Source: Shigella phage ESh10. Taken from it: a stretch of 38,729 nucleotides of DNA. Positions 1 to 38,729 of this stretch are shown one piece after another (position 1 is the first letter of the stretch; each line of letters begins with the position of its first letter). Both the position numbers and the translations under genes were made by a program. Location: sequence record ON528723; one strand, written 5' to 3'. The notes under the pieces were generated by a model. That model saw nothing but the letters and a program-made list of their open reading frames with translations. It ran no database searches and was not told the DNA's origin.

Positions 1-1789
1 TAACGGTCGCAGACCTTTGGCACTCGTTCGCACTCACTCTAAGAAGGGCTTGATGCGCTATGAGGATGTTTACATGCCAGAAGTTTACAAGGCGGTCAAC
101 ATCGCACAGAACACCGCATGGAAAATCAACAAGAAAGTTCTTGCTGTTGTCAATGAGATTGTTAACTGGAAGAATTGCCCGGTCGCAGACATTCCATCTC
201 TGGAACGCCAAGAGTTACCGCCTAAGCCGGACGACATTGACACCAACGAGGCAGCACTCAAGGAGTGGAAGAAAGCCGCCGCTGGTATCTACCGCTTGGA
301 CAAGGCACGAGTGTCTCGCCGTATCAGCTTAGAGTTCATGCTGGAGCAGGCCAACAAGTTCGCAAACAAGAAAGCAATCTGGTTCCCTTACAACATGGAC
401 TGGCGCGGTCGTGTGTACGCTGTGCCGATGTTCAACCCGCAAGGCAACGACATGACCAAGGGTCTCCTAACCCTCGCTAAGGGAAAGCCAATCGGTGAGG
501 AAGGTTTCTACTGGCTGAAAATCCACGGTGCGAACTGTGCGGGTGTCGATAAGGTTCCATTCCCTGAGCGTATCGCGTTCATTGAGAAGCACGTAGACGA
601 CATTCTGGCTTGCGCTAAAGACCCAATCAATAACACTTGGTGGGCCGAGCAGGATTCACCTTTCTGTTTCCTCGCGTTCTGCTTCGAGTATGCAGGCGTT
701 GCGCACCACGGTCTGAGCTACAATTGCTCTCTGCCGCTGGCGTTCGACGGGTCTTGCTCTGGTATCCAGCACTTCTCCGCGATGCTCCGCGATGAGGTAG
801 GCGGTCGTGCGGTTAACCTGCTGCCAAGCGAAACCGTGCAGGACATTTACGGAATCGTTGCACAGAAAGTAAACGAGATTCTCAAACAGGATGCAATCAA
901 CGGCACACCTAACGAGATGATTACCGTGACCGACAAGGACACCGGGGAAATCTCTGAGAAGCTCAAGCTGGGAACCTCAACGCTGGCGCAACAGTGGCTG
1001 GCATACGGTGTAACCCGTAGCGTAACTAAACGTTCGGTCATGACGCTGGCTTACGGTTCTAAGGAGTTCGGCTTTCGTCAACAGGTACTGGACGACACCA
1101 TTCAGCCTGCGATTGACAGCGGTAAGGGCTTGATGTTCACCCAACCTAACCAAGCGGCTGGCTATATGGCTAAGTTGATTTGGGACGCGGTGAGCGTGAC
1201 CGTAGTCGCAGCGGTTGAGGCGATGAACTGGCTCAAGTCTGCCGCCAAGCTGCTGGCTGCTGAGGTCAAGGACAAGAAGACCAAGGAGATTCTGCGCCAC
1301 CGTTGCGCGGTTCACTGGACTACGCCGGACGGCTTCCCGGTCTGGCAGGAATACCGCAAGCCACTCCAGAAGCGTCTCGATATGATTTTCTTGGGGCAAT
1401 TCCGTCTGCAACCGACGATTAATACCCTCAAGGATTCAGGCATTGACGCACACAAGCAGGAGTCTGGTATCGCTCCTAACTTTGTTCACTCACAGGATGG
1501 TAGCCACCTACGCATGACAGTCGTTTATGCTCACGAGAAGTATGGCATTGAGTCCTTTGCGCTCATCCATGACAGCTTTGGGACTATTCCGGCAGACGCT
1601 GGTAAGCTCTTTAAGGCTGTGCGGGAAACGATGGTTCTCACCTACGAGAACAACGATGTGCTGGCAGACTTCTATGACCAGTTTGCAGACCAGCTACACG
1701 AGACCCAACTGGACAAGATGCCTCCTCTTCCGAAGAAAGGGAACCTGAACCTGCAAGACATTCTCAAGTCTGACTTTGCCTTTGCATAA
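1..1789 (+). CDS. 1: T3-type DNA-directed RNA polymerase, C-terminal ~590 codons (5'-partial in window; continues from 37864..38729 across the window junction)
   Basis: ORF 17..1789 is open back to position 2 in the same frame; translation matches single-subunit T7/T3 RNAP and ends ...DFAFA. Confidence 0.95.
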   Translation, partial: NGRRPLALVRTHSKKGLMRYEDVYMPEVYKAVNIAQNTAWKINKKVLAVVNEIVNWKNCPVADIPSLERQELPPKPDDIDTNEAALKEWKKAAAGIYRLDKARVSRRISLEFMLEQANKFANKKAIWFPYNMDWRGRVYAVPMFNPQGNDMTKGLLTLAKGKPIGEEGFYWLKIHGANCAGVDKVPFPERIAFIEKHVDDILACAKDPINNTWWAEQDSPFCFLAFCFEYAGVAHHGLSYNCSLPLAFDGSCSGIQHFSAMLRDEVGGRAVNLLPSETVQDIYGIVAQKVNEILKQDAINGTPNEMITVTDKDTGEISEKLKLGTSTLAQQWLAYGVTRSVTKRSVMTLAYGSKEFGFRQQVLDDTIQPAIDSGKGLMFTQPNQAAGYMAKLIWDAVSVTVVAAVEAMNWLKSAAKLLAAEVKDKKTKEILRHRCAVHWTTPDGFPVWQEYRKPLQKRLDMIFLGQFRLQPTINTLKDSGIDAHKQESGIAPNFVHSQDGSHLRMTVVYAHEKYGIESFALIHDSFGTIPADAGKLFKAVRETMVLTYENNDVLADFYDQFADQLHETQLDKMPPLPKKGNLNLQDILKSDFAFA

Positions 1790-1801
1790 CAAGCACTTAG
1801 C

Positions 1802-1823
1802 ATTAACCCTCACTAACGGGAGA
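1802..1823 (+). promoter_or_regulatory. T3-type phage RNAP promoter
   Basis: attaaccctcactaacgggaga matches the T3 promoter consensus; immediately downstream of gene 1. Confidence 0.8.
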
Positions 1824-1875
1824 CTACTTAAGGTCTCCCACTTTAAGACACTTTAGGTACTAAGAGATTAAATTT

Positions 1876-2148
1876 ATGATTAACATTAAGACTTTCTTTA
1901 AGAACATCTTTAAGTTAAACCGCTTGACTTCCGTTAAGTTCTACGCTTGGATGCCCGGTAGCGATGACCTCCGCAAGACTGAATTTAAGTTAGGCTTAGG
2001 GCCGTGCGGTAAGGTGGTCACGAAGTTGGAATGCTACTCAATGGCCTCCGGGATGGTCATCTTCCAGACCACTGAGGACAACGAAATGAAATCCTTCTAC
2101 TACCCGAAAGGTTCAACATGTGGTCGTATCGAACGGACATACAGTTAA
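1876..2148 (+). CDS. hypothetical class II protein (gene 1.05-like)
   Basis: 90-aa ORF between two phage promoters, co-oriented; no recognisable domain. Confidence 0.5.
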   Translation: MINIKTFFKNIFKLNRLTSVKFYAWMPGSDDLRKTEFKLGLGPCGKVVTKLECYSMASGMVIFQTTEDNEMKSFYYPKGSTCGRIERTYS

Positions 2149-2166
2149 CCCTCACTAACGGGAGAG
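2145..2166 (+). promoter_or_regulatory. T3-type phage RNAP promoter
   Basis: ttaaccctcactaacgggagag. Confidence 0.8.
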
Positions 2167-2171
2167 TTAAA

Positions 2172-2206
2172 CTTAAGGTCATCACCAGCGGTGGCCTTTG
2201 TGATTA
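2172..2206 (+). promoter_or_regulatory. RNase III-type processing hairpin
   Basis: acttaaggtc...ggcctttgtgatt, same motif family as the other intergenic ctcaaggtc/ggcctttatgat hairpins. Confidence 0.55.
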
Positions 2207-2240
2207 ACTTTCAATACACATCAACATGAGGTAAGATACT

Positions 2241-2381
2241 ATGCGTACCAACTTTGAGAAATTTACCAAGCGCGATTCAGTGGTCAACGAGCATGGCGAA
2301 CAGTGGCAAGAGCGCCATGACCGCATGAAGAAACGCCACAAGCAACAGCGCGGTAACTCACAGAAACGGGAGTGGAACTAA
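2241..2381 (+). CDS. 1.1: gene 1.1-like small basic protein (46 aa)
   Basis: ATG after a gtaagat SD-like sequence; translation MRTNFEKFTKRDSVVNEHGEQWQERHDRMKKRHKQQRGNSQKREWN, basic and similar to T7 gp1.1; below the ORF-track cutoff. Confidence 0.55.
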   Translation: MRTNFEKFTKRDSVVNEHGEQWQERHDRMKKRHKQQRGNSQKREWN

Positions 2382-2659
2382 TGATGATGGGACGTATCTA
2401 TAGCGGCAACCTGAACGATTACAAAGATGCGGTAGAGCGTCTACAGGAAGACCATGACGTGACCGTGAAGATGGAGTCATTCAGCTATGAAAACCCAGCG
2501 AAGATGTGCAGGTCATCCGGTGAGGTTCTCCGTGTGTTCACACGCTCCGGGCATCTGGTGGCATCCAGAACCTTCGAGCACAGCGACAGCGATGTACAAA
2601 TCAACGCGCAGACTGCATGGCTCCGCAAGGTTCACAGCGATTTGAAACACTGGAAGTAA
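2381..2659 (+). CDS. 1.2: gene 1.2 protein (inhibitor of host dGTP triphosphohydrolase)
   Basis: ORF 2372..2659; MGRIYSGNL...DLKHWK resembles T7 gp1.2; start at 2381/2387 preferred over 2372 because of upstream GGAG. Confidence 0.7.
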   Translation: MMMGRIYSGNLNDYKDAVERLQEDHDVTVKMESFSYENPAKMCRSSGEVLRVFTRSGHLVASRTFEHSDSDVQINAQTAWLRKVHSDLKHWK

Positions 2660-2679
2660 TAACCCTCACTAACAGGAGA
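2658..2679 (+). promoter_or_regulatory. T3-type phage RNAP promoter
   Basis: aataaccctcactaacaggaga. Confidence 0.8.
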
Positions 2680-2682
2680 ATC

Positions 2683-2716
2683 CTCAGGGTCACTTTAGCG
2701 AGTGGCCTTTGTGATT
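2683..2716 (+). promoter_or_regulatory. RNase III-type processing hairpin
   Basis: cctcagggtcac...gtggcctttgtgatt. Confidence 0.5.
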
Positions 2717-2753
2717 CGAACTGATTAACTTTCAACCAATGAGGAACAACCTT

Positions 2754-3800
2754 ATGAACATCTTCAATACCAACCCATTCAAAGCTGTGTCATTCGTAGA
2801 GTCTGCCGTTAAGAAAGCGCTGGAGACCTCCGGCTACCTAATGGCTGATATCAAATATGATGGTGTGCGCGGTAACATTGTGGTTGACAACGTGGCTGAG
2901 GCCGCATGGTTGTCTCGCGTATCCAAGTTCATCCCGGCGCTAGAACACCTGAACGGATTCGATAAGCGCTGGCAGCAACTACTGAACGATGACCGCTGCA
3001 TCTTCCCGGATGGCTTCATGCTGGATGGCGAACTGATGGTCAAAGGTGTAGACTTCAACACCGGGTCTGGCCTGCTGCGTACCAAGTGGCTCAAGAAGGA
3101 TAACGCCGAGTTCCATAACGTAATGGTCACACCAGACATGCTCAAGCCACGTAAGGTGGGAGTAGCTAAACGGGTTCGCACCGCCTTTGAGTTGGACACT
3201 AAGCGCCTGAGCGTGCGCCTGTATGCTGTCATGCCGATTCACATTGCGGAGTCTGGCGAGGACTACGATGTACAGAACCTGCTGATGCCGTATCATGTGG
3301 AAGCCATGCGCTCTCTTCTGGTTGAATACTTCCCGGAAATCGAGTGGCTTATCGCTGAGACCTACGAGGTCTACGATATGGATTCGCTGACTGAACTGTA
3401 CGAAGAGAAGCGTGCCGAAGGTCACGAGGGTCTCATTGTGAAAGACCCACAAGGAATCTACAAGCGAGGCAAGAAGTCTGGCTGGTGGAAGCTCAAGCCT
3501 GAGTGTGAAGCTGATGGTATCATTCAGGGTGTCAATTGGGGAACCGAAGGGTTAGCCAACGAGGGTAAAGTGATAGGCTTTAGTGTGCTTCTTGAGACTG
3601 GTCGTTTAGTAGACGCCAACAACATCTCTCGCGCATTGATGGACGAGTTCACAGCCAACGTTAAAGCCCACGGTGAAGACTTCTACAACGGGTGGGCCTG
3701 TCAGGTCAACTATATGGAAGAGACCCCGGACGGCTCCCTGCGTCACCCTAGCTTCGAGAAGTTCCGAGGCACTGAGGACAACCCTCAAGAGAAAATGTAA
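2754..3800 (+). CDS. 1.3: ATP-dependent DNA ligase
   Basis: Translation has the adenylation motif (AD)IKYDGVRG and aligns along its length to T7 ligase; start 2754 (GAGGA 9 nt upstream) preferred over ORF-track start 2739. Confidence 0.9.
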   Translation: MNIFNTNPFKAVSFVESAVKKALETSGYLMADIKYDGVRGNIVVDNVAEAAWLSRVSKFIPALEHLNGFDKRWQQLLNDDRCIFPDGFMLDGELMVKGVDFNTGSGLLRTKWLKKDNAEFHNVMVTPDMLKPRKVGVAKRVRTAFELDTKRLSVRLYAVMPIHIAESGEDYDVQNLLMPYHVEAMRSLLVEYFPEIEWLIAETYEVYDMDSLTELYEEKRAEGHEGLIVKDPQGIYKRGKKSGWWKLKPECEADGIIQGVNWGTEGLANEGKVIGFSVLLETGRLVDANNISRALMDEFTANVKAHGEDFYNGWACQVNYMEETPDGSLRHPSFEKFRGTEDNPQEKM

Positions 3801-3849
3801 CCAACTCACTGGCTCACCTTAACGGGTGGGCCTTTCTTCGTTCAGAGGT

Positions 3850-3871
3850 ATTAACCCTCACTAACAGGAGA
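3850..3871 (+). promoter_or_regulatory. T3-type phage RNAP promoter
   Basis: attaaccctcactaacaggaga. Confidence 0.8.
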
Positions 3872-3879
3872 CACACACC

Positions 3880-3957
3880 ATGTGGCTTATCCTATTCGCT
3901 ATCGTCGCAACTCTGGGATTAATGGTTGCCGACGACAACATTTGGCCTGATTGTTAA
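3880..3957 (+). CDS. very small hydrophobic peptide (25 aa), hypothetical
   Basis: ATG 9 nt after promoter-embedded AGGAG; MWLILFAIVATLGLMVADDNIWPDC; weak. Confidence 0.3.
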   Translation: MWLILFAIVATLGLMVADDNIWPDC

Positions 3958-3969
3958 GGAGACAACATC

Positions 3970-4227
3970 ATGCGTTTACACTTCAACAAATCAAATGGTA
4001 TCTTTTCGGTTCGCCGTGAAGACCGCTCTACAGCAGTGGCCTCTGAGCGCAACGCCAAGCTGCCGCTGATTGGTTCGGTCGTACCATTGTCGCCGCGTGT
4101 TCACCTACTGATCACTCGTGGAGAGTTCATTAAGGCGATGAACAAAGAGCGCACACATCTGGAAGCCGTGGTCACTTACTGGCCTCGCATCCGTCTGTTC
4201 ATTAAGTGGATTAAGGAGGTGCTGTAA
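3970..4227 (+). CDS. 1.6: gene 1.6 protein
   Basis: AAGGAGA SD; 85 aa, resembles T7 gp1.6. Confidence 0.7.
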   Translation: MRLHFNKSNGIFSVRREDRSTAVASERNAKLPLIGSVVPLSPRVHLLITRGEFIKAMNKERTHLEAVVTYWPRIRLFIKWIKEVL

Positions 4228-4706
4228 TGCTACAACATCATTGGAACAAACCAGACTTAGAGGCGCGCTTCCCGGTTAACTCTGCTGTTCGTTATTCGGG
4301 CGATAACCCAGTTCTCAAGGGTCTGACCGGAACAGTGCAGGGCTATTCTCACACTGGTCGAGTCAAGGTTCGCTTCGGTATTCGTGAGGCTGAGGTGCAT
4401 CCATCCGTACTAATCCCGCTACCTAAAGTCGGCCCGAACGTTGAAGCACCGAAGACAGAAGTCAAGTCTGACGTGACCCATCCGAACCACTACATGCTGT
4501 TCGACAACGTGGAAGCCATTGAGGTTATCGCCCGGTCAATGACCGTCGAGGCGTTCCGTGGGTACTGCTTAGGGAACATCCTGAAATACCGCCTGCGTGC
4601 TGGTAAGAAATCCGAACTGGCAACGATGGAGAAAGACCTTAAGAAAGCGGCTTTCTATCAGGAACTGTTTGACAAACATAAGGGGCTGTGTTATGACGCT
4701 TCGTGA
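4227..4706 (+). CDS. 1.7: gene 1.7 protein (nucleotide kinase-like)
   Basis: ATG overlaps the 1.6 stop, AAGGAGG SD; 159 aa; T7 gp1.7-like. Confidence 0.7.
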   Translation: MLQHHWNKPDLEARFPVNSAVRYSGDNPVLKGLTGTVQGYSHTGRVKVRFGIREAEVHPSVLIPLPKVGPNVEAPKTEVKSDVTHPNHYMLFDNVEAIEVIARSMTVEAFRGYCLGNILKYRLRAGKKSELATMEKDLKKAAFYQELFDKHKGLCYDAS

Positions 4707-4830
4707 ATGCTGCGATTGGTGTGCCGCTAAGTGGAACCAAGCTATTGAGGCTGGTGACGAGGCCGCAGCCAACGCCTACCAACAATTGTACGCGCTGTGG
4801 GAGCGGCGCTTTAAGGAGGCCAATAAATGA
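4693..4830 (+). CDS. 1.8: gene 1.8 protein (45 aa)
   Basis: [45 protein letters not shown]; same frame as ORF 4597..4830 but the upstream part overlaps 1.7. Confidence 0.55.
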
Positions 4831-5063
4831 GCCAGTGTAACAACGGGTGCCAGTACGCGAAGGACGTAGGGATGGAGAACCACTCCTGTGCAAATCGCTG
4901 CATGTACTCAGAACAGAAATACCTTCTGACGATAGAAGGCAACACCGAGTCCTTTGAGGTTCCGGTATTCGCCCGGTCTCTCGAAGAGGCAACGCTACAG
5001 GCTGAACATTATGAGGACGCTGGGTTCGTAGTGACTCGCATCCGTCCAGAAGTGAAATCCTAA
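4827..5063 (+). CDS. 2: gene 2 protein, inhibitor of host RNA polymerase
   Basis: AAGGAGG SD; ...[34 protein letters not shown] resembles T7 gp2. Confidence 0.75.
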
Positions 5064-5085
5064 TTACCCTCACTAAAGGGAACAA
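5063..5085 (+). promoter_or_regulatory. T3-type phage RNAP promoter
   Basis: aattaccctcactaaagggaaca. Confidence 0.8.
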
Positions 5086-5115
5086 CCCAATCATTAACCA
5101 CAAAGGAGAAACATT

Positions 5116-5814
5116 ATGGCTGGTTTCAAGAAGAAAATCTACACCTCTGGTCTTGGCACTGCTGAGCCTTACGCTTACCTGAGTAAGCCGGATTACGGCA
5201 ACGAAGAGCGTGGCTTCGGCAACCCTCGTGGTATCTATAAGGTAGACCTGACTCTTTCCAATAAAGACCCGCGCTGTCAGGCAATGGTCGATGAAATCGT
5301 GAAGACTCACGAAGAGGCTTATGCTGCTGCCGTGGAAGAGTTCGAGGCTAACCCGCCGCAGGCACAGCGTGGTAAGAAACCACTGAAACCTTACGAGGGC
5401 GACATGCCGTTCTTCGATAATGGTGACGGTACGACTACCTTCAAGTTCAAATGCTATGCGTCTTTCCAAGACAAGAAGACCAAAGAGACCAAACACATTA
5501 ATCTGGTCGTGGTCGATAGCAAAGGTAAGAAGATTCAGGACGTTCCGATTATCGGCGGCGGCTCTAAGCTGAAAGTGAAATACTCTCTGGTGCCTTACAA
5601 GTGGAACACCGCTGTGGGCGCAAGCGTCAAGCTGCAACTGGAGTCCGTGATGCTGGTCGAACTGGCTACCTTCGGTGGTGGCGGTGAAGATGAGTGGGCC
5701 GATGAAGTCGAAGATTGTGGTTACACTGCGAGTGAATCCCGTCAGTCCCGCGATGAGCAGGAGTGGCAGGAAGACGAGCACGAAGAAACCCCGGATGATG
5801 ACGAGGACTTCTAA
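5116..5814 (+). CDS. 2.5: single-stranded DNA-binding protein
   Basis: 232 aa; T7 gp2.5-like with characteristic acidic C-terminus ...ETPDDDEDF. Confidence 0.92.
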   Translation: MAGFKKKIYTSGLGTAEPYAYLSKPDYGNEERGFGNPRGIYKVDLTLSNKDPRCQAMVDEIVKTHEEAYAAAVEEFEANPPQAQRGKKPLKPYEGDMPFFDNGDGTTTFKFKCYASFQDKKTKETKHINLVVVDSKGKKIQDVPIIGGGSKLKVKYSLVPYKWNTAVGASVKLQLESVMLVELATFGGGGEDEWADEVEDCGYTASESRQSRDEQEWQEDEHEETPDDDEDF

Positions 5815-6275
5815 TGGCTGGCGCATACGCTGCGCGAGGTGTACGCAAGGTCGGAGCATTCCGTTCCGGCCTAGAGGATAAAGTCTCAAAGCAGCTTGAG
5901 AGTAAGGGAATTAAGTTCGACTATGAACTTTGGCGTATCCCTTACGTCATCCCTGCGAGTGACCACTTATACACTCCAGACTTCCTGCTACCTAATGGCA
6001 TCTTCATTGAGACCAAAGGGTTGTGGGATTCCGATGACCGCAAGAAACACCTTTTGATTCGTGAGCAACACCCCGAACTGGACATTCGCTTGGTCTTCTC
6101 AAGCAGCCGCTCAAAGCTCTACAAGGGTAGCCCAACAAGCTACGGTGAGTGGTGCGAGAAGCATGGCATTCTGTTTGCTGACAAGCTGATACCAGTGGCG
6201 TGGCTCAAAGAACCCAAGAAGGAGGTTCCGTTCGATAAATTTAAGACTAAGAAAGGAGTAAAGAAAAATGGCTAA
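5814..6275 (+). CDS. 3: endonuclease I (Holliday junction resolvase)
   Basis: 153 aa; T7 gp3-like (…YTPDFLLPNGIFIETKG…). Confidence 0.9.
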   Translation: MAGAYAARGVRKVGAFRSGLEDKVSKQLESKGIKFDYELWRIPYVIPASDHLYTPDFLLPNGIFIETKGLWDSDDRKKHLLIREQHPELDIRLVFSSSRSKLYKGSPTSYGEWCEKHGILFADKLIPVAWLKEPKKEVPFDKFKTKKGVKKNG

Positions 6276-6723
6276 AGTTCAATTCAAACCACGGGCAACC
6301 ACGGAGGCAATCTTTGTGCATTGCTCAGCAACCAAGCCAAGCCAGAACATTGGCGTTCGTGAGATTCGTCAGTGGCACAAGGAGCAGGGCTGGTTAGACG
6401 TAGGATATCACTTCATCATCAAGCGTGATGGCACTGTGGAAGCAGGCCGCGATGAACTGGCTGTAGGTTCCCACGTGAAAGGTTACAACCACAACTCCGT
6501 AGGCGTATGCCTCGTGGGTGGGATTGATGATAAAGGCAAGTTCGACGCCAACTTTACACCTGCGCAAATGCAAGCGCTGCGTAGTCTGCTGGTCACGCTG
6601 CTGGCGAAGTATGAGGGTTCAATCATTCGTGCTCACCATGACGTTGCACCCAAGGCCTGCCCGTCCTTCGACTTGAAGCGCTGGTGGGAGAAGAACGAAC
6701 TGGTTACATCTGACCGAGGGTGA
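6268..6723 (+). CDS. 3.5: lysozyme / N-acetylmuramoyl-L-alanine amidase (RNAP-inhibitory)
   Basis: 151 aa; T7 lysozyme-like, Zn-ligand context FVHCSAT…HHDVAPKACPSFD. Confidence 0.93.
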   Translation: MAKVQFKPRATTEAIFVHCSATKPSQNIGVREIRQWHKEQGWLDVGYHFIIKRDGTVEAGRDELAVGSHVKGYNHNSVGVCLVGGIDDKGKFDANFTPAQMQALRSLLVTLLAKYEGSIIRAHHDVAPKACPSFDLKRWWEKNELVTSDRG

Positions 6724-6727
6724 TACC

Positions 6728-6833
6728 ATGATGATGATTTGTATTCGCTGTGATAAGCCGTTGAAGAGTCGTGTACCGTCACGTCAGTGCCAGTGCAAAG
6801 ACCCAATCAAGGCGGAGGAACACACCGAGGAAT

Positions 6834-6835
<2 letters not shown>
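6728..6835 (+). CDS. small Cys-rich (zinc-ribbon-like) protein, 35 aa
   Basis: MMMICIRCDKPLKSRVPSRQCQCKDPIKAEEHTEE; CxxC…CxC spacing; sits in the slot between 3.5 and 4. Confidence 0.45.
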
Positions 6836-8650
<1,815 letters not shown>

Positions 8651-8651
<1 letters not shown>

Positions 8652-8673
8652 TTAACCCTCACTAACGGGAACA
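8651..8673 (+). promoter_or_regulatory. T3-type phage RNAP promoter
   Basis: attaaccctcactaacgggaaca. Confidence 0.8.
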
Positions 8674-8697
8674 ACCTCAAACCATAGGAGACACATC

Positions 8698-8910
8698 ATG
8701 TTTAAATTCATTAACGCTTTGGGTAAGCTGGTAGTCAAACTGTACTTCATCGAAGCCAAGAAGCTGGACAAGAAGGCCAAAGCTGATTCACAGCGAGCCA
8801 TTGGGTTGGCGAAACAGTCCCGCGAGAAATCCGATGCGGCTGTCAGTGGCATCCACAAGTCGGCAGCGATTGCAGCCAAAGCACAGTCCATGAGCAAATT
8901 ATTTGAGTAA
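8698..8910 (+). CDS. 4.3: gene 4.3 protein
   Basis: 70 aa, AGGAGA SD, same length and slot as T7 gp4.3. Confidence 0.65.
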   Translation: MFKFINALGKLVVKLYFIEAKKLDKKAKADSQRAIGLAKQSREKSDAAVSGIHKSAAIAAKAQSMSKLFE

Positions 8911-8922
8911 GGAGCGCACACT

Positions 8923-9207
8923 ATGAGCAAGTCAATCACTCACGCAAACACAATCCGTCTGCCAGACACCGCTGACCAGTTCTCCCGCCGAGTACACATC
9001 AATGTGCGTGGCGAGAAGGTAACGATGGTCTACCGCTGGAAAGACCACAAGTCTCCGAAAGCACATACTCAACGCATGACCTTGGATGACAAGCAGGTCG
9101 GTCGCCTGATGGGTGCCCTGACTATGGCTGCTGACAAGGTGGTCGGTGATAATCGTGAGCGTCTGGTAGAGTTCGGCGCTGGTATGCAAGAGATTATCGA
9201 GAAGTGA
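8923..9207 (+). CDS. 4.5: gene 4.5 protein
   Basis: 94 aa, AAGGAG SD. Confidence 0.65.
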   Translation: MSKSITHANTIRLPDTADQFSRRVHINVRGEKVTMVYRWKDHKSPKAHTQRMTLDDKQVGRLMGALTMAADKVVGDNRERLVEFGAGMQEIIEK

Positions 9208-9210
9208 TAA

Positions 9211-9245
9211 ACTCAAGGTCGCCCAAGGGTGGCCTTTATGATTAT
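9211..9245 (+). promoter_or_regulatory. RNase III-type processing hairpin
   Basis: actcaaggtcgcccaagggtggcctttatgatt. Confidence 0.6.
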
Positions 9246-9279
9246 CATTTATCCTGAAATGAAATGAAAGGAGGGCATT

Positions 9280-11394
9280 ATGCTCGTAAGTGACATTGAG
9301 GCCAACAACCTCTTAGAGAAAGTCACCAAGTTTCACTGTGGCGTTATCTATGACTACCGTGATGGTGAGTATCATAGTTATCGTCCGGGCGACTTCGGGG
9401 CGTATCTGGATGCGCTGGAAGCCGAGGTGAAGCGAGGTGGGCTTATTGTTTTCCATAACGGTCACAAGTATGACGTTCCGGCTTTAGAGAAACTCGCAAA
9501 GCTGCAACTCAATCGTGACTTCAAGTTACCGCGTGAGAATTGTATTGACACATTGGTACTCTCGCGTTTACTTCATGCGAACCTTAAAGACACAGACATG
9601 GGGCTTCTTCGTTCCGGGAAACTACCCGGTAGTCGCTTCGGGTCTCACGCTCTGGAGGCATGGGGTTATCGCTTGGGCGAGATGAAAGGTGAATACAAGG
9701 ACGACTTCAAGGCTATGCTGGAAGAGCAGGGCGAAGAATATGTTGATGGTGCTGAGTGGGTTTCATTCAACGAGCCGATGATGGCGTATAACGTTCAAGA
9801 CGTTGTGGTCACTGTTAAGCTCTTAGAGAAATTCCTTACAGACCTCCACTACTTCCCTGCTGGTATGGACTTCACGAAATACGATGCGGATTTATTCTGG
9901 CGTGAAGCTGGCGAGTCTGTGGATATTGAACATCGTGCAGCGTGGCTTTTAGCGAAGCAGGAGCGTAACGGCTTCCCGTTCAACACACAGGCCATTGAGG
10001 AACTTTATGTAGAACTGGCAGCGAAACGCGCCGAACTTCTGAGAAAGCTAACCGAAACGTTTGGCTCATGGTATCAACCGAAAGGTGGTAAGGAGCTCTT
10101 CAAGCACCCACGGACAGGCAAGCCGCTGCCGAGTTATCCGCGCGTGGTCTATCCGAAACAGGGTGGCGTGTACAAGAAGCCTCGTAATAAGGCACAGCGC
10201 GAAGGTCTTGAACCTTGCGACTTGGACACTAGGGATTACATGGAGGGTGCTCCGTATACTCCGGTCGAGTTCGTTACGTTCAAGCCAAGTAGCCGTGACC
10301 ACATTCAGAAGAAACTACAGGAGGCCGGATGGGTTCCTGAGAAGTTCACCGAGAAGGGTGCGCCTGTGGTGGATGATGAGGTCTTGGAGCATGTACGAGT
10401 GGATGACCCTGAGAAGCAGGCGTGCATTGACTTGATTAAAGAGTACCTGATGATTCAGAAGCGAATCGGTCAGGCGGCAGAGGGCGACAAGGCGTGGTTA
10501 CGTTATGTTCAAGATGATGGCAAGATTCATGGAGCCGTTAACCCTAACGGTGCAGTTACTGGTCGTGCTACTCATAGTTTCCCAAACCTTGCACAAGTAC
10601 CCGGCGTTCGTTCTCCTTATGGGGAGCAGTGTCGTAGCGCTTTTGGTGCTGAACATCATTTGGATGGGATTACTGGCAAGCCGTGGGTGCAAGCAGGGAT
10701 AGACGCCAGTGGCTTAGAGTTGCGCTGTCTGGCACACTTCATGGCTCGCTTCGACAACGGAGAGTATGCGAATGAGATTCTCAACGGTGACATTCACACC
10801 AAGAACCAGAACGCTGCGGAACTCCCAACGCGCGACAACGCCAAGACCTTCATTTACGGGTTCCTTTACGGAGCAGGAGATGAGAAGATTGGTCAGATTG
10901 TTGGGGCAGGGAAGGAGCGCGGGAAGGAACTCAAGAAGAAATTCTTAGAGAACACCCCGGCGATTGCAGCGCTACGAGAAGCTATCCAACAGTCTCTCGT
11001 TAAGTCTTCCGCTTGGATTGGTGGTGAGCAGAAAGTCCAGTGGAAACGCCGTTGGATTAAGGGTCTGGATGGTCGCAAGGTTCACGTCAGGTCTCCACAC
11101 GCAGCGCTCAACACATTGTTGCAGTCTGCTGGTGCTCTAATTTGTAAGCTGTGGATTATCAAGACCGAAGAGATGCTCATTGAGAAAGGCTTGAAGCATG
11201 GCTGGGATGGTGACTTTGCGTACATGGCTTGGGTTCACGATGAGATTCAGGTGGCCTGCCGTACAGAGCACATCGCTCAGATTGTTATTGACACCGCGCA
11301 GGAAGCTATGCGTTGGGTAGGAGAGCATTGGGCTTTCCGTTGTCGTTTAGATACCGAAGGTAAGATGGGGCCGAATTGGGCTGTCTGCCACTAA
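9280..11394 (+). CDS. 5: DNA polymerase (family A, with thioredoxin-binding insert)
   Basis: 704 aa; near-identical in blocks to T7 DNAP (…HNGHKYDVPAL…, …DASGLELRCLAHF…, …VHDEIQV…). Confidence 0.96.
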   Translation: MLVSDIEANNLLEKVTKFHCGVIYDYRDGEYHSYRPGDFGAYLDALEAEVKRGGLIVFHNGHKYDVPALEKLAKLQLNRDFKLPRENCIDTLVLSRLLHANLKDTDMGLLRSGKLPGSRFGSHALEAWGYRLGEMKGEYKDDFKAMLEEQGEEYVDGAEWVSFNEPMMAYNVQDVVVTVKLLEKFLTDLHYFPAGMDFTKYDADLFWREAGESVDIEHRAAWLLAKQERNGFPFNTQAIEELYVELAAKRAELLRKLTETFGSWYQPKGGKELFKHPRTGKPLPSYPRVVYPKQGGVYKKPRNKAQREGLEPCDLDTRDYMEGAPYTPVEFVTFKPSSRDHIQKKLQEAGWVPEKFTEKGAPVVDDEVLEHVRVDDPEKQACIDLIKEYLMIQKRIGQAAEGDKAWLRYVQDDGKIHGAVNPNGAVTGRATHSFPNLAQVPGVRSPYGEQCRSAFGAEHHLDGITGKPWVQAGIDASGLELRCLAHFMARFDNGEYANEILNGDIHTKNQNAAELPTRDNAKTFIYGFLYGAGDEKIGQIVGAGKERGKELKKKFLENTPAIAALREAIQQSLVKSSAWIGGEQKVQWKRRWIKGLDGRKVHVRSPHAALNTLLQSAGALICKLWIIKTEEMLIEKGLKHGWDGDFAYMAWVHDEIQVACRTEHIAQIVIDTAQEAMRWVGEHWAFRCRLDTEGKMGPNWAVCH

Positions 11395-11410
11395 CAGTAG
11401 GAGAAACATT

Positions 11411-11707
11411 ATGGGTATGAACAAACAACTCAAAGTAACTTTCAACGTGACCGCAACCATGAGTGATGAGCAGGAGGCGGAGTTCGTGCAGACGCTGAAA
11501 GAGATGGCGAAAAACCAGAAGCGTGGGCCTTACTTCGACAACATTCTGGTAGCTGCTATGACTAATGGGCCGGAGGGTGCCTTTGAGCAGGTGTTGAAAC
11601 AGGGTCTTCGTGAGTTCGTCAAGGAAGAACTTGGCAAAGAGTGTGCTCGTTCAGTCGATGAGTTCATCCTCAAGGTTGCCCCGGCGAAAGTGGAGGTTAT
11701 CCGATGA
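11411..11707 (+). CDS. 5.5: gene 5.5 protein (H-NS-binding in T7)
   Basis: 98 aa, AGGAGA SD. Confidence 0.65.
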   Translation: MGMNKQLKVTFNVTATMSDEQEAEFVQTLKEMAKNQKRGPYFDNILVAAMTNGPEGAFEQVLKQGLREFVKEELGKECARSVDEFILKVAPAKVEVIR

Positions 11708-11913
11708 GTGAATACCTGAAAGTTCTGGCAGCTATCAAAGGTTGCCCTAAGTCCTTTCAGTCGAACTATGTGCGAAACAATGCGGCTCTCGTAGCTGAGG
11801 CCGCTTCTCGTGGACACATTAGCTGTTTGACTGTGGGCGGTCGCAATGGTGGAGCATGGGAGGTAACATCCTCTGGTGTGCGCTTCCTGAAACGAATGGG
11901 AGGTTGCGTATGA
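11704..11913 (+). CDS. 5.7: gene 5.7 protein
   Basis: 69 aa; start overlaps 5.5 stop (ATGA). Confidence 0.65.
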   Translation: MSEYLKVLAAIKGCPKSFQSNYVRNNAALVAEAASRGHISCLTVGGRNGGAWEVTSSGVRFLKRMGGCV

Positions 11914-12092
11914 TTATGCCTAAGAGTGACACCGTAACGATGACCCGTGATGCGTGGAACGATGTTAGCGCGTACATTGATAAGCTGGAGAAAGACCTAG
12001 AGTTCCTGAATGAGCTTAAGGCGTGTGGTGTGGATAATTGGGACGGATACTCTGATGCAGTCGAAATGGTTTACGGGGAGGATGACGAATGA
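11910..12092 (+). CDS. 5.9: gene 5.9 protein (RecBCD inhibitor in T7), 60 aa
   Basis: ATG 11910 after GGGAGG; acidic C-terminal half; ORF-track start 11856 rejected (overlaps 5.7). Confidence 0.55.
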   Translation: MIMPKSDTVTMTRDAWNDVSAYIDKLEKDLEFLNELKACGVDNWDGYSDAVEMVYGEDDE

Positions 12093-13000
12093 GCCTAATC
12101 ACATTGAAAGACTTCGCGGAGATGCGTGAAGGTAAGCCTATGGAGAAGGGAGTGCTGGTCATGGATGGTGACTGGTTGGTATATCAGTCAATGGCTGCTG
12201 CCGAAGTTGAGACGGATTGGGGAGACGACATTTGGACTCTTGAGTGTGACCACGCCAAGGCACGGAGCATTCTCGATTCTGCAATCGAATCGTACCGAAC
12301 CCGTAAGAAGGCTTGGAGTGACGCTACGGTTGTTCTGGCGTATACCGACGATGTGAACTGGCGTAAGGTACTGGTTGATGAGACCTATAAGGAGAACCGC
12401 AAGGCGACCCGTAAGCCTGTGGGCTACCGTGACTTCCTGTCGAAGCTGTGGGAGCGCGATGAGTTCATTCACATCAAAGAGGACATGCTGGAAGGTGATG
12501 ACGTTATGGGCATCATTGGGTCTGGTCACGAGGTCTTCGGCTTCAAGAAAGCTGTGTTGGTCTCCTGTGACAAGGACTTCAAGACTATACCGGACGTTGA
12601 CTTCCTGTGGTGTACCACTGGTAACATCTTGACGCAGACCAAAGAGACCGCTGATTGGTGGCATCTATTCCAGACCATCAAGGGTGATATGACTGATGGC
12701 TACTCCGGTATTCCCGGCTGGGGCGATACGGCAGAAGGTTTCCTGAATGACCCGTTCATTGTGGAGCCTGTAGAGTCCGTGTTGAAGTCTGGTAAGAACA
12801 AGGGGCAGACAGTAACCAAGTGGGTTAAGCGTGCTCCTGATGCGACTGAGACGCTGTGGGACTGCATTAAATCCATTGGTGCCAAAGCTGGGATGACCGA
12901 GCAGGAAATCATCAAGCAAGGCCAGATGGCTCGCATTCTTCGATTCGAGGAATACAATTACATTGACAAGGAGATTTACTTATGGACGCCGCGAAGCTGA
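12089..13000 (+). CDS. 6: 5'-3' exonuclease
   Basis: 303 aa; T7 gp6-like. Confidence 0.92.
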
Positions 13001-13095
13001 TTACCATCGCTGTGCTGGTAGGTATGCTGGCGCGAGGTCTCTGGATGTTAGCTCTCATAGTCCGAGACGTGAAGCGAGACTCCGAGATTAAGTGA
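12982..13095 (+). CDS. 6.3: gene 6.3 protein (37 aa, hydrophobic)
   Basis: [37 protein letters not shown]; overlaps end of gene 6. Confidence 0.45.
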
Positions 13096-13097
13096 TA

Positions 13098-13153
13098 AAC
13101 TCAAGGCTCTCTGTATTAACCCTCACTAAAGGGAAGAGGGAGCCTTTATGATT
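13098..13153 (+). promoter_or_regulatory. RNase III-type hairpin with embedded promoter
   Basis: actcaaggctctc…gggagcctttatgatt flanking the promoter. Confidence 0.55.
13115..13137 (+). promoter_or_regulatory. T3-type phage RNAP promoter (class III entry)
   Basis: attaaccctcactaaagggaaga. Confidence 0.8.
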
Positions 13154-13187
13154 ATTACTTTAAGACTTAACCTTAAGAGGTGAAATT

Positions 13188-13433
13188 ATGTTACAACCAA
13201 TTAATCATGTTTTAACTCATCCCGATGATATTCCTAGTATGCCGCGTGCAGCTAAAGAGTATCTACAGGTGCGCTTCAATCAGGCCTATGTGATGGAGTC
13301 AGGGGAGTACCGTGCGCTCCGCGCTGCGGGTTACTCTGAGTCTTTCATTGCTGGTGTGATGCATGGTCTGTACCTTGCCTCTCGAACACTTGATGAGATT
13401 GAGGTGCGTAAAGAGCAACTGAGACAGGAGTAA
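13188..13433 (+). CDS. 6.5: gene 6.5 protein
   Basis: 81 aa; GAGGTG SD. Confidence 0.65.
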   Translation: MLQPINHVLTHPDDIPSMPRAAKEYLQVRFNQAYVMESGEYRALRAAGYSESFIAGVMHGLYLASRTLDEIEVRKEQLRQE

Positions 13434-13437
13434 TTAT

Positions 13438-13689
13438 ATGTGCTGGAAACCGAAGGTGAAAGTCCCTAAGATGGACACTAACCAGATTCGCGCTGCCGAA
13501 CCAGCACCTTTGACTGAACCACCGAAATCTGTGGTATGGGGAGGCGATGACGATGAGGACACCAGCGTGTCTTCCTCTGAGGTGCCAACCTCACCGAGCA
13601 GCGGTAAGAGCAGTCTCAAGGTAAAGCTGGATGACAGCGCAGCCAAGAACAAGAGTAAATCCTCCATTCGCTCAAAGGCGTTTGGGTAA
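13438..13689 (+). CDS. 6.7: gene 6.7 protein (small virion protein)
   Basis: 83 aa; Ser/Asp/Lys-rich low-complexity. Confidence 0.65.
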   Translation: MCWKPKVKVPKMDTNQIRAAEPAPLTEPPKSVVWGGDDDEDTSVSSSEVPTSPSSGKSSLKVKLDDSAAKNKSKSSIRSKAFG

Positions 13690-13716
13690 CTGAGTCATAG
13701 CATAGGGAGAAACATC

Positions 13717-14037
13717 ATGGGATTCTTCAAGAAAATCAAGAAGGCTGTTAAGAAAGTTGTGAAAGAAGTTAGCAGACCAGTCGAGAAGGCCGGTAAGGAA
13801 GTGGGCAAGGTGGTTGGAGGCGCGCTGGGTGCAGGTAAGCAGGAGATTATCCAACAAGAGGCTCCAGCACCAGTAGTAGCTGCACCGCCACCAGCACAGA
13901 TTGTAGACGTACCTGAACAGGATAAGGCTGAGGGCGAGGATGAGGCGCAAACCGAGAGCGCACGTAAGAAGGCACGCGCTGGCGGTAAGAAAGCACTTAG
14001 CGTAGCTCGCAGTTCCGGCGGCGGAATCAATATCTGA
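13717..14037 (+). CDS. 7.3: gene 7.3 protein (tail-associated)
   Basis: 106 aa; Lys/Ala-rich; GGGAGA SD. Confidence 0.65.
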   Translation: MGFFKKIKKAVKKVVKEVSRPVEKAGKEVGKVVGGALGAGKQEIIQQEAPAPVVAAPPPAQIVDVPEQDKAEGEDEAQTESARKKARAGGKKALSVARSSGGGINI

Positions 14038-14047
14038 GGAGGACTGA

Positions 14048-15655
14048 ATGGCTGATTCAAAACGTACAGGATTGGGCGAAGACGGTGCTAAAGCTACCTA
14101 TGACCGCCTGACGAACGACCGTAGAGCCTATGAGACTCGTGCGGAAAACTGTGCGCAATACACCATTCCGTCCTTGTTCCCGAAGGAGTCCGATAACGAA
14201 TCTACCGACTACACGACTCCGTGGCAGGCTGTAGGTGCGCGGGGTCTTAACAATCTGGCCTCTAAATTAATGCTGGCACTATTCCCGATGCAGTCGTGGA
14301 TGAAGCTGACCATTAGTGAATATGAGGCGAAGCAGCTTGTTGGAGACCCTGATGGACTAGCTAAGGTGGACGAAGGTCTGTCTATGGTTGAGCGTATTAT
14401 CATGAATTATATCGAATCCAACAGTTACCGTGTAACACTCTTTGAGTGCCTCAAGCAGTTGATCGTGGCAGGTAATGCACTGCTTTACTTACCGGAACCC
14501 GAAGGTAGCTACAATCCGATGAAGCTGTACCGATTGTCTTCTTATGTTGTCCAAAGAGACGCATACGGCAATGTGTTACAGATTGTCACTCGTGACCAGA
14601 TAGCCTTTGGTGCTCTCCCGGAAGACGTTCGGTCTGCGGTAGAGAAAGCTGGTGGTGAGAAGAAGATGGACGAAATGGTCGATGTGTACACCCATGTGTA
14701 TCTCGATGAAGAGTCCGGCGATTACCTCAAGTACGAGGAAGTAGAGGACGTTGAGATTGATGGCTCCGATGCCACCTATCCGACTGACGCTATGCCCTAC
14801 ATTCCGGTTCGCATGGTTCGCATTGACGGTGAGTCTTACGGTCGCTCCTACTGTGAAGAATACTTAGGTGACTTAAGGTCTCTTGAGAATCTCCAAGAGG
14901 CTATCGTTAAGATGAGCATGATTAGCGCTAAGGTCATCGGTCTGGTTAACCCGGCTGGCATTACGCAGCCCCGCAGATTAACCAAAGCTCAGACTGGTGA
15001 CTTCGTTCCCGGTCGTCGGGAAGACATTGACTTCCTACAACTGGAGAAGCAAGCTGACTTTACCGTAGCGAAAGCTGTGAGTGACCAGATAGAAGCACGC
15101 TTATCGTATGCCTTTATGTTGAACTCTGCGGTGCAACGAACAGGTGAACGTGTGACCGCCGAAGAGATTCGATACGTTGCGTCAGAACTGGAAGATACGC
15201 TTGGTGGTGTCTATTCGATTCTGTCTCAAGAACTGCAATTGCCTCTGGTTCGTGTGCTCTTGAAGCAACTCCAAGCAACCTCGCAGATTCCTGAGCTACC
15301 GAAAGAAGCCGTTGAGCCTACTATCAGTACGGGTCTGGAAGCAATCGGGCGTGGTCAAGACCTCGATAAGCTGGAGCGCTGTATCTCCGCTTGGGCTGCT
15401 CTGGCTCCTATGCAGGGAGACCCGGACATTAACCTTGCGGTCATTAAGCTGCGCATTGCTAACGCCATTGGTATTGATACTTCTGGTATCCTACTGACGG
15501 ACGAGCAGAAGCAAGCACTGATGATGCAGGATGCGGCCCAAACAGGTATCGAGAACGCTGCCGCCACTGGTGGGGCTGGTGTGGGTGCTCTAGCAACCTC
15601 AAGTCCAGAAGCTATGCAGGGTGCAGCAGCACAGGCTGGCCTAGACGCCACCTAA
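14048..15655 (+). CDS. 8: portal (head-tail connector) protein
   Basis: 535 aa; T7 gp8-like. Confidence 0.93.
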   Translation: MADSKRTGLGEDGAKATYDRLTNDRRAYETRAENCAQYTIPSLFPKESDNESTDYTTPWQAVGARGLNNLASKLMLALFPMQSWMKLTISEYEAKQLVGDPDGLAKVDEGLSMVERIIMNYIESNSYRVTLFECLKQLIVAGNALLYLPEPEGSYNPMKLYRLSSYVVQRDAYGNVLQIVTRDQIAFGALPEDVRSAVEKAGGEKKMDEMVDVYTHVYLDEESGDYLKYEEVEDVEIDGSDATYPTDAMPYIPVRMVRIDGESYGRSYCEEYLGDLRSLENLQEAIVKMSMISAKVIGLVNPAGITQPRRLTKAQTGDFVPGRREDIDFLQLEKQADFTVAKAVSDQIEARLSYAFMLNSAVQRTGERVTAEEIRYVASELEDTLGGVYSILSQELQLPLVRVLLKQLQATSQIPELPKEAVEPTISTGLEAIGRGQDLDKLERCISAWAALAPMQGDPDINLAVIKLRIANAIGIDTSGILLTDEQKQALMMQDAAQTGIENAAATGGAGVGALATSSPEAMQGAAAQAGLDAT

Positions 15656-15677
15656 TAACCCTCACTAAAGGGAGACC
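15655..15677 (+). promoter_or_regulatory. T3-type phage RNAP promoter
   Basis: aataaccctcactaaagggagac. Confidence 0.8.
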
Positions 15678-15756
15678 TCATCTTTGAAATGAGCGATGAC
15701 TAAAGGTTGGAGTCCTTTGGTTTCCCTTTATCTTTAACAACTTAGGAGATTTAACA

Positions 15757-16689
15757 ATGGCTGAATCTAATGCAGACGTTTATGCGTCCTTCGGTGTGAA
15801 CAACGCGGTAATGACCGGAAGCACACCTATTGAACACGAACAAAATATGCTGAGTCTCGATGTTGCTGCCCGTGATGGCGATGATGCAATCGTGCTTAGC
15901 GAGGAACCGAGTTCTCATGACGATGACCCTTATGCGGCTGGTGAAGACCCATTCGCCGATGGTGAGGACGATGAGGGCCGCATTCAGGTTCGTATCAGTG
16001 AAGATGGTAACGAAGCCGAGTTCGACACTGGTAGCGATAACGCTGAGGTGGAGACAGAAGGTGAGGCCGCTGAGTTTGAGCCGCTGGGTGACACTCCAGA
16101 AGAACTGAGCCAAGTGACTGAACAATTAGGTCAGCACGAAGAAGGCTTTCAGGCGATGGTCGAGCAGGCCGTTGAGCGTGGACTGAGCGCAGAGTCTGTG
16201 ACTCGCATCTACGAAGAGTACGAAGCCGATGGCATCTCTGAGAAATCCTATGCGGAACTCGAAGCTGCTGGATATAGCCGTGCCTTTGTGGACTCCTACA
16301 TCTCCGGTCAGGAAGCCCTTGTAGACCAGTACGTCAATCAGGTAGTTGCCTTTGCTGGTGGTAAGGAACGCTTTAGCGCAATCCATACGCACCTTGAAGC
16401 AACCAACCCGGCTGCGGCTGAGTCCCTTGAGACTGCCATGATTAACCGAGACTTGGCGACTGTCAAAGCAATTATCAATCTGGCTGGTGAGAGTTACACG
16501 AAGAAATTCGGTAAGCCCGCCAACCGTAGTGTTACCAAGCGTGCTACTCCGGTTAAACCTGTAGCTCGCCAGAAAGAGGGCTTTACGAATCAGGCTGAGA
16601 TGATTAAAGCTATGAGTGACCCGCGTTACCGTAGCGATGCTGCCTACCGTCAAATGGTAGAACAGAAGGTTATCGACTCCAGTTTCTAA
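15757..16689 (+). CDS. 9: capsid assembly (scaffolding) protein
   Basis: 310 aa, highly acidic; slot and composition of T7 gp9. Confidence 0.88.
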   Translation: MAESNADVYASFGVNNAVMTGSTPIEHEQNMLSLDVAARDGDDAIVLSEEPSSHDDDPYAAGEDPFADGEDDEGRIQVRISEDGNEAEFDTGSDNAEVETEGEAAEFEPLGDTPEELSQVTEQLGQHEEGFQAMVEQAVERGLSAESVTRIYEEYEADGISEKSYAELEAAGYSRAFVDSYISGQEALVDQYVNQVVAFAGGKERFSAIHTHLEATNPAAAESLETAMINRDLATVKAIINLAGESYTKKFGKPANRSVTKRATPVKPVARQKEGFTNQAEMIKAMSDPRYRSDAAYRQMVEQKVIDSSF

Positions 16690-16710
16690 TTAACCCTCAC
16701 TAAAGGGATA
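16688..16710 (+). promoter_or_regulatory. T3-type phage RNAP promoter (gene 10 promoter)
   Basis: aattaaccctcactaaagggata. Confidence 0.8.
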
Positions 16711-16845
16711 GACCATAGATGACTACAATGGTTGAATCACCTGAGCACAGAACTTTGTGGTCACTCCCGTAGGTGAAACATTGAGAACCAACTCGATTCA
16801 AGTAGTAACCAAACTTTTCTTTAAATTAACATAAGGAGATTCAAC

Positions 16846-17892
16846 ATGGCTAACATTCAAGGCGGACAGCAAATTGGTACTAATCAGGGTAAGGGTCAGT
16901 CCGCAGCGGACAAATTGGCGCTGTTCCTGAAAGTGTTCGGCGGTGAAGTCCTGACGGCTTTCGCTCGCACCTCCGTGACCATGCCTCGTCACATGCTGCG
17001 CTCTATTGCTTCTGGTAAGTCCGCACAGTTCCCTGTGATTGGTCGCACCAAAGCCGCTTACCTGAAACCGGGTGAGAACCTCGATGACAAACGTAAGGAT
17101 ATCAAACACACCGAGAAGGTAATCCACATTGATGGCCTGCTGACTGCGGACGTTCTGATTTACGACATTGAGGACGCAATGAACCACTACGACGTTCGCG
17201 CTGAGTACACCGCTCAGTTGGGTGAATCTCTGGCGATGGCGGCTGACGGTGCTGTACTGGCTGAACTGGCTGGTCTGGTTAACCTGCCGGACGCATCCAA
17301 TGAGAACATCGAGGGTCTTGGTAAGCCTACCGTACTGACTCTGGTTAAGCCGACCACTGGCGACCTGACTGACCCGGTTGAGCTGGGTAAAGCGATTATC
17401 GCTCAGTTGACTATCGCTCGTGCATCTCTGACCAAGAACTACGTTCCGGCTGCTGACCGCACCTTCTACACCACTCCTGATAACTACTCTGCGATTCTGG
17501 CCGCTCTGATGCCGAACGCTGCAAACTATCAGGCACTGATTGACCCTGAGCGTGGTACTATCCGTAACGTGATGGGCTTCGAAGTGGTTGAGGTTCCGCA
17601 CCTGACCGCTGGTGGCGCTGGTGATACCCGTGAGGATTCCCCGGCTGACCAGAAGCACGCTTTCCCGGCGACTTCCAGCACTACCGTTAAGGTTGCTCTG
17701 GATAACGTTGTGGGCCTGTTCCAGCACCGCTCTGCGGTTGGTACGGTCAAGCTGAAAGACTTGGCTCTGGAGCGCGCTCGTCGTGCGAACTATCAGGCTG
17801 ACCAGATTATCGCTAAGTACGCGATGGGTCACGGTGGCCTGCGTCCAGAAGCTGCTGGCGCTATCGTGCTGCCAAAGACTTCGGGGGCTTAA
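16846..17892 (+). CDS. 10: major capsid protein (10A)
   Basis: 348 aa; MANIQGGQQIGTNQGKGQ… near-identical in blocks to T7 gp10A; AAGGAGA SD with AT-rich enhancer upstream. Confidence 0.96.
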   Translation: MANIQGGQQIGTNQGKGQSAADKLALFLKVFGGEVLTAFARTSVTMPRHMLRSIASGKSAQFPVIGRTKAAYLKPGENLDDKRKDIKHTEKVIHIDGLLTADVLIYDIEDAMNHYDVRAEYTAQLGESLAMAADGAVLAELAGLVNLPDASNENIEGLGKPTVLTLVKPTTGDLTDPVELGKAIIAQLTIARASLTKNYVPAADRTFYTTPDNYSAILAALMPNAANYQALIDPERGTIRNVMGFEVVEVPHLTAGGAGDTREDSPADQKHAFPATSSTTVKVALDNVVGLFQHRSAVGTVKLKDLALERARRANYQADQIIAKYAMGHGGLRPEAAGAIVLPKTSGA

Positions 17893-18026
17893 GGGTAGCG
17901 CCTTTGAGTATGAACGCGGAGAGTGAAGTGGAGCCGACCCAAGAGGTAGCCGCCGAAGTAGCTCTCACGCCTCAACAGAAGGCCGCCATTACTCGTGCTC
18001 GTAACAAGGCACTTAAGTCTCAATAA
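17817..18026 (+). other. -1 frame extension open past the 10A stop (candidate minor capsid protein 10B C-terminus via programmed -1 frameshift)
   Basis: The frame one nucleotide behind 10A is open from 17817 to TAA 18024..18026 and runs through the 10A stop (17890..17892); candidate slip site cca-aag at 17872..17877. Confidence 0.5.
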
Positions 18027-18035
18027 CAACAAGCA

Positions 18036-18078
18036 AACCCCTTGGGTTCCCTCTTTGGGAGTCTGAGGGGTTTTTGCT
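18036..18078 (+). terminator. T-phi-like transcription terminator
   Basis: GC-rich hairpin aaccccttggg…ctgaggggttttt followed by T-run; same position and form as T7 T-phi. Confidence 0.8.
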
Positions 18079-18099
18079 TTAACCCTCACTAACAGGAGG
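18077..18099 (+). promoter_or_regulatory. T3-type phage RNAP promoter
   Basis: ctttaaccctcactaacaggagg. Confidence 0.75.
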
Positions 18100-18106
18100 T
18101 AACATC

Positions 18107-18697
18107 ATGCGCTCTTATGAGATGAATATTGAGACCGCAGAAGAGCTATCAGCCGTCAACGACATTCTGGCTTCCATCGGTGAGCCACCAGTATCGACCC
18201 TTGAGGGTGATGCGAATGCTGACGTTGCGAATGCTCGACGTGTACTCAATAAGATTAACCGACAGATTCAATCACGAGGATGGACATTCAATATTGAGGA
18301 AGGTGTGACTCTTCTACCGGATGCGTTCTCTGGTATGATTCCATTTAGCTCTGACTACCTGTCCGTAATGGCAACCAGCGGTCAGACCCAATATATCAAC
18401 CGTGGTGGTTATCTCTATGACCGCTCTGCGAAGACCGACAGATTCCCTTCTGGTGTTCAGGTCAACCTGATTCGTCTGAGAGAGTTCGATGAGATGCCTG
18501 AGTGCTTCCGTAACTACATCGTTACCAAGGCTTCCCGTCAGTTCAACAACCGATTCTTCGGTGCGCCGGAGGTAGACGGAGTGTTGCAGGAAGAGGAACA
18601 GGAAGCGTGGCGTGCGTGCTTCGAGTACGAGCTAGACTACGGTAACTACAACATGCTGGATGGTGACGCATTCACCGCTGGTCTACTTAACCGCTAA
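18107..18697 (+). CDS. 11: tail tubular protein A
   Basis: 196 aa; T7 gp11-like. Confidence 0.92.
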
Positions 18698-18712
18698 TCA
18701 TAAGGAGGCTCT

Positions 18713-21118
18713 ATGGCTCTCATTAGTCAATCAATCAAGAACCTCAAGGGTGGTATCAGCCAACAGCCAGATATTCTCCGGTTCGCTGAACAAGGTAGCG
18801 TGCAGATTAACGGTTGGTCTTCTGAGTCAGAGGGTCTCCAGAAGCGCCCACCAATGATTCACCTTAAGACCCTTGGCCCTGCTGGGTATGTGGGTGCGCA
18901 ACCTTACGTGCATCTTATCAACCGTGATGAGTTCGAGCAGTATTTTGTTGTGTTCACTGGTGAAGACATTAAGGTATTCGACCTCGACGGTAAGGAGTAC
19001 AAAGTACGTGGAGACCGCTCTTATGTGCGCACAGCTAACCCACGGGAAGACCTTCGGATGGTAACGGTGGCTGACTACACCTTTGTGACCAACCGTAAGG
19101 TGGTTGTACAGAGTAATGACCAAGCGGTCAACCTTCCGGGTTTTAAAGACCAAGGCGATGCATTAATCAACGTTCGTGGTGGGCAGTATGGGCGCAGACT
19201 CTCAATCGAGTTCAACGGGGCTGAGCGTGCTGCTGTGCAACTACCAGATGGTTCACAACCAGCACACGTTAACGAGGTGGACGGTCAGGCTATCGCTGAG
19301 AAGCTGGCGGCGCAGTTGAGGAACAACCTTGGGAATCCAAACAACGAGCAAGACCCGAATAAGTGGCGCTTCAACGTTGGCACCGGATTCATCCATATCC
19401 TTGCGCCAAATAACGATAACGTTTGGGGACTACAGACTAAGGATGGTTACGCAGACCAGCTAATCAACCCTGTAACCCATTACACTCAGTCGTTCCAGAA
19501 GCTGCCTATTAACGCGCCAGATGGGTACATTGTGAAGATTGTAGGCGACACCTCAAAGACTGCCGACCAGTATTACGTTAGGTTCGACCTCAACCGTAAG
19601 GTATGGGTAGAAACAATCGGCTGGAACACAAGGACTAACCTGCACTACCACACGATGCCTTGGGCGCTGGTACGTGCTTCTGACGGGAACTTTGACTTCA
19701 AGTACCTTGAGTGGGGTGCTCGTACTGTGGGCGACGATACAACTAACCCATACCCATCGTTTACCGGACAGACAATCAATGATATTTTCTTCTTCCGTAA
19801 CCGTTTGGGGTTCCTTAGCGGAGAGAACATCATCTTGTCTCGCACCTCGAAATACTTCAACTTCTTCCCGGCCTCCGTGTCAAACTACTCCGACGATGAC
19901 CCAATCGACGTTGCGGTTAGTCACAACCGGGTGTCAACCTTGAAGTATGCCGTTCCGTTCTCCGAAGAGTTGCTCCTGTGGTCTGACCAAGCGCAGTTCG
20001 TGCTGACAGCCTCCGGTATCCTTTCGAGTCGCTCCGTAGAGTTGAACCTTACTACTCAGTTTGATGTGCAAGACAGGGCACGCCCACATGGTGTAGGACG
20101 TAATGTATACTTTGCGTCACCTCGCGCTTCCTTCACATCCATTAACCGATACTATGCGGTACAGGATGTAAGCTCTGTGAAGAACGCAGAGGACATGACG
20201 GCTCACGTTCCGAACTACATACCGAATGGGGTATTTAGTATCTCAGGAACAACTGCTGAGAACTTCGCGGCTATCCTTACGAGCGGGGCACCTAACCGAG
20301 TGTATATCTACAAGTTCCTCTACATTGACGAGGAAATCAGGCAGCAGTCGTGGTCTCATTGGGACTTTGGGGACAACGTTACGGTGTTCGCAGCACAGGT
20401 CATAAACTCAACAATGACAGTGTTGATGAGCAACGAACATGCTGTGTGGATTGGGCGCTTATACTTCACGAAGGACTCCATAGACCTTCCGGGAGAACCT
20501 TACAGGTTGTATATCGACGCTAAGAGGAAGTACACCATCCCTGCTGGGACATACAATGATGATACCTACCAGACGTCCATAAGCCTCTCAACGATTTACG
20601 GGATGAACTTCACGAAGGGTAGGGTTTCGGTGGTCTTTCCTGATGGGAAGATTGTAGAGGTAGACCAGCCAATCAACGGTTGGAGCAGTGACCCGGTGTT
20701 ACGACTTGATGGGAACCAAGAGGGACAAGTAGTCTACATTGGGTTCAACATCCCGTTCACTTATACGTTCTCGAAGTTCCTCATCAAGAAGACTGCTGAG
20801 GACGGCTCGACGGCTACCGAGGATATTGGTCGCTTACAACTTCGGCGTGCATGGGTAAACTATGAGGATTCTGGAGCGTTCACCATCCGTGTGAACAACC
20901 TGTCCAGTGAGTTCATCTACACAATGGCTGGTGCTCGCTTGGGTTCTGACAATCTGCGTGTTGGCAGGTCGAACATTGGCACAGGGCAGTACCGCTTCCC
21001 GGTTGTTGGAAACGCTCAGACGAACATAGTAACTATCGAGTCAGACGCATCAACCCCACTGAACATCATTGGGTGCGGCTGGGAGGGTAACTACCTTCGT
21101 CGTTCTTCGGGCATTTAA
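18713..21118 (+). CDS. 12: tail tubular protein B
   Basis: 801 aa; T7 gp12-like. Confidence 0.93.
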   Translation: MALISQSIKNLKGGISQQPDILRFAEQGSVQINGWSSESEGLQKRPPMIHLKTLGPAGYVGAQPYVHLINRDEFEQYFVVFTGEDIKVFDLDGKEYKVRGDRSYVRTANPREDLRMVTVADYTFVTNRKVVVQSNDQAVNLPGFKDQGDALINVRGGQYGRRLSIEFNGAERAAVQLPDGSQPAHVNEVDGQAIAEKLAAQLRNNLGNPNNEQDPNKWRFNVGTGFIHILAPNNDNVWGLQTKDGYADQLINPVTHYTQSFQKLPINAPDGYIVKIVGDTSKTADQYYVRFDLNRKVWVETIGWNTRTNLHYHTMPWALVRASDGNFDFKYLEWGARTVGDDTTNPYPSFTGQTINDIFFFRNRLGFLSGENIILSRTSKYFNFFPASVSNYSDDDPIDVAVSHNRVSTLKYAVPFSEELLLWSDQAQFVLTASGILSSRSVELNLTTQFDVQDRARPHGVGRNVYFASPRASFTSINRYYAVQDVSSVKNAEDMTAHVPNYIPNGVFSISGTTAENFAAILTSGAPNRVYIYKFLYIDEEIRQQSWSHWDFGDNVTVFAAQVINSTMTVLMSNEHAVWIGRLYFTKDSIDLPGEPYRLYIDAKRKYTIPAGTYNDDTYQTSISLSTIYGMNFTKGRVSVVFPDGKIVEVDQPINGWSSDPVLRLDGNQEGQVVYIGFNIPFTYTFSKFLIKKTAEDGSTATEDIGRLQLRRAWVNYEDSGAFTIRVNNLSSEFIYTMAGARLGSDNLRVGRSNIGTGQYRFPVVGNAQTNIVTIESDASTPLNIIGCGWEGNYLRRSSGI

Positions 21119-21138
21119 CTTAAAGTCTCCCTGTGGTG

Positions 21139-21162
21139 AATTAACCCTCACTAAAGGGAGAC
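21139..21162 (+). promoter_or_regulatory. T3-type phage RNAP promoter
   Basis: aattaaccctcactaaagggagac. Confidence 0.8.
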
Positions 21163-21190
21163 ACTAATAGATACGAGGTGTTAAAGCATT

Positions 21191-21601
21191 ATGTACTTTA
21201 CAAAGTGTTTACAAATCCATGCCGACAACTTTCAGCCGTCCATAGAGGACATTCTGGAAGCTGAGGCACTTGGTGTTGAACCAAAGGTAATTCCTGATGA
21301 GAACACTGTGGCAATGCTTAGCGATAACGCTGTGTTGGCAATTGGTGGCAATCAGGGAGACCGAGTGTGGTTCCTTACCTCTAAGTACGTCCCATTGTTT
21401 ACCTTGAAGGAGCGCTTAGAGTTTCGTAGACTCATCATTGAATATCGTGATATGATGCTGAGCCAGTACGAGTCCATTTGGAATTTCGTTTGGGTAGGCA
21501 GTAAGTCACACATTCGTTTCCTAAAGACCATAGGCGCGGTATTCCATAATGAGTTTACCGCTGATGGTCAATTCCAATTATTCACTATCAGTAGGAGGTA
21601 A
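21191..21601 (+). CDS. 13: internal virion protein A
   Basis: 136 aa; slot and size of T7 gp13. Confidence 0.8.
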   Translation: MYFTKCLQIHADNFQPSIEDILEAEALGVEPKVIPDENTVAMLSDNAVLAIGGNQGDRVWFLTSKYVPLFTLKERLEFRRLIIEYRDMMLSQYESIWNFVWVGSKSHIRFLKTIGAVFHNEFTADGQFQLFTISRR

Positions 21602-21603
21602 CT

Positions 21604-22197
21604 ATGTGCTGGATGGCAGCGATTCCTATTTCCATGATGGGTGCCCAAGCTCTAAGTAGCCAGAACAGTGCTGACAAGGCGCGAGTGGCACAGACCGAAG
21701 CTGGACGCAGACAGGCAATGGAGATGGTCAAAGAGATGAATATCCAAAATGCCAACGCCTCGCTGGAACAACGGGACGCCCTTGAAGCTGCATCCTCTGA
21801 GTTGACTACACGTAACATGCAGAAGGTACAGGCTATGGGAACCATCCGTGCAGCTATCGGCGAGGGCATGCTAGAAGGTGAGTCCATGAAGCGCATCAAG
21901 CGTATCGAAGAGGGCAACTACATTCGGGAGGCAAATAGTGTCACCGAGAATTACCGCCGAGACTACGCGAGTATCTTTGCGCAACAGTTGGGACGCACTC
22001 AGTCCACAGCAAGTCAAGTCGATGCAATGTACAAGAGCGAGGCCAAGGGTAAGTCTGGTCTGATGCGTGTACTAGACCCTCTGTCCATTATGGGTCAGGA
22101 AGCTGCAAGTCAATATGCGGCTGGTGGATTTGACAAGAAAGGTGGAAACCAAGCAGCACCTATCAGTGCCGCCAAAGGAACCAAGACCGGGAGGTAA
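21604..22197 (+). CDS. 14: internal virion (core) protein B
   Basis: 197 aa; T7 gp14-like. Confidence 0.85.
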   Translation: MCWMAAIPISMMGAQALSSQNSADKARVAQTEAGRRQAMEMVKEMNIQNANASLEQRDALEAASSELTTRNMQKVQAMGTIRAAIGEGMLEGESMKRIKRIEEGNYIREANSVTENYRRDYASIFAQQLGRTQSTASQVDAMYKSEAKGKSGLMRVLDPLSIMGQEAASQYAAGGFDKKGGNQAAPISAAKGTKTGR

Positions 22198-22199
22198 TA

Positions 22200-24443
22200 A
22201 TGGCTAGTAAACTAAATAGTGTTTTAGGCAACATGGCGACTCCCGGTATGGAACGACTCCGGGGCGTCAAAGGTATGGACTACCGAGCAGCAACCATTCA
22301 GGCTGAACAACCAAGAGCGAGTCTTCTGGACTCCATTGGTCGATTCGCTAAGGCTGGTGCCGATATGTACATGGCGAAAGATGAACGTGATAAGCAACGA
22401 GCCGATGAGCGCTCCAACGAGATTATCCGTAAGCTGACCCCTGAGCAGCGCCGACAGGCTATCCAGAATGGTACACTGCTGTATCAGGATGACCCATACG
22501 CAATGCAAGCCTTGAAGTTCAAGACCGGGCGTAACGCTGCGTTCCTCGTTGACGATGAGGTTCAACAGGCCATCAAAGAGGGTCGCTTCCGTACTCGTGA
22601 AGAGATGGAGCAGTATCGTCACTCACGCCTACAGGAGCACTCGAAGTCGTTCGCTGAGCAGTTCGGCATCAATGAGATGGACGAGGAATACCAGAAGGGT
22701 TTCAATGCGAATATCACCGAGCGTAACATTGCTCTGTATGGGGCACATGATACCTTCCTGAGTGACCAAGCGCAGAAGGGTGCAATCCTGAACTCGAAGG
22801 TTGAACTCAATGGTGTCCTGTCTGACCCTGACCTACTGTCTCGTCCTGAGTCCGGTGAGTTCTTCCAGAACTACATTGACAACTCCTTGGTGACAGGGAT
22901 GACCGACAATCAGGCTCAACAGGTCATCTCTTCGTCCCTGAATGACGTGCTACAGCGTCCTGGTGGTGCCGCCTTCTTGCAGAACATTGAGAACCGCAAG
23001 GTGACTCTTAATGGCGCTACGACTACCTATCGTGAACTGATGGGCGATGAACAGTGGCAGGCCATGATGATTAAGGCACAGCACACTCAATTCCAGAACA
23101 ACGCGAAGTTAACAGAGAAGTTCCGACTGGATATTAACTCAGCGCTTAACCAAGCGGACACTGGTAAAGGTTGGGAGACTCTTCAAGGCATCAAGGCCGA
23201 ACTAGATAAGATTCAGCCGGGTGAAGAGATGACTCCTGAGCGTGAGTGGCTGATTTCCGCACAGGAACAGATGCGCACACGCTTCAAGCAGGAACAGGCT
23301 GAGACAGCCAAGCTGATGGACAAGCAACAGAAGACCCTGAATAAATCTTTGGTCATCGACAAGCAGTTCCAGAAGCGCCTCAATGGTGAATACGTCTCGA
23401 CCAACTATAAGGACATGCCGACCAACGAGAACACTGGTGAGTTTACACATAGCGATATGGTCAACTACGCGAACCAGAAGTTAGCGGAAATCGAAGCGAT
23501 GGACTTAACACCTGAACAGAAAGACAAACTGAAATTGGACTACCTACGGGCAGACTCCAAGGAGGGTGCTTTCCGTGCAGCGTTTGGTGAGATGATTACT
23601 GACGCGGGTAACGAATGGCAGGCTGCGGTGATTAACGGTAAGATGCCTGAGAGCACGCCAGCGATGGACAACCTTCGTCGCATCCGCAACACTGACCCTG
23701 ACCTGATTGCCTCTCTGTATCCTGACAAGGCCGAGTTGTTCCTGACGATGGACATGTTGGATAACCAAGGTATCGACACGCAGGTTCTTATCGACGCTGA
23801 TAAGGCCCGCGCACAGAAGACCAAGGAGATGCAGTTTGAGGATGACCGAGCGTGGGCTGCTATGATGAATGATTCAACGAATCCTCAAATCAAGTACATG
23901 CCTTCGAGTGTCCAAGGGTATGCCCGGAAGATTTATGATTCCGTGAAGTACCGGACAGGGAACCCTGACATGGCAACTGAACAGGTCGCAAAGTTCCTCT
24001 CTGATTCAACGACTACGTTCTCCAGTAGTGATGTTGAGGGTGATACCTATGGTGTCCTGCCGAAGAACATCCTGACTGTTTCGGACGACCCTAAGTCGTG
24101 GGAGCAAGGAAAGAACATTCTGGACGAAGCCATTAAGGGAATCACAGAGGCGAACCCTTGGATTACCAACAAGCAACTTACGGTGTACCAGCAAGGTGAT
24201 TCAATATACCTGATGGACACAACCGGACAGGTTCGCATTCGGTATGACCAAGAGTTGCTCCAGCGTGAGTACCAGCGTACCGCACAGATGCAAGCTGAGG
24301 CAGCACGAGAGAAAGCCCTCAAAGAGGCCAACAAGCGTGCCCCAATCAGCCGTGTATCACAGGCGCGTGAAGAAGCGCGTAAACGTGTCCAAGAGAAACG
24401 GAAGAAGACTCCGAAGTACATCTATGGACGTAAAGAAGACTAA
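22200..24443 (+). CDS. 15: internal virion (core) protein C
   Basis: 747 aa; T7 gp15-like. Confidence 0.9.
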   Translation: MASKLNSVLGNMATPGMERLRGVKGMDYRAATIQAEQPRASLLDSIGRFAKAGADMYMAKDERDKQRADERSNEIIRKLTPEQRRQAIQNGTLLYQDDPYAMQALKFKTGRNAAFLVDDEVQQAIKEGRFRTREEMEQYRHSRLQEHSKSFAEQFGINEMDEEYQKGFNANITERNIALYGAHDTFLSDQAQKGAILNSKVELNGVLSDPDLLSRPESGEFFQNYIDNSLVTGMTDNQAQQVISSSLNDVLQRPGGAAFLQNIENRKVTLNGATTTYRELMGDEQWQAMMIKAQHTQFQNNAKLTEKFRLDINSALNQADTGKGWETLQGIKAELDKIQPGEEMTPEREWLISAQEQMRTRFKQEQAETAKLMDKQQKTLNKSLVIDKQFQKRLNGEYVSTNYKDMPTNENTGEFTHSDMVNYANQKLAEIEAMDLTPEQKDKLKLDYLRADSKEGAFRAAFGEMITDAGNEWQAAVINGKMPESTPAMDNLRRIRNTDPDLIASLYPDKAELFLTMDMLDNQGIDTQVLIDADKARAQKTKEMQFEDDRAWAAMMNDSTNPQIKYMPSSVQGYARKIYDSVKYRTGNPDMATEQVAKFLSDSTTTFSSSDVEGDTYGVLPKNILTVSDDPKSWEQGKNILDEAIKGITEANPWITNKQLTVYQQGDSIYLMDTTGQVRIRYDQELLQREYQRTAQMQAEAAREKALKEANKRAPISRVSQAREEARKRVQEKRKKTPKYIYGRKED

Positions 24444-24461
24444 CAGTGATAAGGAGGCTCC

Positions 24462-27400
24462 ATGAGCTACGATAAGAACAAACCTAGCGAGTTCGATGGG
24501 TTATTTCAAAAAGCGGCAGACAAACATGGGGTCTCCTATGACCTGCTTCGTAAATTAGCATTCAATGAGTCCAGTTTCAATCCAAAGGCCAAATCACCAA
24601 CTGGCCCGAAGGGTCTCATGCAGTTCACCAAGGGTACAGCCACTGCGCTGGGACTCAAGGTCACTGATGCAGACGATGATGACCGCTACAACCCTGAGTT
24701 GGCTGTGGATGCAGCCGCTCGCCACCTGAGTGACCTCATTCGTAAATACGATGGGGACGAACTTAAGGCAGCCCTAGCGTACAACCAAGGCGAGGGAAGA
24801 AATGGTGCCCCTCAGATGCAGGCCTACGACAAAGGTGATTGGGCCTCAATCTCTGAGGAAGGTCGTAACTACATGCGCAACCTGATGGACGTAGCTAATA
24901 GTCCTCGCAAGGGGGACTTGGAGGCGTTCGGCGGTATCACCCCAAAGGCTAAGGGCATTCCATCGGGGGATGCATTTGCGGGAATCGGGAAGAAGCAGAC
25001 GGTAGGAACTGACCTGCCGGAATCAACTGGATTCAAAGTTGAGGGTAAAGAGCAGCAAGCGCCTAACGTGCCTTATGCTAAGGACTTTTGGGAAAAGACT
25101 GGAACAACACTGGACGAGTTTAACTCACGCTCTACCTTCTTCGGAATTGGCGATGCAACAAGTGCGGAGCTTCACAACTCTGTACTTGGAGTTGCTTTCC
25201 GTGCAGCCCGTAGCGACGATGGTTTTGATTTGTTCAAGGACACCATTACGCCTACCCGTTGGAATAGCCATACATGGACTCCAGAAGAGCTAGAGAGAAT
25301 CCGTAAGGAAGTGAAGAACCCATCATACATCAACGTAGTCACCGGAGGCTCTCCTGAGAATCTGGACGCCCTCATTAAGATGGCGAATGACAACTACGAG
25401 ATGGATGCGCGGTCTGCCGATGCTGGTGTTGGGGCCAAACTTACTGCTGGTATCGTCGGCGCTGGTGTAGACCCGCTTAGTTACGTGCCGCTAGTAGGCG
25501 TAGCCGGGAAGGGTCTCAAGGTGGTTAACAGGGCTTTCATTGTGGGTACTCAAAGTGCTGGCCTCGCGGTTGCCTCTGAGGGTATCCGCACATCAATAGC
25601 TGGTGGTGAAGCACACTACGTGGATGCTGCTTTAGGTGGTCTCATGTTCGGTGCTGGTATGAGTGCAATCAGTGACGCTATCGCTGCTGGTGTTCGCCGT
25701 TCCCGTGGGACTGAGGTCGTTAATGACTTCGCTCCTATGGCACACCGCTTGGAAGCCCGTGAGACCGCTCTGAACTCTGGTGGGGAAGACCTGACCCGTA
25801 TGCCTAGCGAGAACCGTGTGTTCGACCGTGAGCACGCTGGCGTTGAGTATTCACCTCTGGAGACCGAGCCGGGTGCCGTTGTGTTGCCTCAAGGTCAAAT
25901 CCTTAGCGACACCAACCCGCTGAACCCTCAGACTCTTAGCGAGTTCGAGGCGGTCAACCCTGAGCGTGCCGCTCGTGGTATCTCTTTGGGTGGTTTCACT
26001 GAGATTGGCTTGAAGACTCTCCGCTCTGAGAACCCGACTGTTCGCTCCATTGCGAGTGACCTTGTGCGTTCTCCAACAGGGATGGAATCAGGCTCTAATG
26101 GTAAGTTCGGTGCGACTGCTTCTGACATTAAGGAGCGGCTCCACGCGAACAATCAGCGCACCTACAATCAGCTTTATGATGCTGTGCGTATTGCAATGAA
26201 AGACCCTGAGTTCTCCACAGGTGGGGCCACAATGAGCCGTAAGGAAATCCGACAGGAAATCTACAAGCGTGCAGCCTTGGCGATTGAGCGGCCTGAGCTT
26301 CAAGCAAACCTGACAAAGGGTGAGCGGAACGTGATGAACATCCTCAAGCAGCACTTTGACCTCAAACGTGAAATCATGGAGAACCCGTCAATCTTCGGCA
26401 ACACCAAGGCGGTCAGTATCTTCCCAGGCTCACGCCACAAGGGAACCTACGTGCCAAACGTGTACGACCGCGCTATCAAGATTGAGATGGTTAAACGCTA
26501 CGGTAATGATGGCTTGCAGCGAGCAATCGCGGAGTCATGGTTGACGTCTTATCGTGCTCGTCCAGAAGTCAAGGCGAGGGTCGATGAGTACCTGATGGAA
26601 CTTAACGGCCTCAAATCCGTGCAGGAAGTTACGCCTGAGATGGTGCAGAAGCACGCGATGGATAAGGCGTATGGTATTTCACACACCGACCAGTTCTCTG
26701 CCTCCTCTGTCATTGATGATAACATTGAGGGTCTGGTGGGTATCGAGAACAACAACTTCTTGGAAGCCCGTAACATGTTCGACAGTGACATGGCGGTGAC
26801 TCTCCCTGATGGTAACACGTTCTCTGTGAATGACCTGCGTACCTATGACATGGCTGAAATTCTGCCTGCATACGACCGACGAGTAGATGGTGATGTTGCA
26901 ATCATGGGTGGTTCCGGTAAGACTACCAAAGACCTGAAAGATGAAATCATGGCGCTGGACAAGCAGTCAGAGGGCAACGGCACATTGAAAGGTGAAGTGG
27001 AAGCCCTCAAGGATACCGTGAAGATTCTAACTGGTCGTGCTCGTAGGAACCCGGAAGGCGCTTGGGGTACAGCCCTGCGCTCCGTTAATGACCTCACGTT
27101 CTTTGCTAAGAACGCCTATATGGGCGCACAGAACGTTACTGAAATCGCTGGTATGCTGGCGAAGGGTAACGTCTCTGCGATAACTCATGGCATCCCTATG
27201 ATTAACGATTGGGTCAACCGTGGTAAACCGCTTCGTGCCTCTGAGATTAAGGAGATACACGGGATGGTGTTCGGTAAGGAACTAGACCAACTAATCCGTC
27301 CGGGGCGTGAAGACCACGTGCGCCGACTCCGGGAGTCTACGGACACCAGCGCTGCGGTTGCCAATGTGGTCGGTACGATTCGTTTCGGCACTCAAGAGTT

Positions 27401-28424
27401 GGCTGCACGCTCTCCTTGGACAATGCTCCTAAACGGAACATCAAACTACATTCTTGATGCTGCCCGTCAGGGTGTGCTTGGGGATGTGGCTGGAGCGGCC
27501 CTTGCTGGGAAAGCCTCTAAGTTCGGTAAGGCAAACTACCTTAAGTCTGCCTCTATCAGCCCTGAGCAGTGGAATGGAATCAAGCAGTTGTTCAGAGACC
27601 ATGCGACTCGTGGAGAAGACGGTAAGTTCACCATTCGTGACAAACAGGCTTTCGCTAACGACCCACGTTCAATGGACTTGTGGCGACTGGCTGATAAGGT
27701 GGCGGATGAGACTATACTGCGCCCTCACAAGGTTTCCTCACAGGACTCCAAAGCGTTCGGTGCAGGGGTGAAGATGGTGATGCAGTTTAAGAACTTCGTC
27801 ATCAAGTCCCTTAACTCCCGGTTCGTCCGTAGCTTCTACGAGGCAACTAAGAACAACCGTGCGTTAGACCAAGCGTTGACTCATATCATCTCCTTGGGTC
27901 TAGCTGGTGGTTACTACGTTGCGCAGGCGCACCTTAAGGCCGCAAGCCTACAGGAGCACAAACGTAAGGAGTACCTTAAGAACGCCCTTGACCCTAAGAT
28001 GATTGCTCATGCATCAATCTCTCGTAGCTCACACTTAGGCTCACCATTGAGTATCTACGATATGTTCGCTGGGATGGTTGGTAGCGATACCTATAAGTAC
28101 ACCCGCTCTACGGTGCTCCCTAAAGAGTCCGAGAAGCGTGACCCTAACAAGGCAGTGACAGGTAGACAGGTGGCTTCGACTATCGCAGGTGCAGTTGGTG
28201 AGCAGGTTCCGGGTTTAGGTTTTGTTGGCTCTGTGGGTGCAACAGCTATTAACGCTGCTTCCCTGCTGTCTTCTCCAAACAAGGCTACCGCTCTGGAGTT
28301 CCGTACAGGACTCTTCAACACCTCTCGTGAGTTGATTCCTAATGACCCGCTATCGCAGCAACTCATTATGAAAATCTACGAGGCCAATGGTATCCGCATA
28401 AAGGAGATTCCGAAGAAACAATAA
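24462..28424 (+). CDS. 16: internal virion (core) protein D with N-terminal lytic transglycosylase domain
   Basis: 1320 aa; N-terminus …LLRKLAFNESSFNPKAKSPTGPKGLMQFT… is a soluble lytic transglycosylase-type motif. Confidence 0.93.
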   Translation: MSYDKNKPSEFDGLFQKAADKHGVSYDLLRKLAFNESSFNPKAKSPTGPKGLMQFTKGTATALGLKVTDADDDDRYNPELAVDAAARHLSDLIRKYDGDELKAALAYNQGEGRNGAPQMQAYDKGDWASISEEGRNYMRNLMDVANSPRKGDLEAFGGITPKAKGIPSGDAFAGIGKKQTVGTDLPESTGFKVEGKEQQAPNVPYAKDFWEKTGTTLDEFNSRSTFFGIGDATSAELHNSVLGVAFRAARSDDGFDLFKDTITPTRWNSHTWTPEELERIRKEVKNPSYINVVTGGSPENLDALIKMANDNYEMDARSADAGVGAKLTAGIVGAGVDPLSYVPLVGVAGKGLKVVNRAFIVGTQSAGLAVASEGIRTSIAGGEAHYVDAALGGLMFGAGMSAISDAIAAGVRRSRGTEVVNDFAPMAHRLEARETALNSGGEDLTRMPSENRVFDREHAGVEYSPLETEPGAVVLPQGQILSDTNPLNPQTLSEFEAVNPERAARGISLGGFTEIGLKTLRSENPTVRSIASDLVRSPTGMESGSNGKFGATASDIKERLHANNQRTYNQLYDAVRIAMKDPEFSTGGATMSRKEIRQEIYKRAALAIERPELQANLTKGERNVMNILKQHFDLKREIMENPSIFGNTKAVSIFPGSRHKGTYVPNVYDRAIKIEMVKRYGNDGLQRAIAESWLTSYRARPEVKARVDEYLMELNGLKSVQEVTPEMVQKHAMDKAYGISHTDQFSASSVIDDNIEGLVGIENNNFLEARNMFDSDMAVTLPDGNTFSVNDLRTYDMAEILPAYDRRVDGDVAIMGGSGKTTKDLKDEIMALDKQSEGNGTLKGEVEALKDTVKILTGRARRNPEGAWGTALRSVNDLTFFAKNAYMGAQNVTEIAGMLAKGNVSAITHGIPMINDWVNRGKPLRASEIKEIHGMVFGKELDQLIRPGREDHVRRLRESTDTSAAVANVVGTIRFGTQELAARSPWTMLLNGTSNYILDAARQGVLGDVAGAALAGKASKFGKANYLKSASISPEQWNGIKQLFRDHATRGEDGKFTIRDKQAFANDPRSMDLWRLADKVADETILRPHKVSSQDSKAFGAGVKMVMQFKNFVIKSLNSRFVRSFYEATKNNRALDQALTHIISLGLAGGYYVAQAHLKAASLQEHKRKEYLKNALDPKMIAHASISRSSHLGSPLSIYDMFAGMVGSDTYKYTRSTVLPKESEKRDPNKAVTGRQVASTIAGAVGEQVPGLGFVGSVGATAINAASLLSSPNKATALEFRTGLFNTSRELIPNDPLSQQLIMKIYEANGIRIKEIPKKQ

Positions 28425-28443
28425 ACCCTCACTAAAGGGAGAG
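28420..28443 (+). promoter_or_regulatory. T3-type phage RNAP promoter
   Basis: aataaaccctcactaaagggagag. Confidence 0.8.
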
Positions 28444-28496
28444 AGGTCACATTCTGGCCTCTTCTCTCCTAATGCTAATTTACAAAAGGAGGTCAC

Positions 28497-30239
28497 ATGG
28501 CTACAACTATTAAGACCGTGATGACTTACCCGCTGGATGGTTCAACTACGGACTTTAATATTCCGTTCGAGTATCTGGCGCGTAAGTTCGTCCGAGTGAC
28601 CCTTATCGGTGTTGACCGAAAGGAACTCATCTTGAATAAAGACTATCGTTTTGCGACTAAGACCACAATCTCCACAACGAGAGCATTGGGGCCAGCGGAC
28701 GGTTATAACCTTATCGAGATTCGTCGGTACACCTCAGCGACTGAACGTCTGGTTGACTTTACGGATGGCTCAATCCTCCGTGCGTATGACCTGAACATCT
28801 CGCAGGTGCAGACCCTCCACGTTGCTGAGGAAGCGCGTGACCTTACCGCTGATACGATTGGCGTTAACAACGATGGTGACTTGGATGCTCGTGGTCGTCG
28901 TATCGTGAACGTTGCGGACGCTAAAGACCACGGTGATGCAATCAACTTAGGTCAAGTCCAGAAGTGGAACGACTCTGCGTTGAACTCTGCGAACCGCGCA
29001 CGGGCTGAGGCCGACCGTGCAACTGTGCGTGCTTCCGAGGCTGCTACCTCTGCGGGTAACTCTGCGAGTTCTGCAAGCCTGTCCCGTGATTGGGCTATCA
29101 AGGAATCGCCGGTGGAAGGAACCTTTAAGTCTTCCCGGTCGTATGCCCTTGACTCTATGGCGTACCGGGATGCGTCCAAGAGTTCTGCTGATGCTAGTGC
29201 TGCAAGTGCTGGTGCCGCGAAGACCTCTGAGATTAACACGAAGAACTCAGAAATCGCCGCGAAGACCTCTGAGACCAACGCGAAGGCCTCTGAGACCAAC
29301 GCTAAGGCTTCCGAGGAACGAGCCATTGAGGAAGCAAATAAGCTGGAGAACATGAATGGATTGGCTGGTGCCCTTGATAGGGTAGATGGAACAAATGTAT
29401 ACTGGAAAGGAAATATTAACGCTAATGGGCGGCTTTTCCTGACCAAAAACGGTTTTGATTGTGGTCAGTATCAACAGTTCTTTGGAGGCGAACCTAACCG
29501 TTACTCTGTCATGGAGTGGGGTGATAAGGACGGCTGGCATTTGTATTCTGAGAGGAAAACCGAAGGCGGTAGGCCAACGCTTAACGTGTTTGGTGATTTG
29601 AGCGTCGGTTTTGATATTCGGGCTGGTGCTACTCAATTTGCTAATCACATGTTTGTACACGACATGGTACAATACTGGCCCGGTGCTGGCAAGTTTGCTA
29701 ACCAGTTGTCTATCCCAGAAGCGCCATTTATCAAACAAGGGAGATACGAGGCCCCATCTGGTAACAGCTTATACGCCCCTATTGTTAAGGGAATCATACG
29801 GACGGCAGGTCACGGGTATAACACAGCGCTGTCCTTTGGTACTCTAACACAGGGTAACGGGTCGTTTGCTTCTGCGTGTATTCATGCGATTGGGGATAAC
29901 GGCACTTCTGGTTTCTGGGAATTTAACCCTAACAATAGGTCCTTCCGTAGTCAAGGTGATGGGCTCTTTGGCAACACTACTGTCTATCAGGATGGTAACA
30001 TCGGTGGCCCTACGTGGGGTGGCGACCTAGCGCAATGGCTCAGAGTAAATACGGTTAACCACATTGCTATGGGTGGAGTCAACCAGTCAACAGTGTGGAA
30101 TAGCTACGGTGTTTCTGATGGTGGCGGTAAGGTAGTAACTGGCGTTGTAAACTCTAACGCTGATGGTGCGATAGACTTTTGTCAGTGGCGTGTTATGCAA
30201 TTCGTTCGTAACGACGGTCAACGCTTTAATATTTACTGA
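28497..30239 (+). CDS. 17: tail fibre protein (T7 gp17-type N-terminal adaptor domain; heterologous-looking distal domain)
   Basis: 580 aa; N-terminus MATTIKTVMTYPLDGSTTDFNIPFEYLARKFV…DFTDGSILRAYDLN is the conserved tail-attachment domain; shaft with heptad-like repeats; distal ~250 aa Gly/Asn/Trp-rich. Confidence 0.9.
   Translation: MATTIKTVMTYPLDGSTTDFNIPFEYLARKFVRVTLIGVDRKELILNKDYRFATKTTISTTRALGPADGYNLIEIRRYTSATERLVDFTDGSILRAYDLNISQVQTLHVAEEARDLTADTIGVNNDGDLDARGRRIVNVADAKDHGDAINLGQVQKWNDSALNSANRARAEADRATVRASEAATSAGNSASSASLSRDWAIKESPVEGTFKSSRSYALDSMAYRDASKSSADASAASAGAAKTSEINTKNSEIAAKTSETNAKASETNAKASEERAIEEANKLENMNGLAGALDRVDGTNVYWKGNINANGRLFLTKNGFDCGQYQQFFGGEPNRYSVMEWGDKDGWHLYSERKTEGGRPTLNVFGDLSVGFDIRAGATQFANHMFVHDMVQYWPGAGKFANQLSIPEAPFIKQGRYEAPSGNSLYAPIVKGIIRTAGHGYNTALSFGTLTQGNGSFASACIHAIGDNGTSGFWEFNPNNRSFRSQGDGLFGNTTVYQDGNIGGPTWGGDLAQWLRVNTVNHIAMGGVNQSTVWNSYGVSDGGGKVVTGVVNSNADGAIDFCQWRVMQFVRNDGQRFNIY
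29217..29322 (+). repeat. approximately 21-bp imperfect tandem repeat (about 4-5 units) within gene 17
   Basis: gcgaagacctctgagaccaac-like units; protein-level repeat AKTSE(T/I)N. Confidence 0.6.
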
Positions 30240-30251
30240 TAGGAGGACGAT

Positions 30252-30776
30252 ATGGGAACTTTACGTCACTATAAGAATTTCGTAAATTACACTCCAGAAC
30301 GCACCAAAGAGAATGCAGACCTTCTAGACCACGGAGTCGGTTTCTCAAAGGATGAGAACGGGAATGACTGGTATGAACTTCGCAATACATTCCGTGAGGA
30401 TACATGGAAACTTGTCTACGCCAAAGATGGTTCAGTTATTCAATGTGAACAGGATGTTCAGGAGTTAGCCGTTCAGGGATCTGCTGGGGTGGTTGAGCTT
30501 GAGGAAATCCCTACTGAGTATTCTCGGTACAATATGGTTCAGTGGGGGTGGGACGGCGATAAGCTAACTTGGCATCCTCGGTACTTTGAGCACAAGAAGG
30601 CCCAGCTAATCTCTATGGCCTCCAAGAAGATTGAGCAGTATGCTGACTTTATAGCTCTTGGGGAGGAGGGATTAGAGGGTCTACTAAATGCGTGGCGAGC
30701 CTATCGCCTTGCTGTATATAAAGTAGACCTTAGTGTTCTACCTTTCTATGACTGGCCCGAGCAACCAGAAACCTAA
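30252..30776 (+). CDS. tail fibre assembly (Tfa-like) chaperone
   Basis: 174 aa; AGGAGG SD 13 nt after gene 17 stop; C-terminus …GLLNAWRAYRLAVYKVDLSVLPFYDWPEQPET matches the lambda Tfa / P2 G / Mu U C-terminal motif (LxAWxxYRxxLxxVDxSxxPxxxWPxxP). Confidence 0.7.
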   Translation: MGTLRHYKNFVNYTPERTKENADLLDHGVGFSKDENGNDWYELRNTFREDTWKLVYAKDGSVIQCEQDVQELAVQGSAGVVELEEIPTEYSRYNMVQWGWDGDKLTWHPRYFEHKKAQLISMASKKIEQYADFIALGEEGLEGLLNAWRAYRLAVYKVDLSVLPFYDWPEQPET

Positions 30777-30835
30777 TGACAACCTCAAGGAAAGACGTGT
30801 AGTCCACGGATGGACTCTTACAAGGAGGACACTAC

Positions 30836-31039
30836 ATGCTGTCTTTAGATTTTAACAACGAGTTAGTCAAGGCTGCACCTATTGTTGGTACAGGTGTTGC
30901 CGATGGCGCTGCGAGGCTTTTCTTCGGGTTGAGTCTTAATGAGTGGTTCTACGTTGCAGCTATCGCCTACACAGTGGTTCAGATTGGTGCCAAGGTAGTC
31001 GATAAGATGATTGACTGGAAACGTGCAAATAAGGAGTGA
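30836..31039 (+). CDS. 17.5: type II holin
   Basis: 67 aa; a hydrophobic segment and a charged C-terminus; T7 gp17.5-like. Confidence 0.8.
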   Translation: MLSLDFNNELVKAAPIVGTGVADGAARLFFGLSLNEWFYVAAIAYTVVQIGAKVVDKMIDWKRANKE

Positions 31040-31042
31040 CCT

Positions 31043-31309
31043 ATGAGTGACAAGACTTTAATCAAGCTGCTGGAGATGCTGGACACGGAGATGGCACAGC
31101 GTATGCTTGCTGACCTCCAGAGCGAGGAACGCCGAACTCCGCAGCTTTACAACGCAATCGGCAAACTGTTAGACCGCCATAAGTTCCAAATCAGTAAGCT
31201 GACCCCGGATGAGAACATCCTCGGTGGACTGGCGGCAGGTCTGGAAGACTACAACAAAGTGGTAGGCCCTAATGGTCTGACTGACGATGAGGCCATCACG
31301 CTACAGTAA
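31043..31309 (+). CDS. 18: terminase small subunit (DNA maturation protein A)
   Basis: 88 aa; T7 gp18-like. Confidence 0.85.
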   Translation: MSDKTLIKLLEMLDTEMAQRMLADLQSEERRTPQLYNAIGKLLDRHKFQISKLTPDENILGGLAAGLEDYNKVVGPNGLTDDEAITLQ

Positions 31310-31316
31310 GTGACAT

Positions 31317-31349
31317 ACTCAAGGTTCTCCACGCGGGGAGCCTTTATGG
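31317..31349 (+). promoter_or_regulatory. RNase III-type processing hairpin
   Basis: actcaaggttctccacgcggggagcctttatgga. Confidence 0.55.
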
Positions 31350-31398
31350 ATGTTATTTGGCGCATCTATGTGAAATCTGAAAATTGATGGGAGGTGTT

Positions 31399-31851
31399 AT
31401 GCTAAAACTTTTACGCAGCGCACTCCCTTGGGTACTCGCCGGGACACTCTTTATGGGTGGCTGGCACTTAGGGTCAACCCATGAGAGAGCAAACTGGAAG
31501 GAGGTAATTCAAAATGAATACATTGCGAAAACAAAAGCAACCGCAGCAACTCAGGCAGAGGTCGGTCGTGTATCCCGTGAGTACCAAGAAGAGATTGCAG
31601 CCATTGAAGGCAGCACTGATAGGATGCTTAATGACCTGCGTAGTAATAATAAGCGGCTGTCAGTCCGCATCAAGACCCTTACCGGACTACCAGAAGATAA
31701 CGGTAGATGCGAGTTTAATGGTCGAGCCGAACTACACGAGTCAGATGCTAAGCGTATTATCGGAATAACCCAAGCTGCTGATGCTCACGTAAGAGCGCTC
31801 CAGCGTACTATTAAGGAGATGCAGAATGAGCGACACCCAAGCAAACCGTAA
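31399..31851 (+). CDS. 18.5: i-spanin (Rz-like)
   Basis: 150 aa from ATG 31399 (GGGAGG SD); N-terminal TM segment then coiled-coil-like periplasmic domain. Confidence 0.8.
31514..31768 (+). CDS. 18.7: o-spanin (Rz1-like lipoprotein) nested out of frame inside the Rz gene
   Basis: 84 aa; lipobox-like …VVIISGC followed by Pro-rich short mature region; entirely within 31399..31851 in another frame. Confidence 0.7.
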   Translation: MNTLRKQKQPQQLRQRSVVYPVSTKKRLQPLKAALIGCLMTCVVIISGCQSASRPLPDYQKITVDASLMVEPNYTSQMLSVLSE

Positions 31852-33589
31852 TGCGCTAATCATCGCGCAGCTTAAGGGTGACTTCGTGGCCTTCCTGTTC
31901 GTATTGTGGAAGGCTTTGGCTCTCCCGCCACCGACTAAGTGTCAGATTGATATGGCCCGGTGTCTGGCTAACGGAGACAACAAGAAGTTTATCCTACAGG
32001 CTTTCCGTGGTATCGGTAAGTCATTCATCACTTGTGCGTTCGTTGTGTGGACGTTATGGCGTGACCCTCAGTTGAAGATACTGATTGTCTCTGCATCCAA
32101 AGAACGTGCGGACGCTAACTCCATCTTCATCAAGAACATCATTGACCTGCTACCATTCTTGGCTGAGCTAAAGCCTCGCCCCGGTCAGCGTGACTCTGTG
32201 ATTAGTTTCGATGTTGGCCCTGCCAAGCCTGACCACTCTCCGTCTGTGAAGTCGGTGGGTATCACTGGTCAGTTGACTGGTAGCCGTGCTGATATCATCA
32301 TAGCGGATGACGTTGAGATTCCGTCTAACTCCGCAACTCAAGGTGCCCGTGAGAAGCTGTGGACTCTGGTGCAGGAATTTGCTGCGCTTCTGAAACCGCT
32401 GCCAACTTCTCGCGTTATCTACCTTGGCACGCCTCAAACCGAAATGACCTTGTACAAGGAACTCGAAGATAACCGTGGGTACACCACAATAATCTGGCCT
32501 GCGCTCTATCCGCGTAGCCGTGAGGAAGACTTGTACTATGGCGACCGTCTGGCCCCGATGCTCCGCGAAGAGTTCAACGATGGGTTCGAGATGCTCCAAG
32601 GTCAACCGACTGACCCCGTGCGCTTCGATATGGAAGACCTGCGTGAGCGTGAGTTGGAATACGGTAAGGCGGGCTTCACTTTGCAGTTCATGCTCAACCC
32701 GAACCTGAGTGATGCCGAGAAGTACCCCTTACGCCTCCGTGACGCTATCGTGTGCGGTCTGGACTTCGAGAAAGCCCCGATGCATTACCAGTGGCTTCCG
32801 AACCGTCAGAATCGCAATGAAGAGCTTCCTAACGTGGGCCTTAAGGGTGATGATATTCATAGCTATCATTCGTGCAGCCAGAACACTGGACAGTACCAGC
32901 AACGCATCCTCGTGATTGACCCTAGTGGTCGCGGTAAGGATGAGACAGGTTACGCAGTGTTGTTCACCCTGAATGGCTACATCTATCTGATGGAAGCTGG
33001 CGGGTTCCGCGATGGTTATTCCGATAAGACCCTTGAGTCCCTCGCTAAGAAAGCGAAGCAGTGGAAGGTTCAGACAGTGGTCTTCGAGAGTAACTTCGGG
33101 GATGGTATGTTTGGTAAGGTATTCAGCCCTGTGCTCCTGAAACACCATGCAGCCGCTATGGAAGAGATTCGCGCTCGTGGTATGAAGGAACTACGCATTT
33201 GTGATACGCTGGAGCCTGTACTCTCTACGCACCGCCTTGTGATTCGTGACGAGGTGATTCGTGAGGACTACCAGACTGCCCGTGATGCTGATGGCAAGCA
33301 TGACGTTCGCTATTCACTGTTCTACCAGTTGACCCGTATGGCCCGTGAGAAGGGCGCTGTGGCACATGACGACCGACTTGATGCGTTAGCATTGGGTGTG
33401 GAGTTCTTACGCTCTACGATGGAACTGGACGCCGTGAAGGTGGAGGCTGAGGTGCTTGAGGCGTTCTTAGAGGAACACATGGAGCACCCAATCCATTCGG
33501 CTGGTCATGTAGTTACCTCTATGGTTGACGGGATGGAACTCTATTGGGAGGATGACGATGTGAATAGCAACAGGTTCATTGACTGGTAG
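31826..33589 (+). CDS. 19: terminase large subunit (DNA maturation protein B)
   Basis: 587 aa; Walker A-like …GIGKSF…, T7 gp19-like along its length. Confidence 0.95.
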
Positions 33590-33669
33590 TTATGCATATT
33601 GAGCGCATAAGGAAGCATTGAGACCACGGATGGTCACTTTAAGAAACTCCTTAAGAATCAATGAGTTTG

Positions 33670-33692
33670 AATTAACCCTCACTAAAGGGAGA
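33670..33692 (+). promoter_or_regulatory. T3-type phage RNAP promoter (right-end promoter, phiOR-like)
   Basis: aattaaccctcactaaagggagag. Confidence 0.8.
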
Positions 33693-33832
33693 GAGGGGAC
33701 TTAAAGCTATTATATAGGTTAGTCATTCAGGTTATGCAATGACCCTTTATGCACTTTAAGTCTCCTCTATGATTGGTGATATTATCATTGTATAATCACC
33801 CTACCTTAGAGCAACTGAAAGGAGGTGGCTCA

Positions 33833-33982
33833 ATGTTGCGCTTGCTGATTGCCCTGCTGCGTCATAGAGTCACTTGGCGATTTCTTCTGGTACTTACTGC
33901 TACCCTTGGGTACGCAGGTCTTACTGACCACCTCGGTCAACTGGAAGTGGCCTTTTGCTCTATACTCTCTTGTGGGGATTAA
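33833..33982 (+). CDS. 19.5: gene 19.5 protein (49 aa, hydrophobic)
   Basis: ATG 33833 after AAGGAGG; 49 aa as T7 gp19.5; ORF-track start 33773 lacks an SD. Confidence 0.55.
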   Translation: MLRLLIALLRHRVTWRFLLVLTATLGYAGLTDHLGQLEVAFCSILSCGD

Positions 33983-34076
33983 ATTATTGTTGATGACCGA
34001 CAAGCGGCTCTGAGGGATTCGTAGGTATAGTTTCACTACACCAACTCATCCCTCTAGAGTCAACCATAAAGGTTAT

Positions 34077-34555
34077 ACCTAAAGATGCCCTGTAGTTCGT
34101 AATGGTCTTACAGGGTCTTCTGGTGTCTCCTAGCTATCCCTTCGGGATGCGCCTATGGTCTCACCTATGGTGTGGCCTTACCTAAAGTGGTTGCCTAAAG
34201 AGACCCTTTAAGAATTTACCACAAAAATCTGAATGGGTATCTCACAGTTCAAGAACCCAAAGTACCCCCATAGCCCTCCTAAAGCCACCTAAAGCCAGCC
34301 CTACCCTAGGGTTTAACCTTCGGTTAACCTTGGGTATCTCCTCAAGTGGCCTATAGGATAGCCTAAAGTGTTGCCTAAAGTCAATACCTAAAGAGGTGGA
34401 TGGCTTAAGGAGGACTTGAAGAGTGTCCTAGTGTACCAGTTCGATAGTACATCTCTATGTGTCCCTATCTGTTAGCCTCATAAAGTAAACCCTAAAGCCA
34501 CCACCTAAAGACCAGACCTAAAGCCACCACCTAAAGAGTAGCGCTATCTTAAAGA
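34077..34555 (+). repeat. array of dispersed CCTAAAG-type heptamer repeats typical of T7-family genome ends
   Basis: More than 12 copies of (A)CCTAAAG or one-mismatch variants, e.g. 34077, 34181, 34194 and the run ccctaaagccaccacctaaagaccagacctaaagccaccacctaaagag. Confidence 0.7.
34240..34470 (+). repeat. terminal repeat of the mature genome (single copy here; genome left end at 34240)
   Basis: tctcacagttcaagaacccaaagtaccccc at 34240 matches the extreme left end of T3/T7 DNA (TCTCA(C/T)AGT…); right boundary (~34466-34470, …tgtgtccct) placed by analogy and approximate. Confidence 0.5.
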
Positions 34556-34628
34556 CAACCAGACCGATAGACCAACTGTTAACCTGTAGTGATGCCCTGT
34601 AGTTGTCTATGGTGTCTATCGTCAATTC

Positions 34629-34650
34629 AATTACCCTCACTAAAGGGAAT
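34629..34650 (+). promoter_or_regulatory. T3-type phage RNAP promoter (left-end promoter, phiOL-like)
   Basis: aattaccctcactaaagggaat followed by AT-rich segment. Confidence 0.75.
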
Positions 34651-34704
34651 GAGGTTGATACTTAAAGAGGGAATAAAGATTTAATAAAAGATTTAAATTA
34701 ATGG

Positions 34705-34734
34705 TTGACTTTAAGTTACCTTTAAGGCTATTAT
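34705..34734 (+). promoter_or_regulatory. host sigma70 early promoter (A1-like)
   Basis: TTGACT (34705..34710), 18-nt spacer, TATTAT (34729..34734). Confidence 0.65.
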
Positions 34735-34833
34735 TCATCACGTCAACGGGACAACGGCCTTAAAGCCACTCCCTGAGATACCGGAGTCAACCGGATAAGT
34801 AGACAGCCTGATAAGTCATACGAAAAACAGGCA

Positions 34834-34862
34834 TTGACAACATGAAGTAAACGCAGTAAGAT
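34834..34862 (+). promoter_or_regulatory. host sigma70 early promoter (A2-like)
   Basis: TTGACAacatgaagtaa… -35 at 34834..34839, 17-nt spacer, TAAGAT at 34857..34862; near-identical to T7 A2. Confidence 0.8.
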
Positions 34863-34934
34863 GCACAACATGACGTTAACCACCGCTTCGGTGTCTTCTA
34901 GGCGACTTAAGCGCACCACGGCACATAAAGCGAA

Positions 34935-34963
34935 ACAAAATGGTTGACAACATGAAGTAAGCA
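34935..34963 (+). promoter_or_regulatory. host sigma70 early promoter (A3-like)
   Basis: TTGACAacatgaagtaagcacgg TACGAT; -35 at 34935..34940, -10 at 34958..34963; near-identical to T7 A3. Confidence 0.8.
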
Positions 34964-35184
34964 CGGTACGATGTACCACATGAAAGACACCGAGTGTCGT
35001 AGGTGTAAAAACGCGACATAGTGGATAGATGGCGAAAGCACAAGCGACCACGATAATAAAGAGCTTGTCGCACTTATAACGCAAGTGACGGCTAACACTG
35101 AAATAGCCTCAGCTCGACGAAACTGTAGCCTAAAGTTCTTTAACAATCTGGATAATAGCTCTTGAGTGTACCGTATAAGCGAAT

Positions 35185-35222
35185 AACTCAAGGTCGCACT
35201 GAAAGCGTGGCCTTTATGATAT
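35185..35222 (+). promoter_or_regulatory. RNase III-type processing hairpin upstream of gene 0.3
   Basis: aactcaaggtcgcactgaaagcgtggcctttatgat. Confidence 0.65.
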
Positions 35223-35256
35223 TCACTTAACATGAACTAACATGAGGTAACACCAA

Positions 35257-35715
35257 ATGATTTTCACTAAAGAGCCTGCTAACGTCTTCTATGTACTGGT
35301 GTCAGCATTCCGTTCTAACCTTGATGATGAGGTGAACATGAGCCGCCACCGCCACATGGTGAGCGAATTGCGTGCCGCACCGGGTATCTACGGAGAACTT
35401 GAGTCTACCGATTTGACCGGGTGCTATCGTGAGAGTATCGCACTGGCTCCAACCGAGGAAAAGACCATGCGTTTACTCTGCAAGAACAAAGAGCAGGCAC
35501 TACAGGTAGCTCGCTTAGCTTGCAATGAGTATGAGCAAGATTGCGTACTGGTATACAAATCACAGACTCACACAGCGGGATTGGTGTACGCTAAGGGTAT
35601 CGACGGTTACAAGGCTGAACGTCTGCCGGGTAGCTTCCAAGAAGTGCCCAAAGGCGCACCGCTGCAAGGCTGCTTTACGATTGACGAGTTCGGTCGCCGC
35701 TGGCAGGTGGCCTAA
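35257..35715 (+). CDS. 0.3: S-adenosyl-L-methionine hydrolase (SAMase), anti-restriction protein
   Basis: 152 aa; MIFTKEPANVFYVLVSAFRSNL… recognised as T3 gene 0.3 SAMase, not the T7 Ocr DNA mimic. Confidence 0.9.
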   Translation: MIFTKEPANVFYVLVSAFRSNLDDEVNMSRHRHMVSELRAAPGIYGELESTDLTGCYRESIALAPTEEKTMRLLCKNKEQALQVARLACNEYEQDCVLVYKSQTHTAGLVYAKGIDGYKAERLPGSFQEVPKGAPLQGCFTIDEFGRRWQVA

Positions 35716-35716
35716 C

Positions 35717-35872
35717 ATGAATCGTTATTACATCAACGTACCGGGCTGGGGTGGGTCTCTAACCTGCTACGGATACAACGAACGGGACGCACGGAAACGT
35801 TTTAGAGAACAACACGGATTCGGAAGGCTTCCTAATGGGACGCGCCTATGGCTGGACGCCCGTGATTGGTAA
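35717..35872 (+). CDS. small early protein (51 aa), hypothetical
   Basis: MNRYYINVPGWGG…; ATG 2 nt after the 0.3 stop; same frame as ORF 35525..35872. Confidence 0.5.
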   Translation: MNRYYINVPGWGGSLTCYGYNERDARKRFREQHGFGRLPNGTRLWLDARDW

Positions 35873-35877
35873 GTGAT

Positions 35878-35913
35878 AGACTCAAGGTCGCACTGTATGT
35901 GTGGCCTTTATGA
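35878..35913 (+). promoter_or_regulatory. RNase III-type processing hairpin
   Basis: actcaaggtcgcactgtatgtgtggcctttatgatt. Confidence 0.65.
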
Positions 35914-35939
35914 TTATCACTAAGTATAGGACTAACACC

Positions 35940-36140
35940 ATGAGTAAACTTCTGGCAACATCTAAAATAGAAGGCCAATGCACCGTAACACTGCGTGAGT
36001 ATTACCACGGGTCAATGGGAAGCACCTATATTGTGCGATACGGTAAACAGGTCACACATTGGGTAAACCCGATTTTAGCACAAGAGGATTATCAAGCCTG
36101 TGTGATGCACCAAGCAACATGTGCAGGCTGGAATGATTGA
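35940..36140 (+). CDS. small early protein (66 aa), hypothetical
   Basis: MSKLLATSKIEGQCTVTL…; ORF-track start 35901 lies inside the RNase III hairpin, so 35940 is preferred. Confidence 0.5.
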   Translation: MSKLLATSKIEGQCTVTLREYYHGSMGSTYIVRYGKQVTHWVNPILAQEDYQACVMHQATCAGWND

Positions 36141-36159
36141 CATTACAGGAGGATTGGCA

Positions 36160-36318
36160 ATGGTTATCTTTATCGCTGTCGCACTCTTTGCGGTCGCTGG
36201 CTGGTACTCTGAGTCACGCAAGGCCGCTCGCTATCATCGCAAGATGGTTAAACTCATGGAACACTTGGACGCAGAAGGGCGAGGCCGCGAGGCTATCGAA
36301 CTGGTGAAACACGCATGA
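36160..36318 (+). CDS. small early membrane protein (52 aa), hypothetical
   Basis: ATG after CAGGAGG; single predicted TM helix MVIFIAVALFAVAGW. Confidence 0.45.
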   Translation: MVIFIAVALFAVAGWYSESRKAARYHRKMVKLMEHLDAEGRGREAIELVKHA

Positions 36319-36512
36319 TGATTCTCTTTATCGCACTGGTCTATCTGTGCATCGCAATGTACTTTATGCGAGACTTTAAGCGCGGTCTGGTAATACACAA
36401 GGCAACGCTGAGTTACTTTAAGTGGGGATTCATCCCACGGTTTACGGTTCGTGAACGTAACGGACGCTTTAAGGCCAACAAGGTAGGAGTATTCTACATT
36501 GCTACGCACTAA
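36315..36512 (+). CDS. small early membrane protein (65 aa), hypothetical
   Basis: ATGATGA start/stop overlap with preceding ORF; hydrophobic N-terminus MMILFIALVYLCIAMYF. Confidence 0.5.
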   Translation: MMILFIALVYLCIAMYFMRDFKRGLVIHKATLSYFKWGFIPRFTVRERNGRFKANKVGVFYIATH

Positions 36513-36543
36513 CTCAAAGCACGTAAAGATTGCACTGTATGCG

Positions 36544-36669
36544 ATGGCTTATGGTGCATCGAAACGCAAGGTCAAACGCATCTTAACGAGACACCGCAAG
36601 ATGACCGCACGACAGGCTGCAAGCGCTGTCAAATGGGCTGAATTTACTCTTTACTCTTCTTACAGATAA
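36544..36669 (+). CDS. small basic peptide (41 aa), hypothetical
   Basis: MAYGASKRKVKRILTRHRKMTARQAASAVKWAEFTLYSSYR; no strong SD. Confidence 0.3.
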   Translation: MAYGASKRKVKRILTRHRKMTARQAASAVKWAEFTLYSSYR

Positions 36670-36683
36670 CAGGACACTGAACG

Positions 36684-37793
36684 ATGACTTTCACCGAAGC
36701 ACAAGCCGCACTCGAAGCTATCCGCAACCTACCGATTGAGCGTCTGAACGAGCGCCAGCCCATGCTGGTGGCTCTTGCGGCTGCCATCGTGAACGATGAG
36801 ACCCAAGACGGGCAACTGACGCAGGCAGCAGGAAACACGGCGCTAGAGCACATGGACTACTGGCAGACCCTAGCGGCGCGTATGCGTGATGTTGGTTTCA
36901 TCAAGCTGGGCAATGGTCACTTTAGCGCAGCATATGAGCACGCATTGTTACCGGGCAAGGTCATCAAGGTAGGCTTTAAGAAAGAGGACTCAGGCGCAGC
37001 CTATGCAGCCTTCTGCCGTATGAATCAAGGCCGGGAAGGTATCCCTAAGGTGTATGACATTCAGCGCCATGCTGGTTGTTACACGGTGGTTCTTGATTAT
37101 CTGAATCCGCTTAACTACTGGTGCGATGGTGAGAGTGACAAGATTCGTCACCACTTCAAGGCCGCACGGGAAATCATTGAGGAGGATTGCTTTGATGCTG
37201 CCGAAGAGTACCCAATAAGTGACGGGTTCATTGAGACCTGCAAGGATATCCGCAAGTTCTTCTTAGGCATCGCATCGTTCGACTGCCACAGCGGGAACAT
37301 GATGAAAGACCAGATGGGACGCCTGATTATCACAGACCCGGTATCATTCAGCGCAGACGACAAGTTAAAGCCGGGTGAGTTCCACTGTGACCCGGATGAA
37401 CTCATCGCTGAGATTGAGGCGCTGAGAGCGCAGGAAGCGATTGACCGCTGCAAGGCACGTAAGGCACGCCGTGACCCTAAAGGAGACTTTCAGGTAGCAC
37501 GTAAAGCCCGTGCCAAATGGCGCAGAAAGGCCTCTAAGCGTGAGAAGCGCAACGCTAAGGTACTCGCTAAGATGCGCATGGATGCCAACGAGCAACGTAG
37601 GGCCGAGCCTAGGGCACGTATGTTGTGGGGCGATAAGCACTGGCGCAACGCTTGGGTGCAGCACATGAATGTTGACTTCGCACGGCTAGAACTGTTAGCA
37701 GCCGCACAGATGGCACAGATAGACCACAAGGCTATCGTATGTGGCAAGCCGTTACACATAGACGCATACCTTGACAAGAGACTGCAAGGCTGA
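36684..37793 (+). CDS. 0.7: serine/threonine protein kinase / host transcription shut-off protein
   Basis: 369 aa; T7 gp0.7-like (…LGNGHFSAAY…VIKVGFKKEDSGAAY…FCRM…GIPKVYD…). Confidence 0.9.
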   Translation: MTFTEAQAALEAIRNLPIERLNERQPMLVALAAAIVNDETQDGQLTQAAGNTALEHMDYWQTLAARMRDVGFIKLGNGHFSAAYEHALLPGKVIKVGFKKEDSGAAYAAFCRMNQGREGIPKVYDIQRHAGCYTVVLDYLNPLNYWCDGESDKIRHHFKAAREIIEEDCFDAAEEYPISDGFIETCKDIRKFFLGIASFDCHSGNMMKDQMGRLIITDPVSFSADDKLKPGEFHCDPDELIAEIEALRAQEAIDRCKARKARRDPKGDFQVARKARAKWRRKASKREKRNAKVLAKMRMDANEQRRAEPRARMLWGDKHWRNAWVQHMNVDFARLELLAAAQMAQIDHKAIVCGKPLHIDAYLDKRLQG

Positions 37794-37863
37794 TAGAGTC
37801 TTTTCTTACAGGTCATCATGAGGTGGCCTGAATAGGAACGATTTATCCATAGTGAGGCAAGCA

Positions 37864-38729
37864 ATGAACATCATCGAAACTATCGAAAAGAATGACTTCT
37901 CTGAAATCGAACTGGCTGCTATCCCGTTCAACACGCTGGCAGACCACTACGGCAGCGCACTGGCTCGTGAACAACTGGCTTTAGAGCACGAGTCTTATGA
38001 GTTAGGTGAGCGCCGCTTCCTCAAGATGCTGGAGCGTCAAGCGAAAGCTGGTGAGATTGCAGACAACGCAGCCGCTAAGCCATTACTCGCTACGCTTCTC
38101 CCTAAGTTAACCGCACGCATCGTTGAGTGGCTCGAAGAGTACGCCTCTAAGAAAGGCCGCAAGCCTGTAGCCTATGCACCACTCCAATCACTCAAGCCGG
38201 AGGCGTCCGCGTTTATCACACTCAAGGTCATCCTTGCATCACTGACCAGCACGAACATGACAACCATTCAGGCCGCTGCTGGTATGCTGGGGAAGGCCAT
38301 TGAGGACGAGGCACGTTTCGGTCGCATCCGTGACCTCGAAGCGAATCACTTCAAGAAGCACGTTGAGGAACAGCTTAACAAGCGCCACGGGCAAGTCTAC
38401 AAGAAAGCCTTTATGCAGGTGGTAGAGGCAGACATGATTGGTCGCGGGCTGCTGGGAGGTGAGGCGTGGTCTAGCTGGGACAAGGAAACCACGATGCACG
38501 TAGGGATTCGCCTGATTGAAATGCTGATTGAATCCACAGGTCTGGTGGAATTACAGCGCCACAACGCAGGTAACGCAGGCTCTGACCATGAGGCACTGCA
38601 ACTGGCACAAGAGTACGTCGATGTGTTAGCGAAGCGTGCAGGCGCTCTGGCGGGTATCTCTCCGATGTTCCAGCCGTGTGTCGTACCGCCGAAACCTTGG
38701 GTATCAATCACAGGTGGCGGCTATTGGGC
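37864..38729 (+). CDS. 1: T3-type DNA-directed RNA polymerase, N-terminal 288 codons (3'-partial; continues at position 1)
   Basis: MNIIETIEKNDFSEIELAAIPFNTLADHYG… recognised as T3/T7 RNAP N-terminus; frame continues exactly into 1..1789. Confidence 0.95.
   Translation, partial: MNIIETIEKNDFSEIELAAIPFNTLADHYGSALAREQLALEHESYELGERRFLKMLERQAKAGEIADNAAAKPLLATLLPKLTARIVEWLEEYASKKGRKPVAYAPLQSLKPEASAFITLKVILASLTSTNMTTIQAAAGMLGKAIEDEARFGRIRDLEANHFKKHVEEQLNKRHGQVYKKAFMQVVEADMIGRGLLGGEAWSSWDKETTMHVGIRLIEMLIESTGLVELQRHNAGNAGSDHEALQLAQEYVDVLAKRAGALAGISPMFQPCVVPPKPWVSITGGGYW

What the first reader, a model, noticed from the sequence alone, without database searches (positions are those of the whole stretch)
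2241..5063. Cluster of small class II genes matching known T7 host-interference factors
Genes 1.1, 1.2, 1.6, 1.7, 1.8 and 2 are all present. Their T7 counterparts include an inhibitor of host dGTPase (1.2) and the host RNAP inhibitor (2). Further down, 4.5 (8923..9207), 5.5, 5.7 and 5.9 (11411..12092) match proteins T7 uses against Lon, H-NS, sigma-S and RecBCD. Which of these functions are retained in this T3-like genome is a testable question.
Basis: established knowledge. Interest (0 to 1): 0.4.

Follow-up and report, generated by a model that had tools for sequence, protein, structure and literature searches.

The report
T3-type phage host-takeover gene set
This is the ordinary, already annotated set of small middle genes that a T3-like phage uses to disable host enzymes. 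Three members differ from the T7 models: the RNA polymerase inhibitor carries an extra four-cysteine piece, and the H-NS and RecBCD counterparts have partly replaced sequences.

Summary
The window is a circularly permuted Teetrevirus genome (T3/phiYeO3-12 type), 96.7% identical to Yersinia phage vB_YenP_AP5. They lie behind T3-type promoters, and each finds its positional T7 counterpart as best match. These genes are annotated in near-identical published genomes, so the finding itself is already known.

Identity to T7 ranges from 32% (1.8) to 86% (5.7). Known functional residues are all kept in gp5.7, mostly kept in the gp2 core, and kept in the active-site-plugging N-terminus of gp1.2.

Retention is doubtful for three proteins:
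- gp5.5 is a recombining cassette in an allele class of its own, 33% identical to T7.
- gp5.9 keeps only the T7-like N-terminal half. Its C-terminal half is a different conserved motif (GVDNWDGY).
- gp1.7 keeps only the DUF3310 domain.

Unexpectedly, gp2 starts with a 24-residue CX3C-X12-CX3C module. T3 lacks it. It recurs inside DNA ligases, on DUF3310 proteins and in stand-alone small proteins of unrelated phages, and has no Pfam or NCBIfam model.

The parts
2144..2163 (+). T3-type promoter phi1.1
   Evidence: GTTAACCCTCACTAACGGGA, 2 mismatches to the T3 consensus. There are 15 matches in the window against 0 expected. Same position as T3 phi1.1.
2162..2212 (+). RNase III-type hairpin (R1.1 equivalent) in the leader of genes 1.1-1.2
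   Evidence: MFE -21.1 kcal/mol, z = -2.65. Same position as the annotated T3 R1.1. Cleavage was not tested.
2241..2381 (+). Gene 1.1 (46 aa, basic; function unknown in T7 too)
   Evidence: Pfam Phage_1_1 at 46 bits (cut-off 21). 96% identical to T3 and 45% to T7.
2381..2659 (+). Gene 1.2, dGTPase-inhibitor family (92, 91 or 90 aa depending on which of three ATGs is used)
   Evidence: Pfam T7-like_gp12 at 51.9 bits. PDB 7u65_G E = 5e-11. The motif G-R-I-Y-S-G-N-L directly follows the third ATG. 96% identical to T3 and 41% to T7.
2658..2677 (+). T3-type promoter phi1.3
   Evidence: 3 mismatches. A hairpin at 2678-2717 has z = -2.46. Matches T3 phi1.3/R1.3.
2739..3800 (+). Gene 1.3, ATP-dependent DNA ligase (inside the reported interval but not a small factor)
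   Evidence: 68% identity to T7 ligase over 368 aligned columns, E = 1e-179. It lacks the Cys4 insert that some KP32-like ligases carry between KVKAH and GWACQ (window 3663-3704).
3811..3842 (+). Early terminator TE for host RNA polymerase
   Evidence: A 9-bp GC-rich stem followed by a T run. MFE -18.1 kcal/mol, z = -3.37. Same position as T3 TE.
3850..3869 (+). T3-type promoter phi1.5 (called phi1.6 in AP5)
   Evidence: 2 mismatches. T3 annotation. AP5 promoter table (PMC4283147).
3880..3957 (+). Gene 1.5 (25 aa)
   Evidence: 100% identical to the annotated T3 gene 1.5 product and 46% to T7 gp1.5. Coding status rests on conservation only.
3970..4227 (+). Gene 1.6 (85 aa; function unknown)
   Evidence: 59% identical to T7 gp1.6 over 83 aa, E = 5e-32. 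Pfam PF06726 'BC10' at 76.7 bits.
4227..4706 (+). Gene 1.7: C-terminal DUF3310 domain (aa 83-145) shared with the T7 nucleotide kinase, with a T3-type N-terminal region unrelated to T7's
   Evidence: 70% identical to T7 gp1.7 over the last 91 aa only. Pfam DUF3310 at 77.6 bits. Full length matches phrog_4943. No solved relative.
4693..4830 (+). Gene 1.8 (45 aa; function unknown)
   Evidence: phrog_1312 E = 6e-19. 32% identical to T7 gp1.8 over 34 aa. No Pfam model.
4827..5063 (+). Gene 2, host RNA polymerase inhibitor, long form (78 aa)
   Evidence: Pfam RNA_pol_inhib at 80.8 bits on aa 30-75. The AF2 core matches T7 Gp2 in the holoenzyme complex, 4lk0_M, with TM 0.84 and rmsd 1.4 A. The Shine-Dalgarno sequence AAGGAGG lies 8 nt upstream of ATG 4827.
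4836..4907 (+). Twin CX3C module at the gp2 N-terminus ([24 protein letters not shown])
   Evidence: Absent from T3, L005, L008 and L009 as a clean 72-nt in-frame gap. Also found in ligases, DUF3310 proteins and stand-alone proteins. No Pfam or NCBIfam model. AF2 predicts two short helices at low confidence.
5062..5081 (+). T3-type promoter phi2.5, closing the block
   Evidence: 2 mismatches. T3 annotation.
8923..9207 (+). Gene 4.5 (94 aa), Gp4.5 / Lon-inhibitor family
   Evidence: Pfam TA_inhibitor at 100.3 bits. 73% identical to T7 gp4.5 over aa 8-70, with a diverged C-terminal third. 97% identical to T3. No solved relative.
11411..11707 (+). Gene 5.5 (98 aa), Gp5.5 family, rare allele
   Evidence: Pfam Phage_T7_55 at 26.0 bits against a cut-off of 25. 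phrog_1452 E = 2e-26. 33% identical to T7, 34% to T3 and 97% to AP5. It keeps 12 of 15 family-conserved columns and forms its own class among 7 allele classes.
11455..11691 (+). Replaced body of gene 5.5 (cassette)
   Evidence: Nucleotide homology to L004, L005, L006 and L009 stops at 11454 and resumes at 11692-11693, although the flanks are 93-98% identical.
11704..11913 (+). Gene 5.7 (69 aa), RNAP/sigma-S inhibitor
   Evidence: 86% identical to T7 gp5.7 over all 69 aa. PDB 5lgm E = 4e-37. F18, Q19, R24, S35, R36, L42, R47, W52, R60 and R64 are all present (read from the sequence against PMC5569994 and 10.1101/262279).
11910..12092 (+). Gene 5.9 (60 aa), acidic Gp5.9-family protein of the phiYeO3-12 type
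   Evidence: Pfam Phage_T7_Gp5_9 at 67.4 bits. PDB 8b1r_P aligns only to aa 6-34. pI 4.05, net charge -11. The C-terminal motif LKACGVDNWDGYSDA is invariant in a wider family. AF2 gives helix 13-39, a break at 40-43 and helix 44-55.

Best explanation
The interval is the left part of the class II (middle) gene block of a T3/phiYeO3-12-type podovirus (genus Teetrevirus). The further genes 4.5 and 5.5-5.9 belong to the same block.

Expression (inferred from T3 and T7): once the phage RNA polymerase is made, it transcribes the block from promoters phi1.1, phi1.3, phi1.5 and phi2.5. The transcripts are probably trimmed at RNase III hairpins. Host-polymerase read-through stops at TE after the ligase gene.

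Action (inferred by homology): the small products bind host proteins one-to-one and block them. My estimates of retention for this phage are:
- gp2 (about 0.9): clamps onto the beta-prime jaw of host RNA polymerase through R71/R73 and blocks open-complex formation.
- gp5.7 (about 0.9): binds sigma-S region 4 and promoter DNA to silence the remaining host polymerase.
- gp1.2 (about 0.8): inserts its N-terminus (G-R-I-Y-S-G) into the dGTPase active site.
- gp4.5 (about 0.6): inhibits Lon.
- gp1.7 (about 0.6): supplies dTDP/dGDP through its DUF3310 domain.
- gp5.9 (about 0.5 for RecBCD specifically): an acidic DNA mimic protecting linear phage DNA ends.
- gp5.5 (about 0.4): binds H-NS and/or tRNA.

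gp1.1, gp1.5, gp1.6 and gp1.8 have no known function in any phage.

The set is mosaic. The gene 5.5 body, the gp5.9 C-terminal half, the gp1.7 N-terminal region and a 24-residue four-cysteine module at the start of gp2 are exchangeable pieces that differ even between near-identical phages.
For: Identity of the element:
- 96.7% nucleotide identity to Yersinia phage vB_YenP_AP5 over 25 kb, and 97.6% to Klebsiella phage mtp8 over the interval.
- Same gene order as the annotated T3 and AP5.
- Fifteen T3-type promoters against 0 expected.
- TE and RNase III-type hairpins at the T3 positions.

Homology of each factor.

Functional residues, read from the alignments against the cited papers:
- gp1.2 keeps G2, R3, Y5, S6, G7, K13 and V65. 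L4 becomes I and F12 becomes Y, both conservative. A10 becomes N and Y28 becomes M (contacts from PMC9478638). All 22 gp1.2 homologues in 80 related loci begin M-G-R-[L/I]-Y-S-G.
- gp2 keeps L36, T55, R56 and R58. V57 becomes I and L40 becomes T. Four of the seven residues of the acidic strip are kept (PMC3778932). The core model superposes on T7 Gp2 bound to E. coli holoenzyme with TM 0.84 and rmsd 1.4 A.
- gp5.7 keeps all ten residues implicated by mutagenesis, NMR or modelling.
- gp5.9 keeps D4, D11, D15, D21 and E24 and is more acidic than T7 gp5.9, net -11 against -8 (PMC9836394).

Mosaicism.
Against: - No function was tested here, and the host of this phage is unknown.
- gp5.5 passes Pfam by only 1 bit, is 33% identical to T7, and differs at 3 of 15 family-conserved columns.
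- In gp5.9 the T7 residues that contact the RecB arm (E36, D38/E39, E45) fall in a region that is not alignable. The model breaks the helix at G40-N43 instead of forming one long coiled-coil helix. Foldseek did not recover 8b1r.
- In gp2, three of the seven acidic-strip residues needed for full inhibition are lost: E34 to R, E41 to L and E53 to V.
- In gp1.7 the whole N-terminal region differs from T7's, and the location of the kinase site is not known to me.
- For gp1.2, the Shine-Dalgarno spacing (8 nt) and the TAATG overlap favour the first of three ATGs. That would leave extra Met residues ahead of the Gly whose free amino group contacts dGTP in the T7 complex.
- T3 gp1.2 is reported to prevent F exclusion rather than provoke it (PMC3276506), so the family is not functionally uniform.
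Confidence: 0.85

Rival explanations
1. The diverged members, above all gp5.5 and gp5.9 and perhaps gp1.7 and the distal half of gp1.2, have been retargeted. They keep a family scaffold but now bind other host or defence proteins. The T7-derived labels (H-NS, RecBCD) would then be wrong for this phage.
For: - Gene 5.5 behaves as a swapped cassette. Median pairwise identity is 40-52% within each lineage while the flanking genes gp5 and gp5.7 are 97-99%. There are seven allele classes, and the window's class holds only itself and AP5.
- The invariant core of the window-type gp5.9 family is the C-terminal GVDNWDGYSDA motif, which T7 gp5.9 lacks. Distant members share only that motif.
- T7 gp5.9 itself has a second target, MukBEF, and is species-specific (PMC7617805).
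- T3 and T7 gp1.2 differ in their F-exclusion behaviour (PMC3276506).
Against: - The targets (H-NS, RecBCD, Dgt) are conserved across the Enterobacterales hosts of the relatives (host list).
- The N-terminal half of gp5.9, including five T7 contact residues, is conserved, and the protein is strongly acidic.
- Distant GVDNWDGY proteins sit in replication modules beside exonuclease, ligase and polymerase genes. That fits a DNA-end or nuclease-related role.
- Allele diversity can also reflect escape from defence systems that sense these proteins, without a change of target.
Confidence: 0.3
2. The N-terminal cysteine-rich extension of gp2 is an annotation artefact. Translation really starts at an internal Met (M26, window 4902) and gives a T3-like short Gp2, so the upstream codons are not part of the protein.
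For: T3 and several close relatives make do with a 53-54 aa Gp2. An in-frame ATG precedes the core at window 4902.
Against: - A canonical AAGGAGG lies 8 nt upstream of ATG 4827, and there is none before 4902.
- The 24 residues are conserved at protein level in gp2 proteins down to 66% overall identity.
- They recur, in frame, inside ligases and at the start of DUF3310 proteins with invariant C, G, C, Q, D, G, M, H, S, C, C and Y in the seven-sequence alignment; C4, C8, K12, D13, C21, C25 and Y27 stay invariant across twenty contexts.
- The short forms look like deletions that keep a vestigial Cys, Arg or His codon.
Confidence: 0.07
3. Some of the smallest ORFs (1.1, 1.5, 1.8) are not genes. 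They would be positional open frames preserved by the high overall nucleotide identity among these phages.
For: They are 25-46 codons long. No function is known for their T7 counterparts. 1.5 has no family model. Identity to T7 is low (32-46%).
Against: - 1.1 and 1.8 match protein family profiles built from diverse phages: Pfam 46 bits for 1.1, and PHROG E-values of 2e-22 and 6e-19.
- Open frames persist in the T7 group at 32-45% protein identity, too diverged for passive preservation.
- The overlaps ATGA (1.8/2) and TAATG (1.1/1.2) indicate translational coupling.
Confidence: 0.1

Closest known systems
Yersinia phages vB_YenP_AP5 (NC_025451) and phiYeO3-12 (AJ251805), genus Teetrevirus
   Same: AP5 is 96.7% identical in nucleotides over 25 kb. 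It has the same gene order, the same long gp2 with the Cys4 module (phiYeO3-12 is 100% identical over the 30-aa query), the same rare gp5.5 allele (97%) and the same gp5.9 type (97%). It has the same T3-type promoters (PMC4283147).
   Different: Only point differences. AP5 has two rather than three ATGs before the gp1.2 Gly. In the AP5 paper gp5.5 is listed as a hypothetical protein with KP32 as its best match (58%), and neither the gp2 module nor the gp5.9 motif is discussed.
Enterobacteria phage T3 (NC_003298)
   Same: Genes 1.05-4.5 are 84-100% identical in protein, apart from the gp2 indel. Promoters, RNase III sites, TE and gene order are the same. gp1.2 is 96% identical.
   Different: - T3 gp2 is 54 aa and lacks the 24-residue module.
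- T3 gp5, gp5.7, gp5.9 and gp6 are 92-99% T7-like (gp5.5 only 51%), whereas the window's gp5.5 and gp5.9 are 34% and 40% identical to T3's.
- T3 has an HNH gene 5.3, which the window lacks.
Enterobacteria phage T7 (NC_001604), the experimental reference for all the factors
   Same: Every factor is collinear and homologous. Solved T7 structures align to gp1.2 (7u65), gp2 (2wnm, 4lk0), gp5.7 (5lgm) and the N-terminal half of gp5.9 (8b1r, 9gmb).
   Different: - Protein identity is 32-86%.
- T7 has genes 1.4, 2.8, 3.8, 4.7 and 5.3, for which the window has no room between adjacent genes.
- The T7 gp1.7 N-terminal region is different.
- T7 gp2 has no Cys4 module.
- T7 gp5.9 is a continuous coiled coil without the GVDNWDGY motif.
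- T7 promoters differ in specificity.
- T7 encodes Ocr where this phage encodes a SAM lyase.
Twin CX3C helix-loop-helix motif of the small Tim proteins (resemblance recalled from memory, for the gp2 module only)
   Same: Two CX3C pairs are separated by 12 residues. AF2 predicts two short helices that each carry one pair.
   Different: No sequence homology was sought or found. The module is 24 aa, cytoplasmic and phage-encoded. It also has a strongly conserved [10 protein letters not shown] core between the cysteine pairs. Metal binding or disulfide formation is untested.

Membership tests
Teetrevirus (T3-like) class II gene block | Collinear gene order 1.05-1.1-1.2-1.3-1.5-1.6-1.7-1.8-2-2.5 ... 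4.3-4.5-5-5.5-5.7-5.9-6, with high nucleotide identity to type members | tested here: met
   96.7% identity to AP5, and 84-100% protein identity to T3 for genes 1.05-4.5.
Teetrevirus (T3-like) class II gene block | T3-specificity phage promoters ahead of the gene groups | tested here: met
   Fifteen matches to ATTAACCCTCACTAAAGGGA at up to 3 mismatches, against 0 expected. They lie at the T3 and AP5 positions (PMC4283147).
Gp1.2 dGTPase inhibitor (PF10922) | Full-length match to the family profile and to the solved T7 protein | tested here: met
   51.9 bits against a cut-off of 22. 7u65_G E = 5e-11 over aa 2-92.
Gp1.2 dGTPase inhibitor (PF10922) | N-terminal G2-R3-L4-Y5-S6-G7 segment that enters the Dgt active site, plus contacts F12, K13, Y28 and V65 | tested here: met
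   The window has G-R-I-Y-S-G with Y12, K13 and V65. A10 becomes N and Y28 becomes M.
Gp1.2 dGTPase inhibitor (PF10922) | Mature protein begins at Gly2, whose free alpha-amino group contacts the dGTP phosphates | tested here: inconclusive
   Three ATGs precede the Gly. Conservation points to the third. The Shine-Dalgarno spacing and the TAATG coupling point to the first.
Gp1.2 dGTPase inhibitor (PF10922) | Inhibits host dGTPase; required on dGTPase-overproducing (optA1) hosts | not testable with these tools
   Needs biochemistry or genetics.
Gp2 host RNA polymerase inhibitor (PF16857) | Beta-beta-alpha-beta fold of T7 Gp2 | tested here: met
   The AF2 core has pLDDT 85-88. Foldseek against 4lk0_M gives TM 0.84 and rmsd 1.4 A. 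Pfam scores 80.8 bits.
Gp2 host RNA polymerase inhibitor (PF16857) | Invariant R56 and R58 and the hydrophobic jaw contacts L36, L40 and V57 | tested here: met
   R71, R73 and L52 are present and V57 is replaced by I72. L40 is replaced by T56 (alignment; PMC3778932).
Gp2 host RNA polymerase inhibitor (PF16857) | Contiguous strip of seven acidic residues (E21, E34, D37, E38, E41, E44, E53) needed for full inhibition | tested here: inconclusive
   Four of seven are kept. E34 becomes R, E41 becomes L and E53 becomes V. Other acidic residues lie nearby (E41, E44, E63 and D64 in window numbering). T3 gp2 shares this pattern.
Gp5.7 RNAP/sigma-S inhibitor | Winged-helix protein with functional residues F18, Q19, R24, S35, L42 and W52 and DNA-facing R36, R47, R60 and R64 | tested here: met
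   86% identity. 5lgm E = 4e-37. All ten residues are present.
Gp5.9 RecBCD inhibitor (PF25708) | Profile match and small, highly acidic protein (DNA mimic) | tested here: met
   67.4 bits against a cut-off of 24.5. pI 4.05, net charge -11.
Gp5.9 RecBCD inhibitor (PF25708) | N-terminal strand and first helix turns carrying D4, D11, D15, D21 and E24 | tested here: met
   All five are conserved in the alignment to 8b1r_P (PMC9836394; PMC7617805).
Gp5.9 RecBCD inhibitor (PF25708) | Long uninterrupted coiled-coil helix whose C-terminal end (E36, D38/E39, E45) binds the RecB arm | tested here: not met
   The C-terminal half is not alignable to T7. AF2 breaks the helix at G40-N43. This is a monomer model of a protein that is a dimer in T7, so the caveat is large.
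Gp4.5 Lon / toxin-antitoxin inhibitor (PF17574) | Profile match | tested here: met
   100.3 bits against a cut-off of 27. 73% identical to T7 over aa 8-70.
Gp4.5 Lon / toxin-antitoxin inhibitor (PF17574) | Binds and inhibits Lon | not testable with these tools
   No structure or mapped interface is available.
Gp5.5 H-NS/tRNA-binding protein (PF11247) | Profile match and family-conserved columns | tested here: met
   Only marginally met. Pfam scores 26.0 bits against a cut-off of 25. PHROG E = 2e-26. Twelve of 15 conserved columns are kept.
Gp5.5 H-NS/tRNA-binding protein (PF11247) | Binds the H-NS central oligomerisation domain | not testable with these tools
   No structure is available, and I know of no mapped residues on the gp5.5 side.
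Gp1.7 nucleotide kinase | C-terminal DUF3310 domain | tested here: met
   77.6 bits. 70% identical to T7 over 91 aa.
Gp1.7 nucleotide kinase | T7-type cysteine-rich N-terminal region | tested here: not met
   The N-terminal ~65 aa do not align to T7. They are of the T3 type (phrog_4943).
Twin CX3C mini-module (no curated family) | C-x3-C-x12-C-x3-C with the conserved core GCQY[AS]KDVGM..HSC...C.Y | tested here: met
   Window aa 4-27 of gp2. C4, C8, K12, D13, C21, C25 and Y27 are invariant across 20 sequences from different protein contexts.
Twin CX3C mini-module (no curated family) | Folds autonomously and binds a metal | not testable with these tools
   AF2 gives two helices at pLDDT 50-59 only.

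The most novel reading that the evidence does not exclude
The 24-residue CX3C-X12-CX3C segment at the start of this phage's RNA polymerase inhibitor may be an undescribed portable mini-domain, probably metal-binding, which phages graft in frame onto unrelated early and middle proteins.

Where it occurs:
- Gp2 in Teetrevirus, in Kayfunavirus and in Enterobacter phages whose genus I did not check.
- A loop of the DNA ligase OB domain in K11/KP32-like Klebsiella phages.
- The N-terminus of DUF3310 'nucleotide kinase' proteins in Erwinia and Pantoea phages.
- Stand-alone 47-300 aa proteins in T4-like and other phage contigs.

Its non-cysteine core ([10 protein letters not shown]) is more conserved than a simple structural staple would need. 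This suggests that it docks all these proteins onto one common host or phage partner.

In the same spirit, the GVDNWDGY motif of the window-type gp5.9 may define an anti-nuclease or DNA-mimic family distinct from T7 gp5.9.
Probability: 0.4. Interest if true: 0.55.

Novelty: already known. Interest (0 to 1): 0.27.

Why it matters
As reported, the finding adds nothing new. The same genes are annotated in published genomes that are 96-97% identical.

It is useful in two ways. First, it gives a graded, residue-level forecast of which T7 paradigms can be carried over to the many T3-like Klebsiella, Yersinia, Serratia and Enterobacter phages now considered for therapy:
- Safe: gp2, gp5.7 and gp1.2.
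- Unsafe: gp5.5, gp5.9 and the gp1.7 N-terminal region.

Second, it gives three concrete leads:
- a portable four-cysteine module with no family model;
- a hypervariable gene 5.5 cassette, which marks an arms-race hotspot;
- a gp5.9 subtype whose conserved core is not the part of T7 gp5.9 seen contacting the RecB arm.

Tried and rejected
- Rfam scan of window 1-13200 at gathering thresholds found nothing. The RNase III-type hairpins are therefore supported only by folding and by position.
- Foldseek of the gp5.9 model against the PDB gave no significant match, not even 8b1r. This is uninformative for a 60-residue helical monomer model.
I replaced it with a 33-aa phmmer search of 1.84 billion representatives and a padded 44-aa profile. 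The latter returned only short proteins, so the count of contexts is a lower bound.
- Pfam and NCBIfam scans of module-bearing proteins gave only noise.
- A full-text search for the strings [26 protein letters not shown] and GVDNWDGY found no paper. That is weak evidence of absence.
- The JBC paper on the gp1.7 kinase is not held, so I could not map a kinase site.
- I considered the gp2 module as an intein or mobile DNA element and rejected that. It is far too short, has no intein motifs, and is conserved at protein level (55-65% identity) across different host genes rather than at DNA level. It occurs once in the window.
- I first concluded that gene 1.2 must start at the third ATG. I withdrew this to 'unresolved' after reading the Shine-Dalgarno spacing.
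- The 416-codon antisense ORF at 4639-5889 lies opposite conserved genes. I treated it as spurious.

Full report
**What the window is**

Megablast of the reported interval and of the first 25 kb finds hundreds of Autographiviridae genomes. The best matches are Klebsiella phage mtp8 (97.6% over 2241-5063) and Yersinia phage vB_YenP_AP5 (96.7% over 25 kb), genus Teetrevirus.

The window is a circular permutation of a complete genome. It starts inside gene 1 (RNA polymerase). The early genes sit at its far end:
- gene 0.3, an S-adenosylmethionine lyase, at 35257-35715 (Pfam 136.8 bits);
- gene 0.7, the protein kinase, at 36684-37793 (88% identical to AP5).

**Checking the observation**

Each product's best hit among 27 T7 class II proteins is its positional counterpart, and non-cognate hits have E > 0.01. 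Eight of the ten pass the gathering score of the corresponding Pfam family:

| Product | Pfam family | Score (bits) | Cut-off (bits) |
|---|---|---|---|
| gp1.1 | Phage_1_1 | 46 | 21 |
| gp1.2 | T7-like_gp12 | 51.9 | 22 |
| gp1.6 | BC10 | 76.7 | 27 |
| gp1.7 | DUF3310 | 77.6 | 24 |
| gp2 | RNA_pol_inhib | 80.8 | 27 |
| gp4.5 | TA_inhibitor | 100.3 | 27 |
| gp5.5 | Phage_T7_55 | 26.0 | 25 |
| gp5.9 | Phage_T7_Gp5_9 | 67.4 | 24.5 |

Genes 1.8 and 5.7 have no Pfam model but match PHROGs at 6e-19 and 5e-39.

Two coordinate refinements:
- Gene 5.9 most plausibly starts at 11910 (60 aa, an ATGA overlap with the 5.7 stop, as annotated in AP5), not at 11856.
- Gene 1.2 has three consecutive ATGs at 2381, 2384 and 2387.

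The interval also contains the ligase gene 1.3 (2739-3800), gene 1.5 (3880-3957) and regulatory sites.

**Anatomy**

The T3 promoter consensus occurs 15 times in the window against none expected. Sites lie at 1802, 2144, 2658, 3850, 5062, 6835, 8651 and 13115, at the positions of T3 phi1.05, phi1.1, phi1.3, phi1.5, phi2.5, phi3.8, phi4.3 and phi6.5.

- A GC-rich hairpin with a T run at 3811-3842 corresponds to the early terminator TE.
- Hairpins at 2162-2212, 2678-2717 and 9205-9247 fold better than shuffles (z = -2.65, -2.46 and -1.70). They lie where T3 has RNase III sites R1.1, R1.3 and R4.7.
- Rfam has nothing here.

**Similarity to T7 and T3**

| Product | Identity to T7 |
|---|---|
| gp1.1 | 45% |
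| gp1.2 | 41% |
| gp1.6 | 58% |
| gp1.7 | 50% overall; 70% over the last 91 residues, with the N-terminal region unrelated |
| gp1.8 | 32% |
| gp2 | 42% overall; 50% over the 46-residue core |
| gp4.5 | 56% overall; 73% over residues 8-70 |
| gp5.5 | 33% |
| gp5.7 | 86% |
| gp5.9 | 40%; only the N-terminal half aligns |

For comparison, the replication proteins gp2.5, gp3, gp3.5 and gp5 are 85-91% identical to T7.

Against T3, genes 1.05 to 4.5 are 84-100% identical. T3 is 92-99% T7-like in genes 5, 5.7, 5.9 and 6, though only 51% in 5.5. The window's gp5.5 and gp5.9 therefore resemble neither T3 nor T7 (33-40%). They do match AP5 (97%).

**gp1.2**

In the T7 complex, the inhibitor's N-terminus (starting at G2) enters the dGTPase active site. 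The free amino group and R3 displace the triphosphate. Y5, S6, G7, A10, F12, K13, Y28 and V65 make the interface (PMC9478638).

The window protein reads G-R-I-Y-S-G-N-L-N-D-Y-K. Thus G2, R3, Y5, S6, G7, K13 and V65 are kept, and L4 to I and F12 to Y are conservative changes. A10 becomes N and Y28 becomes M. All 22 homologues in 80 related loci begin M-G-R-[L/I]-Y-S-G, while the number of preceding Met codons varies from one to three.

The start codon is unresolved. Conservation and mechanism point to the third ATG. The GGGAG at 2368-2372 is 8 nt from the first ATG, which also overlaps the gene 1.1 stop as TAATG.

T3 gp1.2, 96% identical to this one, is reported to prevent F exclusion, whereas T7 gp1.2 elicits it (PMC3276506). 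From memory and not verified here, gene 1.2 of T3 is also needed on optA1 hosts (Schmitt et al. 1987).

**gp2**

The C-terminal 50 residues are a bona fide Gp2.
- The AF2 model (pLDDT 85-88) superposes on T7 Gp2 bound to E. coli holoenzyme (4lk0_M, TM 0.84, rmsd 1.4 A).
- The invariant R56 and R58 are present as R71 and R73, with L36, T55 and V57 (as I).
- L40 is Thr.
- Of the seven acidic-strip residues needed for full inhibition, four are kept and three are lost: E34 to R, E41 to L and E53 to V (PMC3778932). T3 shares this pattern.

**The gp2 N-terminal module**

The N-terminus carries an extra 24 residues, [24 protein letters not shown], with the spacing C-x3-C-x12-C-x3-C. A strong AAGGAGG lies 8 nt before ATG 4827, and no ribosome-binding site precedes the internal Met.

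Its presence varies among close relatives.
- AP5, phiYeO3-12, L004 and L006 have the module.
- T3, L005, L008 and L009 lack exactly 72 nt.
- Short forms read M/V-E-Q-[C/R/H]-E-Q-K-Y. They keep what looks like a vestigial first-cysteine codon, which suggests loss rather than gain.

The module recurs in other proteins.
- tblastn finds it in 119 phage records.
- Most hits are at the gp2 N-terminus: Teetrevirus, Kayfunavirus ST37 and Enterobacter phages.
- It also occurs as an insert in the ligase OB domain of K11/KP32-like Klebsiella phages, in 8 of 51 such loci here.
- It occurs at the N-terminus of DUF3310 proteins of Erwinia phages Zoomie and Micant and of Pantoea phage LIMElight.
- A phmmer search of 1.84 billion representatives adds stand-alone or embedded copies in 47-307 aa proteins. 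Two of these sit in arrays of small genes of a T4-like contig and of a contig with a UDG-PolA fusion.

C4, C8, K12, D13, C21, C25 and Y27 are invariant across twenty contexts. No Pfam or NCBIfam model matches. AF2 predicts two short helices that each carry one CX3C pair, at low confidence. The arrangement recalls the twin CX3C motif of the small Tim proteins. That comparison is from memory only.

**gp1.7**

Only the DUF3310 domain is shared with the T7 nucleotide kinase. The N-terminal 65 residues are of the T3 type (phrog_4943). Across phages, this domain is combined with different N-terminal pieces, including the Cys4 module. No solved structure exists.

T7 gp1.7 is also reported as an activator of the Avs5 defence protein (PMC11897194).

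**gp4.5**

The first two thirds are well conserved. Lon inhibition by T7 gp4.5 is documented (PMC11323111, PMC11482910), but no interface is mapped and no structure is solved.

**gp5.5**

Nucleotide homology to four near-identical relatives stops at 11454 and resumes at 11692-11693. The gene body is therefore a cassette exchanged between the conserved first 14 and last 5 codons.

Across 80 loci, gp5.5 has a median pairwise identity of only 40-52% within each lineage. The neighbouring gp5 and gp5.7 are 97-99%. Single-linkage clustering at 60% gives seven allele classes, and the window and AP5 form one of their own. Relatives L004-L006 carry a T7-type allele.

The window keeps 12 of 15 family-conserved columns. 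T7 gp5.5 binds the H-NS oligomerisation domain and tRNA (PMC8501957). Whether this allele does the same cannot be judged.

**gp5.7**

This protein is 86% identical to T7. All residues identified by alanine scanning (F18, Q19, R24, S35, L42, W52) and by DNA titration or modelling (R36, R47, R60, R64) are kept. It is the most conserved small factor across all three lineages (86-87% between lineages).

**gp5.9**

T7 gp5.9 is a parallel coiled-coil dimer and DNA mimic. Its C-terminal end (E36, D38/E39, E45) binds the RecB arm, and its N-terminus (D4) sits near the core (PMC9836394). It also blocks MukE through D11, D15, D21, E24, E36, D38, E43 and E45 (PMC7617805).

What the window protein keeps and what differs:
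- It keeps D4, D11, W13, N14, D15, Y19, I20, D21, L23 and E24.
- From residue 31 onward it reads [29 protein letters not shown].
- This motif is nearly invariant in a wider family whose distant members have unrelated N-termini.
- Those distant members lie beside polymerase, exonuclease, ligase and dUTPase genes in 53-kb phage contigs.
- AF2 predicts helix 13-39, a break at G40-N43 and helix 44-55.
- The protein is very acidic (pI 4.05, net charge -11).

I read it as a DNA-mimic relative whose specificity-determining half differs from T7's.

**Verdict**

The observation and the interpretation are right, and the feature is ordinary and already annotated in close relatives.

My forecast is:
- High-confidence retention for gp2, gp5.7 and gp1.2.
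- Medium confidence for gp4.5 and gp1.7.
- Open for gp5.9 and gp5.5.

The unplanned results are the portable twin-CX3C module, the gene 5.5 cassette and the GVDNWDGY subtype of gp5.9. They are modest but concrete leads.

Noticed in passing
window 4836-4907 (gp2 aa 4-27); also L027, L041, L043, L047, L061, L063, L064 and L082 (ligase), L084-L086 (DUF3310 proteins), L087 (gp2), L088-L089 (stand-alone proteins): A 24-residue CX3C-X12-CX3C module with the conserved core GCQY[AS]KDVGM..HSC occurs in frame in at least three different class II proteins of Autographiviridae and in small proteins of unrelated phages. It is present or absent among near-identical relatives. It has no Pfam or NCBIfam model.
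   Followed up: yes
window 11455-11691 (body of gene 5.5): Gene 5.5 is a hypervariable cassette. There are seven allele classes at 60% identity among 49 distinct sequences. Alleles are exchanged between genera while the flanking genes gp5 and gp5.7 stay 97-99% identical within lineages. The window's allele is shared only with AP5.
   Followed up: yes
window 12000-12092 (gp5.9 aa 31-60): The C-terminal motif FLNxLKACGVDNWDGYSDA followed by an acidic tail is the invariant core of a family that includes proteins with N-termini unrelated to T7 gp5.9, found in 53-kb phage contigs next to PolA, exonuclease, ligase and dUTPase genes. T7 and T3 gp5.9 lack it.
   Followed up: partly
window 2379-2392 (TAATGATGATGGGA): Three tandem ATG codons precede the conserved Gly of gp1.2. 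Relatives have one, two or three. Which one is used decides whether the mature N-terminus can work as in the T7 gp1.2-dGTPase complex.
   Followed up: partly
window 2680-2753; L004 7256-7672: Close relatives L004 and L009 carry an extra stretch of about 420 nt between gene 1.2 and the ligase gene. In L004 it encodes a 138-aa HNH-type endonuclease, and I did not examine the L009 ORF. The window lacks it. It also has no room for T7 genes 2.8, 3.8, 4.7 or 5.3.
   Followed up: partly
window 1876-2148 (gene 1.05): The T3-specific gene 1.05 (Pfam Phage_T3_1_05, 93 bits) is 97% identical to T3. In the otherwise near-identical L008 and L009 it is replaced by a 36%-identical version (homology break at 1880-2146).
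   Followed up: no
window 35257-35715 and 36684-37793: The window is circularly permuted.
   Followed up: partly
window 3970-4227 (gene 1.6): gp1.6 scores 76.7 bits on Pfam PF06726 'Bladder cancer-related protein BC10', and RefSeq names it a 'BC10 family protein'. The label says nothing about its function in a phage. I did not examine why a phage protein falls in that family.
   Followed up: no
gp1.2 across loci L010, L024 and L083 compared with L001 and L012-L023: gp1.2 has at least two allele types: a T7 type of 85 aa and a T3 type of 90 aa. The T3 type also occurs, at 59-60% identity to the window, in phages of the T7 lineage. Most KP32-like loci have no detectable gp1.2.
   Followed up: partly
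window 4639-5889, minus strand: A 416-codon antisense ORF lies opposite genes 1.7-3. I treated it as spurious because the + strand genes are conserved and it has no support.
   Followed up: no

What the first reader, a model, noticed from the sequence alone, without database searches (positions are those of the whole stretch)
17817..18026. Candidate programmed -1 frameshift producing a C-terminally extended capsid protein (10B)
The major capsid ORF stops at 17890..17892, but the -1 frame is open from 17817 through the stop to TAA at 18024..18026. That would add roughly 45 residues (…LRVAPLSMNAESEVEPTQEVAAEVALTPQQKAAITRARNKALKSQ) and ends just before the T-phi terminator. T7 makes minor capsid protein 10B this way. 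A plausible slip site is the A-AAG lysine codon at 17872..17877.
Basis: partly seen in the sequence, partly recalled or inferred. Interest (0 to 1): 0.55.

Follow-up and report, generated by a model that had tools for sequence, protein, structure and literature searches.

The report
Capsid gene 10B frameshift tail
This T3-like phage very probably makes a longer minor capsid protein (10B) by a -1 ribosomal slip near the end of its major capsid gene; this is a well-known T7-group feature, already annotated at the same slip site and with an identical tail peptide in phage phiSG-JL2.

Summary
Gene 10A is 16846..17892, and the -1 frame is open from 17817 to TAA 18024..18026, eight bases before the T-phi terminator. 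That open frame alone is not beyond chance (shuffle P about 0.12).

Comparison makes the case:
- The tail is homologous to the T7 10B tail, not to the Ig-like T3 tail.
- Its conserved motif LTPxQKAAxTRAxNKAxK varies mainly at third codon positions of the -1 frame (pN/pS 0.18 across 36 distinct relatives).
- 75 of 80 related loci pair a -1 extension of at least 36 codons with an in-frame A_AAG or U_UUC near the 10A stop; three lack both.
- 14 of 36 distinct tails have no possible start codon before the motif, so the peptide must be reached from 10A.

The slip site is G_CCA_AAG (17871..17877). It keeps the shifty A_AAG but is an imperfect form of T3's C_CCA_AAG. All nine sequenced genomes with the window's slip site and tail type (the window class) keep it, whereas the alternative G_GGG is not conserved.

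Predicted 10B has 393 aa, with junction ...AIVLPK|DFGGLRV.... I found no conserved RNA stimulator.

GenBank EU547803 (phiSG-JL2) already annotates this join. Most other close relatives annotate the tail as a separate 38-40 aa ORF, which I judge to be wrong. This is ordinary and already known; there is no experimental proof for this variant.

The parts
16846..17892 (+). Gene 10A, major capsid protein, 348 aa, about 36.9 kDa
   Evidence: ORF. Pfam PF21703 Gp10A-like, E 2e-111. The queried stretch 16846..18100 (gene 10 plus its downstream region) is 99.4% identical to phiCFP-1 and 98.8% to phiSG-JL2. Mass.
17817..18026 (+). Open window of the -1 frame, 69 sense codons plus TAA; it overlaps the last 73 nt of 10A before the stop
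17871..17877 (+). Proposed slip site G_CCA_AAG. The A_AAG tetramer is 17874..17877. The P-site codon CCA would re-pair poorly with GCC.
   Evidence: Sequence. Kept in all 9 window-class genomes and in one metagenome contig. T3 and phiYeO3-12 have C_CCA_AAG at the same place, annotated there as the slippage site. A_AAG is the best tetramer in E. coli (PMC4066793).
17877..18026 (+). 10B-specific coding in the -1 frame, 49 codons plus TAA: DFGGLRVAPLSMNAESEVEPTQEVAAEVALTPQQKAAITRARNKALKSQ. Predicted 10B has 393 aa, about 41.8 kDa.
   Evidence: The length matches the phiSG-JL2 gp10B join, which spans 1181 nt.
17964..18017 (+). Conserved basic C-terminal motif LTPQQKAAITRARNKALK of the T7-type 10B tail
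   Evidence: Shared by the T7, Berlin, K30, K5, Lilpapawes and SM9-3Y lineages. Entropy by codon position 0.29, 0.29, 1.20 and pN/pS 0.18. Invariant across the 9 window-class genomes.
17883..17886 (+). Alternative in-frame tetramer G_GGG, unlikely to be the main site
   Evidence: The codon at 17884..17886 is GGG, AAG or GAG among the 9 window-class genomes. G_GGG did not behave as a frameshift motif in E. coli reporters (PMC4066793).
18035..18073 (+). T-phi terminator hairpin, with its CCCC at 18038..18041. It starts about 157 nt 3' of the slip site and is a possible distal stimulator by analogy with T7.
   Evidence: Annotated as T-phi in phiSG-JL2. The role of CCCC in T7 frameshifting is stated in PMC5009743.

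Best explanation
A minority of ribosomes translating gene 10A slip back one base at CCA_AAG (17872..17877). Lysyl-tRNA(UUU) re-pairs from AAG to AAA, and reading resumes at GAC (17877..17879). The -1 frame is then read to TAA 18024..18026.

The product is a 393-aa minor capsid protein, 10B. It consists of 10A residues 1-344, a 29-residue acidic linker and a 20-residue basic C-terminal segment (LTPQQKAAITRARNKALKSQ).

**Shown here:** the ORF geometry, homology of the tail to the T7 10B tail, purifying selection on the tail in the -1 frame, co-occurrence of tail and slip motif across the subfamily, and conservation of A_AAG.

**Inferred:** that slippage happens at this imperfect heptamer, how efficient it is, and what stimulates it. 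By analogy with T7 the stimulator may be a distal element that includes T-phi.

**Not known:** the function of the tail. T7 is viable with 10A only (my own knowledge).
For: **Geometry.** The -1 ORF overlaps the 3' end of 10A and ends 8 nt before T-phi.

**Homology.** The tail aligns with the T7 10B tail. It also aligns with 35 other distinct tails, from phages including Teseptimavirus, Berlinvirus, Przondovirus, Minipunavirus and Teetrevirus members. T7 10B is made by a -1 shift in about 10% of translations (PMC1635266).

**Coding signature.** Variation in the motif is concentrated at the third codon position of the -1 frame (entropy 0.29, 0.29, 1.20). Pooled pN/pS is 0.18 in the motif. Window against K30 gives 16 synonymous and 12 nonsynonymous differences, pN/pS 0.24.

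**Co-occurrence.** In 80 IMG/VR loci, 75 have both a -1 extension of at least 36 codons and an in-frame A_AAG or U_UUC within 21 nt of the 10A stop, and 3 lack both. Fisher P is 2e-4, not corrected for relatedness.

**No independent start.** 14 of 36 distinct tails have no ATG, GTG or TTG before the motif.

**Slip motif.** G_CCA_AAG is kept in all 9 window-class genomes. A_AAG and U_UUC are the two best tetramers in E. coli (PMC4066793). Imperfect first positions also occur in the U_UUC lineages (AGTTTTC 3 loci, CGTTTTC 3 loci).

**Profile and annotation.** PHROG 267 (major head protein) aligns with residues 1-386 of the fused 10B. phiSG-JL2 annotates the same join.
Against: - The heptamer is imperfect. 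After the shift, prolyl-tRNA would face GCC.
- Tetramers alone gave about 0.15% shifting in reporters, and 5.6% only with a strong pseudoknot (PMC4066793).
- I found no conserved local hairpin or pseudoknot. The fold z-scores are -1.7 and -2.1. The candidate long-range pairings are not conserved. The AP5 authors also found no pseudoknot (PMC4283147).
- Within the window class there are only 9 variable sites in the tail, and 8 of those columns change the amino acid. Selection cannot therefore be shown inside the clade.
- No proteomic or reporter data for this variant were found.
Confidence: 0.82

Rival explanations
1. The tail is a separate small gene of 38-40 aa, started at ATG 17910 or TTG 17904 and not fused to the capsid protein. 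Five close relatives are annotated this way.
For: - phiCFP-1, K19PH14C4P1, VAC1, LL2 and AP5 annotate a separate CDS.
- PHROG 20538 is a 38-position profile built from such calls.
- An AAGG lies 9 nt upstream of TTG 17904.
Against: - ATG 17910 has no Shine-Dalgarno core at a usable spacing, and it is GTG in AP5.
- 14 of 36 distinct homologous tails have no start codon at all before the conserved motif.
- The tail is in the -1 frame relative to 10A and overlaps its 3' end in every T7-type lineage examined, despite indels.
- The homologous T7 tail is known to be made as a fusion (PMC1635266, PMC5009743).
Confidence: 0.06
2. The -1 ORF is an inherited or recombined remnant. With the heptamer degraded to G_CCA_AAG, frameshifting is at background level and no meaningful amount of 10B is made.
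For: - The heptamer is imperfect and no stimulator was found.
- An open -1 frame of this length is not rare by chance.
- Changes within the clade are mostly nonsynonymous.
- 10B is dispensable in T7 (my own knowledge).
- Some relatives have lost both the motif and the tail, and one (L033) has a truncated tail.
Against: - The ORF is intact and the motif is invariant in all 9 window-class genomes and in one metagenome contig.
- A_AAG is retained in all three Teetrevirus tail variants: T3, the window class and the SM9-3Y class.
- Relatives that really lack the tail also lack the slip motif.
- The tail shows purifying selection against Przondovirus homologues.
Confidence: 0.1
3. The shift occurs at G_GGG (17883..17886), giving the junction ...LPKTSG|GLRV, rather than at A_AAG.
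For: A run of five G at 17883..17887 allows glycyl-tRNA to re-pair perfectly from GGG to GGG.
Against: - The codon is AAG or GAG in 6 of the 9 window-class genomes, which still keep the tail.
- In E. coli reporters the signal from G_GGG was attributed to internal initiation, not to frameshifting (PMC4066793).
Confidence: 0.03
4. RNA polymerase slippage, rather than ribosomal slippage, produces a -1 shifted mRNA.
For: None specific. Short A3 and G5 runs lie in the overlap.
Against: The homopolymer runs are far shorter than those known to give transcriptional slippage (my own knowledge). The conserved element is an in-frame tetramer, which fits tRNA re-pairing.
Confidence: 0.01

Closest known systems
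Salmonella phage phiSG-JL2 gp10B (GenBank EU547803, ACD75701; RefSeq NC_010807)
   Same: The slip region and the 45-codon tail peptide are identical, and the whole queried stretch (16846..18100) is 98.8% identical. The record annotates 10B as a two-piece join of the same length, 393 aa.
   Different: Nothing that matters for this feature. The record calls it a putative protein, and I found no experimental support.
Phage T7 gene 10A/10B -1 frameshift (G_GUU_UUC, about 10%)
   Same: The gene, the -1 direction and the position within a few codons of the 10A stop are the same. The tail is homologous, with the same LTPxQxAAxTRAxNKAxK motif, and ends just before a very similar T-phi (PMC1635266; PMC5009743).
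   Different: The slip motif here is of the A_AAG type, not U_UUC. The linker differs, and the tail extends 45 codons past the 10A stop rather than 53.
Phage T3 / phiYeO3-12 10B (C_CCA_AAG)
   Same: They belong to the same genus, the 10A C-terminal region up to the slip site is nearly identical (GAIVLPK), and the slip site is at the homologous CCA_AAG codons.
   Different: Their heptamer is perfect, C_CCA_AAG, while this one starts with G. Their tail is an unrelated 86-residue Big_2 Ig-like domain. T-phi lies about 160 nt beyond the end of their tail.
Przondovirus 10B tails (Klebsiella phages cp32, cmc355D, K30, K5)
   Same: These are the closest relatives of the tail itself. Window 17921..17975 reads identically to cp32 in the alignment. 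The tail peptide is 71-89% identical to these phages.
   Different: They use G_GTT_TTC or A_GTT_TTC and have a different terminator. The window looks like a T3-type capsid gene and terminator with a Przondovirus-type tail recombined in just after the slip site.

Membership tests
T7-group gene 10 programmed -1 frameshift (10A/10B) | The second ORF is in the -1 frame and overlaps the 3' end of the major capsid gene | tested here: met
   The -1 frame is open at 17817..18026 and the 10A stop is at 17890..17892.
T7-group gene 10 programmed -1 frameshift (10A/10B) | The upstream ORF is a gp10A-type capsid protein | tested here: met
   Pfam PF21703, E 2e-111. The queried stretch 16846..18100 is 98.8-99.4% identical to annotated gene 10 regions.
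T7-group gene 10 programmed -1 frameshift (10A/10B) | An in-frame shift-prone motif (X_XXZ_ZZN or Z_ZZN) lies in the overlap | tested here: met
   A_AAG is in frame at 17874..17877. The full heptamer G_CCA_AAG is imperfect at its first base.
T7-group gene 10 programmed -1 frameshift (10A/10B) | The tail is homologous to a 10B tail shown experimentally to be a frameshift fusion (T7) | tested here: met
   BLASTP gives 52% identity over 33 aa, E 3e-6. Alignment of 36 distinct tails. PHROG 267 covers residues 1-386 of the fusion.
T7-group gene 10 programmed -1 frameshift (10A/10B) | The tail evolves as protein-coding sequence in the -1 frame | tested here: met
   Codon-position entropy 0.29, 0.29, 1.20. 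pN/pS is 0.18 in the motif and 0.24 for the window against K30. This cannot be resolved inside the window class alone.
T7-group gene 10 programmed -1 frameshift (10A/10B) | A stimulatory element (3' structure, upstream Shine-Dalgarno-like sequence, or the distal T-phi element reported for T7) | tested here: inconclusive
   T-phi with its CCCC is present 157 nt downstream. There is no conserved local structure. A 13-bp pairing of 17883..17895 with the T-phi 5' arm exists here but is lost in AP5, LL2 and 536_P3.
T7-group gene 10 programmed -1 frameshift (10A/10B) | The fusion protein is actually made and incorporated into capsids | not testable with these tools
   This needs proteomics or a reporter assay. 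I found no such data for this variant.
T3-type 10B (Ig-like decoration by frameshift) | A perfect C_CCA_AAG heptamer | tested here: not met
   The window has G at 17871. T3, phiYeO3-12 and 6 IMG/VR loci have C.
T3-type 10B (Ig-like decoration by frameshift) | A Big_2 Ig-like C-terminal domain | tested here: not met
   The T3 tail hits Big_2 at E 4e-10. The window tail has no Pfam hit and does not align with the T3 tail.
Stand-alone small 'head protein' ORF (PHROG 20538) | Its own conserved start codon and ribosome-binding site | tested here: not met
   ATG 17910 has no Shine-Dalgarno core at a usable spacing and is GTG in AP5. 14 of 36 distinct homologous tails have no start codon before the motif.

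The most novel reading that the evidence does not exclude
The window class may be a natural first-position mutant of the most efficient bacterial heptamer, C_CCA_AAG changed to G_CCA_AAG, that still makes a useful amount of 10B. If so, shifting rests on the A-site lysyl-tRNA alone, plus an unidentified non-canonical stimulator.

One candidate stimulator is pairing of 17883..17895, which starts 5 nt after the slip site, with the 5' arm of T-phi (18039..18051). The predicted energy is -22.6 kcal/mol, reached by 0.4% of shuffles. This echoes the unexplained need for the T-phi CCCC in T7 frameshifting.

A related reading is that the slip site acts as a recombination joint at which capsid tails are swapped between phage genera.
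Probability: 0.12. Interest if true: 0.4.

Novelty: already known. Interest (0 to 1): 0.15.

Why it matters
Mostly this is an annotation matter. Five of the six annotated genomes of the window class that I examined call the tail a separate 38-40 aa 'minor capsid' or hypothetical gene instead of a frameshift fusion. One paper describes a sister class (phage SH1) as lacking 10B.

Getting this right affects virion protein lists and phage-display designs that use the 10B C-terminus.

There is a smaller point for frameshifting biology. The subfamily tolerates imperfect heptamers (G_CCA_AAG, T_GCA_AAG, A_ or C_GUU_UUC). It keeps only the two tetramers that are best in E. coli, and the stimulator is still unexplained.

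Tried and rejected
- **Local RNA stimulator.** MFE folds of 17878..17960 and 17860..18082 gave z-scores of -1.7 and -2.1. The stem ACUUCGG/CCGAAGU is not kept in LL2, nor in cp32, which shares the 3' arm.
- **RNAalifold on the window, K30 and K5 lineages.** This gave a long-range stem between two CTTAAG palindromes, but L079 and L085 break it with no compensating change.
- **Duplex test across 18 lineages.** I paired the 36 nt after the slip site with the end of the tail or with the T-phi 5' arm. Own-lineage pairs averaged -18.5 kcal/mol and cross-lineage pairs -17.2 (sd 4.6), so there is no general signal.
- **Window-specific pairing with T-phi.** The 13-bp pairing is not conserved within the class.
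- **Rfam.** Only a chance miRNA-model hit on the terminator.
- **Pfam on the tail.** No hit.
- **Pattern searches for more members of the class.** One IMG/VR contig and one metagenome contig were found; both add no variation.
- **Primary T7 papers.** Condron 1991 (two papers) and Sipley 1991 are not held in the library, so statements about T7 rest on PMC5009743 and PMC1635266.
- **G_GGG as slip site.** Rejected because it is not conserved.

Full report
**What the window is.** The window is a T3-like phage of the genus Teetrevirus. Its first 25 kb are 96.7% identical to Yersinia phage vB_YenP_AP5. The stretch 16846..18100, which covers gene 10 and its downstream region, is 99.4% identical to Citrobacter phage phiCFP-1 and 98.8% identical to Salmonella phage phiSG-JL2.

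**Checking the observation.**
- Gene 10A runs from ATG 16846 to TAA 17890..17892 and encodes 348 aa. It matches Pfam PF21703.
- The T-phi hairpin is at 18035..18073.
- Codons CCA AAG occupy 17872..17877.

On this window alone it is not statistically remarkable. 12% of shuffles keep 45 codons open, and 6 of 28 long ORFs in the window have a -1 extension at least that long.

**What the tail is.** A tblastn search with the tail found 246 phage records. Reading the loci showed two things.

First, T3 and phiYeO3-12 have C_CCA_AAG at the homologous codons. phiYeO3-12 annotates that position as the slippage site. Their tail, however, is an unrelated 86-residue Big_2 Ig-like domain. The review PMC5009743 also notes that the T3 tail is Ig-like and the T7 tail is not.

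Second, the window's tail belongs to the T7 type. It shares the motif LTPxQKAAxTRAxNKAxK with T7 10B (52% identity over 33 aa). The same motif is present in the tails of Berlin, FE44, K30, K5, Lilpapawes and SM9-3Y. The tail has an acidic linker (6 acidic and 1 basic residue) followed by a basic end (5 basic residues).

**Is the tail translated?** I aligned 36 distinct T7-type tails as codons in the -1 frame.
- In the 18-codon motif, entropy by codon position is 0.29, 0.29 and 1.20, and pooled pN/pS is 0.18.
- The window against K30 gives 16 synonymous and 12 nonsynonymous differences, pN/pS 0.24.

This is the signature of a translated peptide. Inside the window class there are too few changes to judge: 9 variable sites, all outside the motif, and 8 of those columns change the amino acid.

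**How the tail is reached.** Three results point to a shift from 10A rather than a separate start.
- In 80 IMG/VR relatives, 75 combine a -1 extension of at least 36 codons with an in-frame A_AAG or U_UUC within 21 nt of the 10A stop. Three have neither. In L091, which lacks the motif, the long -1 frame past the 10A stop translates to a gene 11-like (gp11) sequence rather than a 10B tail. L033 has the motif and a nonsense-truncated tail. Fisher P is 2e-4, without correction for relatedness.
- 14 of 36 distinct tails contain no ATG, GTG or TTG between the 10A stop and the motif.
- The T7 homologue is made by a -1 shift in about 10% of translations (PMC1635266).

The separate 38-40 aa CDS annotated in phiCFP-1, K19PH14C4P1, VAC1, LL2 and AP5 is therefore most likely an annotation artefact. 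The same applies to PHROG 20538. The phiSG-JL2 record annotates the join, and PHROG 267 aligns with residues 1-386 of the fused protein.

**Where the slip occurs.** The overlap contains three in-frame tetramers: G_GGU, A_AAG and G_GGG.
- All nine window-class genomes keep G_CCA_AAG.
- The codon at 17884..17886 is GGG, AAG or GAG, so G_GGG is not conserved. In reporters, G_GGG was judged not to frameshift (PMC4066793).
- A_AAG also marks the other Teetrevirus variants: C_CCA_AAG in T3, and T_GCA_AAG directly before TAA in SM9-3Y.

In E. coli, A_AAG is the best tetramer and U_UUC the second. C_CCA_AAG is the best heptamer, at 54% with the IS3 pseudoknot. A_AAG gives 5.6% with that pseudoknot, and tetramers give about 0.15% without it (PMC4066793). 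The window's site should therefore be weaker than T3's and should need a stimulator. Imperfect first positions are not unique to it: AGTTTTC and CGTTTTC each occur in 3 loci.

With the shift at A_AAG, 10B has 393 aa and a mass of 41.8 kDa, with the junction ...AIVLPK|DFGGLRV.

**Stimulator.** None was established.
- Local folds are unremarkable.
- A consensus long-range stem between two CTTAAG palindromes lacks covariation.
- A duplex test across lineages shows no general signal.
- In the window, 17883..17895 can pair over 13 bp with the 5' arm of T-phi (-22.6 kcal/mol, reached by 0.4% of shuffles). AP5, LL2 and 536_P3 lose this pairing without compensation.
- The T7 precedent is itself unexplained. 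[quoted passage not shown] The window has the same kind of terminator 157 nt downstream.
- The AP5 authors found no pseudoknot either (PMC4283147).

**Mosaic origin.** The 10A body, the CCA_AAG codons and the terminator are of the Teetrevirus type. Positions 17921..17975 read identically to Przondovirus cp32 in the alignment. The tail peptide is 71-89% identical to the tails of the Klebsiella phages K5, K30, cmc355D and cp32. The tail cassette seems to have been exchanged between genera, with a junction just after the slip site.

**Verdict.** Three qualifications apply: the tail is T7-type and not T3-type, the heptamer is imperfect, and the feature is already annotated in phiSG-JL2. It is ordinary for this phage group and remains experimentally unproven for this variant.

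Noticed in passing
window 17883..17895 and 18039..18051: GGGGGCUUAAGGG, starting 5 nt after the slip site, can pair over 13 bp (5 of them G.U) with the 5' arm of the T-phi terminator. Predicted energy is -22.6 kcal/mol, reached by 0.4% of shuffles. The pairing is lost without compensation in AP5, LL2 and 536_P3.
   Followed up: partly
window 17888..17893 and 18011..18016: Two CTTAAG palindromes, one at the 10A stop and one near the end of the tail, form a long-range consensus stem in the window, K30 and K5 lineages. L079 and L085 break it, and there is no covariation.
   Followed up: partly
L092, L093, L095, L096, L003 (phiCFP-1, K19PH14C4P1, VAC1, LL2, AP5); equivalent to window 17904/17910..18026: These close relatives annotate the tail as a separate 38-40 aa 'minor capsid', 'head' or hypothetical protein rather than as a frameshift join. 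PHROG 20538 appears to be built from such calls.
   Followed up: yes
L010 (Serratia phage SM9-3Y) 293..469; also Citrobacter phage SH1 (hit H92): A sister Teetrevirus class has T_GCA_AAG directly before TAA and a 36-codon T7-type -1 tail that is not annotated. PMC4925675 states that SH1 lacks 10B.
   Followed up: partly
L019, L046, L062, L091, L033: Four relatives lack the slip motif. Three of them have no tail; in L091 the long -1 frame translates to a gene 11-like sequence. L033 keeps the slip motifs but its tail is cut to 16 codons by a stop.
   Followed up: partly
L008, L009, L023, L035 (Berlin-type): Two shift-prone motifs lie in tandem, G_GTT_TTC_AAA_AAG, just before the 10A stop.
   Followed up: no
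L024, L026, L053 and about 35 other IMG/VR loci: A third tail family of 91-93 aa (VNTFSAR...GETLVTV) sits behind G_GTT_TTC in relatives whose tail resembles neither the T7 nor the T3 type. It has no Pfam hit.
   Followed up: no
window 16798..17832, minus strand: A 344-aa antisense ORF lies opposite gene 10. K19PH14C4P1 annotates a similar one as hypothetical. It is probably a shadow ORF and not a gene.
   Followed up: no
window 18077..18099: A T3-type phage promoter (phi11), CTTTAACCCTCACTAACAGGAGG, follows directly after T-phi and overlaps the gene 11 ribosome-binding site. phiSG-JL2 annotates it the same way.
   Followed up: partly
window 1..25000: Window position 1 corresponds to AP5 position 4169, so the sequence seems rotated relative to the usual start of T7-like genomes.
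   Followed up: no

What the first reader, a model, noticed from the sequence alone, without database searches (positions are those of the whole stretch)
28497..30239. Mosaic tail fibre: conserved particle-binding N-terminus with a distal receptor-binding domain that appears exchanged
The first ~150 aa are the conserved gp17 tail-attachment domain. The distal ~250 aa are Gly/Asn/Trp-rich and, from memory, do not resemble the T3/T7 tip domain. The DNA from roughly 29400 through the Tfa ORF also looks more AT-rich at third codon positions than neighbouring structural genes. At 580 aa the protein is longer than I recall for T7/T3 gp17. Together with the Tfa gene this points to modular host-range switching.
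Basis: partly seen in the sequence, partly recalled or inferred. Interest (0 to 1): 0.7.

Follow-up and report, generated by a model that had tools for sequence, protein, structure and literature searches.

The report
T3-like phage fibre with Mu-type tip
This T3-like phage carries a patchwork tail-fibre gene whose outer half, with its own folding-helper gene, was swapped in as one cassette; this is real, but near-identical phages already show and annotate it, so it is ordinary.

Summary
Gene 17 (28497..30239, 580 aa) has the T7-type tail-attachment domain (PF03906, aa 1-155). A Mu/P2-type tail fibre assembly gene follows it (tfa, 30252..30776; PF02413; Mu U E 7.5e-10). T3 and T7 gp17 align collinearly only to aa 354. 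The last 226 aa are unrelated apart from a 44-residue neck motif.

Against a 97%-identical backbone relative (Klebsiella phage Kpn-11mx), homology stops at 29371 and resumes at 30822. That defines a 1.45-kb cassette: codons 293-580, tfa and the spacer. GC3 falls from 0.55 to 0.45 across it, the lowest of any comparable stretch in the genome.

The fibre is a nested mosaic with joints near aa 166, 292, 354 and 491. The cassette occurs in three Studiervirinae genera. Its mid-tip module also sits on P2 H-type and lambda Stf-type fibres.

Modular host-range exchange is well supported, but it is not new. LL2, Leclercia phage 10164-302 and Serratia phage Seera carry the same cassette (90-97% aa) and two annotate it. 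Kvp1 (2008) and BASEL phage Bas103 (2025) document Mu-like Tfa in T7-like phages. Receptor, chaperone dependence and Tfa retention on the virion are inferred. The structure model was poor.

The parts
28422..28442 (+). T3-type phage RNA polymerase promoter (phi17) overlapping the end of gene 16. It drives gene 17, tfa and the downstream lysis and packaging genes.
   Evidence: TAAACCCTCACTAAAGGGAGA has 1 mismatch to the consensus and is one of 13 such sites in the window (0 expected). The next one downstream is at 33672.
28497..30239 (+). Gene 17, tail fibre protein, 580 aa (whole ORF including stop).
   Evidence: ORF. It is 96.8% nt identical to the annotated 'tail fiber protein' of Escherichia phage LL2.
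28497..28961 (+). aa 1-155: T7-type tail-attachment domain.
   Evidence: PF03906 at E 4.4e-58. It matches solved T7 gp17 N-terminal structures (7boz, 8e4g, 8dsp). It is 98-99% aa identical to Kpn-11mx and phiCFP-1, and 77-78% to T3/T7.
28962..29372 (+). aa 156-292: Ala/Ser-rich shaft, collinear with the T7 gp17 rod. It is the Klebsiella-phage Teetrevirus allele.
   Evidence: aa 167-292 are 96% identical to Kpn-11mx, 55% to phiCFP-1 and about 24% to T3/T7. Composition is A 24.6% and S 17.5%. DNA identity to phiCFP-1, 2050H2 and others ends at about nt 497-524 of the gene.
29373..29558 (+). aa 293-354: T7/T3-type first distal nodule. It is the first part of the exchanged cassette and a local divergence hot spot.
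   Evidence: 73-76% aa identity to T3, T7, Kvp1 and ESh2, but 21% to Kpn-11mx. 83% nt identity to T7 and 76% to T3. dS against LL2 and the Leclercia phage is 0.41-0.62, compared with 0.03-0.2 in flanking segments.
29559..29966 (+). aa 355-490: mid-tip module with no T3/T7 counterpart. It is the candidate specificity-determining domain.
   Evidence: No BLASTP similarity to T3/T7. 148 HMMER hits among 1.84e9 representative proteins, mostly to aa ~392-524. Among 10 of these scanned against Pfam, fibres with T7-type (PF03906), P2 H-type (PF12571) and lambda Stf-type (PF08400) N-termini all occur. It is 48-56% identical to Kvp1, SPLA4 and ESh2 and absent from Yanou and Bas103.
29967..30047 (+). aa 491-517: neck motif FGNTTVYQDGNIGGPTWGGDLAQWLRV. 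This conserved island is also present in T7 gp17 (aa 434-460) and coincides with the third joint.
   Evidence: hhalign of the tip profile against T7/T3 C-terminal halves gives 94% probability over 44 columns. Homology to Yanou and Bas103 starts here.
30048..30236 (+). aa 518-580: C-terminal knob related to the distal end of the phage Mu fibre protein S. It is the presumed Tfa docking region.
   Evidence: A profile of 7 T7-like tips matches Mu S (8ju3) residues 426-480 at E 3.1e-7. It hits phrog_5454 at 2.3e-12. aa 492-580 are 63-69% identical in all Tfa-bearing T7-likes.
30241..30246 (+). Shine-Dalgarno sequence (AGGAGG) of tfa, in the 12 nt between the gene 17 stop and the tfa start.
   Evidence: Sequence TGATAGGAGGACGATATG. 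The equivalent site is annotated as an RBS in LL2.
30252..30776 (+). tfa: Mu U / P2 G / lambda Tfa-type tail fibre assembly protein, 174 aa.
   Evidence: PF02413 at 41.5 bits (cut-off 22.1). phrog_136 at 2.9e-38. Mu U (5yvq) at E 7.5e-10 over aa 5-173. dN/dS is 0.11-0.21 against the Leclercia and Serratia phages. The N-terminal half is 96-98% identical in ESh2, Yanou and Bas103.
29372..30821 (+). Exchanged cassette as defined against the Kpn-11mx-type backbone: codons 293-580 of gene 17, tfa and most of the spacer before the holin gene.
   Evidence: blastn shows 97.1% identity up to 29371, nothing in between, then 96.2% from 30822. The left joint lies in the shared coding island AA(T/C)G(G/A)TTTGGCTGGTGC (N-G/D-L-A-G-A). 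The right joint lies in the spacer just before the holin RBS. GC3 is 0.45.

Best explanation
The window is a Teetrevirus (T3-like podophage). Its gene 17 is a nested recombinant.

The proximal part (tail-attachment domain and shaft, aa 1-292) is the allele shared with Klebsiella-, Citrobacter- and Serratia-infecting Teetrevirus phages. From codon 293 to just before the holin gene, a 1.45-kb cassette has replaced the resident allele. The exchange most likely occurred by homologous recombination at two short conserved islands: the N-G-L-A-G-A coding island, and the spacer and RBS before gene 17.5.

The cassette came from another T7-like phage. It is itself composite:
- a T7-type nodule (aa 293-354);
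- a mid-tip module (aa 355-490) that also occurs on P2 H-type and lambda Stf-type fibres;
- a conserved neck motif;
- a Mu S-like C-terminal knob;
- the cognate Mu U-type Tfa.

Inferred mechanism. Gene 17 and tfa are co-transcribed from phi17. Tfa binds the C-terminal knob through its N-terminal domain and, as a trimer, nucleates folding and trimerisation of the distal fibre from its tip. It may remain on the mature fibre, as in Mu. The distal fibre then binds a surface glycan, most likely LPS core or O-antigen, of an enterobacterial host. Specificity probably lies mainly in the variable aa 355-490 module rather than in the conserved knob-Tfa unit.

Shown here: the gene structure, the homologies, the breakpoints, the composition shift, purifying selection on tfa, and the distribution of the cassette. 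Inferred: the recombination mechanism, chaperone dependence, Tfa retention, receptor identity, and the location of specificity.
For: - Identity of the phage and the cassette in near relatives.
- Domain assignments.
- Collinearity with T3/T7 only to aa 354.
- Segment-wise identities showing four joints.
- DNA breakpoints at 29371 and 30822, and the junction alignments.
- The cassette is the largest non-homologous block against a whole-genome relative from another host genus.
- GC3 of 0.45 is the genome minimum and resembles gene 17 and tfa of Teseptimavirus phages (0.43-0.49).
- The tip and Tfa occur in Teetrevirus, Berlinvirus and Teseptimavirus genomes. A metagenomic T7-like phage with yet another mid-section also has a Caudo_TAP gene downstream.
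- 14 T7-like records carry the knob and 14 records carry a Tfa above 60% identity.
- tfa is under purifying selection.
- There is one promoter upstream and none inside the cassette.
- Literature: Kvp1 gene 17.2 is annotated as a tail fibre assembly protein and Kvp1's 17-17.2 region is described as divergent (PMC2579914). Bas103 has a Mu-like Tfa predicted to form a 3:3 complex with its fibre, and it depends on O16 O-antigen (PMC11990801). The Mu Tfa N-terminal domain binds the fibre, the C-terminal domain trimerises, and Tfa stays on the virion (PMC9608196).
Against: - No experiment or reliable structure supports the mechanistic steps. The AlphaFold2 monomer of aa 293-580 was poor (pLDDT 54) and the fold search was inconclusive (best hit T7 gp17 371-553, E 0.015, TM 0.2-0.3).
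- The link to Mu S rests on about 55 residues.
- No donor with more than 90% identity outside the LL2 group was found, so the direction and number of exchange events are inferred.
- Gene 17 of T3 and T7 also has lowered GC3, which weakens composition as evidence of transfer.
- Phages with 90-93% identical tips are recorded on three host genera. The link between tip and host is therefore not simple.
- The near-identical Tfa in phages of different hosts argues against Tfa as the specificity determinant, but it does not say what the determinant is.
Confidence: 0.85

Rival explanations
1. There was no exchange. The distal fibre and the downstream ORF are ancestral to this lineage, and they simply diverged fast under host-driven selection while the rest of the genome stayed conserved.
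For: Receptor-binding regions do evolve fast. Within the LL2 group the distal half shows more amino-acid change (89-94% identity) than the N-terminus (98%). Gene 17 has lower GC3 than its neighbours in T3 and T7 too.
Against: Identity to Kpn-11mx drops from 97% to undetectable within a few bases at 29371 and returns at 30822. The tfa region is 84-89% nt identical to Teseptimavirus phages whose flanking genes are about 67-78% identical to the window. The mid-tip module occurs on fibres with unrelated N-termini. The T3/T7 tips are not homologous at all.
Confidence: 0.03
2. The 174-aa protein is not only a folding chaperone. It is a permanent distal component of the fibre that itself contacts the cell, so it acts as an adhesin or co-receptor-binding subunit in the manner reported for Mu Tfa. 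The functional receptor-binding unit would be a gp17(3):Tfa(3) complex.
For: There is full-length homology to Mu U. Mu Tfa is reported to stay on mature virions and to contribute to host recognition (PMC9608196; North & Davidson 2021, cited in PMC11915804). [quoted passage not shown] Strong conservation of Tfa together with the knob across genera fits a co-evolving structural unit.
Against: The Tfa N-terminal half is 96-98% identical in phages isolated on E. coli, Shigella, Cedecea, Leclercia and Serratia. It therefore cannot set host specificity by itself. Some Tfa-type chaperones are absent from virions (Pam3 gp25, PMC9608196). There are no proteomic data for any Tfa-bearing T7-like phage in what I read.
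Confidence: 0.35
3. The cassette was captured recently and directly from a temperate Mu-, P2- or lambda-like prophage of the host, rather than from another T7-like phage.
For: The Tfa family and the mid-tip module are typical of myovirus and siphovirus prophage fibres, for example Pantoea ananatis 'H', Fels-2 gpH-like and Mu-like Yersinia phages.
Against: The cassette begins with a T7-type gp17 segment (aa 293-354, 83% nt identity to T7). The nearest non-podovirus tips are only 30-39% identical. There is no blastn match of the tip plus tfa in 5,426 complete E. coli genomes. The same gp17::tip fusion point is shared by Kvp1, SPLA4 and ESh2. The capture from a prophage-type fibre is therefore old and predates the exchange seen here.
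Confidence: 0.05
4. The mosaic is an assembly chimera of two co-cultured or co-sequenced T7-like phages.
For: The probable source study isolated both Teetrevirus and Tfa-bearing Teseptimavirus phages from sewage (PMC9686686).
Against: Four independently isolated phages (six database records) from the USA, India and an unrecorded location carry the same joints and the same cassette at 94-97% nt identity. The ESh2 cassette is only 74-89% identical, so it cannot be the source of a chimera.
Confidence: 0.01

Closest known systems
Escherichia phage LL2 (MH717709) tail fiber protein LL2_044 and tail fiber assembly protein LL2_045; also Leclercia phage 10164-302/10164RH and Serratia phage Seera
   Same: Same genus (Teetrevirus), same gene order, same four joints and the same cassette. 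The region is 96.8% nt identical over 2,280 bp. The tip is 90-93% aa identical and Tfa is 95-97%. LL2 and the Leclercia phages already annotate both genes.
   Different: There are a few percent of substitutions, concentrated in codons 293-354 (dS 0.4-0.6). LL2 carries three HNH endonuclease genes elsewhere in its genome that the window lacks. The recorded hosts differ (E. coli, Leclercia, Serratia).
Kluyvera phage Kvp1 gp17 and gp17.2 (Berlinvirus; Lingohr et al. 2008, PMC2579914), with Salmonella phage SPLA4 and Shigella phages ESh2/ESh6
   Same: T7-type N-terminus, the same fusion point of the T7-type nodule to the tip (EWGDKDGWHLYSER), a homologous full tip (55-60% aa), and a Tfa directly downstream (79-92% aa).
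   Different: The backbones belong to other genera (Berlinvirus, Teseptimavirus). The shaft alleles differ (about 25-28% identity in aa 167-292) and the tip is substantially diverged.
Escherichia phage EmilieLinder (Bas103) Gp59 fibre and Gp60 Mu-like Tfa (Humolli et al. 2025, PMC11990801); Cedecea phage Yanou; Escherichia phage PGX1
   Same: A T7-like fibre ending in the same neck motif and knob (63-69% aa over aa 492-580), with a Tfa about 92% identical (Yanou; Bas103 is 96% and 86% in the two halves). It has been described as a Mu-like Tfa predicted to form a 3:3 complex with the fibre.
   Different: The whole mid-section (aa 293-491) is unrelated. Bas103 depends on O16 O-antigen. The receptor of the window phage is unknown.
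Phage Mu tail fibre S (gp49) and assembly protein U (gp50) (North et al. 2019; PDB 5yvq, 8ju3); P2 H/G and lambda Stf/Tfa
   Same: Tfa is homologous along its full length to Mu U (E 7.5e-10) and belongs to PF02413. The fibre's last ~55 residues align to Mu S 426-480. The gene order is fibre then tfa. The mid-tip module is shared with P2 H-type and Stf-type fibres.
   Different: The fibre is attached to a podovirus tail through a T7-type N-terminal domain instead of a myovirus baseplate-binding domain. There is no invertible G segment or alternative S'/U' pair. Sequence identity is low (about 30%). Chaperone dependence and virion retention are untested here.
T7 and T3 gp17 (PDB 4a0t/4a0u tip; 7boz and related N-terminal structures)
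   Same: The N-terminal domain, the shaft, the first distal nodule (aa 1-354, 57% identity), the genomic position, the phi17 promoter, and a 44-residue neck motif.
   Different: There is no homologue of the T7 pyramid and tip domains (T7 aa 371-553) outside the neck motif. A separate chaperone gene is present, which T3 and T7 lack.

Membership tests
T7/T3 gp17-type podovirus tail fibre | N-terminal Phage_T7_tail domain that docks the fibre on the gp11/gp12 tail | tested here: met
   PF03906 at E 4.4e-58, 195.9 bits (cut-off 25.2), aa 1-155. Solved T7 gp17 N-terminal chains match at E 1e-120 to 1e-72.
T7/T3 gp17-type podovirus tail fibre | Encoded between gene 16 and the holin gene 17.5, downstream of a phage-RNAP promoter | tested here: met
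   Gene order and the LL2 annotation. T3-type promoter at 28422-28442.
T7/T3 gp17-type podovirus tail fibre | Collinear homology through the shaft and the first distal nodule | tested here: met
   BLASTP aligns aa 1-354 to T3 and T7 aa 1-337, 57% identity, E 8e-128 and 4e-135.
T7/T3 gp17-type podovirus tail fibre | T7-type C-terminal pyramid and tip domains (T7 aa 371-553), which fold without a separate chaperone gene | tested here: not met
   No significant BLASTP or phmmer similarity beyond aa 354. Only a 44-column neck motif aligns by hhalign. Foldseek on a low-confidence model is inconclusive. A tfa gene is present, unlike in T3 and T7.
Mu S/U - P2 H/G - lambda Stf/Tfa type, Tfa-dependent fibre tip | Separate tail fibre assembly gene immediately downstream of the fibre gene | tested here: met
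   tfa at 30252..30776 starts 12 nt after the gene 17 stop and has its own AGGAGG.
Mu S/U - P2 H/G - lambda Stf/Tfa type, Tfa-dependent fibre tip | The assembly protein belongs to the Caudo_TAP family and is homologous to Mu U | tested here: met
   PF02413 at 41.5 bits against a cut-off of 22.1. phrog_136 at 2.9e-38. Mu U 5yvq at E 7.5e-10 over aa 5-173.
Mu S/U - P2 H/G - lambda Stf/Tfa type, Tfa-dependent fibre tip | The fibre C-terminus is homologous to the Tfa-binding distal end of such fibres | tested here: met
   The profile of T7-like tips matches Mu S (8ju3) 426-480 at E 3.1e-7; a single sequence gives E 2.6e-4. The stretch is short (about 55 aa), so the support is modest.
Mu S/U - P2 H/G - lambda Stf/Tfa type, Tfa-dependent fibre tip | Myovirus or siphovirus-type N-terminal attachment domain (PF12571, PF08400 and similar) | tested here: not met
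   The N-terminus is PF03906. Relatives of the tip carry PF12571 or PF08400 instead.
Mu S/U - P2 H/G - lambda Stf/Tfa type, Tfa-dependent fibre tip | The fibre needs Tfa to trimerise; Tfa forms a 3:3 complex and may stay on the virion and bind LPS | not testable with these tools
   Only monomer prediction was available and it was poor. The property is known for Mu from the literature.
Fibres and spikes with a C-terminal intramolecular chaperone (Peptidase_S74) | C-terminal Peptidase_S74 / endosialidase chaperone domain | tested here: not met
   No PF13884 hit in the window protein. The sister phage phiCFP-1 has one at aa 539-607 (E 3e-12).

The most novel reading that the evidence does not exclude
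In this class of T7-like fibres the extreme C-terminal knob and Tfa may form a conserved, host-independent 'folding and docking' unit that stays on the virion. Host specificity would then be carried by the interchangeable mid-tip module (aa 355-490), which is bracketed by two conserved linker islands: the EWGD...SER junction and the DGNIxGxxWGG neck. That is the reverse of the T7 paradigm, where loops of the terminal tip domain set host range. It would give a ready-made three-joint scheme for engineering podophage host range. No Tfa-bearing T7-like fibre had been characterised experimentally in the literature I could search.
Probability: 0.3. Interest if true: 0.45.

Novelty: already known. 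Interest (0 to 1): 0.2.

Why it matters
For annotating this genome, the result is practical. Gene 17 and the ORF after it form a unit (receptor-binding fibre plus cognate chaperone), and 29372-30821 is the segment to move or mutate when changing or mapping host range.

More broadly it is one more clean example of a familiar pattern. Closely related T3-like backbones at 95-97% identity occur on at least eight enterobacterial genera. They differ mainly in a distal-fibre cassette that travels with its own folding solution. Four solutions occur at this one locus: none (T3/T7), an intramolecular chaperone (phiCFP-1), a short Tfa-like ORF (Kpn-11mx), and a Mu-type Tfa (this phage).

This does not open a new question. 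Tail-fibre modularity, Tfa chaperones and their presence in T7-like phages are all documented.

Tried and rejected
- The search for homologous proteins with the single tip sequence returned one hit. It was too insensitive, so I replaced it with the exhaustive HMMER search and a profile query.
This is expected for one chain of an interdigitated trimer. I do not use the model beyond noting that the Foldseek top hit was the T7 gp17 C-terminal structure at a non-significant E of 0.015.
- NCBIfam had no match for either protein.
- blastn of the tip plus tfa against 5,426 complete E. coli genomes found nothing. I therefore dropped a recent E. coli prophage donor.
- I considered that GC3 alone proves foreign origin. 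I rejected this because T3 and T7 gene 17 are also GC3-poor.
- I considered the cassette a gain of Tfa by a Tfa-less lineage. I rejected this after finding a Tfa-like ORF in the replaced Kpn-11mx allele.
- I considered a regulatory hairpin before the holin RBS. Folding was not better than shuffles (z -0.81).
- North & Davidson 2021 (PMC7811200) was not held, so its claims are cited second-hand.
- Accession ON528723 (ESh10) is not in the collection. The identity of the window could not be verified.
Full report
**What is there.**
The window is a complete, circularly permuted genome of a T3-like podophage (genus Teetrevirus). It is 96-97% nt identical over long stretches to Escherichia phage LL2, Leclercia phage 10164-302 and other Teetrevirus members. 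Thirteen T3-type promoters are present where none is expected by chance.

The finding's ORF is real. Gene 17 runs 28497..30239 (580 aa) and a 174-aa ORF follows at 30252..30776. Upstream lies a phi17 promoter (28422-28442). Twelve bases separate the two ORFs and contain AGGAGG. No further phage promoter occurs until 33672, so gene 17, tfa, holin, terminase and spanin genes are read as one late transcript. That last step is inference from the promoter map.

All four hold, with corrections.

- N-terminal domain: aa 1-155 are the T7-type tail-attachment domain (PF03906, E 4.4e-58; solved T7 gp17 N-terminal structures).
- Length: the protein is longer than T7 gp17 (553 aa) and T3 gp17 (558 aa).
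- Homology to T3/T7: it does not stop at aa 150. BLASTP aligns aa 1-354 collinearly at 57% identity, then finds nothing. Within that span the shaft (aa 167-292) is only about 24% identical, while aa 293-354 rise again to 73-76%.
- Distal composition: the unrelated distal part is 226 aa. It is enriched about two-fold in Gly (15.5%), Asn (8.8%) and Trp (2.7%).
- Third-position composition: GC3 falls from 0.55 (codons 1-292) to 0.44-0.46 (codons 293-580 and tfa), against a genome mean of 0.58. No other 226- or 400-codon stretch of the genome is as low.
- Caveat: gene 17 of T3 and T7 is also GC3-poor relative to its neighbours. The shift is supportive, not decisive.

**Breakpoints.**
Klebsiella phage Kpn-11mx is a Teetrevirus 97% identical in the flanks. 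Against it, blastn identity ends at window 29371 and resumes at 30822.

The left joint lies inside a roughly 20-nt island coding N-(G/D)-L-A-G-A. Both the Klebsiella-type and the T7-type gene 17 share this island. The right joint lies in the spacer just before the holin ribosome-binding site.

Against the whole genome of Salmonella phage 1Sgal1PP, the only large non-homologous block is 28921-30821 (1,901 bp). Every other gap is 237 bp or less.

Segment-wise protein identities and the nested megablast end-points give at least four joints:

- about aa 166: phiCFP-1 and 2050H2 share only the first ~497 nt;
- aa 292: the Klebsiella-phage allele ends;
- about aa 354: the T3/T7-type sequence ends, and the fusion point is shared with Kvp1, SPLA4 and ESh2;
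- about aa 491: homology to Yanou, Bas103 and PGX1 begins.

The last joint coincides with a neck motif (DGNIxGxxWGG..L..WL). hhalign also finds this motif in T7 gp17 aa 434-477 (94% probability). All the joints therefore sit at conserved islands or domain borders, as expected for homologous recombination between diverged alleles.

Codons 293-354 are additionally a local hot spot. dS against LL2 and the Leclercia phage is 0.41-0.62, compared with 0.03-0.2 in the flanks. The segment is closest to T7 (83% nt), which suggests further small patches of exchange.

**What the cassette encodes.**
The 174-aa protein is a Mu U / P2 G / lambda Tfa-type tail fibre assembly protein. The evidence:

- PF02413 at 41.5 bits against a cut-off of 22.1;
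- phrog_136 at 2.9e-38;
- full-length match to Mu U, PDB 5yvq, at E 7.5e-10.

It is under purifying selection (dN/dS 0.11-0.21 against two relatives).

The fibre's last ~55 residues match the distal end of Mu fibre protein S (8ju3 residues 426-480, E 3.1e-7 with a profile).

An exhaustive HMMER search of 1.84 billion representative proteins found 148 relatives of the tip. Most share aa ~392-524. Among the 10 scanned against Pfam, this module sits behind T7-type, P2 H-type (PF12571; for example 'H' of a Pantoea ananatis prophage) and lambda Stf-type (PF08400) N-termini. The nearest non-podovirus relatives in the phage collection are Mu-like Yersinia phages, Fels-2 and P1-like SJ46, at 30-39% identity.

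There is no DNA match in 5,426 complete E. coli genomes. The module's prophage-type ancestry is therefore old, and the immediate donor was another T7-like phage.

**Distribution.**
The tip plus Tfa occurs in:

- Teetrevirus: this window, LL2, 10164-302/RH and Seera;
- Berlinvirus: Kvp1 and SPLA4;
- Teseptimavirus: ESh2, ESh6 and Yanou;
- Bas103, placed in Teseptimavirus by PMC11990801, and PGX1, whose genus I did not check.

Fourteen T7-like records carry the knob and fourteen carry a Tfa above 60% identity. A metagenomic T7-like phage with yet another mid-section (Gp34_trimer domain) also has a Caudo_TAP gene directly downstream.

The Tfa N-terminal half is 96-98% identical across phages from E. 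coli, Shigella, Cedecea, Leclercia and Serratia. The knob is 63-69% identical and the mid-tip module 48-56% identical or absent.

**How it most likely works.**
This rests on homology to the Mu system (North et al. 2019, as summarised in PMC9608196) and on the predicted Bas103 complex (PMC11990801).

Tfa trimerises through its conserved C-terminal helical domain. It grips the fibre's distal knob with its N-terminal domain, and so nucleates folding and registration of the trimeric distal fibre. It may remain bound in the virion, as in Mu.

The fibre then binds a surface glycan. T7-like phages use the LPS core or O-antigen, and Bas103 needs O16 O-antigen.

Because the knob-Tfa unit is conserved across hosts while aa 355-490 vary, I place specificity mainly in the mid-tip module. 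All of this paragraph is inference. The structure model was too poor to help (pLDDT 54; Foldseek E 0.015 to the T7 gp17 tip).

**Comparison with what is known.**
The same cassette is deposited in LL2, 10164-302 and Seera, and LL2 and the Leclercia phages annotate it as 'tail fiber protein' plus 'tail fiber assembly protein'.

Kvp1's gene 17.2 was annotated as a tail fibre assembly protein, and the 2008 paper named the 17-17.2 region as a divergent locus (PMC2579914). The 2025 BASEL paper explicitly describes a Mu-like Tfa after a Teseptimavirus fibre. Exchange of gp17 between Studiervirinae genera is also reported, for example for Sxt1 (PMC11680406).

The protein is a member of the gp17 family by its N-terminus, position and proximal 354 aa. 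It fails the T7-type tip criterion. Its distal end and chaperone meet the sequence criteria of the Mu S/U type but lack the myovirus attachment domain. It is best described as a gp17::Mu-type-tip hybrid, which is a known kind.

**Refinement on gain versus replacement.**
The Kpn-11mx allele that the cassette replaced is followed by a 136-aa 'hypothetical' ORF. That ORF hits the same Tfa PHROG (E 1e-12) but not Pfam. phiCFP-1's fibre ends in a Peptidase_S74 intramolecular chaperone. T3 and T7 have neither. The locus therefore cycles between alternative 'tip plus folding device' cassettes.

**Verdict.**
Interest is low. The only mildly novel reading left open is that specificity lies in the mid-tip module, while the knob and Tfa are a conserved, possibly virion-retained unit.

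**Provenance.**
The window length (38,729 bp) equals that of Shigella phage ESh10 (ON528723), a Teetrevirus whose closest relative is given as vB_YenP_AP5 (PMC9686686). That accession is absent from the searchable collection, and AP5 is among the window's good matches. The window is therefore probably ESh10, but this is unverified.

Noticed in passing
whole window (1-38729): The window length of 38,729 bp equals the genome size listed for Shigella phage ESh10 (ON528723, Teetrevirus, closest relative vB_YenP_AP5) in PMC9686686. That accession is missing from the phage collection, and AP5 is a 96.6% match. The window is probably ESh10, and the same study isolated ESh2 and ESh6, which carry a related tip and Tfa cassette.
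   Followed up: partly
L004:4722-5132 (Klebsiella phage Kpn-11mx, MW296877): The 136-aa 'hypothetical protein' directly after the Kpn-11mx fibre matches phrog_136 (tail fibre assembly protein) at E 1e-12 but has no Pfam hit. It aligns to profile positions 3-133 of 178, so it appears to lack the C-terminal part. It looks like an unannotated, shortened Tfa-like chaperone in the Klebsiella-type Teetrevirus allele.
   Followed up: partly
L012:3501-5441 (Citrobacter phage phiCFP-1): The fibre of this sister Teetrevirus ends in a Peptidase_S74 intramolecular chaperone domain (aa 539-607, E 3e-12). Three or four different fibre-folding solutions therefore occupy the same locus within one genus.
   Followed up: partly
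window 29373-29558: Codons 293-354 of gene 17 have dS of 0.41-0.62 against LL2 and the Leclercia phage, compared with 0.03-0.2 in adjacent segments. They are closest to T7 itself (83% nt). [quoted passage not shown]
   Followed up: partly
L009:4203-4808 (Shigella phage ESh2, record marked UNVERIFIED): The ESh2 tfa reading frame runs 27 codons past the position where all other Tfa proteins end, reading through the spacer towards the holin gene. This is either a lost stop codon or a sequencing error.
   Followed up: no
window 3794/3850, 5817/5922 and 11394/11399: LL2 has three HNH homing-endonuclease genes (LL2 7552-8025, 9903-10379, 15927-16295) at positions where the window has short junctions instead. 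The window genome lacks these insertions.
   Followed up: partly
window 30800-30815: An inverted repeat AGTCCA-cgga-TGGACT sits before the holin RBS. It is shared with ESh2, Yanou and T3, and phiCFP-1 has an apparently compensated version (AGACCA...TGGTCT). RNA folding of 30774-30840 is no better than shuffles (z -0.81), so there is no evidence of function.
   Followed up: partly
window 1 and 34495-34520: The window is circularly permuted relative to LL2. It starts inside the RNA polymerase gene (LL2 position 3826), and the LL2 genome ends map to about 34495-34520, where the alignment to LL2's right end and left end overlap by about 26 nt.
   Followed up: no
window 28952-29446 (- strand): A 164-aa antisense ORF lies inside the Ala/Ser-rich shaft-coding region of gene 17. 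Nothing supports it as a gene, and it is most likely a by-product of the biased codon composition of that region.
   Followed up: no

Follow-up and report, generated by a model that had tools for sequence, protein, structure and literature searches.

A slowly evolving array of duplicated 21-bp units very probably encodes heptads of a coiled-coil rod in gp17, the predicted T7-type tail fibre of Shigella phage ESh10

The proximal region of the T7 tail fibre gp17 is described, from AFM, AlphaFold and MD, as a dynamic triple-helical coiled coil, and the rod is without a structure at atomic resolution. In the Klebsiella depolymerase DpK2 (PDB code 7LZJ), a trimeric tail spike, the N-terminal region that carries heptad units of the kind discussed below shows at low resolution as an extended triple helical bundle; the bundles of DpK2 and of a second Klebsiella depolymerase, Depo32 (7VYV), have been seen or inferred without an atomic model. 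Trimeric autotransporter adhesins (YadA_stalk) are likewise heptad-built trimeric fibre rods whose length changes in whole repeats. The heptad array in gp17 of Shigella phage ESh10 is a well-known kind of feature, as in such trimeric fibre rods, and a commonplace element from which many phage fibres are built. It lies in a window of 38,729 nucleotides, by which we mean the whole stretch of DNA that was analysed (record ON528723).

Judged by its sequence matches and its genomic neighbours, gp17 is a T7-type tail fibre of a Teetrevirus. Its first 155 residues match Phage_T7_tail (PF03906) with E 4.4e-58 and 195.9 bits, for a cutoff of 25.2, and residues 1-355, through the rod and the segment that follows it, align with residues 1-338 of T7 gp17 (PDB code 7boz, E 1.1e-120). 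The gene order runs from the gp16 internal virion protein to the fibre, the holin and the small terminase and is annotated likewise in Teetrevirus LL2; the closest isolates, with a nucleotide identity of 94-96% over gp17, are the Teetrevirus phages LL2, Seera and Leclercia 10164-302. With the gp17 of T7 and T3 it shares an orthologous gene in an orthologous position, a homologous N-terminal domain, a heptad-periodic rod and the conserved end-of-coil motif (ADKLENYNGLAGAIDKVDGTNVYWKG). The rods themselves differ. T7/T3-type shafts hold no AKTSETN units and carry in their place heptads of the FRNEAET or FRNQAEG type, rich in Phe, Asn and Glu; between anchors, their rod measures 133 residues to the 150 of ESh10 gp17, a difference of 17, and it is without ESPVEGTFKSS. 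The features that we delimited along the gene are collected in Table 1.

Table 1 Features delimited in and around the gp17 gene (window positions)
Feature	Coordinates	Strand	Extent and basis
gp17 tail fibre gene	28497..30239	+	580 aa, URY11077.1; PF03906, T7 gp17 PDB match
N-terminal tail-attachment domain	28497..28961	+	aa 1-155; Phage_T7_tail, PDB 8e4g/8dsp T7 gp17 N-terminal fragments
First helical shaft segment	28947..29099	+	aa 151-201; AlphaFold2 (AF2) helix, fragment residues 52-102
Non-helical break ESPVEGTFKSS	29100..29132	+	aa 202-212; AF2 secondary structure, gap versus T7 gp17
Second helical shaft segment, with the repeat inside	29133..29372	+	aa 213-292; AF2 helix, fragment residues 114-193
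Five 21-bp tandem units (five heptads)	29214..29318	+	aa 240-274 of gp17; Tandem Repeats Finder, register, lag-21, codon resampling
End-of-coil motif RAIEEANKLENMNGLAGA	29319..29372	+	conserved; invariant columns in the alignment of relatives
Mosaic junction	29365..29375		megablast matches end at gene position 873-875 (window ~29371)
Tail fibre assembly protein, lambda gpK/Tfa-type (Caudo_TAP)	30252..30776	+	PF02413, E 1.8e-10
Spurious antisense ORF, 164 aa	28952..29446	-	ORF list; 2 stops in Leclercia phage 10164-302
Spurious +1-frame ORF, 112 aa	29017..29355	+	ORF list; 1 stop each in Seera and the Leclercia phage

The distal half is a different module from that of T7, with a tip that, unlike the T7 tip, appears to depend on a chaperone. 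The T7-type C-terminal tip gp37_C (PF12604) had no match in gp17, and residues 519-572 (30051..30212) at its C-terminus weakly match the tail fibre S of phage Mu (8ju3, E 2.6e-4). The gene that follows encodes the Tfa-type protein of Table 1, the homologue of which in LL2 is annotated as a tail fiber assembly protein. Klebsiella relatives with a matching N-terminus and shaft have another distal half and another downstream gene.

Within the shaft, the strongest tandem repeat of the window was located by Tandem Repeats Finder at 29216-29306 (period 21, 4.3 copies, 77% matches, score 105), the second-best score in the window being 69. A repeat search of the window likewise found a 42-nt double unit four times from 29214, at a spacing of 21 nt. 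In the frame of gp17 the units read, in order, AAKTSEI, NTKNSEI, AAKTSET, NAKASET and NAKASEE, followed by RAIEEAN, KLENMNG and LAGAL. The seven-residue periodicity is thus present as five heptads in phase, and the register runs on through L283/M286 and A290/L293. The first-pass annotation had reported a 21-bp tandem repeat encoding a heptad-like repeat in an Ala/Ser-rich fibre shaft, and had pointed to 29150..29350 for a repeat-finder run. That run gave clear periodicity with the top score in the window, and both parts of the description are borne out; its span of 29217-29322 denotes the same array but sits 3 nt out of phase with the units at 29214..29318. Two weaker repetitive signals lie nearby: a 9-bp repeat TGCAAGTGC (2.2 copies, 29192..29211) encodes ASAASA directly upstream of the heptads, and a lag-57 signal near 29620 reflects a weak similarity between AGATQFAN and AGKFAN. 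One relative (P0017) has a 7-residue duplication of its own (SAGSASA) within its Ala/Ser tract.

The array is a genuine repeat at the DNA level, beyond the periodicity of the protein. Nucleotide identity at lag 21 across its 105 nt is 0.73, for a mean across the window of 0.27 (sd 0.055), and the array is the sole maximum of the window when all lags from 4 to 63 are scanned. We compared the units with a null in which the protein was left unchanged and synonymous codons were drawn 5000 times according to the usage of gp16 and gp17. The observed inter-unit nucleotide identity of 0.695 exceeded the null (0.574 +/- 0.029) in every resample (0/5000 as high), and the same codon was used at the same residue between units in 28 of 44 comparisons, for 18.5 +/- 3.7 under the null (P=0.014). 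Pairs of units share 11-19 of their 21 nt, units 1, 3 and 4 being the closest (16-19/21). Since the units resemble one another more than the resampled codons do, their likeness reflects a common ancestry of the DNA itself, through either duplication or gene conversion. It could be argued that the periodicity instead follows from the abundance of Ala and Ser, or from convergent selection acting on the protein, and owes nothing to shared DNA descent: the entire shaft is indeed biased in composition, and unlike heptads (FRNEAET in T7) occupy the equivalent place in other fibres. Such an origin is nonetheless highly improbable, as the lag-21 identity stands 8 sd over the window mean at this locus only and the fixed-protein resampling never reached the observed identity; at the level tested, the resampling rules out chance or composition as the source of the array.

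The structural setting of the array was modeled with AlphaFold2 as a monomer, using gp17 residues 100-360 and an alignment of 87 sequences (fragment numbers plus 99 give gp17 numbers). The prediction comprises two helices, of residues 151-201 and 213-292 (80 residues), split by ESPVEGTFKSS. In the first, Ala recurs at 3/4 spacing. The array falls within the second at pLDDT 95-98, with fragment residues 101-180 at 93-98 and values falling toward the end of the helix; the run, of a monomer with pTM 0.45, has no bearing on oligomeric packing. In the end-of-coil motif that closes the helix, residues A276, E279, A280, K282, L283 and N287 (fragment alignment columns A177, E180, A181, K183, L184 and N188) are invariant in the 87 relatives. 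The coiled-coil setting that had been predicted for the repeat agrees with its place in this long helix and with the triple-helical coiled coil described for the equivalent region of T7.

Conservation within the unit suggests how the heptads may face one another. Among 33 distinct arrays of the shaft type seen here, the entropy takes its lowest values at the Ala of position 2 (0.42 bit) and the Ser of position 5 (0.05 bit), and peaks at positions 4 and 7 (1.46 and 2.08 bit). Family-wide, 433 of 519 units have Ala at position 2, and positions 4 and 7 reach 2.6-2.7 bit. Ala and Ser would accordingly take the core positions a and d, leaving c and f exposed. Such a core is small, polar and atypical for a hydrophobic coiled coil; E279 also sits on d. 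By analogy with T7 gp17 and DpK2, the array would pack as a trimeric coiled coil, and we infer that it acts as a length spacer.

We consider it highly probable that the duplicated 21-bp units encode heptads of a coiled-coil rod that works as a spacer in gp17, and that they now evolve slowly. According to this model, duplicated codon blocks give rise to five consecutive heptads of an alpha-helical rod, the proximal half-fibre, in a homotrimeric gp17. The unit N-A-K-x-S-E-x would supply the Ala/Ser core of a slim triple coiled coil, with Lys, Glu and Asn flanking the core and the variable positions c and f turned to solvent. An alpha-helix rises by ~0.15 nm per residue. Each unit would then lengthen the rod by ~1 nm (7 x ~0.15 nm), and the array would make up ~5 nm of a total shaft length of roughly 20 nm; the shaft may set the distance between the tail-attachment domain and the receptor-binding distal half. 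The array would have arisen by a 21- or 42-bp duplication, and its present evolution would be slow, with rare gains, losses and reshuffles of whole units that keep the heptad phase. More generally, the array bears out that duplicated heptads make up the proximal rod of T7-like fibres, and that the length of this rod evolves in whole-heptad steps.

The helical shaft is interrupted by DWAIKESPVEGTFKSSRSYALDS (residues 198-222, 29088..29162), which is absent from T7 gp17 and resembles the segment WAQ..SPV.G.E(Y/F)SAYHYSRK. Many T7-like fibres have this segment with one heptad array on either side. The interruption might serve as a hinge.

The repeat had been proposed as a hotspot for slippage or unequal recombination that changes fibre length, and a comparison of copy number among related isolates had been suggested. 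Over long timescales the length of the shaft does change by whole units. In one lineage of ENA metagenomes (P0013 and P0171) the array is longer by a sixth unit, which duplicates AACGCGAAGACCTCTGAGACC perfectly. Among wider homologues the distance between the RGRRIV and KLxNxN anchors ranges from 77 to 175 residues and includes a unit-step series of 131/138/145 residues; in pairwise alignments of at least 60% identity, 1289 of 1700 shaft gaps (76%) are multiples of 7, these counts not being independent events. Among close relatives, copy number is nearly invariant: the five-unit form is found in 66 of 68 proteins of this shaft type, and all 26 isolate records that match the region at 93.7% identity or more show five units and equal query and subject spans. 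The array is therefore not a fast-changing locus, and the term hotspot overstates its behavior in close relatives.

The same data bear on the stronger proposal of a hypervariable, contingency-type locus, in which frequent slippage alters fibre length within populations and thereby tunes adsorption. In the window as in its relatives, units 3 and 4 differ by only 1-3 nt, the additional unit in the metagenomic lineage is exact, and one relative (P0155) has its units reshuffled with the length unchanged, as might be expected of such a locus. We regard the proposal as very unlikely all the same, in light of the constancy of the 68 proteins and the 26 isolate records. Each unit position has, moreover, its own signature of synonymous codons, kept in LL2, Seera, Leclercia 10164-302, Kpn-11mx and Emp27, which argues that the units are stably orthologous, and just two or three near-identical units make a poor substrate for slippage. 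The array also differs from a VNTR, as copy number was not polymorphic in the 26 isolate records and the units as a set (11-19/21 nt) are not near-identical. A scan of IMG/VR added only two further close relatives (L008 and L034), neither with indels. Change by whole units thus does take place, but at a slow pace. A single larger event is suggestive of unequal recombination between arrays: the 487-residue protein P0051 is shorter by 204 nt than P0030 and P0088, in the manner of an in-register fusion of two arrays. It comes from a single 2.9-kb Logan metagenomic contig and might instead reflect an error of assembly or a short form of older date.

Units of the AKTSETN type are common among the best 120 homologues, including many Studiervirinae fibres. 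Outside this group they occur in Klebsiella siphophages, mEp460 and Vibrio phages, and the cross-family matches are at the protein level only, at 70-80% over ~35 residues. In lambda, Stf (orf-401) has AAKTSETN, AAKSSETN and NARSSET at residues 203, 245, 273 and 280; there they stand dispersed between Ala/Ser heptads of other kinds and form no tight tandem array. L-shaped fibres of T5-like phages resemble the array over about 31-34 residues (73-81%); in phage bombadil, a repeat_region is annotated at this place. Both the lambda and the T5-like proteins are unrelated fibres of sipho-type tails, without a T7-type N-terminal domain. The depolymerases DpK2 and Depo32 carry array-type units at residues ~140-172 (E 3e-4), as does PDB entry 7VZ3 in the PDB sequence search, but the two depolymerases are tailspikes with a beta-helix enzyme domain. 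The likeness to trimeric autotransporter adhesins is one to a bacterial protein: the YadA_stalk match of gp17 (residues 135-172, 28899..29012; E 2e-4) is sub-threshold at 22.1 bits for a cutoff of 28.4, and falls upstream of the array, where the N-terminal domain passes into the coil.

General searches with the repeat were negative. Scanned against Pfam with E up to 10, neither the array nor its relatives whose repeats are perfect gave a significant model or a tail-fibre-repeat family. The shaft alone (residues 166-300) retrieved nothing at E<=1e-5 from the protein database, probably on account of its biased composition, and a full-text literature search with the string KTSETN found no paper. 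Near-identical T7-like fibre proteins (P0039, P0121, P0149 and P0163) stand in the database under the names of Brucella melitensis, Enterobacter hormaechei and Staphylococcus epidermidis; their contigs of ~38-39 kb are probably contaminating or carried-over phage DNA within bacterial assemblies.

Similarity at the nucleotide level breaks sharply at two places in the gene. About 20 records of Klebsiella, Pantoea and E. coli phages match by megablast at 92-98% identity as far as gene position 875, with no match beyond it; this junction (~29371) directly follows the invariant end-of-coil motif, ~50 nt downstream of the array. Another set of megablast matches stops at gene position ~497 (~28993), where the coil starts. 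These two breaks mark the shaft as an exchangeable cassette bounded by mosaic junctions. A junction this close to the 3' end of the array is in keeping with the idea that the AKTSETN cassette, beyond being a structural spacer, is mainly a patch of homology for swapping receptor-binding modules among unrelated phages. The units shared with lambda Stf, T5-like L-shaped fibres, Klebsiella siphophages, mEp460 and Vibrio phages would fit this idea, as would the resemblance of P0051 to a fusion of two arrays. The junction itself, however, falls in the conserved KLENMNxLAGA, outside the array; the blastn matches listed are T7-like phages of Autographiviridae size, one 44.9-kb record excepted; the resemblance across families is confined to protein; and P0051 is a single metagenomic contig, open to the other explanations given above. 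We therefore hold a main role as homology patch to be quite unlikely. It is also unlikely that AKTSETN is a horizontally shared pan-phage linker for the exchange of receptor-binding modules, with a five-unit length kept under stabilising selection by virion geometry. For phage engineering, the array and the invariant KLENMNxLAGA just after it mark a natural in-register splice site, at which receptor-binding domains could be exchanged or fibre length tuned.

Open reading frames in other frames cover the array as well. The first-pass annotation had ascribed the two spurious frames of Table 1 to the repeat. Both exist and both are spurious, with stops in relatives, but no more than 105 of their 339-495 nt come from the array, and the remainder reflects the wider Ala/Ser-rich composition; a third frame (29247..29738, minus strand, 163 aa) also runs over the array. 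The consensus unit is stop-free in five of six frames, so that open alternative frames are to be expected. The frames are long (112-164 aa), and lambda has an antisense orf206b annotated within the equivalent Ala/Ser-rich part of stf, which might lead one to take either of the two for a real embedded gene served by the repeat. That is extremely improbable, as the frames are broken in relatives of 94-95% identity (two stops in the minus frame and one in the plus frame of Leclercia phage 10164-302, one in the plus frame of Seera), the unit is by itself open in nearly all frames, and the frame of gp17 shows strong homology throughout. Because of these stop codons we reject embedded genes in the alternative frames. 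The lambda frame (hypothetical orf206b; NC_001416, L037, 20147..20767, minus strand) lies antisense to the AKTSETN-containing part of stf orf-401, and is probably a composition-driven antisense ORF, as at the gp17 array, and equally spurious. Ala/Ser-rich fibre repeats thus call for caution in annotation, as they yield long false ORFs on both strands.

Two observations concern the record as a whole. The gp17 gene starts at 28.5 kb here and at 33.4 kb in LL2, and the record may be permuted by about 4.9 kb with respect to the T7 convention. Many short repeats of the CCTAAAG type occupy 34150..34660, with Tandem Repeats Finder arrays at 34272-34297 and 34491-34536; we take them to resemble the arrays that flank the terminal repeat of T7 and T3. 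After these repeats, at ~34631, lies ATTACCCTCACTAAAGGGAA, which looks like a promoter of the T3 type.

What the first reader, a model, noticed from the sequence alone, without database searches (positions are those of the whole stretch)
30252..30776. Tail-fibre-assembly (Tfa) chaperone gene in a T3-like podophage
T7/T3 tail fibres are not known to need a dedicated chaperone and the canonical map goes straight from gene 17 to the holin. Here a 174-aa ORF with its own strong SD sits 13 nt after the gene 17 stop. Its C-terminus (GLLNAWRAYRLAVYKVDLSVLPFYDWPEQPET) carries the signature shared by lambda Tfa, P2 gpG, Mu gpU and T4 gp38-type chaperones. This suggests the phage has captured a fibre-tip-plus-chaperone host-range cassette from a myo- or siphovirus.
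Basis: partly seen in the sequence, partly recalled or inferred. Interest (0 to 1): 0.8.

Follow-up and report, generated by a model that had tools for sequence, protein, structure and literature searches.

The report
Mu-type fibre chaperone in T3-like phage
A T3-like phage carries, just after its tail-fibre gene, a real gene for a phage-Mu-type tail-fibre assembly chaperone that came in with a Mu-type fibre tip; the same cassette is already annotated in about a dozen T7-group phages and described in the literature, so it is correct but not new.

Summary
ORF 30252-30776 (+, 174 aa) follows gene 17 after a 12-nt spacer holding AGGAGG. It scores above threshold for Pfam Caudo_TAP (41.5 bits against 22.1) and matches PHROG 136 (E 3e-38). 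It aligns end to end with the solved phage Mu chaperone (5YVQ_B, E 7.5e-10). A confident AF2 model (pLDDT 91) has 5YVQ_B as its only significant fold match.

The window is a permuted, near-complete T3-group (Teetrevirus) genome. Its gp17 is a chimera: the Studiervirinae adaptor and shaft run to about aa 347, followed by a Mu-type distal tip. The T4 gp38 part of the claim is not.

It is not new. The same gene (79-97% aa identity) sits in the same slot in 11 phages of three genera. It is annotated as a Tfa in Kvp1 (gene 17.2, 2008), LL2 and others. It is described as a "separate Mu-like Tfa" for Bas103 in the 2025 BASEL paper.

What I add: the co-inherited unit is the last ~80 aa of the fibre plus the Tfa, and the gene is under purifying selection (dN/dS 0.07-0.21). 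No experiment on it in a T7-group phage was found.

The parts
28421..28442 (+). T3-type late promoter (phi17) that drives gene 17 and the genes downstream
   Evidence: ATAAACCCTCACTAAAGGGAGA, 1 mismatch to the T3 consensus. There are 12 such sites in the window against 0 expected, and the next one downstream is at 33671. No promoter or terminator above chance lies between gene 17 and the Tfa gene.
28497..29538 (+). Gene 17, Studiervirinae part (aa 1-347): tail-attachment domain and shaft
   Evidence: Pfam Phage_T7_tail covers aa 1-155. The region is 97% identical in nucleotides to Teetrevirus ViciousJeremy up to 29371. A T3/T7-like shaft segment spans 29331-29538 (80% nt to T3; aa 291-347 are 81% identical to T3).
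29539..30239 (+). Gene 17, foreign Mu-type distal tip (aa ~348-580)
   Evidence: Identity to T3, AP5 and ViciousJeremy falls to 10-33%. aa 356-566 match the Muvirus vB_YpM_3 fibre (32%, E 4e-28). aa 520-572 match Mu/SfMu fibre S (45%; PDB 8JU3_A E 7e-5). aa 482-559 match the TropicalSun fibre. GC is 47.9% against the window mean of 50.7%.
29991..30239 (+). Last ~82 aa of gp17: the part of the fibre that is co-inherited with the chaperone (inferred Tfa docking region)
   Evidence: This is the only part of gp17, apart from the N-terminal adaptor, that is shared with Bas103, Yanou and PGX1 (57-75% aa), whose fibre middles are unrelated (8-33%). It overlaps the stretch that matches the Mu fibre C-terminus.
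30241..30246 (+). Shine-Dalgarno AGGAGG of the Tfa gene
   Evidence: Read directly from the sequence: 5-nt spacer to the ATG. The equivalent site is annotated as a ribosome-binding site in phage LL2.
30252..30776 (+). Tfa gene (174 aa), Mu-type tail fibre assembly protein
   Evidence: Pfam PF02413 at 41.5 bits. PHROG 136 E 3e-38. 5YVQ_B E 7.5e-10, full length. AF2 pLDDT 91.4, and Foldseek finds 5YVQ_B at prob 1.00, TMt 0.81. dN/dS is 0.07-0.21.
30252..30572 (+). Tfa N-terminal alpha/beta domain (aa 1-~107), inferred fibre-binding domain
   Evidence: It superposes on the resolved N-domain of Mu Tfa (RMSD 2.6 A over 106 columns). It shares the HxKN, EDGxDWYE and DTxKxVY motifs with Mu-type Tfas but not with lambda Tfa.
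30576..30773 (+). Tfa C-terminal helical domain (aa 109-174) with the family signature W148..Y151..D159..P169..P172
   Evidence: The model has helices at 109-135 and 142-156. These columns are invariant across Mu-type, myovirus and lambda Tfas. It aligns to the lambda Tfa C-terminus.
30777..30835 (+). Spacer before the holin, homologous to the T3 gene 17 / 17.5 spacer; it marks the right-hand junction of the cassette
   Evidence: T3 homology resumes at 30787, and the hairpin AGTCCA-CGGA-TGGACT (30801-30816) is conserved in T3.
30836..31039 (+). Class II holin (gene 17.5): the normal neighbour of gene 17, here displaced by the Tfa gene
   Evidence: ORF of 67 aa. The homologous genes are annotated as holin in LL2, AP5 and T3.

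Best explanation
The ORF encodes a phage-Mu-type tail fibre assembly protein (Tfa). It serves a chimeric gp17 whose distal third is a Mu-type fibre tip grafted onto a T3-type adaptor and shaft.

Shown here:
- The protein is a full-length homologue of Mu gpU by sequence and by predicted fold.
- The last ~55-210 residues of gp17 are homologous to Mu-type fibre C-termini.
- The fibre's last ~80 aa and the Tfa travel together between T7-group genera.
- The gene lies in the late phi17 transcription unit with its own strong ribosome-binding site.
- It evolves under purifying selection.

Inferred from the Mu and Pam3 work (as summarised in PMC9608196):
- Three Tfa molecules dock through their N-terminal alpha/beta domains onto the C-terminal region of three gp17 chains.
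- The conserved C-terminal helices associate and bring the three chains into register, so the foreign tip trimerises correctly. The native T3/T7 tip does this without help.
- The Tfa may stay on the fibre tip in the virion, as reported for Mu.

The net effect is a portable host-range cassette.
For: Family membership:
- Pfam Caudo_TAP is above the gathering score, and PHROG 136 gives E 3e-38 over 175 of 178 profile positions.
- phmmer to 5YVQ_B covers aa 5-173 against 2-175, E 7.5e-10. A family profile that includes the ORF hits only 5YVQ_B in the PDB, E 4e-92.
- The AF2 model has pLDDT 91.4, with a beta-rich N-domain and two C-terminal helices. Its only significant fold match is 5YVQ_B: prob 1.00, TMt 0.81, RMSD 2.6 A.

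Cognate fibre:
- gp17 aa 520-572 match the Mu fibre in 8JU3_A, E 7e-5.
- Both halves of the cassette match adjacent fibre/Tfa genes in vB_YpM_3, SfMu and TropicalSun.

Co-inheritance and junctions:
- Bas103, Yanou and PGX1 share only the gp17 C-terminal ~80 aa plus the Tfa.
- The foreign segment starts near 29539 and ends between 30777 and 30787, at a spacer conserved with T3.

Expression and selection:
- The phi17 promoter lies upstream, and there are no intervening signals.
- dN/dS is 0.07-0.21.

Independent description: Bas103 is described as having a 'separate Mu-like Tfa' predicted to form a hexamer with the fibre (PMC11990801).
Against: - No experiment on this gene in any T7-group phage was found.
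- Binding, stoichiometry and requirement are inferred by homology at only ~30% identity to Mu gpU.
- The AF2 alignment was dominated by Mu-type prophage Tfas, so the fold match is not fully independent of the sequence match.
- A precedent exists (Alteromonas podophage A5) in which a captured fibre folds without its chaperone (PMC10579305).
- The Kvp1 virion SDS-PAGE paper does not report gp17.2 either way.
Confidence: 0.85

Rival explanations
1. The Tfa is mainly a stable virion component. It caps, or forms part of, the receptor-binding tip (as reported for Mu Tfa, and by analogy with T2-type gp38 adhesins) and so contributes directly to host recognition, rather than acting only transiently during folding.
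For: Mu and Ur-lambda chaperones are reported to be present in mature phage and to contribute to receptor recognition (PMC9608196). The BASEL paper models a fibre-Tfa hexamer 'as observed for Mu'. The Tfa is more conserved than the fibre end it accompanies (dN 0.045-0.05 against 0.19-0.29 versus the Teseptimavirus carriers).
Against: If the Tfa contacted the receptor it should vary with host. Instead it is 82-98% identical in phages isolated on E. coli, Shigella, Leclercia, Serratia and Cedecea. T4 gp38 and Pam3 gp25 are absent from virions. No virion proteomics exist for any carrier.
Confidence: 0.25
2. The gene is a hitch-hiker. It came in with the fibre tip, but the chimeric fibre no longer needs it, as shown for Alteromonas schitovirus A5.
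For: The A5 fibre is functional with or without chaperone co-expression (PMC10579305 abstract). About 45 other T7-like genomes carry only a truncated N-domain-like protein in this slot, which shows that the full-length form can be lost or replaced.
Against: Purifying selection is strong (dN/dS 0.07-0.21 at dS 0.12-0.68). The ORF is intact, with a conserved strong ribosome-binding site, in all 11 carriers across three genera. T7-group genomes are compact and shed dispensable DNA quickly (general knowledge).
Confidence: 0.08
3. The ORF is not a fibre chaperone at all. It is either a chance ORF or a protein of another function, for example the 'ssDNA-binding protein' label given to the short relatives.
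For: Some database records label proteins in this slot 'ssDNA binding protein', 'tail fiber protein' or 'hypothetical'.
Against: Every profile, structure and synteny test points to Tfa. No DNA-binding family was hit. Those labels sit on records without supporting evidence and conflict with each other.
Confidence: 0.01

Closest known systems
Phage Mu tail fibre assembly protein U (TfaMu; PDB 5YVQ chain B) with fibre S/S'
   Same: Full-length homology (about 30% identity, E 7.5e-10). The predicted N-domain has the same fold. The two-helix C-terminal domain and its signature are the same. The gene sits immediately downstream of a fibre whose C-terminus is homologous to that of Mu S.
   Different: It serves a podovirus gp17 chimera rather than a myovirus baseplate fibre. 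There is no invertible G segment and no second S'/U' pair. Sequence identity is only about 30%, so no close donor has been sampled.
The same gene in other T7-group phages: Kvp1 gene 17.2, LL2_045, Leclercia 10164-302 gp42, Bas103 (EmilieLinder) Tfa, Yanou ORF48, SPLA4, Seera, PGX1, ESh2/ESh6
   Same: 79-97% aa identity, the same slot between gene 17 and the holin, and the same ribosome-binding-site arrangement. Most are annotated as tail fibre assembly proteins, and Bas103 is modelled in complex with its fibre.
   Different: The backbones belong to three genera: Teetrevirus (this window), Teseptimavirus and Berlinvirus. The middle of the fibre (aa 151-498) is unrelated in Bas103, Yanou and PGX1.
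Lambda Tfa (orf-194) and P2-type gpG
   Same: They share the conserved C-terminal domain and motif. Lambda gives 36% over 90 aa, E 7e-10; P2-like PSP3 gp20 gives 31% over aa 6-172.
   Different: The lambda N-terminal region is unrelated.
T4 gp38
   Same: The functional role (long tail fibre assembly) and the position downstream of the fibre gene.
   Different: No detectable sequence similarity to this ORF (E 0.85). gp38 itself is below the Caudo_TAP threshold (13.6 against 22.1 bits).
Alteromonas schitovirus A5 / myovirus V22 fibre-plus-chaperone module; Burkholderia podophage JG068 gp41
   Same: Podoviruses that carry a fibre-plus-chaperone module shared with myoviruses (A5), or a putative Tfa between the fibre and holin genes (JG068).
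   Different: They belong to different protein families and hosts. The A5 chaperone is dispensable in vitro.

Membership tests
Caudo_TAP / Mu-type tail fibre assembly proteins (Pfam PF02413, PHROG 136) | Profile match above the curated family threshold | tested here: met
   PF02413 at 41.5 bits against a gathering score of 22.1, aa 45-173 on profile positions 4-131 of 131. PHROG 136 E 2.9e-38, profile positions 3-177 of 178.
Caudo_TAP / Mu-type tail fibre assembly proteins (Pfam PF02413, PHROG 136) | Conserved C-terminal motif (W..YR....VD......WP..P) in a helical C-terminal domain | tested here: met
   W148, Y151, D159, P169 and P172 are invariant in alignments with Mu-type, myovirus and lambda Tfas. 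The model has helices at 109-135 and 142-156.
Caudo_TAP / Mu-type tail fibre assembly proteins (Pfam PF02413, PHROG 136) | N-terminal alpha/beta fibre-binding domain with the TfaMu fold | tested here: met
   Foldseek to 5YVQ_B: E 1.9e-7, prob 1.00, TMt 0.81, RMSD 2.6 A, using a pLDDT 91 model. Caveat: the alignment used for modelling was rich in Mu-type sequences.
Caudo_TAP / Mu-type tail fibre assembly proteins (Pfam PF02413, PHROG 136) | Encoded immediately downstream of the fibre gene it serves | tested here: met
   The gene starts 12 nt after gene 17. The same order is seen in Muvirus, Seunavirus, Myosmarvirus and lambda.
Caudo_TAP / Mu-type tail fibre assembly proteins (Pfam PF02413, PHROG 136) | The cognate fibre has a matching (Mu-type) C-terminal region | tested here: met
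   gp17 aa 520-572 match 8JU3_A 426-479, E 7e-5. gp17 356-566 match the vB_YpM_3 fibre, E 4e-28.
Caudo_TAP / Mu-type tail fibre assembly proteins (Pfam PF02413, PHROG 136) | Physically binds the fibre tip (3:3) and is needed for trimerisation | not testable with these tools
   This needs co-expression and pull-down, or a multimer prediction. It has only been predicted, for the 92%-identical Bas103 protein (PMC11990801).
T4 gp38-type chaperone | Sequence similarity to T4 gp38 | tested here: not met
   BLASTP E 0.85. gp38 scores 13.6 bits on Caudo_TAP, below the cut-off.
Intramolecular C-terminal chaperone of fibres and spikes (alternative way to fold the tip) | A recognisable chaperone or autoproteolytic domain at the C-terminus of gp17 itself | tested here: not met
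   Pfam finds only Phage_T7_tail and a sub-threshold YadA_stalk in gp17. gp17 ends in the Mu-type tip.
Canonical T3/T7 gene 17 (chaperone-independent tip) | C-terminal tip homologous to the T3/T7 gp17 tip | tested here: not met
   Identity to T3 drops from 81% (aa 291-347) to 10-33% beyond aa 348. The tblastn match to T7/T3 covers only aa 291-354.

The most novel reading that the evidence does not exclude
The truly portable unit is not 'tip plus chaperone' but a smaller folding clamp: the last ~80 residues of the fibre plus the Tfa. The receptor-binding region lies upstream of it (gp17 aa ~348-498). That region can be exchanged freely between T7-group genera while the clamp stays constant. The Tfa may remain on the virion as a cap, as in Mu. 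If so, this clamp would be a general adaptor for building chaperone-assisted synthetic gp17 fibres.
Probability: 0.3. Interest if true: 0.4.

Novelty: already known. Interest (0 to 1): 0.15.

Why it matters
The finding shows how a T3-type podophage changes host range. It grafts a myovirus-type fibre tip onto its own fibre, and the chaperone that folds that tip comes with it. This is practically relevant for engineering T3/T7 scaffolds: a swapped tip of this class should be moved together with its Tfa gene. As a discovery it adds little. The gene is annotated in public records from 2008 onwards, and a 92%-identical copy was described and modelled in 2025. What remains open is experimental: whether the gene is required, and whether the protein stays in the virion. 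No such work was found.

Tried and rejected
- **NCBIfam:** no hit for either protein.
- **Single-sequence search of the 5.8-billion-protein set:** only three close clusters, because of the word index.
- **First AF2 model:** built on that four-row alignment, it reached pLDDT 40 and was discarded as evidence. A second model on 36 sequences from a profile search was confident.
- **IMG/VR scan:** only ~30%-identical relatives, so no close donor was identified.
- **T4 gp38 similarity:** tested and rejected.
- **Klebsiella-phage 136-aa 'Tfa' in the same slot:** I considered that it was the same family. It matches only the N-terminal part of PHROG 136 and fails Pfam Caudo_TAP, so it is a related but distinct short form.
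- **Promoter/terminator scan between gene 17 and the holin:** nothing above chance.
- **Literature searches for experiments on a Tfa in T7-group phages:** none found.
- **dN/dS limits:** against LL2 it is uninformative (too few changes), and against the Berlinvirus carriers it is saturated.

Full report
**Observation**

The window has an ATG-initiated ORF at 30252-30776 on the + strand (174 aa; TAA stop followed by an in-frame TGA). It starts 12 nt after the TGA of a 580-aa ORF (28497-30239). That upstream ORF is gene 17: Pfam Phage_T7_tail covers aa 1-155 at E 4e-58. The spacer reads TAGGAGGACGAT, which places AGGAGG 5 nt before the ATG. A 67-aa class II holin gene follows at 30836.

The window is a T3-group genome. 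It is 96.7% identical to Teetrevirus vB_YenP_AP5 over the first 25 kb, and it has twelve T3-type promoter sites against none expected. Its last 5 kb carries the early genes (SAM hydrolase, kinase, RNA polymerase), so the window is a circular permutation of an essentially complete genome. T3 and AP5 go directly from gene 17 to the holin, so the extra gene is a real departure from the canonical map.

**What the ORF is**

- Pfam Caudo_TAP (PF02413) scores 41.5 bits against a gathering score of 22.1.
- PHROG 136, 'tail fiber assembly protein', matches at E 2.9e-38 over almost its whole length.
- NCBIfam has no model for it.
- Against the PDB, the only real sequence hit is 5YVQ chain B, the phage Mu tail fibre assembly protein U. 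It aligns end to end (aa 5-173 against 2-175, E 7.5e-10).
- A ten-sequence alignment with Mu-type, other myovirus and lambda proteins shows the family signature: W148, Y151, D159, P169 and P172 are invariant.
- The same alignment shows that the window's protein also shares the N-terminal motifs of Mu-type Tfas (HxKN, EDGxDWYE, DTxKxVY). Lambda Tfa shares only the C-terminal ~90 residues (36% identity, E 7e-10).
- T4 gp38 is not detectably similar (E 0.85), and gp38 itself is below the Caudo_TAP threshold.

A first AlphaFold model on four near-identical sequences was useless (pLDDT 40). A profile search then returned 3,197 family members at E <= 1e-8, and the listed top 120 all carry PF02413. 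A 36-sequence alignment built from these gave a confident model: pLDDT 91.4, a beta-rich N-terminal domain, and helices at 109-135 and 142-156. Its only significant fold match in the PDB is again 5YVQ_B (probability 1.00, target-normalised TM 0.81, RMSD 2.6 A over the crystallised N-terminal domain). The modelling alignment was rich in Mu-type sequences, so this is corroboration rather than an independent test.

**The fibre is a chimera and the cassette is Mu-type**

Nucleotide comparison gives these junctions:
- Homology to the Klebsiella Teetrevirus ViciousJeremy (97%) stops at 29371 and resumes at 30822.
- A T3/T7-like shaft segment persists from 29331 to 29538 (80% to T3).
- T3 homology resumes at 30787.

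The spacer after the Tfa stop corresponds to the T3 gene 17 / 17.5 spacer, including a conserved hairpin AGTCCA-CGGA-TGGACT at 30801-30816. The foreign segment is therefore about 29539-30786 (1.25 kb): gp17 aa ~348-580, the 12-nt spacer and the Tfa gene. Its GC content (47.4%) lies at the 5th percentile of same-sized windows.

The foreign fibre part matches myovirus fibres:
- aa 356-566 match the Muvirus vB_YpM_3 fibre (32%, E 4e-28).
- aa 520-572 match Mu/SfMu S (45%; PDB 8JU3_A E 7e-5).
- aa 482-559 match the Myosmarvirus TropicalSun fibre.

In each of those genomes the next gene is a Tfa that matches the window's Tfa (E 1e-10 to 3e-24). Both halves of the cassette thus have their non-podoviral relatives as adjacent gene pairs in the same myoviruses. 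Identity is only about 30%, and neither the phage collection nor IMG/VR holds anything closer outside the T7 group, so the donor is unsampled or the capture is old.

**It is already known**

tblastn finds the same protein (79-97% identity) in the same slot in 14 records, representing 11 phages:
- Teetrevirus: LL2, Leclercia 10164-302 and 10164RH, Seera.
- Teseptimavirus: ESh2, ESh6, Yanou, Bas103.
- Unclassified: PGX1.
- Berlinvirus: Kvp1, SPLA4.

Kvp1's record (2008) names it '17.2, putative phage tail fiber assembly protein', and the paper lists 17-17.2 as a region that differs from phage Berlin. LL2's record cites matches to lambdoid Tfas.

[quoted passage not shown] That protein is 91.9% identical to this ORF.

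Related precedents exist in other podophages. JG068 has a putative Tfa between the fibre and holin genes (PMC3765740). Alteromonas schitovirus A5 shares a fibre-plus-chaperone module with a myovirus (PMC10579305). Roughly 1% of the ~1,000 T7-like records that match this backbone carry the full-length gene.

**What this analysis adds**

Segment-wise identities show that Bas103, Yanou and PGX1 have fibre middles unrelated to the window's (8-33% over aa 151-498). They still share the last ~80 aa of gp17 (57-75%) and the Tfa (82-98%). The unit that is co-inherited across genera is therefore the fibre's extreme C-terminus plus the chaperone. This fits the published model in which the Tfa N-terminal domain binds the distal C-terminal part of the fibre and the conserved C-terminal helices drive trimerisation (PMC9608196 summarising the Mu work).

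The Tfa gene is under purifying selection: dN/dS is 0.07-0.21 at dS 0.12-0.68. The LL2 pair is uninformative and the Berlinvirus pairs are saturated. The Tfa is more conserved than the fibre end it accompanies.

The gene lies inside the late phi17 transcription unit. The promoter is at 28421-28442, the next one is at 33671, and there are no signals in between. It is therefore made together with gp17.

**Mechanism and rivals**

*Best explanation (0.85).* This is a Mu-type intermolecular chaperone that nucleates trimerisation of the grafted Mu-type tip of gp17. Homology, synteny, co-inheritance, expression context and selection are shown. Binding, 3:3 stoichiometry and requirement are inferred.

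*Virion-resident cap or receptor-recognition subunit.* This is possible, since it is reported for Mu. The protein's near-constancy across phages isolated on five host genera argues against a direct specificity role.

*Dispensable hitch-hiker, as for Alteromonas A5.* This is made unlikely by the selection signal and by the gene's retention in compact genomes.

*Non-chaperone function.* This is excluded for practical purposes.

**Verdict**

The feature is already annotated and described, so interest is low. The open questions are experimental: whether the gene is required, and whether the protein is present in the virion.

Noticed in passing
L002:2222-2632 (Klebsiella phage ViciousJeremy) and ~45 other T7-like records; the equivalent slot in the window is 30240-30835: A different, short protein (about 100-136 aa) occupies the gene 17 / holin slot in many Klebsiella, Erwinia, Pantoea and Escherichia T7-like phages. 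It matches only positions 3-133 of PHROG 136 (E 1.8e-12), fails Pfam Caudo_TAP, and aligns to the window's Tfa only over aa 31-90 (25% identity). It looks like an N-domain-only Tfa that lacks the conserved C-terminal trimerisation domain. The published Tfa model does not obviously explain how such a protein could work.
   Followed up: partly
Public records hit: Annotation of proteins in this slot is inconsistent. The short form is labelled 'ssDNA binding protein' in KPP-5, VAC1, Emp27, HZP2 and VR4605. The full-length Tfa is labelled 'tail fiber protein' in ESh6 and PGX1, and 'hypothetical' in Seera. These are probably propagated mis-annotations.
   Followed up: no
window 30801-30816: The hairpin AGTCCA-CGGA-TGGACT lies in the spacer before the holin gene. 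It is conserved with the T3 gene 17 / 17.5 spacer and marks the right edge of the inserted cassette. Its function is unknown; it may be a small RNA-processing or stability element.
   Followed up: no
window 1-38729 (early genes at 33600-38729): The window is a circular permutation of an essentially complete ~38.7-kb Teetrevirus genome. The early genes (SAM hydrolase, kinase, start of the RNA polymerase gene) sit at its right end, and the sequence starts about 4.2 kb into the AP5 map.
   Followed up: partly
window 29331-29538 (gp17 aa 279-347): gp17 is a three-part mosaic. The Teetrevirus (Klebsiella-phage-like) N-terminus and proximal shaft run to 29371. A short T3/T7-like shaft segment follows (80% nt to T3, and absent from AP5 and ViciousJeremy). 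The Mu-type tip comes last. This implies at least two separate recombination events in the fibre gene.
   Followed up: partly
window 29991-30776 compared with L004, L019, L020: Against the Teseptimavirus carriers, synonymous divergence of the Tfa gene (dS 0.42-0.68) is much lower than that of the adjacent last 82 codons of gene 17 (dS 1.0-1.8). This hints at a further recombination breakpoint between the fibre end and the chaperone gene.
   Followed up: no

What the first reader, a model, noticed from the sequence alone, without database searches (positions are those of the whole stretch)
33983..34700. Genome ends, terminal repeat and concatemer junction lie inside the window
tctcacagttcaagaacccaaagtaccccc at 34240 matches the physical left end of T3/T7 DNA, so 34239|34240 corresponds to the mature right-end/left-end junction. 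The terminal repeat (about 230 bp by analogy, here ~34240..34470) is present once, as expected for a circularised assembly. The region also carries the CCTAAAG heptamer arrays and the phiOL promoter.
Basis: partly seen in the sequence, partly recalled or inferred. Interest (0 to 1): 0.45.

Follow-up and report, generated by a model that had tools for sequence, protein, structure and literature searches.

The report
T3-type phage genome ends, collapsed repeat
The window is a complete T3-like phage genome written as a circle, and the flagged spot is the well-known place where the packaging enzyme cuts the DNA chain to make the virus's linear ends, so the finding is correct but ordinary.

Summary
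Confirmed and already known. The window is a unit-length, circularly permuted assembly of a Teetrevirus (T3-like phage; about 96.7% identical to Yersinia phage AP5). Window 34240 aligns base-for-base with position 1 of T3, phiSG-JL2, phiYeO3-12 and T7. The last bases of those records (...GTACATCTCTATGTGTCCCT) are window 34447-34466, a 20/20 match to the read-mapped T3 right terminus. The terminal-repeat homologue is therefore 34240-34466 (227 bp; T3 231, phiSG-JL2 230, T7 160). It occurs once in the window.

The window's last and first bases join without a gap inside the RNA polymerase gene. The sequence thus equals one concatemer junction, and virion DNA would be about 38,956 bp.

One correction: 34239|34240 is only the left-end cut. 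The mature right end is 34466|34467.

The class II pause signal ATCTGTT (34467-34473) directly abuts the repeat, as in T7 and phiSG-JL2. It is the only HATCTGTT on the coding strand.

Twelve of the window's 19 CCTAAAG heptamers lie in 34078-34536, all on the + strand. phiOR (33670-33692), phiOL (34628-34650), host promoters A0-A3 and T7-type terminase genes are all in their T3 places.

The physical ends themselves cannot be tested without reads from virion DNA.

The parts
31043..31309 (+). Gene 18 homologue, small terminase subunit (88 aa)
   Evidence: ORF. Pfam DNA_Packaging_2 (PF11123), E 1.2e-16. Colinear with T3 gene 18.
31826..33589 (+). Gene 19 homologue, large terminase subunit (587 aa), the presumed nuclease that makes the end cuts
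   Evidence: ORF. Pfam Terminase-T7_RNaseH-like (PF22530), E 5.9e-40, and Terminase_6N. Colinear with T3 gene 19.
33670..33692 (+). Phage RNA polymerase promoter phiOR (AATTAACCCTCACTAAAGGGAGA, +1 G at 33687). Transcription from it runs through the junction.
   Evidence: Perfect T3 promoter consensus. Aligns with the annotated phiOR of T3 (37432-37454) and phiSG-JL2.
33833..33982 (+). Gene 19.5 (49 aa), the last gene before the right end. The finding's start, 33983, is the first base after its stop codon.
   Evidence: ORF frame. Aligns with T3 37595-37744 and phiSG-JL2 gene 19.5. No Pfam family.
33983..34239 (+). Right-hand unique non-coding segment that precedes the repeat in virion DNA. It holds a strong hairpin (34008-34059), the inverted repeat CCCTGTA/TACAGGG (34088-34116), three CCTAAAG copies (34078, 34181, 34194) and a 23-bp segment (about 34133-34155) that T3 lacks.
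   Evidence: Aligns with the T3 and phiSG-JL2 sequence immediately left of their annotated right repeats. Folds. Heptamers. 95-100% conserved in nine relatives except around the 23-bp segment.
34239..34240 (.). Predicted left-end cut site (...AAAAATCTGAATGGGTA | TCTCACAGTT...)
   Evidence: 34240 equals position 1 of T3, phiSG-JL2, AP5, phiYeO3-12 and T7. At least nine different phages' records start at, or within one base of, this position, counting the list plus T3 and T7. The T3 terminus is read-mapped (PMC3896407; match).
34240..34466 (+). Terminal repeat homologue, 227 bp, single copy in the window. It would be present at both ends of virion DNA.
   Evidence: Aligns end to end with the annotated repeats of T3 (1-231 and 37978-38208) and phiSG-JL2 (1-230 and 38586-38815). 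No second copy in the window.
34355..34384 (-). Leftward host-type promoter A0 inside the repeat (TTGACT, 18 nt, TATCCT)
   Evidence: Consensus scan. Same place as annotated A0 in T3, phiSG-JL2 and phiYeO3-12.
34466..34467 (.). Predicted right-end cut site (...TCTCTATGTGTCCCT | ATCTGTTAG...)
   Evidence: The T3, T7, phiSG-JL2 and phiYeO3-12 records all end at ...GTGTCCCT, which is window 34466. 20/20 match to the read-mapped T3 right terminus.
34467..34473 (+). Class II pause/termination signal ATCTGTT ('CJ'), preceded by T, directly abutting the repeat
   Evidence: It is the only HATCTGTT on the + strand of the window. Identical position in T7, T3 and phiSG-JL2, where it is annotated as CJ terminator 231-237. 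Motif definition from 10.1101/2021.01.11.426313 and 10.64898/2026.02.12.705533.
34491..34536 (+). Tandem array of CCTAAAG with a 13-bp period (four heptamers), right of the repeat
   Evidence: T3 lacks one 26-bp double unit.
34628..34650 (+). Phage RNA polymerase promoter phiOL (+1 G at 34645)
   Evidence: Promoter family (D2). Aligns with the annotated phiOL of T3 (366-388) and phiSG-JL2 (383-405).
34705..34972 (+). Early host-type promoters A1 (34705-34734), A2 (34834-34862) and A3 (34944-34972), which mark the genetic left end
   Evidence: Each matches 10 of 12 consensus positions. Order and spacing as annotated in T3.

Best explanation
The window is one unit length of a T3-like (Teetrevirus) phage genome that an assembler closed into a circle and opened at an arbitrary point inside gene 1. 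Coordinates 33983-34700 are therefore the concatemer junction: right-hand unique DNA, one copy of the terminal repeat (34240-34466), then left-hand unique DNA.

Proposed mechanism, with each step marked:
1. Replicating genomes join head to tail through the shared repeat, so each joint carries one repeat copy. This is established for T7/T3 and inferred here.
2. Phage RNA polymerase starting at phiOR (33670-33692) transcribes through gene 19.5 and the repeat. It pauses at the class II signal ATCTGTT (34467-34473), which sits immediately after the repeat. The motif and its position are shown here; the pausing is inferred from T7.
3. The paused polymerase-lysozyme complex helps recruit the prohead-terminase complex (gp18, 31043-31309; gp19, 31826-33589). 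Inferred from T7.
4. Terminase cuts at two fixed sites, 34239|34240 for the left end and 34466|34467 for the right end. The repeat between them is duplicated by DNA synthesis, so both neighbouring genomes keep a copy. The cut positions rest on base-exact homology to mapped T3/T7 termini; the duplication is inferred.
5. Mature DNA would be 38,729 + 227 = 38,956 bp, with a 227-bp direct repeat at each end.

The one-directional CCTAAAG arrays that flank and enter the repeat are conserved features of this junction. Their role is unproven.
For: Cut-site and repeat homology:
- 34240 aligns with base 1 of T3, phiSG-JL2, AP5, phiYeO3-12 and T7. The T3, T7, phiSG-JL2 and phiYeO3-12 records end at window 34466.
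- Both read-mapped T3 termini (PMC3896407) match at these two positions only.
- At least nine related phages' records begin at, or within one base of, the 34240 equivalent, many with the repeat annotated.

Single copy and circular permutation:
- There is one repeat copy in the window.
- The rotated window is colinear with T3 1-37977.
- The window's end and start join without a gap inside gene 1.

Signals and genes:
- The CJ motif abuts the repeat and is unique on the + strand. It is annotated at the same place in phiSG-JL2.
- T7-type terminase genes are present.
- phiOR, phiOL and A0-A3 sit in their T3 positions.
- The junction is 95-100% conserved across nine relatives, and each carries 9-15 CCTAAAG copies, all in one orientation.

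Literature:
- Short-read assemblies usually drop one repeat copy and open DTR genomes at a random base (PMC10438801; PMC5557969).
- Repeats are generated by extension from staggered nicks (PMC5557969).
- Repeat duplication during packaging is needed in T3/T7 (PMC5923468).
Against: There is no direct evidence on the physical ends of this particular phage. The window carries no reads or virion data, so both cut positions rest on homology.

Some deposited relatives annotate different repeat limits. AP5 gives 235 bp, ending at the window equivalent of 34485. ChM-G5 gives 276 bp, spanning the equivalents of 34217-34490. The AP5 paper describes no terminus mapping.

HATCTGTT is not enriched in the window as a whole: 2 found against 3.9 expected. 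Its significance rests on its conserved position, not its count.

The exact chemistry of repeat duplication in T7/T3 (staggered nicks versus a hairpin intermediate) is not settled, as far as I recall. Nothing here bears on it.
Confidence: 0.93

Rival explanations
1. The ends are of the T3 type, but the repeat limits in this lineage differ by some 20 bp from T3/T7. For example, the right end could lie near 34485, as annotated for the closest full-genome relative AP5. Or the repeat could span about 34217-34490, as annotated for ChM-G5.
For: AP5 is the best full-genome match (96.7%). It annotates a 235-bp repeat whose right copy ends at ...ATCTGTTAGCCTCATAAAG, the window equivalent of 34485. ChM-G5 and VSG32 annotate a 276-bp repeat that starts 23 bp earlier and ends 24 bp later.
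Against: The terminal nucleotides TCTCAYAGT... and ...TGTGTCCCT are invariant from T7 to T3 to this window, although the repeat interior has diverged. T3's ends were mapped by read-start pile-ups at exactly these bases, and the 20-mer at the right end is identical here. The AP5 paper reports no terminus-mapping experiment. AP5's left end agrees with 34240. A repeat that extended past ATCTGTT would place the pause signal inside the repeat, unlike T7, T3 and phiSG-JL2.
Confidence: 0.05
2. The sequence is a truly circular or headful-packaged, circularly permuted genome with no fixed ends. On this reading the similarity to the T3 ends is a relic.
For: The window closes on itself without a duplicated end. 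On its face that is also what a circular or permuted genome would give.
Against: The large terminase carries the T7-specific RNase H-like nuclease domain. The genome is colinear with T3 over its whole length. The junction is conserved at 95-100%, as highly as the neighbouring coding sequence, including both cut sites and the pause signal. Collapse of short repeats into a circle is the usual assembler behaviour for this phage group.
Confidence: 0.01

Closest known systems
Bacteriophage T3 genome ends and concatemer junction (NC_003298: repeats 1-231 and 37978-38208, phiOR, phiOL, A0-A3)
   Same: Same order of every element: gene 19, phiOR, gene 19.5, right non-coding DNA, repeat, ATCTGTT, heptamer array, phiOL, A1-A3, gene 0.3. 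The terminal nucleotides are identical or nearly so: 1 mismatch in the 20-mer at the left end and 20/20 at the right.
   Different: The repeat is 227 bp rather than 231 bp, owing to a shorter C-run and small indels. A 23-bp extra segment lies at about 34133-34155. The window has one more 26-bp double unit in the array right of the repeat. The first 750 bases are about 88% identical to T3.
Salmonella phage phiSG-JL2, Yersinia phages phiYeO3-12 and vB_YenP_AP5, and other Teetrevirus records
   Same: The repeat is 92.7-98.7% identical among the records listed. phiSG-JL2 annotates the CJ terminator at the same place directly after its left repeat. The closest whole-genome relatives are about 96.7% identical.
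   Different: No record in the collection is identical to the window. Many relatives are, like the window, deposited circularly permuted with a single repeat copy. AP5 and ChM-G5 annotate somewhat longer repeats.
Bacteriophage T7 concatemer junction (V01146: 160-bp repeat, CJ class II pause site, CCTAAAG-type repeat arrays)
   Same: Conserved left terminus TCTCACAGT. Conserved right terminus TCTCTnTGTGTCCCT followed by ATCTGTT. Conserved AAAAATCTGArTG..TA just before the left cut. Conserved AACCTTCGGTTrACCTTG hairpin inside the repeat. One-directional CCTAAAG repeats.
   Different: T7's repeat is 160 bp and lacks about 60 bp of the interior. Overall identity in this region is only about 70%. 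The promoters are T3-specific, not T7-specific.

Membership tests
T7/T3-type short direct terminal repeat (DTR) ends and concatemer junction | Left terminus sequence homologous to an experimentally mapped T3/T7 left end | tested here: met
   34240 equals base 1 of T3, T7, phiSG-JL2, AP5 and phiYeO3-12. 19/20 match to the read-mapped T3 terminus.
T7/T3-type short direct terminal repeat (DTR) ends and concatemer junction | Right terminus sequence homologous to an experimentally mapped T3/T7 right end, a few hundred bp downstream of the left cut | tested here: met
   34447-34466 matches the read-mapped T3 right terminus 20/20. The T3, T7, phiSG-JL2 and phiYeO3-12 records end there.
T7/T3-type short direct terminal repeat (DTR) ends and concatemer junction | The same repeat physically present at both ends of virion DNA (sharp termini, doubled coverage) | not testable with these tools
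   The window holds only an assembled sequence with one repeat copy. No reads or virion DNA are available.
T7/T3-type short direct terminal repeat (DTR) ends and concatemer junction | Class II polymerase pause signal (H)ATCTGTT at the right edge of the junction | tested here: met
   TATCTGTT at 34466-34473 is the only + strand copy in the window. Same position as in T7, T3 and phiSG-JL2.
T7/T3-type short direct terminal repeat (DTR) ends and concatemer junction | Phage promoters phiOR upstream and phiOL downstream of the repeat, both reading rightward | tested here: met
   phiOR at 33670-33692 and phiOL at 34628-34650, aligned with annotated T3 features.
T7/T3-type short direct terminal repeat (DTR) ends and concatemer junction | T7-type terminase (gp18 and gp19) encoded by the same genome | tested here: met
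   PF11123 at E 1.2e-16 and PF22530 at E 5.9e-40.
Genus Teetrevirus (T3-like Studiervirinae) | Whole-genome colinearity and high nucleotide identity with T3-group phages; T3-type promoter consensus | tested here: met
   Colinear with T3 1-37977. 96.7% identity to AP5 over 25 kb. At least 12 copies of the T3-type promoter core TAACCCTCACTAA, counting one-mismatch variants.
Headful (pac) packaging with circular permutation | No fixed ends; terminase of the P22/T4/P1 headful types | tested here: not met
   The large terminase has the T7-specific nuclease domain. Both T3 cut-site sequences are conserved exactly.

The most novel reading that the evidence does not exclude
The one-directional CCTAAAG arrays lie left of, inside and right of the repeat: 12 copies here and 9-15 in relatives, never on the opposite strand. 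They could be the array recognised by the small terminase subunit, or by another junction-binding protein. If so, their copy-number differences (for example the 26-bp unit absent from T3) and the lineage-specific 23-bp hairpin segment at 34133-34155 could tune packaging specificity between co-infecting T3-like phages. Nothing in this work tests that, and nothing excludes it.
Probability: 0.15. Interest if true: 0.35.

Novelty: already known. Interest (0 to 1): 0.08.

Why it matters
The practical value is for annotation only. It shows that the record is a complete genome opened at an arbitrary base inside gene 1. The record should be re-opened at 34240 and given a second copy of 34240-34466 at its right end, making the mature length about 38,956 bp. 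The 717-bp flagged stretch is regulatory and packaging DNA, not coding DNA; several deposited relatives carry doubtful small 'hypothetical protein' calls across it. It adds nothing new to the biology of T7/T3 DNA maturation.

Tried and rejected
- Second repeat copy or terminal overlap: a whole-window direct-repeat search found none.
- End-to-end joint of two mature molecules (GTGTCCCT|TCTCA): absent even with 2 mismatches. The junction is therefore the single-repeat, concatemer-type one.
- Coding potential of 33983-35256: only short ORFs of 26-113 aa on either strand, with no T3 counterpart annotated. Treated as non-coding.
- Rfam at gathering thresholds over the whole window: no hit.
- Count-based significance for HATCTGTT: not enriched, 2 found against 3.9 expected. 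Only its position and strand uniqueness are informative.
- Literature search for the T3 'pacB' packaging site: no open paper on it was found. I make no claim about the exact terminase-binding site.
- Longer repeat limits annotated for AP5 and ChM-G5: judged less reliable than the T3/T7 termini.
- Hairpin at 34575-34625: no better than shuffled sequence, z +0.2.

Full report
**1. Observation**

It is unique in the window even with three mismatches allowed, and none is expected by chance.

CCTAAAG occurs 19 times in the window against 3.8 expected. Twelve copies are packed into 34078-34536, all on the + strand:
- Three lie left of 34240.
- Five lie between 34240 and 34466.
- Four form a 13-bp-period tandem array at 34491-34536.

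A T3-type promoter (CAATTACCCTCACTAAAGGGAAT, +1 G at 34645) lies at 34628-34650.

**2. What the window is**

The window carries at least 12 copies of the T3 RNA polymerase promoter core TAACCCTCACTAA, counting one-mismatch variants. The flagged region matches 432 phage records, and the best are T3-like Teetrevirus phages at 95-96%. Over 25 kb the closest record is Yersinia phage vB_YenP_AP5 at 96.7%, and no record is identical.

When the window is rotated to start at 34240, it is colinear with T3 (NC_003298) from base 1 to base 37977. That is the base just before T3's right terminal repeat. One alignment block runs straight across the window's own end and start.

The last 150 and first 150 bases of the window, joined, align to T3 3692-3991 inside gene 1 (RNA polymerase) at 95% identity with no gap. 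No direct repeat of 30 bp or more links the window's two ends or duplicates 34240-34466.

The window is therefore one unit length of the genome, closed into a circle and opened at an arbitrary point, with one copy of the terminal repeat. This is the usual outcome for this phage group. [quoted passage not shown] Many of the closest deposited relatives are permuted in the same way.

**3. Where the ends are**

*Left end.* Alignment with the left ends of T3 and phiSG-JL2 puts window 34240 on their base 1. The same holds for AP5, phiYeO3-12 and T7.

*Right end.* Alignment with the right ends of T3 and phiSG-JL2 shows three things:
- The window is continuous through their right-hand unique sequence.
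- It enters the repeat at 34240.
- Their records stop at ...TCTCTATGTGTCCCT, which is window 34466.

T7 and phiYeO3-12 stop at the same conserved bases.

*Repeat length.* The repeat homologue is 34240-34466, 227 bp. T3 annotates 231 bp, phiSG-JL2 230, phiYeO3-12 232 and T7 160. Shorter C-runs and small indels account for the length differences from T3 and phiSG-JL2.

*Experimental anchor.* T3's ends have been mapped by read-start frequency. The forward peak is TCTCATAGTTCAAGAACCCA at base 1, and the reverse peak is AGGGACACATAGAGATGTAC at base 38208 (PMC3896407). PhageTerm reproduced a 231-bp repeat for T3 (PMC5557969). In the window these two 20-mers match only at 34240-34259 (one mismatch) and at 34447-34466 on the - strand (no mismatch).

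*Other records.* At least nine different phages' records start at, or within one base of, the 34240 equivalent. Several annotate the repeat there.

The right-end cut is 34466|34467. A head-to-tail joint of two mature molecules (GTGTCCCT|TCTCA) is not in the window.

**4. Anatomy of the junction, left to right**

| Element | Coordinates | Source |
|---|---|---|
| Small terminase, gene 18 | 31043-31309 | Pfam PF11123, |
| Large terminase, gene 19 | 31826-33589 | Pfam PF22530, the T7-specific nuclease domain, |
| phiOR, perfect consensus | 33670-33692 | |
| Gene 19.5 | 33833-33982 | |
| Non-coding right arm | 33983-34239 | |
| Terminal repeat | 34240-34466 | |
| Class II signal ATCTGTT | 34467-34473 | |
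| Tandem heptamer array | 34491-34536 | |
| phiOL | 34628-34650 | |
| Early host-type promoters A1, A2, A3 | 34705-34972 | |
| S-adenosylmethionine lyase, gene 0.3 | 35257-35715 | |

The finding starts on the first base after the gene 19.5 stop codon.

The non-coding right arm contains:
- A strong hairpin at 34008-34059 (-11.5 kcal/mol, z -4.4).
- The inverted repeat CCCTGTA/TACAGGG at 34088-34116 (z -3.6).

The repeat contains:
- A variable C-run.
- A conserved AACCTTCGGTTAACCTTG hairpin (z -3.4).
- The leftward host-type promoter A0 at 34355-34384.

The ATCTGTT signal is preceded by T and lies directly after the repeat.

Every element is where T3 and phiSG-JL2 annotate it. Across nine relatives the non-coding junction is 95-100% conserved, as high as gene 19.5. 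The exceptions are:
- An indel-prone patch at 34120-34159.
- Positions 34400-34419.
- The array and spacer between 34480 and 34660.

Each relative has 9-15 CCTAAAG copies and none on the opposite strand.

**5. How it most likely works**

*Shown here:*
- The two cut-site sequences, their spacing, and the single repeat copy.
- The pause motif abutting the repeat. It is the only HATCTGTT on the coding strand.
- The flanking promoters and the terminase genes.

*Taken from the literature on T7/T3:*
- Repeats overlap during replication to give concatemers. The repeat must be duplicated during packaging, or half the genomes would be lost (PMC5923468).
[quoted passage not shown] Polymerase stops 6-8 nt beyond it (10.1101/2021.01.11.426313; 10.64898/2026.02.12.705533).
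[quoted passage not shown] Packaging specificity maps to gp19 and to DNA within 5% of the termini (PMC3276506).

*Inferred for this phage:*
- Transcription from phiOR crosses the repeat and pauses at about 34479-34481.
- Terminase is recruited and cuts at 34239|34240 and 34466|34467.
- The 227-bp segment is copied, so each packaged genome of about 38,956 bp carries it at both ends.

The role of the heptamer arrays is not established by anything I found.

**6. Rivals**

- AP5 annotates a 235-bp repeat that ends 19 bp past the conserved terminus. ChM-G5 annotates a 276-bp repeat that starts 23 bp earlier and ends 24 bp later. The AP5 paper describes no terminus mapping. The terminal bases are invariant from T7 to this window although the interior has diverged. 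I give this rival about 5%.
- A truly circular or headful-permuted genome is contradicted by the T7-type terminase and the exact conservation of both cut sites. I give it about 1%.

**7. Novelty and verdict**

This is the textbook T3/T7 concatemer junction in a new isolate of a densely sampled genus. It is already known and of low interest, beyond telling an annotator how to re-open the record and restore the second repeat copy.

The physical ends of this isolate remain inferred. Read-start mapping or run-off sequencing of virion DNA would settle them.

Noticed in passing
window 34133-34155: A 23-bp segment (CTAGCTATCCCTTCGGGATGCG...) forms a small ATCCC/TTCG/GGGAT hairpin in the right-end non-coding arm. 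It is absent from T3 and phiSG-JL2 but present in most of the permuted relatives examined.
   Followed up: partly
window 34491-34536: The 13-bp-period CCTAAAG array varies in copy number among relatives. T3 lacks one 26-bp double unit, and relatives carry 9-15 heptamers in the junction.
   Followed up: partly
window 34084-34106 and 34591-34613: The direct repeat GATGCCCTGTAGTT... flanks the terminal repeat on both sides, 507 bp apart (D6). Its function is unknown.
   Followed up: no
window 34008-34059: A strong hairpin lies immediately after the gene 19.5 stop codon (DNA fold -11.5 kcal/mol, z -4.4). The sequence there is 96-100% conserved in nine relatives.
   Followed up: partly
L010/L011 (AP5) and L008/L009 (ChM-G5): Deposited relatives disagree on repeat limits. 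AP5 gives 235 bp and ChM-G5 276 bp, both extending past the conserved T3/T7 termini. The AP5 paper gives no terminus-mapping method.
   Followed up: yes
L015 (ESh8) 37-237, 728-832; L019 (Bumbleweed) 596-688, 753-842: Small 'hypothetical protein' CDSs are annotated across the non-coding junction, some on the minus strand of an otherwise one-strand genome. They are probably gene-caller artefacts.
   Followed up: no
window ~35708-36330: About 620 bp after gene 0.3 has no T3 counterpart. Two copies of an element lie around its start, at 35176-35227 and 35870-35921 (D6). By position relative to T3's annotation the first copy corresponds to RNase III site R0.3. ORFs of 79 and 65 aa lie there.
   Followed up: no
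window 29214-29318 and ~29538-30787: 21-nt tandem repeats occur at 29214-29318 (D4), which maps by position to the T3 tail-fibre gene 17. A stretch of about 1.2 kb at 29538-30787, mapping to the end of gene 17 and just beyond it, shows no T3 similarity. The tail-fibre C-terminal part appears to have been exchanged.
   Followed up: no
window 1-38729: An Rfam scan at gathering thresholds found no RNA family anywhere in the genome.
   Followed up: yes

What the first reader, a model, noticed from the sequence alone, without database searches (positions are those of the whole stretch)
35257..35715. Anti-restriction by SAM hydrolase rather than Ocr
The first early gene encodes the T3-type SAMase (152 aa), which depletes S-adenosylmethionine and blocks SAM-dependent type I restriction-modification; T7 has the DNA-mimic Ocr in this slot. 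This defines which host defences the phage is likely to evade.
Basis: established knowledge. Interest (0 to 1): 0.45.

Follow-up and report, generated by a model that had tools for sequence, protein, structure and literature searches.

The report
T3-type SAM lyase gene 0.3
This is an ordinary, already catalogued copy of the phage T3 "SAMase" gene, which strips the host of S-adenosylmethionine so that SAM-dependent defences fail; the enzyme family is now known to be a lyase that also blocks the host SAM synthase, not a hydrolase.

Summary
The ORF is real. It runs 35257..35715 (+), starts at ATG and encodes 152 aa. It is the first gene after the physical left end of a circularly permuted T3-like (Teetrevirus) genome.

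- **Identity:** it aligns without gaps to the solved T3 SAMase (PDB 7OCK/8BB1, E=1.8e-91, 136/151 identical). It hits Pfam PF23780 "S-AdoMet_lyase" (136.8 bits, cut-off 28).
- **Already deposited:** the exact sequence is URY11089.1 of Shigella phage ESh10, on a contig of 38,729 bp, the same length as the window.
- **Key residues:** all residues shown experimentally to matter in T3 are kept. These are E68/Q94 (SAM cleavage) and T4, N9, Q103, T104, H105 (MetK binding).
- **Selection:** dN/dS against T3 is 0.14.
- **No Ocr:** the window has no Ocr homologue; T7 has Ocr in the same slot.

Two updates are needed. The T3 enzyme is a lyase (MTA plus homoserine lactone), not a hydrolase. It also binds and inhibits host MetK, and it defeats BREX as well as type I R-M.

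Nothing here is new. Activity is inferred by homology and was not measured.

The parts
34629..34650 (+). T3-type phage promoter (phiOL equivalent), AATTACCCTCACTAAAGGGAAT
   Evidence: Read from the sequence. 91% direct-repeat copy of the consensus promoter at 33670-33692. Same 22-mer as the 'phi gene 0.3' promoter listed for Yersinia phage AP5 (PMC4283147). Corresponds to T3 phiOL at 366-388.
34705..34734 (+). Host sigma-70 promoter, A1 equivalent (TTGACT-18-TATTAT)
   Evidence: 10/12 consensus match. Lies in the block that aligns to T3 1-729, where T3 A1 is annotated at 443-472.
34834..34862 (+). Host sigma-70 promoter, A2 equivalent (TTGACA-17-TAAGAT)
   Evidence: 10/12 match. T3 A2 is annotated at 572-601. 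Direct-repeat partner of A3 (family D3).
34944..34972 (+). Host sigma-70 promoter, A3 equivalent (TTGACA-17-TACGAT)
   Evidence: 10/12 match. T3 A3 is annotated at 683-711.
35176..35229 (+). RNase III-type processing hairpin, R0.3 equivalent, in the 5' leader of the 0.3 mRNA
   Evidence: Maps onto T3 'RNase III recognition site R0.3' at 822-875 through the 87.9% alignment T3 783-1352 = window 35137-35708. Region 35150-35260 folds at -26.7 kcal/mol, z=-2.64, and 0 of 200 shuffles fold as well.
35244..35248 (+). Shine-Dalgarno GAGGT, 8 nt before the ATG
   Evidence: Read from the sequence.
35257..35715 (+). Gene 0.3: S-adenosylmethionine lyase ('SAMase'), 152 aa, 17.1 kDa
   Evidence: ORF. PF23780 136.8 bits. 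PDB 7OCK/8BB1 E=1.8e-91. 90.1% identical to T3 gp0.3 with all functional residues kept. Exact match to URY11089.1. dN/dS 0.14.
35338..35715 (+). Possible in-frame internal product 0.3B (M28-A152, 125 aa, 14.0 kDa), which lacks the MetK-binding N-terminal tail
   Evidence: ATG at 35338 preceded by GAGGTG. Same codon as T3p02 'in-frame internal initiation' (982-1359) and phiSG-JL2 0.3B. M28 is kept only in the T3/BA14 subgroup. Expression here is not shown.
35870..35921 (+). Next RNase III-type hairpin, the probable 3' boundary of the processed 0.3 mRNA segment
   Evidence: 82.7-88.1% similar to T3 R0.5 and R0.3. Region 35860-35945 folds at -25.4 kcal/mol, z=-2.25.

Best explanation
Gene 0.3 of a T3-like podovirus (the sequence equals Shigella phage ESh10) encodes a T3-type S-adenosylmethionine lyase.

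Inferred course of events, from the T7/T3 paradigm. The genome enters left end first. Host RNA polymerase starts at the three strong A1-A3 promoters. RNase III trims the transcript at R0.3. Gp0.3 is therefore the first phage protein made.

The protein lowers intracellular SAM in two ways. (i) It cleaves SAM in a unimolecular lyase reaction to 5'-methylthioadenosine plus L-homoserine lactone, which later hydrolyses spontaneously to homoserine. E68 and Q94 position the substrate. (ii) It binds the host SAM synthase MetK through its N-terminal tail (M1-N9) and the beta4-beta5 loop (Q103-T106). This inhibits new SAM synthesis and stabilises the lyase itself.

SAM-requiring defences, namely type I R-M and BREX, then lose their cofactor before the bulk of the unmodified phage DNA is exposed.

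Shown here: the ORF, its position and signals, homology, residue conservation and purifying selection. Inferred by homology to T3: enzymatic activity, MetK binding and the defence-evasion phenotype.
For: - **Family match:** Pfam PF23780 S-AdoMet_lyase, E=5.5e-40, covering 132 of 133 profile positions.
- **Solved relative:** gap-free alignment to T3 SAMase chains 7OCK/8BB1, E=1.8e-91; 136/151 residues identical.
- **Cleavage residues:** E67, E68, Q94, D95, G55 and Y57 are identical to T3. E68Q and Q94A each cut T3 activity about 5-fold, and the double mutant is inactive (bioRxiv 10.1101/2023.02.27.530186). T3 E68Q also fails in vivo complementation (PMC7877911).
- **MetK contacts:** M1, I2, F3, T4, K5, A8, N9, Q103, T104, H105 and T106 are identical to T3.
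- **Family-wide conservation:** T4, N9, G55, E68, Q94, D95, Q103, T104 and H105 are invariant in a 10-sequence alignment reaching 32% identity. This agrees with the paper's statement that T4, N9, Q103, T104 and H105 are strictly conserved.
- **Purifying selection:** dN/dS is 0.14 against T3. There are zero non-synonymous changes in aa 1-22 and 93-151, despite dS of 0.42-0.55.
- **Position and signals:**
- **Lyase chemistry for the T3 enzyme:** PMC7877911.
- **MetK inhibition:** PMC8406200.
- **BREX plus type I R-M:**, and the review PMC12707154.
- **Existing annotation:** exact protein already deposited and annotated; 486 phage records carry a homologue.
Against: No experiment exists on this particular protein.

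Fifteen substitutions against T3, all in residues 23-92, flank the E67/E68 pair (S60, A62, L63, M71, L73, L74). Their effect on kinetics or oligomerisation is unknown.

No ligand-bound structure of the T3 enzyme defines its active site. T3 E68Q alone keeps 20-30% activity, so the catalytic residue list is incomplete.

The relative weight of SAM cleavage and MetK inhibition for type I R-M, as opposed to BREX, is still open.

The two published MetK complexes disagree: filaments in one, a 4:4 complex in the other.

The host MetK is not in the window. My single-sequence AlphaFold model was too poor to use (pLDDT 46.4).
Confidence: 0.93

Rival explanations
1. It is a true SAM hydrolase, as GenBank and the first reader name it: water attacks SAM in the active site and gives MTA plus homoserine directly.
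For: Historical annotation of T3 gp0.3 and of nearly all database homologues, including the exact match URY11089.1.
Against: The T3 enzyme's product on TLC migrates and stains like homoserine lactone, not homoserine. NMR and DFT on the family member Svi3-3 show a unimolecular lyase reaction, with homoserine arising only by later spontaneous hydrolysis (PMC7877911). Pfam and UniProt now name it a lyase. Pfam matches no family other than PF23780 at E<=1.
Confidence: 0.03
2. It acts as an Ocr-like DNA mimic, or as a direct binder of the type I enzyme, with SAM cleavage incidental. This is the old 'SAMase-independent anti-restriction' idea. It is also asserted for the 99%-identical AP5 protein in PMC4283147.
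For: Old T3 mutants kept anti-restriction without SAMase activity. The gene occupies the same slot as T7 ocr.
Against: tblastn of Ocr against the whole window gives a best E of 0.16, and that hit lies elsewhere. The protein is near-neutral (net charge -2, pI 5.9), whereas Ocr is net -28, pI 4.05. The SAMase-independent activity is now explained by MetK binding.
Confidence: 0.02
3. It is a SAM-dependent methyltransferase, as RefSeq and PHROG 2226 label this family.
For: Only the label itself.
Against: The only Pfam family at E<=1 is S-AdoMet_lyase; no methyltransferase family matches. The solved T3 protein is a nine-stranded beta-barrel with two outer helices; that this is not a methyltransferase fold is my own knowledge. 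The biochemistry of the 90%-identical T3 protein is SAM cleavage.
Confidence: 0.01
4. It is a decaying or inactive copy retained only by position.
For: None beyond the 15 substitutions against T3.
Against: The frame is intact and the length is identical to T3. dN/dS is 0.06-0.19. The N-terminal 22 and C-terminal 59 residues are invariant at high dS. All tested functional residues are kept.
Confidence: 0.01

Closest known systems
Bacteriophage T3 gp0.3 SAMase / S-adenosylmethionine lyase (UniProt P07693; PDB 7OCK, 8BB1)
   Same: Same length (152 aa) and a gap-free alignment with 90.1% identity. All mutationally tested SAM-cleavage and MetK-contact residues are the same. Genome position is the same: first gene after A1-A3 and R0.3. 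The internal in-frame start at M28 is the same. Both fall in the same 90% cluster.
   Different: 15 substitutions, all within residues 23-92, plus the C-terminal residue (Q to A); pI 5.9 against 8.2. In T3 an RNase III site follows the stop codon directly. Here a 51-aa ORF comes first.
Shigella phage ESh10 URY11089.1; gp0.3 of Yersinia phage vB_YenP_AP5, Shigella phage CT02 and Klebsiella teetreviruses
   Same: ESh10: identical protein, and its contig length equals the window length. AP5: 99.3% aa identity. CT02: 96.5% nt identity, with the same set of small downstream ORFs.
   Different: Essentially nothing. These are the same gene in sister phages, annotated 'S-adenosyl-L-methionine hydrolase' or, wrongly, 'SAM-dependent methyltransferase'.
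Svi3-3 / Orf1 environmental phage SAM lyases (PDB 6ZMG and related entries)
   Same: Same reaction. Conserved Gly, aromatic, Glu and Gln SAM-binding positions (Svi3-3 G56/Y58/E69/Q104; here G55/Y57/E68/Q94).
   Different: Sequence similarity is barely detectable, and Svi3-3 was not found by phmmer against the PDB at E<=1. [quoted passage not shown]
T7 Ocr (gp0.3)
   Same: Same genomic slot and the same early expression logic. Same defence targets: type I R-M and BREX (PMC8594841).
   Different: Unrelated sequence and mechanism. Ocr is an acidic DNA mimic that occupies the DNA-binding site of the defence enzymes. Ocr is also the trigger of the PARIS abortive system. No Ocr homologue is present here.
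CRISPR-associated SAM-AMP lyase of Clostridium botulinum
   Same: Predicted to resemble the phage SAM lyase family; it yields MTA by a lyase mechanism (PMC10600005).
   Different: It is a host-side enzyme that prefers the SAM-AMP signal molecule. Whether the T3-type enzyme cleaves SAM-AMP was not addressed in any source I read.

Membership tests
T3-type S-adenosylmethionine lyase (Pfam PF23780; T3 gp0.3 subgroup) | Full-length significant match to the family profile | tested here: met
   PF23780 E=5.5e-40, 136.8 bits against a cut-off of 28, profile positions 1-132 of 133. PHROG 2226 E=1.1e-50.
T3-type S-adenosylmethionine lyase (Pfam PF23780; T3 gp0.3 subgroup) | Close homology to the biochemically and structurally characterised T3 enzyme | tested here: met
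   7OCK/8BB1 E=1.8e-91, residues 1-151 without gaps. 136/151 identical.
T3-type S-adenosylmethionine lyase (Pfam PF23780; T3 gp0.3 subgroup) | SAM-positioning residues: E68 and Q94 (double mutant dead in T3), D95, and the conserved Gly/aromatic pair (G55, Y57) | tested here: met
   All identical to T3. G55, E68, Q94 and D95 are invariant, and position 57 is always Y or F, across homologues down to 32% identity. Mutational basis.
T3-type S-adenosylmethionine lyase (Pfam PF23780; T3 gp0.3 subgroup) | MetK-binding determinants: N-terminal tail (M1-K5, A8, N9) and beta4-beta5 loop (Q103, T104, H105, T106) | tested here: met
   All identical to T3. T4, N9, Q103, T104 and H105 are invariant in alignment A1. 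Structural and mutational basis.
T3-type S-adenosylmethionine lyase (Pfam PF23780; T3 gp0.3 subgroup) | First gene at the genome left end, downstream of host promoters A1-A3 and RNase III site R0.3 | tested here: met
T3-type S-adenosylmethionine lyase (Pfam PF23780; T3 gp0.3 subgroup) | Nine-stranded beta-barrel fold with two outer helices | tested here: inconclusive
   The single-sequence AlphaFold2 model was poor (mean pLDDT 46.4), so no fold search was run. The fold is implied by 90% gap-free identity to the solved chain.
T3-type S-adenosylmethionine lyase (Pfam PF23780; T3 gp0.3 subgroup) | Converts SAM to MTA plus L-homoserine lactone | not testable with these tools
   Needs purified protein and HPLC, TLC or NMR.
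T3-type S-adenosylmethionine lyase (Pfam PF23780; T3 gp0.3 subgroup) | Binds and inhibits host MetK; relieves type I R-M and BREX restriction | not testable with these tools
   Needs pull-down and efficiency-of-plating assays. The host metK gene is not in the window.
Ocr-type DNA-mimic anti-restriction protein | Sequence similarity to T7 Ocr | tested here: not met
   tblastn of Ocr against the whole window: best E=0.16 at 9841-10056, nothing at the 0.3 locus.
Ocr-type DNA-mimic anti-restriction protein | Strongly acidic, DNA-like charge | tested here: not met
   Net charge -2, pI 5.94, against Ocr's net -28, pI 4.05.
SAM-dependent methyltransferase (RefSeq / PHROG label) | Match to a methyltransferase domain profile | tested here: not met
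   S-AdoMet_lyase is the only Pfam family at E<=1. No NCBIfam hit.

The most novel reading that the evidence does not exclude
The copy here may differ functionally from the T3 prototype in either of two ways. First, all 15 substitutions cluster in residues 23-92, around the E67/E68 segment and the predicted outer helices, and could retune oligomerisation, MetK inhibition or escape from a host sensor of SAM depletion. Second, the 51-aa ORF of unknown function starts 1 nt after the 0.3 stop, lies inside the same RNase III-bounded mRNA segment and is absent from T3. It could be a co-expressed partner or a second counter-defence factor. Nothing I found supports either idea beyond the anatomy.
Probability: 0.06. 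Interest if true: 0.35.

Novelty: already known. Interest (0 to 1): 0.08.

Why it matters
For this phage it predicts the early counter-defence profile. The phage should evade SAM-dependent type I R-M and BREX. It should not trigger sensors that recognise the Ocr protein, such as PARIS, whose reported trigger is Ocr itself; that last point is my inference and is untested for T3-type phages. The gene may also affect host methionine/SAM metabolism, AI-2 and polyamine synthesis. This is useful when choosing phages for therapy cocktails against Shigella, Klebsiella or Yersinia strains that carry these systems. It adds nothing to general knowledge, because the Ocr/SAMase alternation at locus 0.3 of the Studiervirinae is textbook material (PMC8594841). 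The practical value of this check is annotation hygiene: 'hydrolase' and especially 'SAM-dependent methyltransferase' are wrong labels for this family.

Tried and rejected
- **Structure prediction:** a single-sequence AlphaFold2 run gave mean pLDDT 46.4 and pTM 0.47. That is too poor to use, so I ran no fold search. An alignment-based run would have needed the costly whole-database homologue search. I judged that unnecessary given a solved structure at 90% identity.
- **NCBIfam:** no model matches.
- **Ocr elsewhere in the window:** tblastn found nothing, best E=0.16.
- **Downstream 51-aa ORF as T7 gp0.4 (also 51 aa):** BLASTP gives no alignment at E<=100. The three small ORFs have no Pfam hit and only 'unknown function' PHROGs.
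- **Ungapped search for the T3 promoter consensus:** it finds 11 sites but misses the phiOL-like copy at 34629-34650, which carries a 1-nt deletion. That copy was recovered through the repeat search and the AP5 promoter table.
- **Antisense and overlapping ORFs at the locus:** 35405..35563 (-), 35424..35558 (-), 35560..35718 (-) and the 35525 upstream extension of the +2 frame. All are short and lie inside a gene under strong purifying selection. I treated them as chance ORFs and did not search them separately.
- **Positive selection on the variable segment (aa 23-92):** rejected; dN=0.17, dS=0.68.
- **Type III R-M as a further target:** my literature search retrieved no direct statement, so I make no such claim.

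Full report
**Observation.** The window holds an ATG-initiated ORF of 152 codons at exactly 35257..35715 on the + strand. A GAGGT Shine-Dalgarno lies 8 nt upstream, at 35244-35248. The ORF is not a chance reading frame. Its product matches the solved T3 SAMase chains (PDB 7OCK, 8BB1) with E=1.8e-91 over residues 1-151 without a gap. It matches Pfam PF23780 'S-AdoMet_lyase' with 136.8 bits against a cut-off of 28, and PHROG 2226 with E=1.1e-50.

**What the window is.** The exact 152-aa sequence is already public as URY11089.1, 'S-adenosyl-L-methionine hydrolase [Shigella phage ESh10]'. It sits on a contig of 38,729 bases, the length of this window. The window is therefore almost certainly that complete genome. 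It is a Teetrevirus, 95-97% identical at the DNA level to Yersinia phage AP5, Shigella phage CT02 and several Klebsiella and Enterobacter phages.

The sequence is circularly permuted. T3 position 1 maps to window 34240. The window ends fall inside gene 1, the RNA polymerase gene: T3 3841/3842 corresponds to window 38729/1.

**Anatomy of the locus.** Downstream of the mapped left end come the following features:
- CCTAAAG-type repeats typical of T7-group genome ends.
- A T3-type phage promoter at 34629-34650, the phiOL equivalent. It is identical to the AP5 'phi gene 0.3' promoter.
- Three strong sigma-70-like promoters at 34705-34734, 34834-34862 and 34944-34972, each a 10/12 match. They correspond to T3's annotated A1, A2 and A3.
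- A hairpin at 35176-35229 that maps onto T3's annotated RNase III site R0.3 and folds better than all 200 shuffles, z=-2.64.

The only + strand ORF of 30 aa or more between the left end and 35257 is a 31-aa GTG ORF (34589..34684) lying across the phiOL-like promoter. 'First early gene' is therefore correct.

An in-frame ATG at 35338 (M28), preceded by GAGGTG, is the same codon that T3 and phiSG-JL2 annotate as the internal start of '0.3B'. M28 is kept only in the T3/BA14 subgroup.

**Is it functional?** Against T3 the gene has dS=0.59 and dN=0.083, so dN/dS is 0.14. Against CT02 dN/dS is 0.06. Residues 1-22 and 93-151 show no amino-acid change at all despite dS of 0.42-0.55. All 15 substitutions fall in residues 23-92, where dN/dS is still only about 0.25.

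Every residue with experimental support in T3 is retained:
- E68 and Q94: each single mutant is down about 5-fold, and the double mutant is inactive.
- E67 and D95.
- The Gly/aromatic pair G55/Y57, equivalent to G56/Y58 of Svi3-3.
- The MetK contacts M1, I2, F3, T4, K5, A8, N9, Q103, T104, H105 and T106 (literature).

I aligned ten homologues spanning Teetrevirus, Berlinvirus, Przondovirus, Elunavirus, Pektosvirus and a Providencia phage, down to 32% identity. The invariant columns include T4, N9, G55, E68, Q94, D95, Q103, T104 and H105. This independently reproduces the published statement that T4, N9, Q103, T104 and H105 are strictly conserved.

**Mechanism.** Everything in this paragraph is inferred from T3; nothing was measured on this protein. 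The T3 enzyme is not a hydrolase. Its reaction product behaves as homoserine lactone on TLC. The family mechanism, worked out on Svi3-3 by crystal structures, DFT and NMR, is a unimolecular lyase reaction giving MTA plus L-homoserine lactone. The lactone hydrolyses spontaneously afterwards (PMC7877911).

[quoted passage not shown] One study saw filaments (PMC8406200). Another saw a defined 4:4 complex at 2.8 A (bioRxiv 10.1101/2023.02.27.530186, later Cell Rep 2023). The interaction also stabilises the SAMase in vivo.

The protein is required for T3 to overcome BREX as well as type I R-M. A catalytically dead mutant keeps partial anti-BREX activity through MetK. A 2025 review summarises the same picture and notes that the contribution of MetK inhibition to type I evasion still needs testing.

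That the gene is transcribed by host polymerase before most of the genome has entered is established T7/T3 biology. It fits the promoter layout found here.

**Ocr comparison.** T7's record places ocr at 925-1278, directly after A1-A3. That is the same slot as T3 0.3 at 901-1359. Ocr has no homologue anywhere in the window: the best tblastn E is 0.16, and it lies elsewhere. The protein here is near-neutral (net -2, pI 5.9), whereas Ocr is net -28. The BASEL paper states the Ocr/SAMase dichotomy for the whole subfamily. The AP5 genome paper describes its 99%-identical gp0.3 as both a B-DNA mimic and a SAMase. The tests here do not support the DNA-mimic part.

The enzyme is a lyase rather than a hydrolase. 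SAM depletion works by a dual mechanism, cleavage plus MetK inhibition, with BREX as a demonstrated second target. The proposed refutation criterion should take into account that loss of catalysis alone does not abolish protection in T3.

**Novelty.** Already known. The exact protein is deposited. It lies in the same 90% cluster as the prototype. 486 phage records carry a homologue. Interest is low. The only slightly unusual points are peripheral and are listed under things noticed in passing.

**Limits.** There was no wet-lab test and no usable structure model: the single-sequence AF2 run gave pLDDT 46.4. The host MetK is not available. The active site of the T3-type enzyme has not been seen with a ligand in the papers I read.

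Noticed in passing
window 35716-36314: About 600 nt between gene 0.3 and the T3 gene-0.6 homologue are absent from T3. They hold three small ORFs of unknown function. The first is 35717..35872 (51 aa, ATG 1 nt after the 0.3 stop, PHROG 13225). The second is 35940..36140 (66 aa, PHROG 6500). The third is 36160..36318 (52 aa, hydrophobic N-terminus, PHROG 25811). None has a Pfam hit. CT02 annotates the same ORFs as hypothetical proteins. The 51-aa ORF is unrelated to T7 gp0.4, which is also 51 aa.
   Followed up: partly
window 35870-35921: A second RNase III-type hairpin, 83-88% similar to T3 R0.5 and R0.3, folding at -25.4 kcal/mol with z=-2.25. It lies after the 51-aa ORF rather than directly after 0.3 as in T3. 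The processed 0.3 mRNA segment would therefore be bicistronic here.
   Followed up: partly
window 35338-35715: An in-frame internal start (M28, GAGGTG SD) could give a 125-aa '0.3B' product lacking the MetK-binding tail. T3 N-terminal truncations of 5 or 10 residues were unstable and lost MetK binding, so the role of 0.3B, if it is made, is unclear. M28 is conserved only in the T3/BA14 subgroup.
   Followed up: partly
whole window; junction 38729/1; left end about 34240: The window is a circular permutation of a linear T3-like genome. It is cut inside gene 1 (RNA polymerase), and the physical left end maps near 34240. Eleven T3-type promoters match the consensus within 3 mismatches, against zero expected by chance.
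   Followed up: yes
database annotations of homologues: RefSeq records and PHROG 2226 label this family 'SAM-dependent methyltransferase', and most GenBank records say 'hydrolase'. Both are wrong for an enzyme shown to be a SAM lyase. The AP5 paper additionally conflates it with the Ocr DNA mimic.
   Followed up: yes
window 34743..35233, minus strand: Mechanical ORFs of 108-113 aa run antisense across the A2/A3 promoter and leader region. CT02 even annotates a 54-aa 'hypothetical protein' on that strand in the equivalent place. These overlap regulatory DNA and are probably spurious calls. I did not test this.
   Followed up: no
window 36684..37793: The gene 0.7 serine/threonine kinase homologue is 369 aa and 89% identical to T3 gp0.7 (PHROG 2828, E=1e-176). 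It is another early host-takeover gene of the same operon.
   Followed up: partly
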